Assembly: GCA_051294375.1 (NCBI GenBank)
Contig: CM119263.1
Coordinates: 22,346,833 to 22,410,832, forward strand
DNA length: 64,000 nucleotides
Reading direction: 5' to 3'
DNA from: Paraspadella gotoi
Taxonomy: Eukaryota; Animalia; Chaetognatha
The notes beneath the pieces were generated by a model. It worked only from the letters and a program-made list of their open reading frames with translations, did no database searches and had not been told where the DNA came from. A program made the translations under genes and the position numbers. Positions 1 through 64,000 of the stretch are shown here, one piece after another. The number at the start of each line of letters is the position of its first letter. Position 1 is the stretch's first letter.

Positions 1-1795
1 GATAAATTTACCTGAAAACACGTCTGGTTCGTTTCGTCAGAACGAGTACAATCGCATTTGACATTATTAGAAGTAAATAAGGAAATTTGGCTTTAATAAC
101 ACATAAATTTTAACTTATAATTAAATACTCGCTTGTATACTTCCTTTGACTGTTATAGACTAATAAGTATTATTTATAATATAACCTGATGAACAATTAA
201 AAGTGATTTTTTTCGCATTCGTCTAACAAAGAAATGATTCGTTTTGACTCTCTTCATTGAGGTTGGGCTTCAGAATCCTAAGCTAGCATTTAGCGTGTAT
301 GAGGAGGATAACAGATATGGGTTCAGATAGTTTTATTCTAGAAGTGATAAAAGGACATTAACCTTTTTTAAAAAAAATATCAGCTTTATTCATGAATAGT
401 AAATAATTATCGCAACTATTAATATTAGGTTCTATAAAAGGAAAAATCATAGCCTTTCGATATTCTTTTAGAAACGAAAAAAGCTCGTTCTAAATTGCAA
501 GTTCGATGAACTTAAATTATTTTGTTCTATACGTATAAACACTAAGTTATGTTACTTTTTGACACAAGTTATGTTAGTATGACACTTTTTTTTAAATAAA
601 GAGTGTCTCTATCACTTTTAAGAACTGCTGACTAGCTTTGCTAAATGTTAGTTCGCTGTATATAATTTTTTTATAGTTGATATCAGTTTTGTAAACGCGA
701 GTTTTACCTCGAAGCTATTCTTATTACATTAAATCTTGAGATACACTTTTTAATATGCGCCTAATATATATATAAATTTATACATAATATAATATTTTTT
801 GAAAATAATATTTACTTCGATTGTCGAATAATAGGGTCACCATCGATTTTGTTAAAAATATAGCATTATGTAATATGAGTTAGTTTAATCCAAAGGCCGG
901 TTGGATGATAATGAGAATAAGACAGATCAAGGAAAAAATGTGTAAGGCGGTGGCGGGAAAGAGAGTAAGTGAGAAAAGAAAGAAAGAAAGAAAAGCAAAA
1001 GAATGAAAGGGAGAATGGAATTAGAACGTATGTGTGTATAAGAAAGAAAAAAACATAATAATAGATATCTACTATGAAATTAAATTCAAAAGGGGCGGGG
1101 GTACAAAACTTTAGTCTTGATGTCTACTTTCAAGTAGAAAAAATATTTTTTATAAAAAGTTCAATATATTTTTTGCTAACAAAATTACTATATTACTATA
1201 AAATGATAACAATTTTTTTAATAAATCATTGATTATTTTGATGGATTCTGATAGAGGACAAAAAGTTATAATGAGAAAAAAAAGAAAGGAAGAAAGAAAG
1301 AAAGAATGAATGAAAGGAAAAAAAATAGTTGAGAAAGCAAAAACATGGAGAGATGAATTACCTTTACCTTTATTCTCCGCGAAAGGCGTTTCCATATAAG
1401 TAATTTCACTTATTGACTTAGTTGATTACACTTTTCGACTTCTGTGTTTACTAGTTACTAATTACTAGTTAAGGGAAAAACCTAATTTATATTAAATTGG
1501 TACAACCAATATAAAAATTATCCATTCATTTAATAAATAAACTATCTAGCCCCTGACATTTACGTCGTAAACAGCTCCATTTCTAATCAGTCCTAATAAT
1601 CTTACTTATCTACAATGTAGACTAGGATAAATAAGACAAGATGAATAACACTAACAGGAACATAATTTCGGTCGCGGGAAACGAGGCAGTAATTGTTATG
1701 TTCCCCGCCAACGAATTTCTTTAACGCCAACAATCTCGTTAACTTTCCAACTATACTGAACCATCGCGTCCATCGAACCAAGATATTTTAAACCG

Positions 1796-1928
1796 ACCAA
1801 TCAGAGAGAAGTGGCCGTCCCAAAATCGCAGAAAGAAAGAATAGACCAATCAGGATTCGCGATGCAGATGTTTCGGCCAATGAGTATCGAGCCAAAGGCG
1901 TCGAGAGGCCATCGCGATGATTATAATC
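1796..1928 (+). promoter_or_regulatory. Histone-type promoter: three CCAAT boxes and a TATA-like element
   Basis: CCAAT at ~1797, ~1846 and ~1877 and TATAAT at ~1922, upstream of the H3 ATG at 2055; this layout is typical of histone promoters. Confidence 0.6.
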
Positions 1929-2048
1929 TCGAGTTGCAGCTCCTCACTCTCATTCACTCCGCATCGCCCCTGAAAAGAAGAACCCACTCAGAATTTTTTT
2001 TTCTCGTTTCTTTCAACTTTCATTGTACGAATTCGAACCTTCGTCTAA

Positions 2049-2465
<417 letters not shown>

Positions 2466-2497
2466 GGCGGTTGAAGAAAACCAAGAATACACCCACC

Positions 2498-2523
2498 CCA
2501 AAGGCCTTTTTTAAGGCCACCAA
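2498..2523 (+). promoter_or_regulatory. Histone 3' stem-loop (SLBP site)
   Basis: CCAAA-GGCCTT-TTTT-AAGGCC-ACCAA, with the 6-bp stem and 4-nt loop at 2503-2518. Purine-rich AAAAAGA follows at 2531 and AATAAA at 2545-2550. Confidence 0.9.
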
Positions 2524-3288
2524 TTCTTCCAAAAAGATTGTTTTAATAAAACTGGTTGTATGTGTGCCTGGGATTTGTCGAGGTGTGCCAGTCAAACCTA
2601 GTCAAGCTAGCTATAATTTTAACTTTGTGGTGTATAGATGCTCCCTCTATTTCCAGAATACAACACGAACATCCCTCTCCTCATTACATTATAAAAGAAT
2701 ATACTCTATATAAAGAATATATAGTGAAATTTATTAAATTCTTACATTTATTTTAAAATTTTAAAGTCTAATTTAGTAAAACAAGTAATATTGCAATTTT
2801 TTATTAATGCTGGCCTTGTTTACAGTTCATAATCAGTATTTTTTCTTCAGATTCCAGTAAATAGGTTTGTATGTTCAAATGATCAGCTCAATAGGGTATC
2901 CATCAATCAAGCTGCAGTGATATTTATACTGAATGCTCGGAAGCCCCACACAACTGCAGGATGTGCAGTACTGAAAATAACCATTTCATTCTTACAGCCT
3001 TGTGTCATCGTTGTCCTCATTTTTCTAGTTCTATCATATGCCAGTGAATTAAATAGCAGCTATATTTTATTATGAAACTGCTGGCAATCCCAACTTCTTT
3101 TGTATTGTCTCTTTTTGTCATTTTTATCCCCTTCCTCTTTCCACAAAAGGCCATCAACGAGGCGTCAGGATTTCAGTCGCCGACGCGGCAGCTGTCTCGT
3201 CGCCTGCAGAAATTGCGGCGCAAATGGCTGTTACGTCACGACAGCCAGCGCCGCCGTCGTCGAATTTCTGAACTCGAAACAGACTCGC

Positions 3289-3302
3289 ATCTCCATGGAA
3301 AC
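3289..3302 (+). promoter_or_regulatory. RFX X-box upstream of NEK1
   Basis: ATCTCCATGGAAAC fits RTHNYY-AT-RRNAAC, ~80 bp before the NEK1 ATG in a GC-rich patch; CRE-like TTACGTCA at 3231. Confidence 0.55.
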
Positions 3303-3383
3303 ACATAAACGCAAAATGCCAGGACGATGGTTGAGCTCAATTCGATTCATAGACTAAAATAGTTTTTTTATTTAAAATTAAAA

Positions 3384-6300
3384 ATGGATCGATTCATAAA
3401 AGTTCGGAAAATCGGGGAAGGGAGCTTTGGCTGCGCTATTCTTTGCCGAAATAAGGAAAGTGGAAAAAACGTTGTAATCAAGCAGATTTCGTTGTTGCAA
3501 ATGAAGCCAAAAGAGCGAGAAGATGCCAAGAAAGAAGTAGCCCTTTTATCCAGACTGACACATCCCAATATAGGTACAATAATTCTAATGATAATTGTCC
3601 GAAAACTAGTCGAGGGTAAATTTTCTAATGATTTAAATCACTGCTAATATAATATTTATTTTTTGATTAATTTTTTTATCAATTTCAATCAGTGACTTAT
3701 CGCGATTCTTTTGAGGAGAAGGGAAAATTACACATTTGCATGGACTTTTGCGCGGGGGGCGATCTTTACTCAAAGATAAATTCTCAGAGAGGAAAACCAA
3801 TGACAGAACCCGTTATTTTGGATTACTTTGTTCAGACGGTAAATAAATACCCCGAAGCAAGTTTTGATGATTATTAGTCGGATCTGCTTATCAGCAGATC
3901 CCGACTCTATAATTCACTTTGTCGGTCCGTCGGTCCGCCCCCTCAATATTGTCGGGCATTAACTTATATCATGTCAGAACATCGAATTATAATAAATTAT
4001 CAAAAAAAAATGATGTCTGTCCGTCTGTCTGTCCGTCCGTCCATCCGTCCGTCCCACCTTAGCAAAAAGCACCAATTACTCGTGATTGGATGGATGGATT
4101 TGAATAAAATTTTGTGTATGGATAAGTAAGTGTGTGATTGAGCTGGATATGAAGTTTCGATGGAATCGTCCGAGTGGAAATGAGTTTAAATGGAAAAAAC
4201 AAAAAAAAAATATTCACTATTTGAACACCAATTGCTCAGGAAAGTGTGTGATTGAACAGGAAATCAAGTTTCGATGGAATAGTTTCAGTGGAAATAAGTT
4301 TAAATGGAAAAAAACAAAAAACATGTTTCACTAATTGATTATGCTTCTTTTTCCTTTTATATTAAATGTATATGCAGGATGTATTAACAAATCAAATAAT
4401 TAATCAGTTAATTAATCAATTAGTAAATAAATTAATCAATAATTAATTAATTAGTCAATCAATCCGTCCATCTGTCCCACCTTAGCAAAAAGCTCCAATA
4501 ATTCGTGATTGGCTGGTTGGATTGAAATTAAATTTTGTGTGTGGGTAGGAAAGTGTGTGATAAAGCTGGATATAAAGTTTCGATAGAATCGTGTGAGTGA
4601 AAATTAGTTTAAATTTAAAAAACATAAGTCGCATTTACTAAAATCTTTTTACTTATTTTAACCAATAAATATGAAATATGAAATTTTGTGTGTGGGTAGG
4701 AAAATGTGTGACGAAGCTTGATATAAAGTTTCGGTGGAAACGTACCAGTGGAAATGAGTTTAAATGAAAAAAATATGAGTCACATTTACTTGAATCTTTT
4801 TATTTATTTTAACCCATGATAGATTGAGATGAAATTTGTGAGCCGGTAGGAAAGTGAGTGAAGAAGCTAGATATAAAGTTTTGACGGAATGCAAGTTGAA
4901 AAAATGATGCAAGTTGAAAAAATGATGCAAGTTAAAAAAATCTTAAAAGCATAAGGATCGTCGCAATTGCATAAAAAAAAGAGAGAGAGAGAAAGAGAGA
5001 GTGAGAGAGAGAGAGAGAGAGAATCACCCTCTCACATATTTGTTTGTATAAAATGTAAACAAAACATTTAATAACTGTCCTGACTCAATTTTAAGGACAT
5101 CGATGATGACAAGCTGAATATAAATTATAATTAATTATTAAAATTAATTAATTAATCAATTAATTAATTAATTATCGTAGGCAGATCCGACATTGTTTGC
5201 TCAAACTTGTTTTTTTAATGAATGAATTAGCTTCTCATAAGGTTTTGGCAGTGAAGCATATCCATGACATGAAGATTCTTCATCGTGACATCAAAACTCA
5301 AAACATTTTTTTGACCAAAGACAACATCATAAAACTTGGAGATTTCGGAATTGCAAAGATTCTCAATTCCACCACAGATTTGGCTCGGACCGCGATAGGT
5401 ATAAACATAACTTTCGATGGACGGTTCATAAATTTAATGGTCAGAAGAAAATTATTTTTTGCGTTTTAATATTATGTTTAACTCAAATGTATAAGTTTGA
5501 TAAGTTTAATATTGAAATAAGGTACACCCTATTACTTGTCTCCGGAGATTTGCGAGAACAAACCGTATAATAACAAAAGTGACGTTTGGTCCTTGGGATG
5601 CGTGTTGTACGAACTCACAACACTCAAACATGCGTTCGAGGCTAACAACATGCGAAACCTGGTGTTTAAAATCATCAGGGGCGTCTATCCCGCCGTATCA
5701 CCCAGGTAGCATGCACCGTGCATTGCACACACCAACTTGTTTCTCTAAAATTAAATTTTTATTTTTTTTTAGTGTATTATGATTATAATGAAGCAGAAGA
5801 CCAATTATAAAATTTTGGTTTTCTTTTAAACTAACCCAAATGACAGATACAGCTACGAACTCCGTGAATTCATCAGTCGACTCTTAAGAACAAACCCGCG
5901 CGATCGCCCGTCAACTGCACAGATTTTGAAGACGCCCTTGTTGCGTCAACGAATGGCTAAATTCGTAGAGGATCGCTCTGATACGGCACAACGTACTAGT
6001 CCTTACGAGGCGCCGGCTCGGCGGCCTACGCCAGTTCCCAAAGTTGCAGCATTGGGCGGAAAACCGGCCCCTCAACCTAAACGCGCACCAAGTTGCGACG
6101 CTTGGCAAAGATGTCGGCCGGAAGCGTTAAAAGGAATTAAGAAAAAAGCCGCGGGTTTGGCGACGATAAGGTTTGTTCCTTTTTTCTTCTTCTATTATTC
6201 TTCGTGAGGTAATTGCAAAATTATAATTAAGAATTTTTAGTCGAATCTGCTGATAAGCAGATCACGACTCTATAATTCACTTTGTCGGTCCGTCGGTCTG

Positions 6301-9300
6301 CCCCCTCAATATTGTCGAGCATTAACTTATATCATGTCAGAATATCGAATTATAATAAATTATGCAAAAAAAAAAATGTCCGTCCATCCGTCCCACCTTA
6401 GCAAAAAACTCCAATAGCTCGTGATTGGAGTTATGGATTGGAATGAAATTTTGTGTGTGGGTAGGGAAGTGCGTGATTGAGCTGGACATGAAGTTTCGAT
6501 GGAATTATCCGAGTGGAAATGAGTTTAAATGGAAAAAACAAAAAAATATATTTAACTATTTGAACGCTAATTACTCATGAATAGATAGGGCGATTGACCT
6601 GAAATTTTGTATGTGGGTAGGAAACTATGTGATTAAGCTGGATATGAAGTTTCGATCGAATCGTCCGAGTGGAAATGAGTTTAAATGGAAAAAACAAACA
6701 ACCTGTTTCACTAATTGATTATGCTTATTTTTCTTTTTATATTAAAAGTAAATGCAAAATGTATTAATTAATCAAATAATTAATCAGTTAATTAATCAAT
6801 TAGCCAATCAATTAATCAATAATTAATTAATCAGTCAATTAATCAATCAAAACAAACATTTTGGATCAAATTAATTAATTAACTTGAATTAATTAATTAA
6901 CTACCGATAATGATCGTGGGCAGATCCGACATTGTTTGCTCAAACTTGTTTCAGTAAATGTTAAGTGGATGTGAAATATAGAAGATGAATTTAATTTAAT
7001 TTAATTGAATAGGATGAAGCTGGCAAGATATTTTGATCAAAATGAATGGGGGAAGACGTAAAAAAAAGCAAACAATATTATTATGATAAAGAGATTCAAT
7101 CGATTAGTTGTTATTGACGATTAATCAGAGTTCGTAACGATTTGTACCTCTTTCAGGGCTCAAGCGGCAAAACGAAAACCGAATCCCCAGCTTTCTGCTG
7201 GTCGAGGACGGGCTGTTGGACAGAAACGTGTGCCCAAAGATTATTGTTCACAGAAGGATCTTGCTAACCAGAAACGAGAGTTACTTCAAAAGCAACGACA
7301 GCAACAAATGGTTTGTCTTTTCTGTGCTTCGTGAAAGGTTATGATATATTTCTTAATTTTACTTTTTAGCCGGATCTCTTTACAGCAGATCTCGGCTATA
7401 TAATTTACTTTGTCGGTCCGTCGGTCCGACCCCTAAATCTTGTCGGTAAATCAATTCACTCCGTCCGTTTGTCTGTCTGTCCGTCAGTCCGTCCCACCTT
7501 AGCTTTAAACGCCGATGCGTAAATAAGATGATTGACCTAAAATTTTGTGTGGTTGAGAAACGTATGATTAAAAGCTGGAAATAAAGTTTCGATGAAAACG
7601 TCGTAGTGCCTAACTATTTAATTTTGCCTGTTTTTCTCTTTTATATGAAATGTAAAAGCATTTTGCAACAACAAATACTGCAATTATAACAATTACTACA
7701 ACCACCACAACTACCATAATCACCAGAATTATAACAGCTACTACATAAAAAACTATAAATATGAATAATTGAATATATTGGATAAATATGAATAAATATG
7801 AATTGTATATTGTTGGTAAAATATATTAACTAAAAAAGAAATGGCATGATTACTCATAACTTATCGATAAATTCCCGAGTGCAGATCCGGCGTTGTTTGC
7901 TCAAACTTGTTTTCTCATGAATAGGACATTTGTCGTGAGCACGGTTGGAAAAAAATTCTTGAAGGGGACCCCGCGGCAGAAGTGGCAGCGCTTCCCGATG
8001 CCCCACAAAATTCTGGACCCGATATCGCTCGTCCGCCTTTGGATGCAATAAGTCCGACTCCTCTCATGGTACTACGGGCTAACAAACCAAATCCATATCA
8101 ATATTATCACGATCAATTGGAACGAATGAGAAAAGAGAAGCTTCAGCATTTCCGTAACAATCAAGCGGTTGAGAAAATCAAAGCGGCTGAAGAAGCTGCG
8201 GGTGATGTCAAAGCCCCTGCTCCTTCGGTCGGTTGGGTGAGAGAGTCGGAGAAGCGCGCCGAGGAAGCTCGAAAGGCCGCCGACGCCGCCAAGGATCGGG
8301 CGAAGAGGGTGGAGGAATTTCTGGCAAACCGGAGAGCGGCTAGGATGAACCGGAACCGAAACGCCCTCCGCGACCTCAATGGGTTTATGGGGCAACTGGA
8401 GGACATTCGAGAACGAAACTTGAAGACAAAAAAACTCGGTGAAGATCGACGGATCGACGGCGCTGAGCGACCCGTTCCGGGGGAAAAGAAAGTTGAGGGA
8501 GAAGAAAGAATGAAAAAAATTGAATTGTTAAATATGCAAGCAGAGGAAAGGGCGCTGCAGCTAAAGGATCATCTGAGACGAAAGAGGGAGGAGGCCTATG
8601 AGAAAGAAAAGAAGCAGTGGGAGGATCACATGAACGATAAGGGTTTCAAAAGTCCGCCGAATGAAATTCCGAAGCCGATGCCCATCGCCGAGATTATGGC
8701 GATAATTCAGCCAAGAAAGAATGCGGACGAGCAACTTGCCGAAGAAAAGGATAAAATAGCGAGGAAGGCCTGGGGTGCTCGTGGAGAAACGATCGTCAAC
8801 GAGTTGCGTGGGAAGGATCTATTGCCGGCATCAAATGAAACGATTACGCAATTGACCGAGGCGAAAGAGAAAGATATCGAGGGAAATAAAAATCGGAAAG
8901 AATGGGGTCGAGTGGGCGTAACGGTACTGAATGTTTTCCAAGAGGCAAAGCTGGAGGAGAAAGAAGTCGAGTCAGCTAGGAAAGCTTGGTCCGAAAACCC
9001 ACCTGAGGAAATTAAGAATTTTCTGCACAACCAAAGTTTGCAAGAAACCGGGACTATTTCTGCAGCGGAAACTCTCTTGGAAACGAATGCGCAAACTCAA
9101 AATTTTCTAGGAGAAAAGGAAATGCTGCCAACGCCAAAATTTGTGGCCAACAAGGAAACTTTGCAAGAGGAAGAGAACGAGTACAGAATAAGTTGCGAAG
9201 ACGAAAAAAAAGCAGAAAGCGGCTCAAAATTCGTTGTTGGTCACGTGACGGAGGTCAAATTCGGGGAGACGATTAAAGAAGAGGCTTTCAAGAATAGGGA

Positions 9301-10114
9301 AGAAAACCACTTGGAAAAATCGAAAAGTAAAAAATTGGAAGTCTCTCTAAAATTGGTCGCAGGGTTGTTTGACGTCAATCCAAAATCTGGAATATTGCGT
9401 ACGTGTTCCTTGCCGGATTTGACGAATAACGCATCGAAAAACGAAGGCATAGTCATGCGTAAGAGCGACAGTGACCTTAACGACGCCAACATTGAAAATC
9501 AAGAGAAAAGCTTATATATAACGGCTTCGGAAATCGCGGTGGACAAAGTAGTAAACGAACTCGTCTCTTCCTTGAAACTGGTGGACGACGAACCGGACGA
9601 CGAGGAACTGGAGATGTTGAGTCAGATGCAAGAAAGTCTGCAGGAAATTCTAAACGAGGAGATTGAAGAACACGAGGGCAGTGAGATGGATAAGGAGACG
9701 ATTGAGAAGAAAGATAACGAAGAGATGATCGGGGACGTCGAAGCCGTCGACGAAGAAGATTCCCAGTTTGAAGATGTTCGCACTCTAATCCAAGAAGAAT
9801 GGATTTCGGACGAGGAGAGCGACTCGTCGGACGTCAACAAAGAAAACAGCGACGACGGACAGCGAAGATCGAATTCGAACAATCCCACCCTGTTCTCTAT
9901 TCTCGAGTTGGAAAGAGAACGACTTGAAGACGTTCTCGGCGTGGAGCTTTTCGCAAAAGCGTATCATGCCGCGAGAGTGTTGCAGGAGGACACGACTATC
10001 TCGAAGGAGAGACGTCGAGAGATTATGCTAAACCTTTTGGGTCAAAACCAAATGGACGTTTATCCAAGAATCCTCAAGTTAGTTCTCGACGACGCGGCCT
10101 ATCGGCTAAATTAG
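3384..10114 (+). CDS. NEK1: NIMA-related kinase NEK1-like (7 coding exons)
   Basis: Approximate exons 3384-3573, 3692-3838, 5242-5398, 5522-5705, 5847-6170, 7157-7310, 7925-10114. Motifs [26 protein letters not shown]; coiled coil; LRTCSLPDL and C-terminal LELERERLE...[11 protein letters not shown] resemble NEK1. Confidence 0.9.
3875..5210 (+). mobile_element. DINE-1/HINE-like non-autonomous Helentron, family A
   Basis: 5' subTIR with partial inverted repeat (AGTCGGATCTGC..GCAGATCCCGACT), (GTCY)n microsatellite, internal ~120-bp tandem units, 3' subTIR GCAGATCCGAC then GTTTGCTCAAAC hairpin, T-rich flanks. Confidence 0.8.
6238..6950 (+). mobile_element. HINE-like family A copy
   Basis: Same termini and core as 3875-5210; in a NEK1 intron. 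Confidence 0.8.
7367..7910 (+). mobile_element. HINE-like family A copy (diverged)
   Basis: TAGCCGGATCT...GCAGATCCGGCGTTGTTTGCTCAAACTTGT termini and GTCC repeats. Confidence 0.75.
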
Positions 10115-10466
10115 CTAAATATTTTGTGGAGGAGATTGATTGACTTCGTAGATTTATTTTTCAATTTAATTAAAAAAAATTCTAATAAAAAGTTTGAATT
10201 GTCATTAGCAACAGATTAGTTAATTAAATTATTAAGAATCGCGAAATAACAATAGCTATGAAGATAGCTAAGAGGGTTAAAGTTAGCACTGTTTTGTAAG
10301 GGTGCTGTTGTTGTTGACGTCGTCGGAGAAAGACTGACGCACATTTTGAGGTCAGTATGGGTATTGGGTAACCAAAATATCAAATGGTGATGGGCCCTTT
10401 GTAAAAAAAGGCCAAAAAAATTATTAATGAAAATTAATGAAATAAGATGATAATTTGTTTCCTATT

Positions 10467-12682
<2,216 letters not shown>

Positions 12683-13879
12683 TAGTGTTTTTGATCTTCC
12701 TTACTTGTCATTTACTCTTAGGTGAAGAAATAAAATAAAAAAACAAAAATGAAAAAAAAACTTACACGATTGACAAACAATCATTTATTGGATTACTACT
12801 AAAAGAGAAATAATCACAGATGTGTATGGCAGGAGTTTTAAAATCAATGATATTATTTAATTCCTATGCTCGGTAACTTAAAAATTGGTATTTTACATTT
12901 CTGATAAGAGTCAAACGATTCTATGATTTAGTCTAAAAGAATTTGTTCCTAAGTTAATTTAAAGACAAATAAAAGTTAAGGAAGCAGTTCACAACGAAAT
13001 GTTTACGAAAAATCAATCAATCAATCAATCCATAGACAATTTATCACGAGATGTCTAACATTATTTTTACAAAAACCAACTTCTTAATTAATCGTTCAAC
13101 TTTGCATAGATGTTGAATTGTAATTCAAAAGCTTTAGAAAACAACAGTTAAAAATAAACCAGAATTTAAATAATTTTTTTTTCGTGTAATAAAGCTTGAC
13201 GAAATCTCTGGAAAAGTATCAATATCGTCCTTTCCTCAGCCAGGTAACAAATTAAAGAAGGGAATTAAACTAGAAAGTGAACCAGACCAACGTCAACCGA
13301 CATTCGAGTTTTAATTTAAGGACTTAGACCTCAAAATTAAGATATTAAAAACTTTTTTTCGGGCTAACGGAAGACTAAAAATTCAAGTGGGGAGCTAGAA
13401 AATAATGTATTCATATAGGCAAATAAATATTTAAAATCTTTTTCATCGAATAACAATTGGAGCTGCCGCAGTCAAAACCTCAAATATTCGAATGTTTTGC
13501 ACATGGTTATTTACATAAATGAATGAAACAAAAAGATTTAGCTACGTCTTGTATGGCAAAGAAGAAACCGAGCCTTCGATGAATTAAATAAAATGTTTCG
13601 TAATAATGGCTATTTTAAAAAGATAGTATGGCACCAAAAGGCAAACGCTCAAACTGAAAAAAAAAAACAAAAAACAAATTTAACCCTTCCAATAAATATT
13701 CTGTGTAAGCCTACTGTTTTTCGTCACACTCCATTCCATGAAAACTTAAATATATTGGTTTACGATTTTTTTTTTAATTCCATATAAACGGATAATTGGG
13801 TGAGGACAGGGGAGGGAAAGGGGAACGGGTAAGGAAAACTAAAAAGGCCACCTCAAAAAACAATATTTATTTTTAAAGT

Positions 13880-15922
13880 TTACTTTTGCGAGTGAGAGGA
13901 AGCCAGTTGAATCTGGTGTCCATGTTGCCTAGCAACCATCATCTCCGCATTGAGCGAGGCGTACTGACCCGGAAGAAGATACAGGGGGTAAGTGACAGGA
14001 TGAGTGCCGGGAATCGTCGTCTGGTTAGATCCAGGGTCTACCCGTATGGGACTCTGAAGGAGCGAGAGTTGGGCCACCGGTGCCATGGGCGCCATCGGTG
14101 GTGGGTCTTCCTGCTTGATCGGTGACGATATCAACGTTTCGAGGATGACGGGTTCACCGGCGCGATGCGGTGTCGTGGTGGGCGCTCCCATGGTGACGAA
14201 AGGCGCCGAAACGACCGGCGCTAAATTCGAGGCCAGGAAATTATTTGCGATAATGGAAGTCGGCGTCGCGCCGCCGACGAATTGCAACGTCTCCCGTTTG
14301 ACGAGGCCATCGAGGCTTTGTCCCGGATGATGATGATGATGATGATGATGAAGATTATGATGCTGAGAATGAGCGTGAAGATGATGTTGACCATGACGGA
14401 CGATGGGAGGATTCGTGACGAGGCCGTGCGCCGTCATGCTGACGATCGTCTGTGGACCCGACGGTTGCAAGGACGTCGAGCCTTTAGATTGCTGCTGCGG
14501 CGTCCCCGGAAGAGTTCGCGAAGAAAATAAAGTCTTGGAATTGGCGACGGCGGCGGCGGCGGCGCCGAGGCGAGCGTTAACGTCGTCGGGTGAGCCCTTG
14601 TTCTCCGCCAAAAAAGAGACGTAGCCCGAGGATCCGGTAGAAATCGTCGTCGGCTTCAAAGTCTTGGTGGAGTGGGAAGAGTCAGAGTTTTCCGTTGCCG
14701 ACGAGCCGTTGGACTTGAGGTCGTACTTGAACTCGATGTGCACCCCGTTCTCGAGGTGAAAGTCCTCCTCGTCGTCGTCGGGATCGATTCCGAAATTGTG
14801 CGAGTCAACCCATTTCTGAACGTCGTATCCCTGCTTCTCCTCGCAAGGGAGCGCCAGCGAAAGTTCCCTGAAGGTGCCCGTCGCCGGCCTCGTCAACGCC
14901 GAGGTCGCCGTCAACGCAGTCGACGTCAGCGCCACTTTGACGTCGTCCATCGACGTGGTTGTCGCCGGATCCGGGATCTTCCTCTTCGGCGCTCGAGGCT
15001 TCGGCAACTCGCCCCGCTCGATCTTTTCTTGCTTGATACGCGCACGCTCCGCCTTGCGAGCTTCGTCCTTGGCCCGCTTGTCCTCGATGAACTTGGCGCG
15101 TGCCTCCGGCTCTACTGGCGCCGCGATCAGATCCAGGTCGGGGAACACCAATTCGGAATCCTTCAGTTCCGGCAGGTAGCCCTTGAGGTGATCGCGAAAC
15201 TTTTTCAGCGCCGTATAGATAGGAACTTTGTCGACTGCGCGAGGAAGCTGAGCGCACCGCGCCGACGACGAAGGCATGACGAAAATGTGCGTGTTGGTGT
15301 TAGGGATGCAGTAGGGCTGCTTCCCGACATCAAAATGTTTCTTGCTTTGGCCAAAGCAGTTGTTAAAAATCTCATAGATTCCCTTGCCGTTAAAAACGGC
15401 TATCCGAGGTTGGAACTGCTGGATTTTGGAGAGCAGGACCTGGGCTCCCTCGCGAATTTCTGATCGCGACAAGTCGCTGCTACATGGCGTCGTCCGCTTC
15501 ACTATGTCCGTGAAACCGATGCCGTGGTCCAGCAGTTTTTTGTCGTCGTCCGCCGTCATCGGCTCCGGAATGAGACCAGACAAAAAGAGGCACTTCCAAA
15601 AATGATTACCAGCACTGGCATAGTAATGTTGCTTGTAGGCAGCAATGAGACTAGGGTTGATGCCTAAACGAATGAAGACAAGAATTATCTACGGTTCACA
15701 GCAATTTTTTTAGTTTTATTATGAACTACCAAAATAAATATTCTCACCGATTATAAGTATATCCAAGCCGGGTTTGATATGGTCTGGTAGGCTTCTTTTC
15801 ATAAGCTCCTCCTTCGGAGTTCCATTGAATCTGTCAATCGTTCTTCTTTTTTTTTCTACTTTGAAGTTTTCCGGAGTCAATTCTTGCTTTATTTCTACCT
15901 CGCGCAGAGCCTTTTCATCCAT
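13880..15922 (-). CDS. TDG: Thymine-DNA glycosylase, paralog B (5' end uncertain)
   Basis: MDEKALREVEIKQELTPENFKVEKKRRTIDRF...DILII|[23 protein letters not shown]...FTDIVKRTTPCSSDL...PSSSARCAQLPRA, then a long S/T/P/H-rich tail. One intron at ~15665-15747; upstream exons unresolved. Confidence 0.9.
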
Positions 15923-17175
15923 AGCGTCACTTATGAAAAAGGTTTCGTCAAATAACTTTCGCCATTTCATTTCAAACAAGTCTTTTTATTTTCTTACCTC
16001 ACTCTGTCGGGGAATGCGTTTTTAAAGGTCCTGGTTTCGGTGTGGGGACAAGGACTGGGCAAGGGGGAAACGCCCCAACCTGTTCCAGGACCTTTTCTTC
16101 GGTCGATGTGAAGGAATCAGATGGGTTGAGTCGCCCTGTCGGTCATTGCCTTTGTAAAAGAAACGTAACCACCCGAAGAGAAAATGGCGAATAAAGGTGC
16201 GTTTGTGATGGCAAAACTTTCGTTAGATCCTGCAGAATGAATCACTGGAAAAGGTCAGTGTTTGTCATGACTAAAAGAGAATTATCGAGGAAAAGGAAAT
16301 GATGAACGTCGCTTTTAACACCCTTCATCAAATTTTGCTGTCTCTACATTAGCACTGCGCGGAGTAATCTATACAGCAGATTGAGGTTTGTCGAAAATGC
16401 TCCATACGACATTCTTTTTCATTAGAATCATCTAAAACACCTCCATTACGAATCTAGTTCTAAATATACGAGTCCAACAACAATATTCAAGGTAACTTTT
16501 CTTAAATCAATAAGTGATAATGTTCGGAACTACTTTTTTCCAGCACTCGATGAAGAGTCGAGCTCGAATTGCGACTTGGATTTCAGTAGGTTATCTGTTC
16601 CTCCGCGGCCCCGCAGCCTCGCATTTTGATAGCCACCACCGTCAGCGGCTCTGCGGCTGCTTGCGCCGTTCCTCCTCCATCGTCATCGTCGACGTCATCG
16701 CTATCGTCAGTTTGGTCGTCATCGTCGTCGTCGTCTTTCTCTTCGTCGTCGCAATGGTAGTTCTAGCGCTCTTCCGAGACATGCTCGTGTTGCGCCACTA
16801 TCCCTAAACATAGAGGAGTAGGACGAATGTCACAGCATGTGAGAACCTAAGCTTTGGTCCCGCGTCCCGGTTACAGCCTGGAGGTTCTCCAAATCTTCCC
16901 CCCTTCCTTCTGATTCATTGGATAAGAACAATTGCAATTGATACTGCAGAAATCTTGAAGCTTTCTGCTCACATGACCTGTTGATTACAAACCAAAAAAA
17001 TGTTTTTGAATTTTAATAACAAGCAAACAAAATTTAAAAAATTAATGTGCAACAGGCTTATTCAACGATCTGCATCTTTGAAGTTGTCTCTCTTTTCTTC
17101 TCATATTTTCTTATATTGGTTGTACCAATTTCATAATGCATCAAGCTCAATTAGTCAATGATAATCGTTCGGTAA

Positions 17176-17238
<63 letters not shown>

Positions 17239-17415
17239 CGCCACTTCATTTTGTGGGTTTATGCAATTAAAAATTCAAAATCACTTCTAGGTGTACCTTT
17301 ATTATTTAAAAAAAAATGCCTTAAAATTTCGGTTAATCATCAACCAAAAAACAAATTAAAATCTCGAAAAACAAAGAAAAAAAAAGGGAGATTAATTCTT
17401 ATTTACTCAAGCTCA

Positions 17416-20400
17416 ATGTCGACGGCCAATCACGTACAGGCGCCGATGGCGTCCACGTTGTCAACGTCAACGAGGTACTCTAATGTTTCGTCCGAAGCCA
17501 AAGAGTTTTGTATTCGTTTCTCCCGCGAGTTGGCGGCTCTAAATCCTAACGACGGCCCCGACGGGGGAAGGGAGAATCGCGGTCGCGACATCGTGGCCTC
17601 CATGGAAGCCTCCTTTCGCGTTCTCGACGAGCTCGTGCTCCAGCTTAAGGCATCCCTCGCCGCCGTCGTTGACAGGCTCGAAGAAGAATATTCGAAATAT
17701 GGATCTCGAAACGTTTTCGTCGACGATCTCTACAACATAACCAAATTGTGCATCCAGTTATTCCAGGGAAATTCGGCCCAGTCAAACATCGTCCTAAAAT
17801 GGTCTTTTCAATCCCGGGTCATTCGGGTCGACCAAACCGAAGACGCGAAATTAACCAAGACCACTTCCCCTGCCATTCTTATGGACGAGGTGTTTCAACA
17901 TTTGTTTCGTATTCTGGCGGAACCTTTGGCCTCTCGACTGCCAATCGATTGTGTCTTAATGGCGGGGACAGCCTTTGTATTTGGTATGGCGTGCGGATGC
18001 CTACCTTCCAAAATACGGAACTCTCGTTGTCATGGAGTCAACGGGTCAACGCCGTCTTTAGCGTTACTTATGATTCAGCTTTTAGATTTCCTGGCTAAAG
18101 ATCGACTTTCGTCAACAAAACATAATGTCAAGGAGAACGAAAACAATGACGGGAGACTCTCTTTCGAACAGTTTTTACACGATAGAAATTCACTGGCAGT
18201 TGAAAGTGGTAAACCAAAAATGGCGCAATGGAACACTCGCGGTCATCTCGGCATCATGAAAGGTCTATTGACCGTTAATAAAAAGTCAATTTTACTTCAA
18301 CCCGCCAGCTTGAGCAACAGTAGCAAAATCATTATAACAGACCCGTTTCCCCAGCATCAAGATCCAATTTTTATTGTGATGCTAAAACCGCTCATCAGCC
18401 TGGCGACTTCACCTAACGTCGCAGGCGATGACGTCTATCATGTTTTACAGACAATTTTGCTTTGGTTAAAAGCCGGCAAGTGGATTTTGCCGCAAGTCAT
18501 TCACATGTTGAAACAAAAGCGCATCGTTACTGGGCGATCGAACAAAAACTCGGAAATGATTCTCAATCTGGTCTACTCTTTTTGGGAAAGTCCGATCGAT
18601 CGGGTCGACGAAACGGCCAAGGATATTTTCGGAGGATTGTTGGCGATGCATCATGAAGAGTGCAGTCATTTCGGAAACTCGGATCATCTCTTCATTGACA
18701 ATCTACTCAACAAAATCCTTGCGATGAACGTATACACAAAAGGAAAATACAAACCGCTCAGCTATTTAATCCCCTACATTGGCGCCGAGAAATTACTTTT
18801 TCGATATCCTGACGTCGTCATGTCGCTCTACTCTTGCTTACAGACCAACTATCTCGCCGCTACGGCTTCAGAACTTTACCAAGCTTTCTTGGTCCACTTG
18901 AGAAAGGAATGGCTCAAGGGAGCCAATCTCCAAAACGGCCAAGAGATTTCCTCAAAAGTCGAAGACGAAATGAGCGAAAAGTGGTTCTTCCTGTGGGGAA
19001 GCCTTTTGTTGAAAGTGTTTCAAATAGGCGACAAGCTTGTCGTGCACCATGCGACCCAGTATCTCGTTCCTGCCACCTTTAAGACCTTCCCCTCTTCTTA
19101 TCACTGCTTGATGAAAGTCCTTAACGAAGTCTGTAATTCGAAGAAGACTGACCCAGAAGATTCTGAACCGTTTCCCCCTTTGGGATCTAATGGTCTCAAG
19201 ACTAATGGGACTCCTATGAACCCGGAGTTAGAGGACATTTTGCTTCGCTCGTCCTTTGACACCCTTCCGGCAGTCATCACATTGACAAAAGCCGCGAGAT
19301 TATTGAAGATTCTCAATACCGAGGACGTTCCGTGGACGGACATGGTCTACCGCGGATTGCATCACGTTGATGACGGAGTCCGCAGCGAAGCCATCTCCCT
19401 TATTTGCTCCAGTCCCAAAAAGGTCGAGCCCGTGTCAGAAGATGAGCTTTCCCTCTTGAAACACTTTCTGCCGTTCAACCTAAACATAGACGACCCCTCT
19501 TTCCGTCAACGGTTGTACGGGGACCTAAAAAAGCTGCTCCTGAGGATCCGCGACAGTTTGGTTGTTTGTTTCCGCACTAACACCATCGGCTCTAAAGAAT
19601 CTCTCGAGCGTTTGCTGCACGAGGACCACTTTGAAGACCCTCCGAGAGATGAGGCGAAATGCGCGATTCTGAGGCAAATACAGGCCGTCGATTGGTTCTC
19701 TGATCTCATGACCTCCAACCTGTTCCCTGGAGCATGTTTTCAAAGATTAAAGACATGTTTGGATTTGTTAAAAGCCATCTACGAGACCTTTTGCAACTTT
19801 CCCGCCAACGTACCTCTTCACAACGGTCACGTCAAGTCAATGCGTAAACCGGCAAAGACGGTGACGCCACCGGCGGCCTCTAAGATGATAGATATCGTAC
19901 GGAGTTGCGCCAAGAGCCCTGGAACGCCTCTCTTCTGGGACTTTTTTTCGCCTCAAAATGCATCGGCGCTCCTGTTCACTATTTCCGATGCTTCGGTGGA
20001 GATCCAGGAAACGGCCGCCGAGTTAGTCGCCACCTTCGCCCCTTGGCCCCTTCGAGTCACCACCGGAACCTTCAAACTTTTGATGTTCGATTCGACAATG
20101 GAGGCGCACCACGAGGCGTTGCCCATGGTGTGGAAAAAAGGCGATGACGAACTCGAAGAAGGTCCCAAACCGCCGACAGTCGAAGAAATCGCGGCTAAGA
20201 TTCTATTGCACGGAATCGATCAATGTCACAGCCCCAAATCCCAAGAAGCGGAGAGCGGCGCTCTTTTTATAAAACTCGCCTTTCAAAAATACGTCTGCGA
20301 GTCCGGATTCCGTTTCGACTTTTCTCGGAAATCCGATGGGTCCGTCAACGTGGTAGCCAGGCGGCAATGGGCCGAGGAAGATGCTTGCAATCCCGCGCCA

Positions 20401-23400
20401 CACTTTTTGCGTCAGCTCGTGACGTTGATCGAGGAGAACTACGCGGCGCTCAAGACTGCGACAGTTCTGGACACGGCCAGCAATCTGCCCGTCAACGGCC
20501 TCCTAATCGCCGTCCGTCTTTGCGTCGTCCTGAGGCCTTTTTTCGGTGTCGAAGTTTTGTCGGTCAAGGAAGAGAAAGATTTCTTGAGGCGGGAATACCT
20601 TCCGATCGCCGAAGATCTCGTCCGGCTGGGGAAGACGATCATTACGCAGATGCTCTCGTTTTTGGCAGGCGGGAATCTCGACAACCCGTCATTCGAGGAG
20701 ATGGGAAAAGCCATCGAGAGTCTCTGCTCGGACGTGGGGAGCAGCCATGGCAGCGACGGAGCTGCAGACGAAGACACTGCTGTTCCTTTAGAACATCAAC
20801 TCGTTCTCTCCTACTGTTGGCTCAATCTCAAGGAGTGTGCTGCTTTGCTTTCGTCACTCGTGTCTCCGAATTTCATCGTGAAAACCAACGAAGAAACCGG
20901 TGAAAATCTAATCAATCAATCAATTCACCAATAAATCAATCAATTCGTCTTTTCCCGATTTTTTCACTTCCCGTCTTAACTAATACGTAATAACTAAATC
21001 TCGTAACTTGATCGCAGGGCCGACCTCCATGCTATCCCTCTCAACCTTGGAAGAGATCGTCGAGTGCTTCAATATGATCATGACCCGATGTCGGCATCGC
21101 GGCGTCATCGAAGGCTGCAACACCGCCTTCTTCCGATTCACGATTCACGCGCTCTCGTTCGCCCCGGGAGATCCGGCCTCTCAAATTCCGGTGGAACTTT
21201 TGCGACGCGTCACTCAGAATTACGTGACCCAACCGGAAGTAGGCGCGATAGCGTCGGTGACGCGTCGTTCCGCAGGCCTGCCCCTGATCGTAGACTCGGT
21301 GCTAAGCGCCGTCTGCAAAAATAGCGCCAACTCGCAGGTGAAGATTAAATTTTATATTTTTACGGATGTTAATGTTGGTTGATTTGTGGCATTTAGTAAT
21401 AATAATTTTTCCCGCCTCTTCAGAAGCATTTGCTCAAAGAGACTCTGGGCGCGCTGCTCCAATGCATCAACACGCCGCAATCGGAGACTTCAGACGCGAC
21501 GACTGATTCGCCCCAAACGAACGCCATCCACATCGCAACGACGCTCTTCAAAAGCGCCGCCCTTGCCACGCCTATTCTCCCTTTCTTGGCCGATTTCGTT
21601 AAAGTCGCCATCGAAGGTCACAACAAGAATGTTTATTTTTAGTCGGATCTGCAAAAATGATGTCAGTCCGTCCGTGATTGGATGGATGGATTGGAATGAA
21701 ATTTTGTGTGTGGGTAGGGAAGTGTGTGATTGAGCTGGATATGAAGTTTCGATGGAATCGTCCGAGTGGAAATGAGTTTAAATGGAAAAAAACAAAAAAC
21801 CTGTTTCACTAATTGATTATGCTTCTTTTTCTTTTTCTTTTTATATTAAATGTAAATGCAAGATGTATTAACTAATCAAATAATTAATCAGTTACTTAAT
21901 CAATTTGTCAATTAATTAATCAATCAAAACAAACATTTCGGATCAAAATAAATTAAAATCAATTAATTTGATTAATTAATTAACTTGAATTAATTAATTC
22001 TTAATTGATTAATTACCGATAATGATCGTGGGCAGATCCGACATTGTTTGCTAAAACTTGTCATCATTACTAATGATTAGTCATCAGTCGGCAAGATCGA
22101 AAAGACGACGCCACTCTTGTTTTTTCTTCAGGATTTTCATCGGCCAGTTGGTCGGTGCGGAACGCGAGCACCCAACTATACGGCGCCCTCAGCTCGCGCC
22201 TCTTCGGCAACAAGCGCGCGCGTCACGATCTGGCGCCGGCTAACGCGCTCACTGTCCAAGAGTTCTTTGCCGTTCACGGCCAACTGGCTCCCTTTCTCTA
22301 CGATCAGGTGAGTGATCATTAAAGCGTAGCAAAAATATTAATATCAAGTTGAATTCTAATAGTAGAGCATGAACACTGAACAGGCTTGTACCAGTGAACA
22401 TTTTTAAATAAAAAAAATTCTCTTTTATTTTTAAATTTTCGCATTAGCCCTTTTTTATACATAGAAAATGCAAAAATTTTAAAATGTTTTTTTCTTATTT
22501 TTGAAAGCAGATTCGAATTCCTCACGAAAAGTAGATAAAAGGATATATAACTCTTTTTAGAAAATTATTTCAATATGTGGGTCAAAATGCTAAAAAACTG
22601 TTTAACTAACCTATAATTTAATTTTAGTATAAAAAGTATAAAAAATATATGTTTTTTTTAATTTTTAGCTAACTTCATGAAAAAATTTTTGATTAAGACT
22701 GATATTTTCTTTTATCAACTTTTTATGAGAAATTCGAATCTGCTTTCAAAACTAAAAAAAAAAAAAAAAAACTATTGTAAAATTTTGACTTTTCTATGGT
22801 ATAAAGTAAGTCTATCTGAGCTCAGTAAAGTACGGCAGTGGTTTCTTTCGTATAATCGGATTTGGCTCACGGGTAAGTATCATTTATAAATATGGTCGTA
22901 TGCGAAAATTGAGAAATTTAAAAAAAATTAAATATCAATGTTCTTTCTAGTACAAGACTGTTCATGAACAACTGTTCGAATTTTGATCTGCAACTTTCAC
23001 TACGCCTTAGTGAACATGTTGGTTGTTGGTTGGACGGTGGACGCTGGACAGTAGACAAGTCAAGTCAATTAAAGGCTAAACAATAAAACAGACTTAGCAC
23101 GTCTTGTCGTCTTATCCAAACTTGTCCATACTGATTTTTCTTTCTTTCTTTTTTTTTGCAACTTGTGTAGCAAATAACGAATATCACTTATTAATTATTT
23201 CCAGCTTACCAAAGCGACAACCTCAGAATCATCGCGCTCAGTCAAGTTCAACCCGGGAATCTTTCCAACGCTTTCCATCTTGGCTCGACTCACCGCGACG
23301 GGTAAATCATGAGACGATTTACATTTTTAAAAAATATTTATATTGTTTTTTATAATTTTTTTCTTTTAAGGAACGGAATCGAACGACGTTTTGGCTTCTT

Positions 23401-26400
23401 GGTTCGCCTTCTACGAGCCTCTGATTCGACTATTGGGTAGCCCCGTACTGGCTGTAAGGGAATTAGCTGGATCTGCGCTCGTCCCGATGTACAGGCGAGT
23501 TGTTTCCCATCCTTCAGTTAAAATTTTGGGGGATGTTGATTATTTTCGTTCTCCAACCAGGTCGAAGTCGGCGGAACGCGTCGTGCAAGATCTGATAAAC
23601 GACGTCATCCCCAACCTGCCCCTCGAGCCGGCTCTGTGTAAGAACTACAACCAGCTTCACGGATGTTTGCTGGCGATCAAGAGCGGCATCGATATTTTAA
23701 CGGAGGCTCAGATGAATGCGCCAAAGGAGGAAAAATATACGCTCTTTCAGGTTCCCGCCTATAGTACAGAGCGCAAAAGTAAGGGGGAAAAAACAGAATT
23801 TAGATCATCCTCAATTTTTGATTTTCAAAATACTAACTAATGATGTTTTGAGCATTTATCAATCAACGACATAACAGTTAGGTAGTACGTACAGTAGCAT
23901 CCGTCTAGAATTTCTGAGACGGCAAGCTCTTGTAACTCGAGTACAAATGATGATTTTAAAGAGAGCTTTTGTCTTGATATAGAGTACACATGTGGCTACT
24001 CCCCCTTCTGTAAGCCATTGCTCTACGACCAATTTTGGGACATCACAACTTATTGTAAAAAGGAGCTTCAGCCAGATTTGAACCTGAAGCCTTTTCATAA
24101 CGTTGAAATCCGGCGCGCAAAGCACTCGGCCAAATGATTTTCCAAAAAAAATTGTACAAATTAAATTATATAAAGCTTTAGGTTTGCTTTTAATTTTTGG
24201 GGGAAACAAATATTCAACGTTTGAAGGCAGAGATTTTGACATCCAAGTCCCAAGTTTTCCGATTCGTGACAGAACGTCGCAACGACGACGATTAATACGA
24301 AGAAAGCGAATATCTGGCTTATTTTGAAATTGAGGAAAAGTCAAAGCTGCGACGTTGAACATTTTCACGTTGCTTTTAAGGTGTTTTATTAGGTGTTTTT
24401 AACGAGTTGCTTATTGTGAAACAACTGAAACTGTTTTTATACATGGTCGCCTATTGTATCAATAATAATAAATAGGCTAATTCTTGGTAATGTTTTCTGA
24501 CTTTCAATTTTTGATCTTAACAGATCATAACACGTTGTAACATAAACAAGTTTGAGCAAACAATGTCGGATCTGCCCAATCATTAACGGTAATTAATTAA
24601 TTAATAATTAACTTAAGTTAATAATTAATTAATTAATTAACAAATTAATTATTTTGATCCGAAAGTTTGTTTGATTGATTAATTGACTGATTAATTAACT
24701 GATTAATTATTTAATTAATTAATACATCTTGCATTTACATTTAATATAAAAAGAAAAAAAAGCATAATCAATTGTTTTGTTTTGTTTTTTTTTTCCATTT
24801 AAACTCATTTCCACTCAAACGATTTCATCGAAACTTGGTTCCAGCTTAATCACACACTTTTCTACCCAAATACAAAATTTCAAATCAATTGCCCCATCCA
24901 CTCATGAGTAATTGGTGTTCAAATAGTAAATTTTTTTTCCCATTTAAACTAATTTCCACTTGGACGATTCCATCGAAACTTCATATCCAGCTCAATCACA
25001 CACTTTCCTACCCACACACAAAATTTCATTCCAATCCATTCTTCCAATCACGAGTAATTGGTATTTTTTGCTTAGGTGGGATGGACGGACGGACAGACGG
25101 ACATCTTTTTTTTTGCATAATTTGTTATAATTCGATGTTCTAACATGATATAAGTGAATTTCCGACAAGATTGAGGGACTGAAAGCAGATCCGACTAAAA
25201 AGAAAAGAAAAACCAAAATTTATATTGAGGTTTTTGAATAATTTTTTTAAATAACGAGATGGCCGAGTGTTAAAAACTAAGACTTCGACGCAAAATGGAA
25301 TAGTAGGATTCGAATCCCACTCAAGGTAAACTTTTACAATAAACTGCTATGTCCCAAAAGTGGTCGTAGAGCAATGGCTTACCGAAGGGGGAGTAGCCAT
25401 ATGAGTACTCGATAACAAGACAAAAACTCTCTTTCAAATTATCATTTGTACTCGAGTTACAGAGCTTGCCGGTCTCAGAAATTCTAGACGGATGCTACTG
25501 TAGTATGAAACAAATGCTTTCATTGCATCCTTTAAGATTCTCGCCATCCCAAACTATACTTGGATCGGACGCGGCGCCAATCCTTGTTTTCTGACTCGCG
25601 GCGTCTACATGGAATGCCTCCACGCGTTGCAGATTCAAATTCCGGAAATGATTTCCAAAGAAGTTCGTTTGACTCTCCTCAACGACTTCTGTTGCCAAAT
25701 TCTCGAGAATAATGGAAAAGAGGAGAGGGAAACGCCGATCAATAGGTTAACATAGAATAATTATGCAAACAAATGAAAGTCACGAACTTAACTAAATTAT
25801 ATAACATAATAAATAATATGTCCTAATCTTAATATTAAACGATTACATCAGCCCGATTTCCTCGCCGACCAACGACTTTCGCTCGACAGGGGCGCTTCCC
25901 GACACCAAATCGCCAGGAAGAGTGGATTGGATCCGCGACGTCGTAAAAATCCTCGGCCACCACTCGTTGGAGATCGAACTAAACAACACTCAGGTGAGGA
26001 GCGCACGCCATAACGTGGCAATTCCGATCATATGATCTACGGGCGGGTGCCGGGTAAAGCGAGCCCGCGTGCAAACACCAATGACGCCACGCTCTTGACG
26101 CTGTGGCTCCGTTTATCGGTCGCGCCCAGGAACGCGTGGGTGAAAAGACCGCGGGGAAAAAGTTGCCCGCTAACTTCGTCCCCGCAATTTATGATCTCTC
26201 TCGTTTTGTTTGGCTTCGACCAAGATAGGGCTCGTGACGTCAATCGGAATAGGCCTAATTATATTTTAAAGCCGTTTAATATAAATTAGTAAAATTCTTG
26301 TTAATCGAAATAAAAAGGACAGCTCAATGAAAAAACAATAACAAATAGTTTTCTAAAATAAAATTCTAAACTAAATTGAAGGAAGAAAACACTGGCACAC

Positions 26401-27019
26401 CAAATTCATCCCTGGGTCCTTATGCCGAGTTTTTTCACGAGACCACAATTTTACCCTTTTGACTTCTGTTGCTGAAATTATTGTTGCGGGTCGACATGTA
26501 GACGTAACTTCTGGGTTTGGAGAAGCGAAGGATCACCCCTTCGAACGATGCGGGGGCGTTGTCGAGCAAAGGATTCATTTTGGTCTTCTTCTTAACATCC
26601 GCCACCGAAGAGTAATAACTAAAAAGAATTTGTAAGCTCTCTTGATTTATTGTTCTTCTTCTAAAGTTGTCGTCGTCCATCCAATAATTTGGAAGAGTCA
26701 AACGAAGAAAAAAACACTTCCCATACTGATGAGTGATTGAAAGCCGAATTTTTTTGGTTTTTTTTTGCTATCATCGCGCGAATCATCATTTCGCAACCCT
26801 GAACGCTTACCCGCTCGTGGCAAGGCAAACGGCGAGATCCTTGGCGCTCATGTCGCGACTTCCGGTCGAACTCCAAACGACACGAGCGTCGTCGAAAAGA
26901 CTCGACCCTTCGAAGGCCAATGGAAAGTTGGCGAGGACGTCGGGAATCTGGACGAGGTTGCTCCTATCGGTTCCTGTGGTTGAAGCAAAATTTTACAGGG
27001 GTCTCTCTATCTTTCTTTA

Positions 27020-27103
<84 letters not shown>

Positions 27104-30100
27104 CTTCTTTTCTATTCGACCCTCATCTTTCTTCCCTCAACCTTTCTCCCCCACGTACCGGCCCTTCCTTGGCCGTCGTCGCCCTGCTGTCCGTCCCCTT
27201 GCGGTTTGCCGTTGTTGTGTGAATTCGACCCCGTCCACTGCACGTGCACAAGGTCGCGCTGACTCATCCTGAGGTCTTTCGGGATAAAGTCGTATTCGAC
27301 GCCCGGATATACTTGGACAATGTTACCGCGTTTCCCACGAACGTTGAGGTTTATGATTCGGCTGCCTAGCAGCGGGAGAGGCGTCGTTAATAAATGGCAA
27401 AAAAATGAATGAGTTCTTTTGTTAAAGACCTCAACCGATAAAATAAACTTATTGGCTAGAAAACTCTTTGCTCACCTCTTGCCACGCCGTCCGGTCTGGG
27501 CTTCAGTTCAAAAACATGACTTCTGTCCTGAAAAGTTCGCCCGTATTGAGCTGTGTTAATAGCTAATTTTAGCTTTTGGTTCTTGGCGTTGATGTCCACT
27601 TCGGGATTATTCTTTACAGGAGACTCCTTTCCGTTGGATTGAGAGTCTGAAACGCATACGAAAAATCTTATTAGATATTTGTTTCTTTTTATAAACTTAA
27701 AATACTTAAATCGTCATATTCGTATTTCGCTAAAAGTCAATTTATAGCGAAATAGATATTCGTCCCGCTACCTGTAGAAAATGAATCGTAGTCGTCGGTA
27801 GAAATGTTATAACGAATCCGGAACGCGCAGCGTTTCGTCGTCAAGGAGGGAAAATGTGGCAGAATCCACGTGTAGTTGGGCGCTCTCGCATCTTCGGGCG
27901 TGTTTCCTAATAATTGGTTAGAACATTTTGATAGTCGACCTTTCACTTTCTTCTTTCACTTATTTTTAATTAATTAGAACACGCAAATTTCATAACACTT
28001 TTCTCCCTCGAGCTCACCCAAATGATTCGATCTCGTATGAGGCACCTCGTGACAATCCAATCTCGGCGCCAAAACCAGGCATTCTTCCGAACTCGATGTT
28101 GCGGCGTCCCAGGGTGTTCCCCAGACGCGATCGGGCACACGCTCGCACTCTGATTTCGAAGTTGCGTCGGGGGCCTTCTCCAAATAGGACCATACTTCCT
28201 TCCAAGTACCGCGCGCGTCCACGCAATCTTCCTCGTTGTTGTTGCTTGATGGAAGGTATAGTATATATTTTTAGCTTTTGTTTTTTGTTTTTATTTTCGA
28301 AAATCTCAACAACAACCACAAACCTCGAAGCGGCTCTGTTGGACTCAAAACACTTTCCTTTTGGTTTTCGGTTTCCCGATTCCTTCTTGTAGTATTCGCA
28401 ATGCGACGCCTTTTATTAAATGGTTAGAATTACTTGATTAGAACGATTAAGTTTAGGACTAAAATAATCTCGTTATGCCATTGTTTTACACACATTGCTC
28501 GTGAGAACGGCGATGTCCACCCAAGGCGAAGGATGCCAGTACGGATAATAGTCACGCTCTTCGGGGCACTCGAGGCCATTTCGATTTCCGTTGGGATTTT
28601 GACGCGTAAAAGCAGCGGAATTTTGTTGCCGCTTCTGGTCAGCTGTAAAATCCGGAATAAAATAACAGTATTCCAAGTAAATAAAAACACGTTAACACTA
28701 TCGATACACTACCTAGAAACAGTCCGTTGTTGGCCTCCCGGATTCTGCATTCGTTGTAAAAATCCCAGCTTTCTTGACGCCCTCGGTTCTTATTTGCGTT
28801 CACGTCCTTTTGTCTTCTCCGCTTCGTCTCCTCTACGGTTTCCCGCCTATTTTTCGTTTTTTAAAATTTTATACGTGGTTTTCGATATGTTTAGTTGTTC
28901 ATTGTATACGCCTCTTTTTACAGTATGAATATTGAATAACGACAGTAAGAGTTTCCGCCACATTTCTCACTTAGATCCTCTTGTAAACTGTGATCGCAAC
29001 GTCACCGTCCCGTCTTTAAGATTATCTCCAGTTGCATCGCATCCACCCTCCTTGTCACAGCACGTAAATTGCAGCACTAACTGACAGTTAAGTTTGTTGG
29101 GGTTGTCATGTTCGTGGGCCCCGCATCCGTGCTGCATCGTCCATTCGATGACGAGCTCGCTCGGATCGGTTGAGGGATATTTACCGCTCTGGAAATACTT
29201 CATCTGTTCCCCGTGAAGGAAAGAGAGAAATCAAACTAAATCCTAGACATGATGAAAATTATAGTAAGTTTTAAACAATTGCCTGGTATTGAGCATTCTC
29301 GTTGTTTCCCGAAGGGACGTCGCTTTTGTCACCGACGTTATACCCGCCTCGAGCGTTGTTTTGAGAATCGAATAGGCGATTGTTTTGAGCCCTTGTGGCG
29401 CTTTGCTCGTTTAATCTGCATTTATCAGGTATAATTTGTTAAAACTTGGCATATTAAGTGAGTATAATTATAAATTAATCAGTATTTTAAACGTTATTTA
29501 TGAAAATGAAGTTACACAGTTATTTTATAGTACCTGTTGTTAGATCCTCTCGGATTATGTAAATAAATATCACAGAGGCAGTTGTTAATAAAAATACAAA
29601 TCAAGCACCAATTAAACGTTAGCGAAAACATTCTCGTCATCCAAAGCACAAGTGTCTAAAGACTGAGATCATTTCTGTCAACGAATTCGTTTTAATTTCG
29701 ACCAGGATCCAACCCTCATGTCAAAGAAAAAGCGAGTTGTTGTGGATGCGTCATCGTCACTGGAAGAGGTTTAGATTCTATATTAGCGAACCATTCGTTC
29801 GAAAACTCAATTGTCTCTTACTTACTTCATTCCCACCAATGATTCAGTTCTATTTAGGCAAGGTTTCTGATTGGTGGAAATTTGGAGTCTGTCAGAGAAA
29901 TTCTCAAATCGGAGAGCTTCGAAATAAACTATTCCAATATTCCACTATTACTTGGTTTCAATTTGTGTTTTTATATTTAGTATACTTCAGTATAGTTGGT
30001 ATGATTTTTAGTTTTCTTAAATAATAAATATTTCTTTCTATTATTTTTTATAATTTTAAATACAATTTGAACTTTTTACTTACGATTTTAATTATTCTCC

Positions 30101-33100
30101 AGATAAACACTGAGCACACGACGATCGCTCAACTGCTGGAAAGCGCGGATTATGATGTGCGAATGGAAACCTTGGAATATTTGGTTAAAAACGTCGAGCT
30201 CGGAATTTCAAAGGTCATTGATTTATTGAGTTGGTTACATGAGATGATTACATCATTTACAGGGGTGGGACCATATATAGAGTCAAAATTTAAAAAATCA
30301 TTACTCTAAAACTCTTAATTATTTTTAAAATCTGAATAAATATTTGTATAATATTCTTTATATTTTAATATTTTAATCTTTTTGAAATTCTTTAATGCAA
30401 TGCTTTTTTTGATGCAGTAAAGGCAACTGCTCGATTTTCTCCGCGCGGTTTGGAAGTATAATGTTTGAAAAATTATTATTTAATCTTATTCTAAGATATA
30501 ACAGTTAAAAATATTATTTAGAAATATTCAATTATAGTATAATATTGCTTCTGGCAAAGTGTACATTGCATTTCGGTTTAAAATAATTTGAAGTAAGCAG
30601 GTACGGTTTGTTAAAATCTTTTTAAAATTTTGTCTTACTTACCTGAAAAAAAATTAAATAAGTTTAATTTGGACAGTGATGAAAAGCTTAAAATCAGGTC
30701 AATTGAAGATAAGACATAACACTGTCATGTTCAAAAACGACCACTGAAATTGAAAAATATTAACAAGTATGGCTTTAATACTATGCAATGTAAGGTGCGC
30801 GTATAAAAATAACAATGATTTGAAAACATCCACAACGCCCTGTAGTTGTTTAAAATTTGTTATTGTTTCATTGCATATGAAAGTAAAAAGACAGAAAAAT
30901 CTTTTGGCAACTATTTTATTATTGTATCTCAAATCGTTCAGACAGGGCAGGACGTTAAGTTTTGTCTCGATATATGGTCCCACCCCTGTATTTCTTATTT
31001 CTTATTTCTTTAATCTTGTTGAATCCGAATCAGATTTCGACGTTGAAACGTATTGGCCTCATGAACTTGCTCGTAAAGAAGCTTATCGAAGAGGAAGATC
31101 AACCAAGTGTAATGTTGATGGCCAGCATAATCGTCAAAGTCTGCTACAATAGCGGACTGCAACTCTTTCATTTGAGGCACTCATTTATAATAGATCATTA
31201 AGAGAATGTAATTTAAAATTGTTCACTTGAATTTTATTGTTGTTCCTTTAGTTGCGACTCTAGTGCGGATCTTCTCCTAGCGGACGTAGACGTCGACGCT
31301 CTTCTGAAGAAGCTTTTTCGCATTTCATCGACGTCTTCGAAAGGCGCCACTTGCGCCGCCCTGGCGTCGCCGCTGCTCGCCGCCGCCGTCAAACTGCGAC
31401 TCGGAGACGCTGACCTCAAACTGACCTTGTCGATGAAGCGTCTCTGCGACATCGTCCAGGCCGCCTCCAAACCGGAAGCAGCGGATCCCTTCCGGATCTA
31501 TGCCGCTCAAGCCGTCGTAATTGTGGGTGAGAATGAATAAATCTCCATAATGATAAATAAACTAGTTAAATAAGTAAAATTTAAAAACGAGAGATTATTT
31601 GACGACTGCCTATTATTCGGTGATCTAGGAATGGATATTTTGGAAATTGTCTCCAGTTCGCCTGAAATAGATGAAGACATTTACGCGGGCGTAAATTTGA
31701 TTCAAGCTATTCTTCATTTACTCGGTAAAAATATATACTATATAATATATAGTAAATATATAGTATTTATGAAATTGCACCGAAATAAACCAACCAATAT
31801 GAACACAGTGGATGAGAACGAAGAGGTGCGACACCAAATGGCGCCTTTTTGCACACAAATCTTCGACCGCCTCGAGCACACCTCAGTTTCTCGAGACGCC
31901 AACCCAACGCCGGTGCATCCGAACCTGGGACTCGAACAATTCTTTCAGCTCGTTCAAGGTTATTTATTCATTTGTTTATTTACAACATGTATCCCATTTT
32001 AAGAACAATACGAATTGAGGATTGCTTACAAAAAATATCTTGGAAATCTTTTCCTTTTTTCAACAGACCTATTCATTTGCTGGAGCGACGAAGGGGAGCT
32101 AGTTCATCTCATGCCACGCCCACTGATCGATTTTCTATGGGGAATTTTTACACAGGTTGGCGGTAAAATTTTACTTTCGCCCACTGGGATTTAAGCTACT
32201 AATATGAACATTAGGGTAGAGTGATGAAAAGATTTAGCGAGTTAATAATATTTTTTTGCTGCCTCTGTATATGTAATTAAAGAAAAGCATGCCATTAAAA
32301 AATTTTTGTTAGCAGAACAGGAAAGCAAATTTTATTTTCTTTGTAATAATATTCTTATAAATTTGTAAAATTTTGAGCAAACAATGCCGGATCTGCCCAC
32401 GATCATTAGCGGTAAGCAGCTGATCAGATAATTAATTAATTAATATTATTTTTTTTCATTTGTGTCAAAATCGTTTTTCACTTTGTCTCGCCTCTCAATC
32501 ACAAACAACAATCTCGATCACAAAATTAATTAATTAATTACAAATAATTAATAATTAATTACTTGAATTTACATATAAAAATAAAAAAAGCATAATCAAA
32601 TAGTGAAATAGATTGTTTGTTTTTTTCCATTTAAACTCATTTCCACTTGGACGATTCCATCGAAACTTTATTTCCTGCTCAATCACACACTTTACTACCC
32701 ACATACAAAATTTGAAGTCAATCACCCATTCATTCATGAGTAAATGGCGTTCAAATAATGAAATATATATATTTTTTTTCCATTTTAACTCATTTCCACT
32801 TTGACGATTTCATCGAAACTTGATTTACAGCTCAATCACACACTTTCCTACCCAAACACAATATTTCATTCCAATACATCAGTCAAATCACGAGGAATCG
32901 GTGTTTTTTGCTAAGGTGGGATGGACAGACAGACAGATGGACGGACGGACATAAGTTTTTTGCATAATTTATCATAATTCGATGTTCTGACATGATATAA
33001 GTGAATGCCCGACAAGATTGGGGGGGCGGACCGACAAAGTGAATTATAGAGCCGGAATCTGCTGTAAGCAGATCCGGCTAAAAAATTTAATAACAGATTC

Positions 33101-35227
33101 AGATTCGTCAGAAAAAAAAAGGAAACTTTTATAAAATATGTTATATGATATGTTAATGTTAAAGCTGCGAAAAACGACAAAATTGGTATATTATGGCAAC
33201 AGCCGGGTCACCTGTGATGCCCATTGGGGGCCATTGGGGCATCTCACTGTTGGCTTTGGGGGCTTCTGACCCTCAGTGACGCCTCCAGTCACTGGCGCGG
33301 TTACCCTAGGATAGTCTCACTTTGCCAACGCAGAGGTCGTTAGGACTGGATGGAATGCAACGCCTGGGATGGTGATAGTGATACTGATAGTAAACATGTA
33401 AAACATAGGTTTAGGGTTATTTCTTATCATTAAATTATATATTAAGCTTTGTAAAAATGATATATCTTATTTGATTAAAATTTTTGCTTTAACAATTTAA
33501 TGTTTCATATTAAATAATCAAGTAATTTAAAAAAAACACAAAAAAACCCACTTTTTAGTGGTTTTTTTTTGTTTTCTTTTTAGCTGGGTTTTTTGGGTGG
33601 GTTTTCTGGGGTGGGGTTTTTAATGCCAACCCTTCCCTCAACCGGGCCTCGCGTTCAACTCCATGTCTCTCCCAACCCTAACCCGGGCCCGGGCCTCCCA
33701 TACATCTCTGTGCCTCAATCCTAACCGCCTTCGACACATCACCCACAGGCCTCTCTCCCAACCCTAAACCGAGCCTCCCGTTCAACTCCGTACCTCTTTC
33801 CCAACCCTAACCCGGGCCCAGGCCTCCCGTACATCTCCGTGCCTCAACCCTAATGTCCCTCGCCAGTACTTTCCCTAACCCTAACGCGGGCCTCAACAAC
33901 ACCCTCCCTACCACTAAAATTGACATTAACATTAACCCTAAAATGAACTTAACTTAACTCAACCCTAAACTACTCAACCCTAACTTCTACCAACTTAGCC
34001 TTAACCCTAAATCATCTCTTTTGCATCGCTACATCTTACCAGCAAAAAATATCCTCGACGGCTGACGGCAGCGCCATGATGTGCGGCAGCATTATGATTC
34101 GGTCCGCGTCCGCGATGTTTCCCGTCTCCGACAGCGGCGCAACATCCGAATCAACGCCGGGCGGTTCTCCACGTGGAGGAAATCTGTCCGGGGCCCTGGA
34201 TTCCCTTAACGACGACGAGGACGAGGGCGTGGCCACGGCGGAGACAACGCAGAGATCGGGCCAATCATCGTCGAATTCTCACATCAGATGCCTCTTTGCT
34301 CAGGTTGAGACTTGATTTTAATTTTTAAACCATGAACCTTGACAAATTAAATTGTTTTTTATTACGATTAATATATGCCACCATGACCATATGTTACAGG
34401 ATGAGAATAACGTTTACATGGAACCCATGATTTTAAAGTGTCACGCACTCAAGTTGCTACGCGAAGATTGGTTGTTGCATTTTATGCAAAGAGATAGTCT
34501 GGTAAGAAGGTTTAGCCGGATCTGCTTACAGCAGATCTCGGCTCTATAATTCACTTTGTCGGTTCGTCAGACCCACCCCAAAAGCTTATCGGTATGATAC
34601 TTAGATCATGACAAAACATCGAATTATGATAAATTATGCCAAAATAACGATGTCCGTCCGTCTGTTTGTCCCCCTTAGCTTTGAACGCCAATTACTTATG
34701 AGTATATGGGGCGATTGACTTAAAATGTGGGTAGGAAAGTATGTGATTAAGCTGTAAATCAAGTTTCACTAATTGATTATGCTTCTTTTTATTTTTATAT
34801 TAAAATTCAATCGTCGTCGTTGCTTTTGTCGTGTCGAAAATATCTGAAAAACGTATCAGATTTAATTAATTAATTAACTTGAATTAATTGATTACTGCTA
34901 ATGATCGTGGGCAGATCCGGCATTGTTTGCTCAAACTTGTTTTTTAATCTACGGCTGTTTGATGCCTTCTCACTTGACACGGCAAATAAATGAAATCAAC
35001 AGGTCGCGCGTGAATTAGCCGTGGAAGTCAGCGAAACTTTAGCCAACGAAATGGTGCAGGATGACAGCGCCACTATCGAGGACGATCTCTTTGTTAAGAA
35101 AACCACTTTCACCAAACGATGCACGCACACCTTGTTGAAAGCTGCGTTGGCTTTTGACGGTGTGACCGAGAGAATCGCCCAAAGAAGTTCGCTCGATAGT
35201 ATTGATGACGACGACGACCTCGAATGA
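17416..35227 (+). CDS. THADA: THADA / Trm732-like HEAT-repeat protein (multi-exon)
   Basis: 3.5-kb first exon ([19 protein letters not shown]), then [50 protein letters not shown] and CLFAQ|DENNVYMEP spread over roughly 17 further exons. Several internal boundaries are approximate. Confidence 0.85.
21640..22061 (+). mobile_element. HINE-like family A copy (internally deleted)
   Basis: TAGTCGGATCTGC start and GCAGATCCGACATTGTTTGCTAAAACTTG end. Confidence 0.75.
22317..23012. mobile_element. Degenerate TIR element (MITE-like)
   Basis: Left CATTAAAGCGTAG..TGAACAGGCTTGTAC is an imperfect inverted match to right GTACAAGACTGTTCA..CTACGCCTTAGTG. Confidence 0.5.
24546..25197 (-). mobile_element. HINE-like family A copy nested in TIR element
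   Basis: Reverse-complement termini ACAAGTTTGAGCAAACAATGTCGGATCTGC...GCAGATCCGACTA. Confidence 0.8.
25255..25325 (+). pseudogene. tRNA-derived fragment (Leu/Ser-like pseudo-tRNA or SINE head)
   Basis: A-box-like GATGGCCGAGTGTT and B-box-like GGATTCGAATCCCACT, but no intact anticodon or acceptor stem. Confidence 0.5.
26435..29640 (-). CDS. DD3-3-like secreted protein, nested antisense in a THADA intron (~12 exons)
   Basis: Signal-like N-terminus then [110 protein letters not shown] and [15 protein letters not shown]; most splice junctions were traced and keep the frame. Confidence 0.85.
30260..30988. mobile_element. MITE, Tc1/mariner-type (TA TSD)
   Basis: TA|CAGGGGTGGGACCATATA...TATATGGTCCCACCCCTG|TA. 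Confidence 0.85.
32371..33080 (-). mobile_element. HINE-like family A copy
   Basis: Reverse-complement termini TTTGAGCAAACAATGCCGGATCTGC...GCAGATCCGGCTA. Confidence 0.8.
33190..33374 (-). mobile_element. Twister-motif retroposon, 5'-truncated copy
   Basis: Reverse complement of the 3' ~185 nt of the element at 39238 and 54463; 3' end intact, 5' end missing. Confidence 0.8.
33625..34010. repeat. C-rich degenerate tandem repeat with CCCTAA motifs
   Basis: Repeated CCAACCCTAACCCGGGCC..CCTCCC units; telomere-like hexamers are dispersed, not in a pure array. Confidence 0.6.
34513..34941 (+). mobile_element. HINE-like family A copy
   Basis: TAGCCGGATCTGC...GCAGATCCGGCATTGTTTGCTCAAACTTGT. Confidence 0.8.
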
Positions 35228-35355
35228 TCTCATTTTTAATTAAAAGTATTTATTACCTATTAAATTATTCCAATGTCTTTCGTTTTCACTTAAGTAATTG
35301 AACAGTAAATCGTAAATAATTAATCCATTATATTGTTTGCACTCGATGATTTAGG

Positions 35356-35558
35356 GGGTTAATTTTACTTTCGCCGACCGGGGACCGGGTTAAAAGTGAT
35401 TTAATTTGAATAATTTGGGGTTAAAAGTGGTTAGGGTTAGGAAGGTTTAAGGTTAAGGTAATTAAATAATATTTTTTTAAATTTTTTAAAAAAATAATTA
35501 TTTTTAAATAATTTTTCAAACTACGCCAAAACCCCGTTCGGCGAAATTAAAATTTAGC
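35356..35558. mobile_element. Small MITE with internal GGTTAR repeats
   Basis: GGTTAATTTTACTTTCGCCGA...TCGGCGAAATTAAAATTTAGCC inverted ends; a related end lies at ~32160. Confidence 0.6.
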
Positions 35559-36685
35559 CATAGTTTTTATACGAAATAGCTTACCAAGTATATTTACTCA
35601 ATTTTTAGAAAGTATATGAGGAATCGTCATTAAACGAAGCCTGCCCTTGTGTTTATCTACTTTAATAGCACCACCACCAACACGATCATGAACATTAAAA
35701 AAATGTCTAAAATAGGTCGACTTGTTTTTTGTGGATAATTTACTCGAAAAAGAATGCAATGATAATTATACGCCTAAAGGCAAAAAACGAGTTTAAAAAG
35801 CTCACCTTTTTATTTTCAGTTAATACTTTCATTGTTCATGCTTAACAGTGCAAATGTTCTTGCTCAAGTATAAATTCCAATTTATTCCTTTTTTTTTACG
35901 AACTTTCAATTTTGGCCCAATTTTGTAACTCATGAGCTCACGTCTCAGTAACTTAATGGTGCTTCAAGTCACAACCTGTAATGCAGGCATACCTTAAGAA
36001 AACTTTCGCTAGTCTGTGTGAAAAAGGAATGAAATTCAGCAATTAATTCTTGTTACAAAAAAAAAAATATGTACTAAATAGCTTTTTCAACTTAATATAT
36101 ATTTCTTTGCACTTAAACTTACTAGTATTATTACTCATCTTTGCCATGTCTAGTATTGTTCGCCTTAAAAACATCTGCTCTTTCAGTCTAGTCCTCAATT
36201 TTACTCTCCAGAAAAGTAGTATCTGTTAAATTTTTAAACGAATCTTTACTTCGTCTTTTATTACTGCTTAATTATCAAGTACTTCTTTACAGTTTTTATA
36301 CATAGTTGATGGCATTGATGAATGTTAGTAATATTTGCATTTTAAAGTATGTAATTTTTATTAAGAAATTTCTTTACTCTCATATCAGTGATTGTGCTGA
36401 ACGTTTTCGTTAATACTTCTAACGGCTTTTTTAATGTACTTATTCGTAAAAATCATTAAAGCTCGATTTAACTATCTGCCATTTTATTAACTCATAATAA
36501 TGTAATATAAGTATTTTAATATATGTAACTAAAGCAGGCTAAAAGTAGCTAGTTAACAAAACTATCCGATTCTTACCGAAAAAAAAAAAAAAGATGAAAA
36601 AATAAAAGATACCATCATTATGATCATACCGAAAAAATACTACGAGACGCTGTTCGAATCTATCTACGCCAATTGAATAATCTAG

Positions 36686-37069
36686 TTACAGGTGTTTCAT
36701 ATAAGGCTGGAATCTTTCCCGGATCCGTTCGAGCGTCTCGCGGTAAGACTTGATCTTTCGAGAAAGGACTTCGACGTTGGTATCATTGCGCTCGATTTCG
36801 CCGCGGATGAATTTGAGTCGCTTGTCCACGTTGACGCGAGAGTCCTCCGGCGTTTGGCGAATCAAGACCGGGCCGAGTAGTTTAAAAACAACCGCAGATT
36901 CCGCCAGCCCCGCTAATTCCGACGCCACGGCCTGATTCTCAGCCAACTGCGCTTCCAGTTGCTGCGACTTGGACACGCACAGTTGCATTTCATTCTCTCC
37001 TGCGCGCAATTTTTTCAGTTCAGCCTCAAATCGCACCTGCAACTCCTGCATTTTCTTGGGACGAGACAT
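36686..37069 (-). CDS. PFDN6: Prefoldin subunit 6, intronless
   Basis: QQLEAQLAENQAVASEL...VFKLLGPVLIRQ...NVDKRLKFIRGEI matches the beta-prefoldin PFDN6 pattern. Confidence 0.88.
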   Translation of the reverse strand: MSRPKKMQELQVRFEAELKKLRAGENEMQLCVSKSQQLEAQLAENQAVASELAGLAESAVVFKLLGPVLIRQTPEDSRVNVDKRLKFIRGEIERNDTNVEVLSRKIKSYRETLERIRERFQPYMKHL

Positions 37070-37537
37070 TTCCTCGCGAAAACCGAGCAAGTTGTTTATT
37101 CGAGGTAACGCAAATTTGTTAACTTTAAAACAAATATGAAATTTCAGTGTGATAGTTGTTGACTAAAGTTCGAGGATAATGATTGGTGGGGAATTAATGG
37201 ATATTTTTCACTATTTGCATAAAAGTCTTGACAGTTAATTCATCAATAGCGCTTTTGTAAAACGTGCTGAAGCCTCTCACAGTACAAAGGATTATAACTT
37301 ACAATTTCTTTTCTTTGCCCTTTTATTAAAACAATCTCGGCATGATTCTTTTTCTTTGAAGCAACACGTTAAAAAAACATTTAAATTACAAAACTTCAAA
37401 CAAAAGGACAATGGTGATTAAAAAAAATTACTTATTACCTTAAGATTTTTCTTTTTTTTTTCGAGCGAGTCAATTGAAATTACATTTAGACTATCATCAT
37501 AATCGGTCCTCTGTCGCAAAAACGCGTCGAATGCAGT

Positions 37538-40500
37538 TTATAAGTCTAAAAAGATCACCCTCGGATCTTCAACGGCGCCCTTGATCTTCCTGAGAAAAGT
37601 GACCGCCTCCTTGCCGTCGATGAGACGGTGGTCGTAAGTGAGAGCTATGTACATCATTGGGCGAATTTCTACCTTTCCGGCGACGGCCACGGGTCTAAAA
37701 GCCAAGGAGAATTTATTTATATAAAATTTCCCACGCCAACGAATAGAAAATAACAAATCAACTTCTAAAACAAATGACAAAAAGGAGACATTTTAATGTT
37801 CTATCATCCACAGCAATACCGGAGCAAATACTGTTTTACCTAGGGAAAGTGCCGTGCATGCCGAGAATCGCGGATTGTGGAGGATTAATTATGGGCGTTC
37901 CCATTAAGGACCCGAAGACGCCACCGTTAGACACTGTGAACGTTCCACCGTCCATGTCTTCGATTGCGAGATCGCCTAACAAAAAATCCCGCATACAGGA
38001 TCAGTTGCGTCCGAGCCCCGATATAATATATATAATAATATATATATATATAATCCGGTGATGATCACTACCTTTCCGTGCCTTTTCGCCGAGATCGACG
38101 AGAGTCTGTTCGATGTGTACGTAATTCATTGTCTCTATATTTCGAATTACGGGAACGACAAGACCCTTGGGCGAGGCAACGGCGACGCTAATGTCGATAT
38201 AGTCTCTGTAAACCATTTCGTTGCCGTCGATGACTGCATTGACGACTGGTTGGTCTTGAAGGGCATAAGCAGAGGCTTTCAAAAATGCCGACATGAACCT
38301 GGCGAAAATGATAGGTCGTCAAACGCGACGGAGGTGACCACAAAATACTTCAACCACTATACCCCAATTTGATGCCGTGCTTCTTTTGAAACTGGTCTTG
38401 GTAGGTCTTCCTAAGTTCCATGATGTAACTCATGTCGATTTCGTTAAAGGTCGTCAGCATAGCGCAGGTGTTTTGCGCCTCCTGTAACGTATAAATATGT
38501 TCGTTATCGTAGGTTTGACGTCCGATTGGGTCGACGACAAAAGGAGGAACTGACTTTAAGCCGGGTCGCGATTCGAAGCCTCATCCTGTTCATCTTGACT
38601 CGGGTCTCCGCTCTCGTTCCGCCAATCACGTTGATATCCATGGCCTTTTGAGGCTTTACTGAAGAGGCGGGCGCCACAGCAGCCGGTTTTGACGGAGGTG
38701 GTGCGACCGTGGGTGGCGCAGAGGGTGGCGGGGCGGCCGCCGGTGCTGCAGGAGCAGCTGCTGGCGTCTCTTTTTTGGCAGCAGGTTTAGCGGGAGCGTC
38801 TCCTGCCTTAGAGTGGTCACAATTAATATTTAAAACAGTAAAAGAGAAATGGTATCTACACAAGGCCCATATTAAGTTACTGAAAATAATATAACCTTCA
38901 ACTTGAACAAATCCATTCCGGCTTCTACTCTTTCGCCATCTGGAATCAACAGTTCAACAATCGTTCCGTTCGCTGGAGACGGAACTGGAACAGAGGTCTT
39001 GTCAGTTTCAATCTCAGCCACCACCTGAATTAAAAATTGTTCTTTTAAAAATACTTGTCATAGATACTATAATCAATAGTTTCGTTTGAGAAAATAAAGT
39101 TATTGTTTTGTTTTCACAGTAATTTCCTTTTATTAGAAAAAAAAATCTTTAAAGCATTAGGATCCTCGCGGCCATCTATAATATTAGACCCCTGCAACGG
39201 CCTATGGGTAAAGAAGGAGGAAAACGAAGATAGTGTCGCGGTATATTCACACCGCCTCACGTCCACCATCCTTCAGCCAAATCCATTGGCTCAGAGGGGG
39301 AACAAACCATCCCAGGCGTAGTGTTCCATCCACAGTCCTCACGACTTCCCTTTGCGTTGGCAAAGCGAGACCGTCCTAGGGTAACCGCGCCAGTGACTGG
39401 ATGTGTCACTGAGGGTCGGAAGCCCCCAAAGCCAACAGTGAGATGCCCCATCCCAATGGGCATCACAGGCAACCCGGCTGTTGCCATAATAGTTTCTTTA
39501 AAAAAAAATTAAAACGTTACAACAAAGATATTAAATATGTTTATTTTATCAGACTTAAATTAGAATAATCGATAAGGGTAACAAATTCTTTAATTCTTTT
39601 TAAAATAACTCAATATTTTATTTATTAAATTTTAAATAATTTAAATATTATAAAATGATATTAATATAAATTTAAAATATAAAGTAATTTAAACTTAAAA
39701 GTTTGTGATTTAAAAATTATTTTTAAATTTAAACTTATCCTTGTGGATAAGGCGCTACGTGGGCTGAAGATGACTGTCCGTAACTTCTATAACCCCCTCT
39801 AGCAGCCATGGAACGGGTCCCTGGGCTTGAAACCAGGCTTGAGGGTTTGCCATGCCCCCAAGGCAGCTTACGGCCGTCCTCACGCTTCCCGAAGGGTAGG
39901 TACCGGGTTGGGATTGAACCCGATACCTAGTGGTCATGAGTTGATGGCTTTACTCAATGAGCCACCGGGTCACAACTGAAAGTGTCATGATTCTAGGCGG
40001 GGTGAACCTAGGCAATGCCCGACTACATCCTTAACCCTAAACTTATCCTTAACCCTAAACTTATCCTTAACCCTAAACTTATCCTTAACCCTAAACTTAT
40101 CCTTAACCCGAGAATGTTTTTTTGTGATTGAGAGGCAAGAAAGTGGAAAATGATTTTGACACGAATAAAAAAAATTAATTAATTAATGAATTAATTATCG
40201 AGGGCAGATCCGGCATTGTTTGCTCAAACTTGTTATTTTTAAGATCAGATTCAGGTATCTTGCAAAAAGTTGTCTGCACAAAGTATAATTCTTGAGGTTA
40301 AAAATAAGTTAGCAGTAAGTTATTGTTATGGGTAATAAGTTATGGGGAATAAGTTTGGGTTAGGAATAAGTTTGGGTTAGGAATAATAAGTGATAATCAC
40401 AAAAAAAAACTATATTACTCTGTAAATATCTAACAAAGGTAATTAAAAAAATATTACAATTAATATTTAAAAAAACATTTTTTAAAGAATTAAAAATAAA

Positions 40501-43500
40501 TCTTTAACTAGAAATCTATTATGAAATTAAATTCAATAGGGGCGGGGGTTCAAAACTTTAGTTATGAAGTCTACTTTCAGGTAAAAAAAGAATTTTTTTA
40601 AAAAGTTCGATTTTAATGCTTTTATTGTTGCTATCTAATTTACAATATTACTATATAATGATTAAATTTTTTTTAATCAATCTTAACTTTTTTTGATGGA
40701 TTCTGATAGAGCATAAAAAGTTATATCAAAATATCGAAAAAACAATTATACTTTGTGTGGACAACATTTTGCAAGCGACCTGAATCTTATCTTAAAAATA
40801 AAAAAATCCTAAAAAAATTTTTAGCCATTCCTATTTATAAATATTAAATAAATGTAATACAATGACTCCCCTATCTCCACTCAACGAGATGTTCGGAGAC
40901 CTTTGCGCAGGCAATGGGCAAACGATGCCTATCCCTCAAATGTAGCAACTCATTCCCTCTCTCTGTCGAACGAGCGCCGACCAAAACGACGGCTACAGAA
41001 GGAGGGAGAGGAGTCCGCGCCTCCCGCTGCAAAATCAGCGAGAACGGACAGTCGTCCGCCTCGCCAGCAGGCTAGAAGAGGGCAGTCGGCAGGCCTACCA
41101 GGCCAGAGAAACATTAGAGTAGCCTTAGGAATTTTCCCGCAAGGAAGCCTTCCAAATCCCGCACACATAAGCTCGACGACACTGTCATCTCAGCCACTGA
41201 CACGCCAATGACCCGACATCATCGCTATAACCCTTCATTTGCAAAAAACAAAGGGGGCCAGCTCATTTTGAGCTCTATCTTAATTCTTATACTTTTACTT
41301 TACCTAAAAACTTAGCTATTCCTCAGAAATTTTCTTTTCGTAAGTAGACGAGAATCTCGCTTAAGGGGACCCAGTGATAAAAATGATATCATAAGCTTAA
41401 GGGTCTATCAATTAAGGAATTCGAATGGTGATAGTCATTAATTTTTCTTCGCGCGGGAAAGTGGAGAAAAAATTCCCATCTTCTTGTTGCAATTCGAACA
41501 AGGACGAGATATTTATTGGAAAATTTTTAATTGATCTCCCCTAAATACTATACCCTCCATTCTCTTACTTTCACTTTGGAAGTCATTTTTCCAGTGATTA
41601 GAATTTTTATTTATTAATGCAGAAAGCTGAATTTCTGCGTCTGGGCCTCCTTTAATAAAGGAATTTTAATGGTGGTATTATATTTTTCAGAATGCGCACA
41701 GGAAAGTACAGGAAAAAAAACCAAATCCCTCTTAAAATTCAAACAAGGATGTTATTTCATTTGGTAAACATTTGTCATGACCCCTGAAATATCTTTCCGG
41801 AGTTTCCTTTGACTCTTGTTCACAACAGATTTAATTTTTAGGAGAGATAAAGAGCGCTTCCTTCTTCTCATACTTGTATTAATGTTGGAGGTTACATTTC
41901 TATCCAATTAGTGAATTGATTTGAAAGAAAAATGATTTAAAATTTATCCTTACCATAATTTTCTAACTATTTCTCGATTTTTTTATTTTTTTTTATTTTT
42001 TGAAGAAAAAAAAAATAATCAGCGTACGAGGTGGCCCAGACGGAAAAGTGATGAACTCAACATCGTACGGAAAAAAAAACTGGACAAATTTCAACAATAT
42101 ACCGTTTTTTGACACTGAAATGCCATTGTAAAGTTAGTAAACAGTGAATGAATAACATTTAATTCTTAATCAATTTTTCAAACAGAAAAAACAACTACAG
42201 TACTAACGTCACTAAGGGTACAAAGAGTACAAAGAGTTCGTCATCGTCTTCGTCTTTGTTGGAATCATTTGAGTTCCTAAAAAGTCGACCAGCAAAATTT
42301 CAAAATTGAATTGATAATAAAATTGAAATGGCATGTTGATTTTATCATAATTTTATGTTTTTCTTTCTCTCTCATCTCTATCTCACTCGTATAATAAATT
42401 TTATAGGCAATTTGGTTTCAGTTTACAAACGAATTTTATTTCAAAGAAACGTTTCGAAACGTTTCGGCTTTGAATGCAAGCCTTCATCAGCGTCAAATAA
42501 TTTATGAATTGTTAGACAGTTTTTTGTGTGAAAGAAGGGAGAGAGAGTGAGAGAGAGAGTGTAGAGAGACTTGGCTTCCCGCGTCGCGAGGTAGGCGTGG
42601 CTCATCGTGAGAGAGACGTAAACATAAATCTGATGGATCTCGAACGTCGAAAAGAAAAGAGAAAAGACTCGAAAATGGAACCAAATAATGAGACGAAATA
42701 TAAATGTAAATGAAATATAATCGAGCAATAAATCAAGCAGAAAATAAGACGTGAATCAAGCAAAAATCGTACAAAAAATCCGGAGAAAATAGTCGACGTC
42801 CGTAGAAATAACCGTGAGAAATTAGTTTCGTGTCCAAAAGAAAATCGTAAGCAAATCGTGATCAAAGTGAACTAAACTCGGTCTGTCTGGTCTTGTCCAA
42901 GTAAAGTATTAGAGAGAAAGGGCGGGAGAAAACCGGTAAGAGAGAGAGAAAGAGAGAGAGTGCGAATGAGTCGTACGGTCAATATCAGTCCGGTCAACTG
43001 GTCAGTCGACGAACTCGGTCTCTCGTCCTTGTTGTTGTTGTCGTCTTTATTATCATTTTCGTCGACGTTTCGTCATTGTTTTTGTTTTGTTATCCATTTT
43101 TTCGTCTTCGCCGTCGTTTTCGTCATCTCTATTCTATTGGTTTTTGTCTTTTTCGTCTTTTTCGTTATGTTCGTTGTCGTCATTGTCGGATTTCTAGATT
43201 TAATTTTTAGTGTAAAGTTGGAAACAAAAAAGAAATTCTATACCATCTTTACGTGGAAAAAAAAAATCGAAACTTGGAAAAGATTTGCCCCTTACCCGAA
43301 TTTTAAACAAAATAGGCGAGCTGATAACATCGAATTTTTGACCACTTTCCCATTGGACTAGAGAAAAAAGAATTACATTTTTGGAATCGGGGAGATTGAA
43401 GGACCAACGTTATGATATCAGCCTTTTACCCCCCTGACCCCCCTCGATCACTGGGTTCCCTTAAAAAAAATTCAACATTTTTCTAATAGAGATTTCCGTT

Positions 43501-45264
43501 AAAATCTGACTACCCAAATTGCAAACGAGATTGCCAGAAATTCGGGTAAAAAAACAGTTGTAAAAACACACGATTCCGATAGCGTTACATCTTAAGAGCT
43601 AGCCAAATTCGTCTTATGGCATTTGATAAAGGATTTAATATCAAACAAGCCAGGGGAAATGCACTAGTCATCTCCGGAGAATTTTCAAACCTTGTTTTTA
43701 CTATAGAAATGAAAGGGAAATTTTGCTTTTCAAAAATTGTAAACGGGGCTAGGGTATGTTAACATTATAAATATTACTTCGAATTTTGAGATTTAAAAAG
43801 CCTCTTGTCTCAAGAGCTTGCCAAATTTTTCTTTTCATTATTGACCAAACTCTTCATAGTAAACCAACATTGTAAAGTCCATTGGTCTGGTTTGACAACA
43901 TGAAATTTTTATTTAATAAGAAATTAAAAGGAAGGTTGAGAGAAAAACTGATTTTTCCTGATATCTCTTGAAGGAACAAAGATACAGGGATGGCAATAGT
44001 ACCAAAATGAAGCCATAATCATTAGGCACATACAAGTTATAATATTAGAATTATTTTTGCTGAAACCTCTTTACAGGGTGAGTGTCAAACTAAGTCAAAA
44101 TTATAATGAATTTTAAAACTAATGAAACCCATAAAAATAAATGAAAATTAAATTCTTTTTTAGTGATTCTGAAAGAAAAAAGGCTAAATTGTACTATAGT
44201 AAAACTTTAAAGTTTTTTGGATAATGAAAATATAATTTTTTTTCACTTAAATATTTGCTTCACTGATATTACAAGCATGCTTACAAATTCTACAAAATAT
44301 TATTCACCCCATCACAGCCTAACTATTTATCTTTCTTTTCCACCAGCAAAAAGTAAACATTATTTTATGTTAGAGAACAGGGATGTTTACTGAAATGAGC
44401 TGGAAGACGTTAGACTACTTCACTTTAATGTCATTTTTCAATAATAAAATAGGCGAATCTTTTAATTATTTAACTCTCACAGGCTTCACAAGACATTTTA
44501 CTTTCATAATATCCCAATGTTAATGTTATTCATTATAATTTTTTCGCAGAAATCATAAAATAACAGAAAGTTATGGATTCCTTTCGCTCGTTTAAGAAAA
44601 AAAAATTAACTAGCGGAATTATAAGTTTGTAAGAGGAAGTTCAGAATCGGCAAAAATCTTAAAAGGCGAGAATGTTGAAAAAAGGGGTGGAATTTTGATG
44701 GGTTTCCTAAGATTTCTCCACAATGTGAGGTCCGATTAAAGCGAAACTTGAGATTTACAATATTCCCGTCATTCCACATCTATCGATATAAAAATATAAG
44801 AAAAAAGTCACTGGCTTCTTTTTCTATAGCGGCTTCCTACGTAAAGAAACAAACTTTATTTTTTCTCTTCTTTCTCATCGTTTTCCCATAAGCCTCCGGG
44901 ATTCCGGAATTTCGGCATTCCTGGAGATCAATGCTCTCTGGAGGCTTATGGGAAAACGAAGAGCAAGATTTTTTTAAAGAATTAACAGAAAAAACGACAA
45001 CGACGACGACGACGACGACGCCACTTATGCGCAAAAGCGTTACAATATCGTCGCAAACGCTAAGCGATTGCGACGATAAAAAAATAATAATAATATTTAC
45101 AAAGTAACAGTTTTTATTTATGATTACAATGGTGTTTTAGCGAAAACAAAGTTTAGAGTTTATACTACAACGATTTTTTAATTAATATAAACAGACATGT
45201 TTCGACTCTTGTTCGAGCCTTCATCAGTGTTTGACAGACTATCAAAAACTTTTGCAAAAGTAAA

Positions 45265-45295
<31 letters not shown>

Positions 45296-45753
45296 GGCAG
45301 AGTTAAAGTTTCCAACAAAGTGGTGAGACAGAATAGTGGTCAGAGGTGAGGACAGGTGAAGGCAAGGACAGATTGAGTGAGTTTTTGAAAAAGAAAGTGA
45401 AATGGTCAAACAGAGAGAGAGAGAGGTAATATGATACATTTGTGCAATGTACAACAAAGATATAAGTTTTTAAAGTGGAAATAACAATTAGCTAAATAAT
45501 AAATTAAATTAAAAATAGAAATTGAAATAATTTAATTTATTATTTAGCTAATTGTTATTTCCACTTTAAAAGCTTATATCTTTGTTGTACATTGCACAAA
45601 TGTATCATATTACCTCTCTCTCTCTCACTTTCTCTCTGTTTGACCATTTCACTTTCTTTTTCAAAAACTCACTCAATCTGTCCTTGCCTTCACCTGTCCT
45701 CACCTCTGACCACTATTCTGTCTCACCACTTTGTTGGAAACTTTAACTCTGTG

Positions 45754-45784
<31 letters not shown>

Positions 45785-47592
45785 TTTACTTTTGCAAAAA
45801 GTTTTTGATAGTCTGTCAAACACTGATGAAGGCTCGAACAAGATTCGAAACATGTCTGTTTATATTAAATAAAAAATCGTTGTAGTATAAACTCTAAACT
45901 TTGTTTTCGCTAAAACACCAAAACACAACGAAACGAAAGGAATACCACATTATGATTACAATGGTTTAATAATTCGGAACGAGTGAAAGATATCAAGGTT
46001 AAAATTGCTTCTCTATCTCTCAAAGTTAGTATCCAAATATTTATTAAAACTATTAAAACTGGTTGATGAAGGTTCAAAAAACAAGAACTAAAACATATCA
46101 GAATTATTAAATGATCGTTGTTATCACAAATAAAAACTTATTTTATAAATATCGATCAAAGGCAATGAAAAAAAAATATTATAATTAATTTTTTTAAAGA
46201 ATTAAAAAGAAGCTTAAAAACTTTTTTAATATTGTTGTTACGGTCTTAAATTTTCTTTTTTGTAAAGAAATGAACTTTATTTTTTTCCTCTTCTTTTTCT
46301 TCATTTTCCCATAAGCCTCCAGAGCGAATTCAACTCCGGGATCGCCGAAAAACCTTGCTCTTCCTTCTCCCATAAGCAGCCATAGGGGTCTCAATTAAAA
46401 AGGCGAAAGATTTTTGACTCAAATAAAATTAATAGATAAATTACCTGATCGACAGAGACGGCATCTCCAACTTCCACTTCCCATCTTACATCTCCTTCGG
46501 AGATTGATTCGGCAAAAGCTGGGCATTTTACAGTCTGAATATCATCTAGTTTAATCGAGGTGGTGTGAAATTCCTTTTGCGTTTGGGTAGTTCCTCCAAA
46601 TGGACCAAGCAACAAGGTTCTGAAAAGGAAGTAATAAAAATTAAAAAAAATAACTGGGTAACTTTACTATTCGACGTCCGCAACCAACCTATAGCGTCGA
46701 GTCTGTTTGTGCAGTAATATATACTTTTTTGTGCAGTAGTACAAATTTTATAATTTTATAATTAATAATTTTTTAAAATTTATTTTAATTGCTATTTTTA
46801 TGTTTGAGGTAGAAAATGAAACAAATTTCGGACATATTTCGACTTCAATGTAAGCCTTCATCAGCGCAAAAATGAATTGATTTGTAAAACAAATATTTTT
46901 ACAGACTCTCTCTCTTCAAACTTCAAAGTCTGTTAAAATATTTGTTTCACAAATAAATACGTTTTTGCGCTGATTGAATCCGAAACATGTCCAAAATTTA
47001 TGTTTCTTAATAAAACTCGTATGTAAACAAACAATTCATTTTCCATCTCAAACAAATAACGCAAGGAAAAAAAAATAATTTGATGTTATAATTTTTAAAC
47101 GGTTAGCAACTGGGTTAAGGGTGGTTGCTGGTTAGGGAGTAGGAGTGGTTAGGGATTAGGGGTAGTTAGGGTTAGGAGAGGTTTCGAAATAATATTTGTA
47201 ATAAAAAGTTTTTCTCACCAAGTTAACAGTATCTTTTTTAAAATTTTTAAATAGAAAGCTTTCCATACGTTGCTCATCATAAGACCGAAAAATCCCAGTC
47301 GGCGAATGTAAAAATAAGCCAAACAACAAATATTGTTAGAAATTTGGGCATTCTTGCTAATAGAGAATTAATTGGAAGTAATAATAACTATTATTTTAGC
47401 ATTCTGATTTCGGTACTCTTGCACGCATGCAACAACTCACCGATTGCTTCGATTTACTGCCAGAGATCCTACATTTCTTGCGATACATTGCCGTGTCGAT
47501 GTCTTTAACGTTATTTCGAAGCGATTGACGTCGCCCGGCGTCCTCTTGATTTTATAAATATTTTTGAAATGTCTTACAAATTTAGACGCCAT
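37538..47592 (-). CDS. DLST: Dihydrolipoamide succinyltransferase (OGDC E2)
   Basis: Lipoyl domain ([23 protein letters not shown]), PA-rich linker, [47 protein letters not shown] and [18 protein letters not shown] introns traced; a 7.4-kb TE-rich intron spans ~39025-46444. Confidence 0.95.
39238..39490 (+). mobile_element. 253-bp structured retroposon containing a P5-type twister ribozyme motif (39356-39436)
   Basis: Near-identical to 54463-54715; flanked by a possible TSD ATAGTGTC/ATAGTTTC; antisense to DLST. Confidence 0.8.
39727..39971 (-). mobile_element. tRNA-derived SINE with degenerate twister-like body
   Basis: On the minus strand: A-box TGGCTCATTGAG, B-box GGTTCAATCCC, then a GC-rich body with CCTGG-TTTCAAGC-CCAGG and an AT-rich tail. 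Confidence 0.7.
40027..40109. repeat. 18-bp tandem repeat (ATCCTTAACCCTAAACTT), ~4.6 copies
   Basis: Directly visible; followed by a HINE-A 3' end remnant to ~40233. Confidence 0.9.
40243..40791. mobile_element. Non-autonomous DNA transposon with ~50-bp TIRs, TTAA-flanked (Kolobok-like)
   Basis: TTAA|GATCAGATTCAGGTATCTTGCAAAAAGTTGTCTGCACAAAGTATAATT...AATTATACTTTGTGTGGACAACATTTTGCAAGCGACCTGAATCTTATC|TTAA. The internal segment also matches ~1060-1275. Confidence 0.7.
41365..43460. mobile_element. Kolobok-like non-autonomous element (TTAA TSD, GG..CC ends)
   Basis: TTAA|GGGGACCCAGTGAT...ATCACTGGGTTCCC|TTAA; encloses a hammerhead-bearing fragment. Confidence 0.7.
42446..42494 (-). ncRNA. Minimal hammerhead motif (PLE-type, decayed stem I)
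   Basis: CTGATGA-A-GGCTT-gcattca-AAGCC-GAAACGTTTCGAAACGTTTC on the minus strand. Confidence 0.6.
45189..45232 (-). ncRNA. Minimal type I hammerhead ribozyme (intact core)
   Basis: AAACA-CTGATGA-A-GGCTC-gaacaa-GAGTC-GAAAC-AT-GTC|TGTTT: stem I 5 bp, stem II 5 bp, palindromic ACATGT stem III, GUC cleavage triplet. Confidence 0.85.
45818..45861 (+). ncRNA. Minimal type I hammerhead ribozyme (one stem II mismatch)
   Basis: AAACA-CTGATGA-A-GGCTC-gaacaa-GATTC-GAAACATGTC|TGTTT. Confidence 0.8.
46801..47055. mobile_element. Second, older inverted PLE-like remnant with hammerhead motifs
   Basis: Minus-strand CTGATGA-A-GGCTT..AAGTC-GAAATATGTC at ~46826-46870 and a deleted plus-strand partner CTGATTGAATCCGAAACATGTC at ~46970; outer ends are inverted. 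Confidence 0.65.
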
Positions 47593-48154
47593 GATGTTTC
47601 CGACATGACCTTCGACTGCTAGGCGATGTTCGGCTGTTGAGCTCTTTGTCACTTTTCGTCTCTTTCCGCTTCGCGTCGCCACCCAAGAGAACACCAAAAA
47701 ACCAAAAGAACATTTCGGGAGAAAAAATTTGCCGCCTCGGGAGTCGACGCCGCCATGTCTTCGCATTTGTGCCCTTACATTTTATTTTTTACAATTTTCT
47801 TGAGGGGAAACGCTCCCCTCCTTCTCAGCCGCAATCCCTCCAGATGTTGACGGCGACGTCGATCACGAATGACTCATGATATGATATGGGATATGTGACA
47901 TATGTCAATTCTGTGATTCTTCATATTTTTCTTTTATTTTATATTTTGATTGTTGATGCCCCTTTTGGAACACCTCATATATTTTGTTGTCTTTTTTTTT
48001 CTTTTCTTTTTTTTCAGAAAAAAATACAATTTTCTTTTTTTTCTTCTAATATCGCCATACTCTCATTAATTTGATTAGCTTTTTTGTTCTTAACCGTGAA
48101 TCTGAGAGATTGTCATATATTCAGACTGTTTTTTTTTAAACCAGATTAAAAGTC

Positions 48155-50449
48155 ATGATGAGTGAAAACAATTTCTCCTACAAAACTGAAAATGGAATTG
48201 ATGCTATGACCCTTGACGCAACCACGAGTAACGTCTTTTTCCAAAACGGCAATATGTCGGAAACGGAAGAAGATTCTTTTGAAAGAGAATGGGGCTTCTC
48301 ACTCGAGGAACTCTTCAAGCTGTCCTTACAATTTTATAAGGAGAAAATCGGGAAAGCTTTTCAATTGTCTTATTTGCAAAAGTTACGTCTCGTGGCTCTC
48401 ACCAAACAAGCTTCGGTTGGTTCATACAACGCCAAGTTCATGCCTGAAGTTGGAATTTTTGACGTTGTGGGAAATGATCGGCGAAAAGCTTGGCAATCCT
48501 TAGGAGAAATGTCTAAAGACTCGGCTATGAGCGAGTTCGTGGCAATCCTGGATGAAAATTGCGGTTTATTCCGTGCCTACGTAGAAGCTCATTTGGAGGA
48601 AAAAAAGGAGAAAGATAGAGTTGTCATGGAAGCGGAAATTAGAAACACAGAAAAAAGCGATGACGATGATAATGAAGACGAAAATGATATCGATGTTGCT
48701 GAAATTCCCGTAGAGGATGTAGTTGCATCATTAAAAGATTCATTACCCGAACGTCCTCTGTTTTTGAATGGCCCACCTTTTGAGGCAGAATCGTCTTACA
48801 GAAGAGTAGTCAATGACGCTCGTCCTCAAGTTGAAAATTCGAAAGATGTGAAAACATCTATGGGTTCAGAAAATAACGATTCTGATACACAGTTAAATTC
48901 AAGGGAATTAGAAGTTGTGGATGGGAAAGCAGAGGTTTCCTTTAAACAAACTGATGACATTCCAAATGACAATTCCGATAAAATCTTTGAACATTTAAAT
49001 CCGGAAGCTGAAGAAGAAGCACTCATATTGTCTCTTCAATCTGAAGTGGAGAATGATAAATTGACTCATAAAACCGAGGTAAACGTAGACAATGTTTCGT
49101 CTGGAACTCTTGGCTGTGCCGATATAGAAGAAAGAGAAACTCTTCCTGCGGACAATATTGAATCGCCTAAAGTTGTTGACTCATCAAATACGGAACCAAT
49201 ACAATCTGATTTAAATAAGGGAGAAGACGCTTCAAAATGTCTGAAAACTGAAAACGTTGCTGCAGAAAATGTTCCTTTATCAGAATGTTTTTCTCAGCCT
49301 CAATGTTTACCGAATACTTCAATAACGAAACCTGAGGCCATTCCACCAGGATTTATGTTAGATCTTCAGTCGCTGATTCTCAGTGTCGACCCTGAACAGA
49401 GAGCCGGGATTCAAAGTGCTCTTAATGCCCAGACCTCTCCACATTTTAAATTATATGCTCAACAGCAGCATCCTGATGATGAGCAAAAACAACAGTTTCT
49501 CATTTCTCAACTGCAAGAACAGCACTTTCTACAGTATATGCAGCAGATTTATCAGATGCAGGTTCAACAGCAGATGCAGATGCTTAAACTCGAGCAGCAG
49601 CAAACTCCAGTAGTGAATGTAACCAAGAATTCCAACGATGCTTTGAACGATACCGCTTCGACTTCGAACGAGCCGTCTGAAAAGGAAGAGACCCACTTCG
49701 CTCCCATCGATGCGAGTGAAACGAGCATCGCATCTTCGGAAGACAACGTTAGGCCCACAGTTTTTGGTGATGCTCTTGAAACGACCGACGACGCCGCGGC
49801 GACTGACTCAGAAGCTCAACCCGGCGAAGCTATGGTCGAAATTGAAGGAAAAGAGGACGACGACGAAGACGACGAGGATAGAGGATCTCGAAGCGAGGAG
49901 TACCCTATGGTCGATATCGCGGCGGCTTCGATGTGGACTCGTAAGGATATTCGCGAATTCAAAGACGTCCTTAAAAACAGCGGGGATTCCGAATCCATCA
50001 TCAACGTGGGTCACGGAGAGACCGTCACAATCCGCGTTCCGACTCATCCCGAAGGAGCGTGTCTGTTTTGGGAGTTCGCCACTGATCACTACGATCTCGG
50101 TTTCGGACTCTACTTTGAGTGGTCTGCCCCCGACTCTGTCGTATCCATCCAGGTTAGCGACTCCAGTGGGGAAGACGAGGACGATACAGCAGTTGACGAG
50201 GGTGAGGTCGCTGTAGACGGTCGCGGCCGGAAAACTTCTAAAGAGTCGAAATCGAAGAAATCTAGTGCGAAACGGGAGCCGCCTCCGTGCGACGAGATCA
50301 TTCCTGTTTATCGGCGGGACTCTAACGAGGACGTCTACTGCGGTTCACACGTTTATCCTGGACAAGGCGTTTATCTGCTCAAATTTGACAATTCTTATTC
50401 TCTGTGGAGGTCCAAAAATCTATATTATCGCGTTTACTACACCAGATAA
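48155..50449 (+). CDS. ACBD3: Golgi resident protein GCP60/ACBD3, single coding exon
   Basis: ACB domain (WGFSLEELFKLSLQFYKEK...FDVVGNDRRKAW), Q-rich ALNAQT..FKLYAQQQHP..QLQEQHFLQYMQQ and GOLD domain ending KFDNSYSLWRSKNLYYRVYYTR. Confidence 0.95.
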   Translation: MMSENNFSYKTENGIDAMTLDATTSNVFFQNGNMSETEEDSFEREWGFSLEELFKLSLQFYKEKIGKAFQLSYLQKLRLVALTKQASVGSYNAKFMPEVGIFDVVGNDRRKAWQSLGEMSKDSAMSEFVAILDENCGLFRAYVEAHLEEKKEKDRVVMEAEIRNTEKSDDDDNEDENDIDVAEIPVEDVVASLKDSLPERPLFLNGPPFEAESSYRRVVNDARPQVENSKDVKTSMGSENNDSDTQLNSRELEVVDGKAEVSFKQTDDIPNDNSDKIFEHLNPEAEEEALILSLQSEVENDKLTHKTEVNVDNVSSGTLGCADIEERETLPADNIESPKVVDSSNTEPIQSDLNKGEDASKCLKTENVAAENVPLSECFSQPQCLPNTSITKPEAIPPGFMLDLQSLILSVDPEQRAGIQSALNAQTSPHFKLYAQQQHPDDEQKQQFLISQLQEQHFLQYMQQIYQMQVQQQMQMLKLEQQQTPVVNVTKNSNDALNDTASTSNEPSEKEETHFAPIDASETSIASSEDNVRPTVFGDALETTDDAAATDSEAQPGEAMVEIEGKEDDDEDDEDRGSRSEEYPMVDIAAASMWTRKDIREFKDVLKNSGDSESIINVGHGETVTIRVPTHPEGACLFWEFATDHYDLGFGLYFEWSAPDSVVSIQVSDSSGEDEDDTAVDEGEVAVDGRGRKTSKESKSKKSSAKREPPPCDEIIPVYRRDSNEDVYCGSHVYPGQGVYLLKFDNSYSLWRSKNLYYRVYYTR

Positions 50450-50900
50450 GATTTTTATCGTTAGTCCTGAAGAAGTTCTCTAGTCACCAAAAACTCATTT
50501 AGTTAATATATTATAATTTGGATTTGCGGTCCCCGCTGCTGAACAATTGCCGCTTTGCCTTTGGTTGAGAGATAAAATAAATAATTACTTATAGTTAAAT
50601 TAGTTATACTTTAACAGGTTTGTTTTTCTACAAATACTTACTTATTCTTTTATGGCAGTTAAGATAAAATTTTGATTTACGGTAATAAATATTTTGTCTC
50701 TGCTGTATAAAAAAAATGCAGTCTGCTGTTATTTTCTAGTGTTTTCCATCACTTTGCATCAGCACTCGTTCTAGAAAATAATTTTTGGATTTGGATTTAT
50801 AAAAAAAATTGCACTTTATTGTAACATGTTGGTGAATGAATAAATAAAATCATATGTTTCCTTTTCCTAGGTTTCTAAAATCCGTTCACCTTGAACTAAA

Positions 50901-51659
50901 ATGGCGCCAAAATCTCTTTTAATTACCGGTGGCAATCGCGGAATAGGCTTGGAGCTCGTCAAGCAGTTCATTTTAAAACCGGAAGTGGAAATTCTGATAG
51001 CAACTTGTCGCGATAAGTCCTTAGCAAAAGAGCTACAAGATGTGGCCAAAGCCTCTGGTGGAAAAGTTGTCATTCTCGAGTTAGACGTCACTCACGTGGC
51101 CTCTTTCCCGGCTTTCTTCGATCAAGTATCCTCTGTTATAGGAGATTCCGGCCTCCATATGCTATTTAATAACGCTGGGGTGCTTCCGGCCTTCACATCC
51201 TTGGAAGAATTAAAACCCGAAGACATGCGTTTCGCCTATGAGGTTAACTGCCTGGGTCCGCTTTTCCTCGCTCGCACCTTGTTGCCCTTGATTCGAAAAG
51301 CCGCCGCCTTCGATGCCGGCAAACCCTTTGGGGTTAATCGTGCCGCTATTGTTTTCATGTCTACATCCGTAGCCAGCTTGGCCGAAAATGAATCGGGCAG
51401 TCGCACGGGAGGATATGCTTATCGTTGCAGCAAGACGGCTCTAAATCAAGCCATGAAGACACTCGCCGTGGATTTAAAGGGCCAGGGTATATTAGTGATG
51501 AGCATGCATCCCGGTTGGGTTCAGACCGACATGGGCAGCCAATATGCTGCCATCACTACGGAAACTTGCTGCTCGAACATGTTGTGTACTTTGGAGAACC
51601 TTGGCGAAGAAGATCATGGAGCATTCAAGCGTTATGACAACACCGTCATAAAGTGGTGA
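50901..51659 (+). CDS. Short-chain dehydrogenase/reductase, sniffer/C-factor-like
   Basis: TGGNRGIG, NNAG, YRCSK (YxxxK) and MHPGWVQTDMG motifs. Confidence 0.9.
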   Translation: MAPKSLLITGGNRGIGLELVKQFILKPEVEILIATCRDKSLAKELQDVAKASGGKVVILELDVTHVASFPAFFDQVSSVIGDSGLHMLFNNAGVLPAFTSLEELKPEDMRFAYEVNCLGPLFLARTLLPLIRKAAAFDAGKPFGVNRAAIVFMSTSVASLAENESGSRTGGYAYRCSKTALNQAMKTLAVDLKGQGILVMSMHPGWVQTDMGSQYAAITTETCCSNMLCTLENLGEEDHGAFKRYDNTVIKW

Positions 51660-52043
51660 TAAAAAAACTTGGAAGGACCAACTGAACAAAATTACGCTTT
51701 ACTTTACTGTCTTTGTGACAAAGATCAAGACAAAGACTCAACATTTTTATTAGTTCGTAGTTTTGGTACTACGAAAACTAGATAAGTTCTATCATCTCGC
51801 TTGTTTTTTTGCGCTTAAAATAGTACCCTCGTGAAGAATTTCGGGAAATCCTAGTGATTAGTAATGGGAGCATCATTTATAAATAGCCGTAATTTTATTG
51901 GCTTATTATCGATATTTTTTTTTACTATTTTACACAGATTACAATATCATTGGCTTGATCTACATAACAAATTCAAAAAAAAATTTTCTATTAGTTGATT
52001 TTTTATATTATTTTCCAGAAGTTTTGAAAACCGATTATTGGCA

Positions 52044-55000
52044 ATGCCGTTTGTTGCCAAGACTTCTAAATTATGTTTCACTTACTGTGTCACCGTTCAA
52101 ATCCGACATGCCAGCAGAATCACAAAGTATAAACGTCCCTTTGTTGGTGGAATCTATAAGAAAATACAACTTCCTTATTCTCCATCTATTGAGAGCGAAT
52201 ATGCGGAGCACAGTCTTCGTCCCTCTATCCCGTCTCAGTTTCCCGACGGTAGGCCTTGAATATTCAGGATATTTATAATTTTAAAATTTTTTTCTATTTC
52301 GTGAATATTTTTTTATCGTTGAAATCGCTTGCGCTTGCGACAATTTTGTGACGATGGTCCCAATAAATGGCGTCGTCGACGTTGTCGGAGTTCCAAATGA
52401 TATGATATAATATATATTATATGTATATTATTATTTATATTATTTATTATATAATATATATTATTCTTGAAAACTGATGAGTTGATATATTAAATCTTGT
52501 TTGTTTACATTTTATATGAACAAAACAAATTTCTTTTATTTACAGTGATTTCAATCTGGATTTTGGAGTGATACGTAAAGATTTGATTAAACTCATAATT
52601 CTTTCAGTATATATTATTTTTATAACATTTCTTAGTTAAGAAATTATTTTACGTTTAAGTTGACCAAAAAATATTCGGACGAGTAGCGGGGTATGAAATA
52701 CTACCGCTACATACTAATCAGTAATCAGTTCTCAAGCGCGAAGTCAATTTTCTCCCTTTTTTTCCCAGATTTTAACAGTTAATTTTTAATGCTGATTGTC
52801 AAGTTATCCGACTTAAAACTGAAATTTTTGGTTTTAAAAAGTCTGTTTAGTGATTTGTTATTCTAAAAAAAATTTTCATGTAAAACCTTACTATGATAAC
52901 TATTACCCCGTGTCCGTTCGCGAGTGACACCAAAAAAATCTTTACTATAGTTTAAATATTTATATAATTCATAAGTATATCATTAGTTGGAGAAATACTG
53001 GACGTTTTTTATGTATAAGTTTTATGTTTAATTCATTTACTATTCTATGTTATAAAAAGCACAGAAGATATTCAAACGGTTTTTAGTGTGAAGAGTGAAG
53101 TCCTGCCCAAACGACGAATCCCGAATGATCGCGAGAAATAGATGAGCCAAAAGTTAATCTCTCTATTTGGGAGACATAAAGAGCATCTTAGTTGAAGATG
53201 ATCATCTGGAATTTACAATTTCATTTTTTATATATAATCTATATATTAAGCCAAGTTGTTATGCATCAAATTTGTTTTTTTGAGTATCAAAATTTGTTTT
53301 GGGTTTAGATTTTTTTTAATGAAATTTGTACAACCAATAAAAAAATTATCCATTCATTTAAGAAATAAGCTATCTTGCCCCTAACTTTGGACAGGCTTTG
53401 GTGGTTTAAGGCCTCCATCACTCTTACAGGATAATGACATAGCAGGTCCCTGCAAGCTTTCAATCAATACTGCGATTGCGACGATCCTTATGCTTTTAAG
53501 AGTAACATTAATATCGTAGGAATCTGGGGGAAAATGTCACGGGAGCAAGCTTGGAAATTCCATGAGCGCAAAACCGAGTTGCTGAAGAAACAGTCGGTGC
53601 GGGCCAGGCTCCAGGTTAGCGGGAAATACATTATTAATATTATTACATTTTGTCTCTTGCTCGTTAATGAAAATTCTTTTTATTTTACAGGAAATAACCG
53701 GCCTGGAAACAAAGGAAAAAATGAAACGCTGGAAGATTGAAGCTGATGGCGAGCTCCCATTCGGATTTCCTTTCCTCCAATTCATCACCAAGACAGAGCT
53801 CCATCGAGATGTGCCCTCGGAATATCTCGTCTCTCCTAAATGTGATCTGGAAAACTTAGAGAGAAAAATTGTCGACAAACTATCGTTGATCGAAGCCAAA
53901 GGTGGCGACGTCAAGGAGAGGGTCGGCTCTCTGGTGGAAGTCGTCAAAGAGTCGATCGTTTCGTCCACCGATCTCGGCCACCTCGTTGACGGTCAGTTTG
54001 ACCGGGAGACGGTTTTCGAGGCGGGCTGGAGACGTTTCGGGTTCGAGATGGACGACATTGAAGATCACGGTAAAGGAGAGAGAGAAGGGAGTTTGATTTA
54101 TTTTACAGCGTTGCTAATACAAAGATTATTTTGTCTTTCCAATACGATCATTTCATTACCATTTAATTTTTCTTCCTTTTTCTCCGGTTTTTTGTTTTAA
54201 TTTTTTGATTTGAGCAAATTTGTCATCAGGACCAAAGACGAAGAATTGGTTTAGATCATGGGGAAAATACCTACCCGTCGGAGAATACAAACATGAAGAC
54301 CCCGGAATCATCAATTTTCAAGCGCGCTCCTCACCTTTCTTGGCTTATCGAACCAAGCATCCTATAATTCCCGATGCTGGGGATCTCAGTGGAAAGGAAG
54401 AAATTGGGTAAGTAAGAAATTGTTTTAATTTTAAAATAAGTAGATGAAAATATAATTTTGTGGCGGTATATTCACACCGCCTCACGTCCACCATCCTTCA
54501 GCCAAATGCATTGGCTCAGAGGGGGAACACACCATCCCAGGCGTAGTGTTCCATCCACAGTCCTAACGACTTCCCTCTGCGTTGGCAAAGCGAGACCGTC
54601 CTAGGGTAACCGCGCCAGTGACTGGAGGCGTCACTGAGGGTCGGAAGCCCCCAAAGCCAACAGTGAGATGCCCCATCCCAATGGGCATCACAGGCAACCC
54701 GGCTGTTGCCATAATTTGACTTTTTTTTTTTTTTTACCCCAGCTCTGATCCCTTCGTCCATTCGTGGGTTTCCTATGATTCGAATAGCATTCCCCTTTAC
54801 GCTTACCATCCTTCTGCCTTCGGACTGACCAGCGAAGTCGTTCCTCCAACGATCAACCCTGGTTTTAAGTTGCAGCCGATCAAATCCTTCGATTGGGTTC
54901 ATCGTCCCTCTCAAAGAGCACGTAATTGGAGACGCCTCTCCGAATACGGTAAAGTCAGCTACGCTTATGAGGAATTTAACCCGGAAACGCACGCGGGCGT

Positions 55001-55502
55001 TGAGCAGGAGCCCTGCCAATTCCCGCACACAGCGTTTCTTACACCGACTTCCCTCGACGGTTTAGAAGCGCGCTGTTTTTCCGAAGACTCCTTTCAAGTT
55101 TTACAATGGGATGCCGAGAGGGCTTTGACCTGTCTCTTCGCGTGGAATGTAGCGGCGGCGCACATTCAGGGCTTCAATGCGTACCTTGACTTAACCTATC
55201 CTCTTCGCTCTCACGCCGTTCTCACCGACGGTCAAAGCTGGCAGTTTTTCGTCCACCAGACCAACACTCTCGAACTCTGGCGAGACGATGACGCGTTCAC
55301 GGTCAAGAATCCGTTGTGGATGACGAGAAAGTTGGACTTTGCCGAAAATCGCCATCTCGTTCTCACGCTGTTGTCAAATTTTCTCGCCAAGGAGACAGGG
55401 AGAGAAATGACAGAGGAAGAGTTAAAGCCTTATGTCACGGATCATGAAGTGATAGATGAAATTGTGAAACCTAAATACGACTTCGAGATGAAAGTTATTT
55501 GA
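52044..55502 (+). CDS. MRPS30: Mitochondrial ribosomal protein mL65/MRPS30-like (multi-exon)
   Basis: Basic targeting-like N-terminus; C-terminal exon LFAWNVAAAHIQGF...DLTYPLRSHAVLTDGQSWQFFVHQTNTL typical of MRPS30/PDCD9; internal exons approximate. Confidence 0.75.
54463..54715 (+). mobile_element. 253-bp structured retroposon in MRPS30 intron, sense orientation
   Basis: Near-identical to 39238-39490; fills most of the intron ~54408-54742. Confidence 0.8.
54581..54661 (+). ncRNA. Twister ribozyme motif, circularly permuted type P5
   Basis: P5 GTTGGC/GCCAAC; P2' GCGA, GA, T1' CCG; P1 TCC-TA-GGG; U|AA site at 54607/54608; P2 CCGC; T2 GC; P3 CAGTGAC/GTCACTG; P4 GGG/CCC with loop T-CGG-AAG-C. 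Confidence 0.72.
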
Positions 55503-55608
55503 TTGTTTCTTGTCAAATCCTATGCAGAACTCTAGTGATTTGTTGATTCGTTTTGTTTTATTTTAGGTGCCTAATACAGTTTGTTTGCTAAAAAATTTAA
55601 AAAAAAAA

Positions 55609-57331
<1,723 letters not shown>

Positions 57332-57620
57332 AAAACTGCTCTTTCCACGTGCGAGGACTCGTTAAAATATTTTTTTCTTGTCTAATTAACTTATATAGGA
57401 AAACTACGCTATGCTTTTCTTATTGCTTATTCGTGCTCGTCAGCTCCTTTTATTCGCAGGTGTAATAATTTTTGTAAGAAAACGAAATTTATTGGATTCG
57501 TTGCAAGCAATCGAGTTCAATTTGCCGAATCTCGTCAGCAAATGTTTTTTGCTGGTTTTGCTTTTAAAGACACATCCGTTATCCGACGCCTACAACAGCG
57601 AACCCCTCTGCAAATTCTTT

Positions 57621-57662
<42 letters not shown>

Positions 57663-58163
57663 CAGAGAGCCATGTCCGCGGCTCTGCAGCTCTCCTCGTA
57701 TTCGGCCAATTAGGACCCTCGATTCGCTCTTTCTTGAAAATCATACCTTGCCAATCATTGCCTTCTCTTCTCGCCTTTTCGCCAATCATCGTCGTTAGTC
57801 GAAGATTTTGTTTTTTTTTTCAGCGACGTCAAAGTCTTAGTTCTCGTCCTTGGTCATAATCGAGGACGCTCATCAAACGCATGCATACATCCGCCATTTT
57901 AAACAGATCTTCGTCGAAAGTCGAGAAATTTCTTTTGTTTCACCGTGCTAAACATTTTTAATTCCTATGACGCACTTGCGCATGCCTCCATTTCATTACT
58001 CTATTTCCTCGACTTGATAAAATTGAAAAAATTGACAATATTTTTCTTTATATTTTTTTAATCGAAAAACTAATTTTCTTATAATTTAAGTGCTTTTTAT
58101 GTTGATGATGTGAAACGGAGAAACAATCTCGACCTTAAGGTTAGCCTGTGGTGTATTCATAAG

Positions 58164-58772
58164 ATGCCTTCGAAAGAGGAAAGCCCGCGATCAAACGCGA
58201 CTTCGAACGAGGACGACAACGAGAACCGTAGAAACGATCGGGAAGGTCGGAAAACATCGCCGTCTCCTTCGCCCCCGCGCGAACGTCGACGCACATCCCG
58301 CGAGCGCCGCAGTTCGGGTCAACGACGAAAACGCTCCTCGCGGTCTCGGTCCCGATCTAAATCCCGCTCGCCCCGACGGGATAGAGATGCGCGGCGTGGA
58401 AGTCGCGATGTAGGTTCGAGGCGTCGGAATTCATCGCCGATCGATCGACGTCGCTTCGACGAGAAACCGCCTGAGTCACGATGCCTCGGCGTGTTTAATT
58501 TGAGTCGCGATTCGCGGGAACGCGACCTCGAACGCGTCTTTAAGCGCTACGGTCCTCTTGACGACGTTGTCATCGTCTACGATCGTCAAACGCAACGCAG
58601 CCGAGGATTCGCCTTCGTCTATTTCGAGAACATTGAGGACGCTCGCGACGCGCGTGACGATTGCTCAGGGATGGACATTGACGGACGACGAATTCGCGTC
58701 GACTTTTCCTTCACCAACAAACCCCACTCGCCGACACCGGGAGTTTATATGGGCCGGCCTGCGAGGCGATAG
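58164..58772 (+). CDS. TRA2: Transformer-2-like SR protein (RS1 + RRM + linker)
   Basis: RS-rich N-terminus, CLGVFNL (RNP2), RGFAFVYF (RNP1), [11 protein letters not shown] and PTPGVYMG linker. Confidence 0.9.
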
Positions 58773-59240
58773 ACCCTCCGGACGGGCTCACTGACATTCT
58801 ATTATTCTCTGGTCTTTCAGACTCTTTTCAATCAAACGTAAAACTTAAGATTGTCAAGTTGTTTTTCCAAAAACGTTTTCATTCTAATCATGAGCGTTGT
58901 TATCGATTTAAATCTCATTTCTCCTCGTGTGAAGCTTGATTGTTGTTGCTACCGGTTGCTGTACTTATTTTTTCTCAAACTTTTTCCCTTAACCGATGGT
59001 ATTTTTTGTTATTTTTGCAGATCTGGTGAAAAGGCACTCCAGTGACTTTCGCCAGTAACAAGTATTCAAAAATAAAACAAATCCTTTTTCAAGAGTATCG
59101 TCTGAAAAGTTATTTATTCTGACGTTTCCCAAGCTTAAAACAACCTTCAAAAACGCAAAACCTTCTAGCAAACTAAATTTCCTCGATTTTTTAACCTTTT
59201 TCTTCACCCAAAAACTATTTCTAACCCTAAATTCCCCGAA

Positions 59241-61009
<1,769 letters not shown>

Positions 61010-61674
61010 GTATGTTTTCGATTAAGTATACAGTCCTGTGCAAAAAAAAAAAAAAAAAAATCGCGCCACTTTATAACTTTAAATTCCAGACACTCTTTAA
61101 ATATATTTTTAAAAATTATATAAAAAAAATAAAATTTGTTAAAAAAGGAATTAATGTAATTAAATTTTATTACAATCGGTCAATTTGTTTAGGAGATATG
61201 ATTTTTTAAACCTGAGTGTTCCAAAACCAAACGGGGAAAATCGACTTTTATCTGCACGGATTTTTTTTTAACTAGAAAAACTATAAAATGAAAAAGGCTG
61301 TTATTGTGGTTGTGAAAAAGCTTTTGATAGAGCCAAACTTTGTCAATGGGGGGTGGGTCAGAAGTTTGATTTGGGAACCTTCCCAAATGAAACTTCATAC
61401 ATTTCAGGAAAAACTTTCAATGGACCAAATTTTTTTTAAATGGCTTGAAGCATTAGTAATTAATTTTTTTAATATTTATTTATAAATAAGAAATGTTAAA
61501 ACATTTTTTTGGAATTTTTTTATTAAAAGACAGATTCAGATAGCTTATAAAAAGTATAATTTTTTTTATCAATATTTTGATGATAAGTGGGTTAAATTAG
61601 GAAAATGGATTTTTTACAGTTTTTACTATTTTTTAGTAATAAAACATCAAAATTTTAAAAAGTTATAATTATAT

Positions 61675-62435
61675 TTTTATCGACGATCTTGTAACGCTTT
61701 TGCGCATAAGTGGCGTCGTTGTCGGCGTTCCAAATTATAGATCGCCTTTTTGATGATTAAATTTGGGTATATGAAGCTGAAAATTTATATACATCTTCTC
61801 ATCATCGATGTCCGTAAAATTGGGTCAGGACAGTTCTTAAATATGTTTTGTTTACGTTTTATCAAAACAAACAAATTTCCTCTCTTTTATTTTTATGTTT
61901 CCTTCTTTCTCTCTTTTCTGTTTTAATTATATGTAGCTCTCTCTCTCTCTTTTCACCAGTGCTGATTCATCGGGAAAAAAACGAATCTGCAGGGGCTCTT
62001 TCTTTTTCTCTCTTTTCTCCTGCTGCTTCTGCCTTTTGTTTTATTTCTTTTTGTCTCTCTCTTTCTCTCTGCGTTTTTATTTAAAAAAAATTGAATTAGG
62101 ATTGAACTCGTAAAATTAGGCATCGCATTTGTGCATGTTATCATTTTGCTATCGCAACATCGGGTTTTTATTTCGTTTTTGTTCTCAGGGGCTGCATCTG
62201 CTGATCAGTTTCTTTTTGACAATGAAAATTTTTTTTTCTTGTTTTTCCCTTTTTTTTTCCAGAAACTAACTTGAATTTTCCTCGGTACTTCATTATTTTT
62301 TTTAACTGACAATCGCAAAATATAATTTTTCTTTCTATTTATAAATTAATTTTCTTTTCTCAAATTTTATTTTTTTTGGTATCAAAATTTGTCATCAATC
62401 CAGATTTTTCTTATGCGATTGCGACGATCCTTCTA
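61675..62435 (+). mobile_element. HINE-like family B
   Basis: 5' CGACGATCTTGTAACGCTTTTGCGCATAAGTGGCGTCGTTGTC and 3' TGCGATTGCGACGATCC; related ends at ~4955, ~45000-45080 (minus), ~52320 and ~53470. Confidence 0.55.
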
Positions 62436-62580
62436 AGATTTTTTTCTTAACGTTTTGAGCTCTATCAGAATCAATTAAAAAAACTTAGAATATTCCCAAA
62501 AATTTTTGACATTATATAGCAATATAATATTTAGAGAAAAACAAAGTGTTTTTGAATTTATTACGATTTATTTTTAATAG

Positions 62581-62624
62581 ACGGACATGTTTCGACTCTT
62601 TGAGTTCGAGTCTCCATCAGCATT
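62581..62624 (-). ncRNA. Minimal hammerhead motif with core substitution
   Basis: ATG-CTGATGG-A-GACTC-gaactcaaa-GAGTC-GAAACATGTC|CGT; A9 appears changed to G. Confidence 0.6.
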
Positions 62625-64000
62625 AAATATTAAAAAACAATGAAAAGAAAGGATTATCACATGTAGCAATATAATAAAATTAGCGAATTACTCATGGTTC
62701 GGAACATTTTTGCAAAAAAATATTTTAACACAATAATTAATACCAATAATGGATAAGTTTAATGCTGTTCCCATTAAAATTTGAATTCGGTCGGCTACCG
62801 CTCCTTTGACATTCAGATTGTTCAGACATATACTCCAATGTTTGTATCTATAAGACAAACCAAAATTTTAAAACTTTTTTTTTTATAAAAATATATCTTA
62901 TAACAAAAAGGTCCTATTCAAATGTAAAAAATTTGCCTTTTTAAAATTTGATCATGCCATTGATGAGCATATAACTAAGAAAGTAAGCAAGCTGGATTAC
63001 TGGGAGTTAAAAAATAAAAAACGTCAACAATTTTTTAATCAGGATAACCAATTTGAAGTCGCTATATCAGATAATTTGGCTATAGTATTTGATCCTTTCA
63101 TTTTACTCCCATTTGAAATCCGTGTAAAAGTTTCAGAATCTTTTTATCTTTCATCGTACGTTTTAATAACCCTAAGATTATTATTTAGGGATCTGGGTCA
63201 ATACAGTTATCCAGCTATCCCTCCGGATATCCAGTATAATTTTTTTTTCATTTTTAATCTACTTCAAGTATAGTAAAATATCAGAAGAAAAAAGATTAGT
63301 CTTAAATCTATCAGATTTTTTTTGCTTCAGTTTTGCGGTAGAGTACTTCATTTTAAAAAATGTTTGCTCCTAAATGCACGGCCCGATTTTAATAAAATTT
63401 ATGCCAAACTTCCAATAAACTTTATATCACTTTTAAAATTTTTTAAAAAGTAAAATTTATACGGTGATTTTTCAAAGTCTGAAATAAAGTGGCGCTTTTT
63501 TTTTTGCACAGGACTGTATAGTATATGCGTATTATTAAGTACAGAAGGCTTCATATTATAAAATGTGGTAACCCTTTTTTGTGACCAGAACACGTTCCGA
63601 GAAAACTACTGGACCAAATTTATTGAAATTTAGTATGAACGATCCCTATGTGAATATAAATAGAACTATCGAGGCGAATTTCAATATTTGACCCCTGAGC
63701 CGAGATATGGGGCCCCGGAGGGGTCACCCTTAGGGGCAATAAATGGTCAATTTTTTCATTATTTTTGTTTTGAACAGTTACATATACGTTTACTTTTCCA
63801 CAAAAACGTTTTAATTACCACAGAAATATGTTTAAAACGTCAATGCGCCTGATGCCACTAAAAAATTTCAAAAAATTTCAAAAAAAATTAGGTTTTTTTT
63901 GCCCCCCAGGGGTTCACCCCCAGGGCCCTGTATCTGTTGTCAGGGGTTGAATATTAAAATTTGCCTCGATAGTTCCATTTATATCGTCATTAAGACTCTA

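What the first reader, a model, noticed from the sequence alone, without database searches (positions are those of the whole stretch)
54463..54715. A 253-bp non-coding retroposon built around a permuted (P5-type) twister ribozyme, 3 copies in 22 kb
Seen: the same GC-rich element at 39238-39490 (+), 54463-54715 (+) and, 5'-truncated, at 33190-33374 (-). It has no ORF, Pol III boxes or TIRs and is almost all hairpins (GCGGT/ACCGC, AGCCAA/TTGGCT, GGAACAC/GTGTTCC, GATGCCC/GGGCATC, GGCAAC/GTTGCC). Its core (54581-54661) follows the twister order P5-P2'-GA-T1'-P1-U|AA-P2-GC-P3-P4/L4(T-CGG-AAG-C)-P5', with both pseudoknots possible (T1 CGG/CCG, T2 GC/GC). Known: twisters self-cleave at U|A, occur in P1/P3/P5 permutations and associate with RTE-type retroelements. 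Inference: this is a non-autonomous twister-bearing retroposon. 5' truncation and a candidate TSD (ATAGTGTC/ATAGTTTC) suggest TPRT. The cut lies mid-element, so propagation may need tandem or circular RNA intermediates, or suppressed cleavage. P1 is only a palindromic CCTAGG, which could allow dimer pairing. Caveats: one C-A mismatch in P2 and an A-C at the base of P4.
Basis: partly seen in the sequence, partly recalled or inferred. Interest (0 to 1): 0.85.

Follow-up and report, generated by a model that had tools for sequence, protein, structure and literature searches.

The report
Twister ribozyme in animal solo LTRs
A 255-base repeat in an animal genome, flanked by exact 4-base duplications, is likely the leftover end repeat (solo LTR) of a tiny non-coding retrotransposon; it carries tRNA-like promoter boxes and a fold predicted to be a self-cutting twister RNA, which in a complete element would cut out a unit-length RNA that likely closes into a circle, a design our literature searches found only in plants with a different ribozyme.

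Summary
The repeat and its P5-order twister fold are real; the LINE/TPRT reading is not supported. True ends are 54459-54713 and 39234-39488 (255 bp, TGT...ATA), each with an exact 4-bp duplication (ATTT, ATAG). Contig ends in other runs pile up at the same ends, and in one run continue into a primer-binding-site-like sequence. This is integrase-type anatomy: likely a solo LTR of a Helenus-like TRIM. Box A/B-like motifs are present. A second, unrelated-in-sequence LTR (40027-39742, minus; TG...CA, TSD AGGA) carries the same twister order with different stems and pseudoknot letters and again a palindromic P1. The descriptor hits only these three full LTRs (0 of 20,000 shuffles each). Against: Rfam twister scores are far below threshold, P2 has a fixed C-A mismatch, a rival fold is 9 kcal/mol better without pseudoknots, no two-LTR copy lies in this window, and cleavage and circles are untested. 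The mid-element cut is what an LTR retrozyme predicts. The ribozyme sits where ribozyme-less Helenus LTRs have a T-run terminator. The scan reported this system before on other pieces of the same genome. New variant of a known kind.

The parts
54459..54713 (+). Family A element, 255 bp, TGT...ATA ends; likely solo LTR
54455..54458 (+). Left target-site duplication ATTT
54714..54717 (+). Right target-site duplication ATTT
54462..54481 (+). 5' hairpin
54512..54523 (+). Pol III box A-like motif
54546..54558 (+). Box B-like motif (one mismatch) in a T-arm-like hairpin
   Evidence: for the motif; hairpin read from the sequence
54581..54661 (+). Predicted type-P5 twister: P5 54581-86/54656-61, P2' 54590-93, GA 54594-95, T1' 54596-98, P1 54599-606, P2 54610-13, T2 54614-15/54647-48, P3 54616-36, P4 54638-40/54649-51, L4 54641-48
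54599..54606 (+). Stunted, self-complementary P1 (predicted self-dimer -11.0 kcal/mol)
54607..54608 (+). Predicted cleavage site U|A (untested)
54667..54710 (+). Two 3' hairpins before the LTR end
39234..39488 (+). Second full family A copy, 7 differences, TSD ATAG at 39230-33 and 39489-92; twister core intact
33192..33374 (-). Third family A copy, lacks the first 70 nt, 89% identical, T1 partly broken
39742..40027 (-). Family B solo LTR, 286 bp, TGT...ACA, TSD AGGA, box A 39964, box B 39920, twister-order core with predicted cut after 39870
54408..54742 (+). 335-nt GT...AG intron of the mitochondrial ribosomal protein S30 (PDCD9) gene that holds the element in sense orientation (76 nt without it)

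Best explanation
The element is a 255-base non-coding insertion with exact 4-base duplications that is likely a solo LTR of a Helenus-type miniature LTR retrotransposon, and its twister-type fold is predicted to cut the RNA of complete two-LTR copies once in each LTR, releasing a unit-length RNA that would be circularised and likely copied and inserted by a Gypsy helper. Shown: ends, 4-bp TSDs, many copies, the twister order in two LTR families, box A/B-like motifs upstream, no T-run of four in either LTR. Inferred: Pol III starts near box A of the 5' LTR; both twisters cut at U|A, perhaps helped by pairing of the two palindromic P1 strands; the unit RNA has no terminal repeat and so needs a circle for reverse transcription, as in plant LTR retrozymes; a tRNA (Trp-like) primes at the PBS; solo copies come from LTR recombination or from short cDNAs. 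About 0.85 for 'solo LTR carrying a twister fold', about 0.55 for the whole cycle.
For: Exact 4-bp TSDs on 2 of 2 full copies (chance about 2e-4 for both from flank composition, ends chosen) and on family B, where the TSD repeats four letters of the tandem unit it interrupts. Loose ends pile at 39234 and 39488-39491 with unrelated AT-rich flanks in 4 of 4 runs. In run X1, 11 contigs leaving the 3' end give a consensus that matches the tRNA-Trp PBS printed in Fig. S2 of PMC10886601 at 9 of 10 letters after a 2-nt spacer. Relaxed descriptor: 3 hits in the window, the two full A copies and family B; 0 of 20,000 shuffles for each family, 0 in 40 window shuffles. A and B share almost no sequence (best local match 12 nt) yet keep GA, U|AA, GC/GC, U-NNN-AAGC, with T1 changed from CCG/CGG to GGA/UUC and different P3, P4, P5 stems. 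None of 34 variant sites among the 36 element rows shown falls in the 32 core positions (Fisher p 0.011). Natural twisters tolerate P1, P2 and basal P4 defects (PMC11662667, sections 32-33) and P1 is dispensable (PMC5408937 passages). Plant retrozymes have the same layout with 4-bp TSDs, solo LTRs and circles (PMC4918200 passages). Two wasp Helenus LTR consensus sequences hold a hammerhead core behind the tRNA part (read by eye).
Against: No two-LTR copy, internal region or PPT was seen in this window; no genome was held. The PBS-like consensus has agreement 0.61, comes from the run that may be the source of the DNA, and the same place in X2 and X3 shows only AT-rich flank. Rfam: twister-P1 17.1 bits against 67.2, Twister-P5 14.3 against 37.6 on family B. 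The P2 pair next to the active site is C-A in 3 of 3 A copies, and P2 of the single B copy is poor. Without pseudoknot energy the twister-compatible fold is 9.1 kcal/mol worse than the best fold, and P2/P4 pairs have probabilities of 0.05 and 0.01. 18 variant rows were not shown, 4 of the 34 sites are private to the reference copy, and the 3' 52 nt are also conserved. Family A ends in TA, not CA. ARAGORN and Rfam see no tRNA. The tolerance data of PMC11662667 are for type-P1 twisters only. Cleavage, Pol III transcription and circles are untested.
Confidence: 0.55

Rival explanations
1. Same element and an active twister, but the ribozyme is a leaky 3'-end former that stands in for the Pol III terminator. 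Transcripts that escape cutting in the 5' LTR and are cut in the 3' LTR keep a terminal repeat (about 100 nt, from the Pol III start to U54607) and replicate as ordinary linear TRIM RNA, without a circle.
For: Neither LTR has a T-run of four on the sense strand (longest 2 and 3), whereas 26 of 26 complete fungal Helenus LTRs in part 1 of the supplement show one shortly behind box B, and the hammerhead-bearing Helenus-2_SyJa LTR shows none (counted by eye). Cassandra starts in the 5' LTR and stops in the 3' LTR (PMC10886601). The stunted P1, the C-A pair and the competing fold would suit partial cutting.
Against: The one LTR system with a tested ribozyme makes circles (PMC4918200 passages). Palindromic P1 in both families suits simultaneous cutting of both LTRs. 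No RNA-end data were available.
Confidence: 0.22
2. An ordinary Helenus-type TRIM whose twister fold is inherited but inactive or irrelevant in family A.
For: Sub-threshold Rfam scores, fixed C-A mismatch, competing fold; two sense-strand copies sit in introns of housekeeping genes (mRpS30 for A, the DLST-like gene for B).
Against: All catalytic and pseudoknot positions are intact in a young family (97% identical copies), variants avoid the core, and a second family keeps the fold with changed pairs.
Confidence: 0.13
3. One reading: a non-LTR retroposon inserted by TPRT with help from a LINE or a Penelope-like element.
For: One copy lacks its 5' 70 nt; twisters are known at the 5' end of RTE-type LINEs (PMC8501958; PMC7761336 passage).
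Against: Fixed-length 4-bp TSDs, TG start, no poly-A or repeat tail, sharp 5' ends in many copies, PBS-like continuation; the cut is internal, not beside the TSD.
Confidence: 0.05
4. A miniature DNA transposon (Ginger-like MITE; TGT ends and 4-bp TSD are recalled features of that group) that happens to carry structured RNA motifs.
For: TGT start and 4-bp TSD; the ends match at 5 of 6 letters as an inverted repeat (sequence).
Against: No longer terminal inverted repeat; strand-specific promoter boxes and ribozyme fold; PBS-like continuation.
Confidence: 0.05

Closest known systems
Helenus TRIMs / TRIMp3 (Kojima 2024, PMC10886601; main text parts 1-4 of 6, supplement parts 1 and 10 of 11 and motif searches read)
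   Same: Short non-coding LTRs with tRNA-type box A/B, 4-bp TSD in animals, solo LTRs, tRNA-primed PBS shared with Gypsy; some consensus LTRs also end in TA.
   Different: No ribozyme is reported in Helenus (the word occurs only in a reference title); the tRNA-like part of family A is degenerate; the T-run behind box B is absent and a twister fold stands there. Helenus-2_SyJa and -2_SyUm hold an unannotated hammerhead core at that place.
Plant LTR retrozymes (Cervera et al. 2016, PMC4918200; passages read)
   Same: A self-contained ribozyme in the middle of a non-coding LTR, 4-bp TSD, solo LTRs, PBS, proposed Gypsy helper.
   Different: Type III hammerhead rather than twister, plants rather than an animal, about 350-bp LTRs without reported tRNA-type boxes in the passages read; circles shown there, untested here.
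Type-P5 twister ribozyme (Rfam RF02684; PMC5408937 passages)
   Same: Ends in P5; conserved GA, U|AA, GC/GC, U-NNN-AAGC loop; T1 and T2 pairable; P3 present.
   Different: P1 reduced to a palindrome, first P2 pair C-A, Rfam score far below threshold, located in a high-copy animal LTR.
Twister T-variants of Schistosoma Perere-3 (PMC8501958; abstract and discussion read)
   Same: Twister in an animal retroelement.
   Different: Non-LTR element, cut at the 5' end beside the TSD, which supplies P1; here the cut is internal and P1 is encoded by the element.
Dimeric minimal hammerheads of Penelope-like elements and amphibian non-LTR retrozymes (PMC6765202, PMC7229834; passages read)
   Same: A stunted palindromic stem next to the cut site that can be completed by two copies.
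   Different: Different ribozyme class; tandem non-LTR repeats without PBS or 4-bp TSD.

Membership tests
Twister ribozyme, type P5 | Order P5-P2'-GA-T1'-P1-U|AA-P2-GC-P3-P4/L4-P5 with conserved core letters | tested here: met
Twister ribozyme, type P5 | Pseudoknots T1 and T2 can pair | tested here: met
   T1 CCG/CGG, T2 GC/GC; family B GGA/UUC with one wobble
Twister ribozyme, type P5 | P2 of four Watson-Crick pairs and a formed P1 | tested here: not met
   3 of 4 P2 pairs; P1 2 bp plus a 4-nt loop. Such defects are tolerated in type-P1 twisters
Twister ribozyme, type P5 | Rfam model at gathering score | tested here: not met
   none at gathering; 15.2 and 17.1 bits twister-P1; 14.3 bits Twister-P5 on family B
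Twister ribozyme, type P5 | Covariation support | tested here: inconclusive
   changed but pairable T1, P3, P4, P5 between families A and B, only two families; variants avoid the core; no R-scape-type test possible
Twister ribozyme, type P5 | Site-specific self-cleavage | not testable with these tools
   needs in vitro assay
Helenus / TRIMp3 | 4-bp TSD (animals) and LTR-type ends | tested here: met
   family A ends TG...TA, family B TG...CA
Helenus / TRIMp3 | tRNA-like sequence with box A and box B in the LTR | tested here: inconclusive
   box A plus box B with one mismatch, 123 of 20,000 shuffles; family B boxes 44 nt apart; no ARAGORN or Rfam tRNA hit
Helenus / TRIMp3 | Two LTRs around a short internal part with PBS and PPT | tested here: inconclusive
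   none in the window; PBS-like continuation in 11 contigs of one run; no PPT seen
LTR retrozyme | Hammerhead (type III) ribozyme in each LTR | tested here: not met
   no hammerhead hit; twister fold instead
LTR retrozyme | Unit-length linear and circular RNA between the two cut sites | not testable with these tools
   only assembled contigs were served
Non-LTR (TPRT) retroposon with 5' twister | Cut at the 5' end beside a longer TSD, 3' tail | tested here: not met
   cut 149 nt inside; 4-bp TSD, no tail
Ginger-like MITE (features recalled) | Long terminal inverted repeats | tested here: not met
   only 5 of 6 terminal letters match

The most novel reading that the evidence does not exclude
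An animal LTR retrozyme whose twisters work as a swapped pair: the palindromic P1 is completed only when two LTRs lie in one transcript, so complete elements cut out a circle-forming RNA while the thousands of solo LTRs in host introns stay nearly silent. With the hammerhead-bearing wasp Helenus families, this would make tRNA-promoter LTR retrozymes an animal class in which the ribozyme is an exchangeable part that has replaced the Pol III terminator.
Probability: 0.27. Interest if true: 0.85.

Novelty: new variant of a known kind. Interest (0 to 1): 0.64.

Why it matters
Most twister ribozymes in animal genomes have no known job. A self-contained P5-type twister inside the LTR of a high-copy animal TRIM would give one, extend LTR retrozymes from plants and hammerheads to animals and twisters, and suggest a new source of genome-encoded circular RNA. 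The palindromic P1 makes a sharp, cheap test of whether a natural twister acts as a dimer, and the missing terminator makes a test of how Pol III-driven LTR elements define their RNA ends.

Tried and rejected
No whole genome was held, so copies could not be collected. Exact-pattern scans found no relatives: viral contigs 0, 1 and 0 matches (the one match has no twister stems), prokaryote genomes 0, metagenome contigs 71 matches of which none passed the full descriptor (2 partial core hits) and none resembled the element by blastn. No RNA holder was on record; run X9 is a guessed RNA run that does join exons across a 7.4-kb intron, but it is another sample, held as contigs, so its depth and its spliced mRpS30 contig say nothing firm about expression, cutting or tolerance of the intronic copy. 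No go-back joint was listed (59 joints unshown, one dropped); an LTR-derived circle would not give one inside the LTR, so this is no evidence either way. Runs X10-X12 (another organism, biofilm metagenomes) hold little at low depth and were not used as evidence; X5 shows a C-to-T pattern like converted DNA and its variants were set aside. Sequence-only MAFFT did not align family B's twister to family A's; the correspondence rests on the descriptor. The P1-type reading that uses the downstream GUGAGA fails at T1. The G-C to A-U double change in T1 of the third copy lies at CpG sites and is not counted as covariation. No reverse transcriptase or integrase family among 27 of 56 long ORFs scanned. 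Motif searches of the Helenus supplement found no twister L4 (12 exact motifs); this is not a full scan. PMC6154101 gave no passage on P5.

Full report
Observation. The element is present three times in the window: 54460-54715, 39235-39490 (97.3% identical) and 33374-33190 on the minus strand (89%, lacking the first 70 nt). It folds better than shuffles (z -3.2). The host is an animal with a gene-dense genome (histone H3 with its stem-loop); the best named matches of one enzyme are copepod proteins at about 55% identity, which places it only loosely. No genome was held.

True ends. Laying contigs of four runs on the 39-kb copy shows loose ends piling up before 39234 and behind 39488-39491, with unrelated AT-rich flanks (24 of 731 loose-end rows shown). 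With these ends both full copies are 255 bp, start TGT, end ATA and are flanked by exact 4-bp duplications, ATTT at 54455-58/54714-17 and ATAG at 39230-33/39489-92. Contigs of X2 and X3 cross the left junction of the 39-kb copy without a difference (records 9 and 17), so the insertion is not an assembly artefact. Summed contig depth on the element is about 7,000 (X2) and 20,000 (X3) times the flank; the tool warns that this is no copy number, but it points to thousands of dispersed copies. In run X1, 11 contigs that leave the 3' end give a consensus that, after two letters, matches at 9 of 10 positions the tRNA-Trp primer-binding site printed in Fig. S2 of PMC10886601. This is modest evidence: agreement is 0.61, X1 may be the source of the window, and X2 and X3 show only flank at that place. 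Short fixed TSDs, a TG start, no tail and a PBS-like continuation are LTR/integrase features.

Promoter boxes. A box A starts at 54512 and a box B with one mismatch at 54548; the pair arises in 123 of 20,000 shuffles (consensus recalled, pattern fixed after seeing the sequence). ARAGORN and Rfam find no tRNA, so the likeness is at box level only. [quoted passage not shown]

The twister. A P5-order descriptor hit only the two full copies; 0 full hits in 20,000 element shuffles, 1 in 60 window shuffles, and 0 among 72 collection loci picked by the linear motif. All core letters are present, T1 is CCG/CGG and T2 GC/GC. Rfam gives only partial, sub-threshold matches (15.2 and 17.1 bits to twister-P1, gathering 67.2). 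Defects: a C-A pair at the base of P2 in 3 of 3 copies, a P1 of two pairs, and a competing fold that is 9.1 kcal/mol better when pseudoknots are not scored. In a test of about 2,600 type-P1 twisters, defects in P1, P2 and most of P4 were tolerated while defects in the pseudoknots and at catalytic letters were not (PMC11662667, sections 32-33); P1 can be removed (PMC5408937, passages). Among the 36 element rows shown (18 rows unshown), none of 34 variant sites lies in the 32 core positions (p 0.011; 4 sites are private to the reference copy), and the only sites at 5% or more inside the ribozyme are in the P3 loop.

A second family in the same window. At 40027-39742 on the minus strand lies a 286-bp element with TGT...ACA ends and TSD AGGA, which repeats four letters of the tandem unit it interrupts. 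It has clearer boxes, 44 nt apart, and behind them the same twister order with T1 GGA/UUC, an 8-bp P3, a 5-bp P4 and a different P5; P2 is poor in this single copy. A descriptor loosened to admit it gives 3 hits in the window and 0 of 20,000 shuffles per family, 0 in 40 window shuffles. Its best Rfam twister match is Twister-P5 at 14.3 bits (gathering 37.6). A and B share only a 12-nt local match, so the fold, not the sequence, is what is kept. Both have a self-complementary P1 (predicted self-dimers -11.0 and -10.7 kcal/mol). One contig of X2 shows another palindrome at the family A P1 (table 5c), a single weak hint; the variant A54603T breaks the palindrome at about 2%.

Setting. The 54-kb copy lies in sense in a 335-nt intron of the mitochondrial ribosomal protein S30 gene; the 39-kb copy (antisense) and family B (sense) lie in one 7.4-kb intron that an X9 contig skips (gene named DLST-like from its translation by my recall). 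A 2026 preprint reports that hammerhead non-LTR retrozymes of vertebrates are excluded from introns (10.64898/2026.07.22.740005, abstract); two sense intronic copies here suggest, but do not show, that single copies cut slowly.

Mechanism. In an LTR, a mid-element cut is expected: a transcript of LTR-internal-LTR holds two ribozymes, and double cutting yields a unit-length RNA without terminal repeat, which in plant retrozymes is circularised and proposed to be copied by Gypsy enzymes, giving solo, full or multimeric cDNAs (PMC4918200, passages). I take this as the best explanation (0.55). Neither LTR has a T-run of four, while 26 of 26 complete fungal Helenus LTRs in supplement part 1 show one just behind box B, and Helenus-2_SyJa, which holds a hammerhead core there, shows none (by eye). 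The ribozyme thus stands where the terminator stands. That allows a rival: leaky cutting that leaves a linear RNA with a terminal repeat (0.22). Inactivity (0.13), TPRT (0.05) and a MITE (0.05) follow.

Known and new. It works like a plant LTR retrozyme and is built like an animal Helenus LTR; it fails strict membership of the first (no hammerhead), and membership of the second is open (two-LTR form not seen here). Eight library searches (listings, with passages or sections of 13 papers) returned no paper describing a twister in an LTR or TRIM, or a natural palindrome-dependent twister dimer; the library lacks most subscription papers, I did not read the original twister paper, and I saw only parts of the Helenus supplement and no supplements of the other papers. 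Reviews place LTR retrozymes in plants and describe animal retrozymes as non-LTR. I had reached 'solo LTR with a twister' before opening the scan's notes; those notes (unreviewed) report the same system in 29-30 other windows of this genome, including two-LTR copies, one with 749 minus 494 = 255 bases per LTR, and led me to the Helenus paper and the Pol III boxes. I could not check their loci. Verdict: real feature, new variant of a known kind, interest 0.64.

Noticed in passing
window 39742-40027 (-): Second solo-LTR family (TG...CA, TSD AGGA) with tRNA-type boxes and a twister-order core with palindromic P1; single copy in the window.
   Followed up: yes
PMC10886601 supplement, Helenus-2_SyJa-LTR and Helenus-2_SyUm-LTR: Both wasp LTR consensus sequences hold a type III-like hammerhead core behind the tRNA part and no T-run of four in the SyJa LTR; the paper does not mention it. 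Read by eye only.
   Followed up: partly
window 3870-4890, 6226-6951, 21675-22061, 24544-25177, 32369-33091, 34503-34767: Another dispersed repeat family of 400-700 bp with a terminal hairpin, a GTCC-type microsatellite and AT-rich repeats; resembles DINE-1/Helentron-type elements by recall.
   Followed up: no
window 45130-45920: Long nearly perfect inverted repeat of about 790 bp (arms 96-98% complementary), MITE-like or a fold-back.
   Followed up: no
window 23890-24060 and 25332-25502: 171-bp inverted arms 1.3 kb apart; a box A/B pair lies at 24132 (-).
   Followed up: no
window 2049-2543: Single histone H3 gene with its 3' stem-loop.
   Followed up: no
window 10467-15688 (-): Two tandem genes with uracil-DNA-glycosylase-family domains (TDG-like), one intron-poor.
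   Followed up: no
window 40028-40110: 18-bp tandem repeat containing TTTAGGG-like units, interrupted by the family B LTR.
   Followed up: partly
window 39130-39179: Short stretch with raised depth in runs X2 and X3, upstream of the 39-kb copy: probably the end of another repeat.
   Followed up: no
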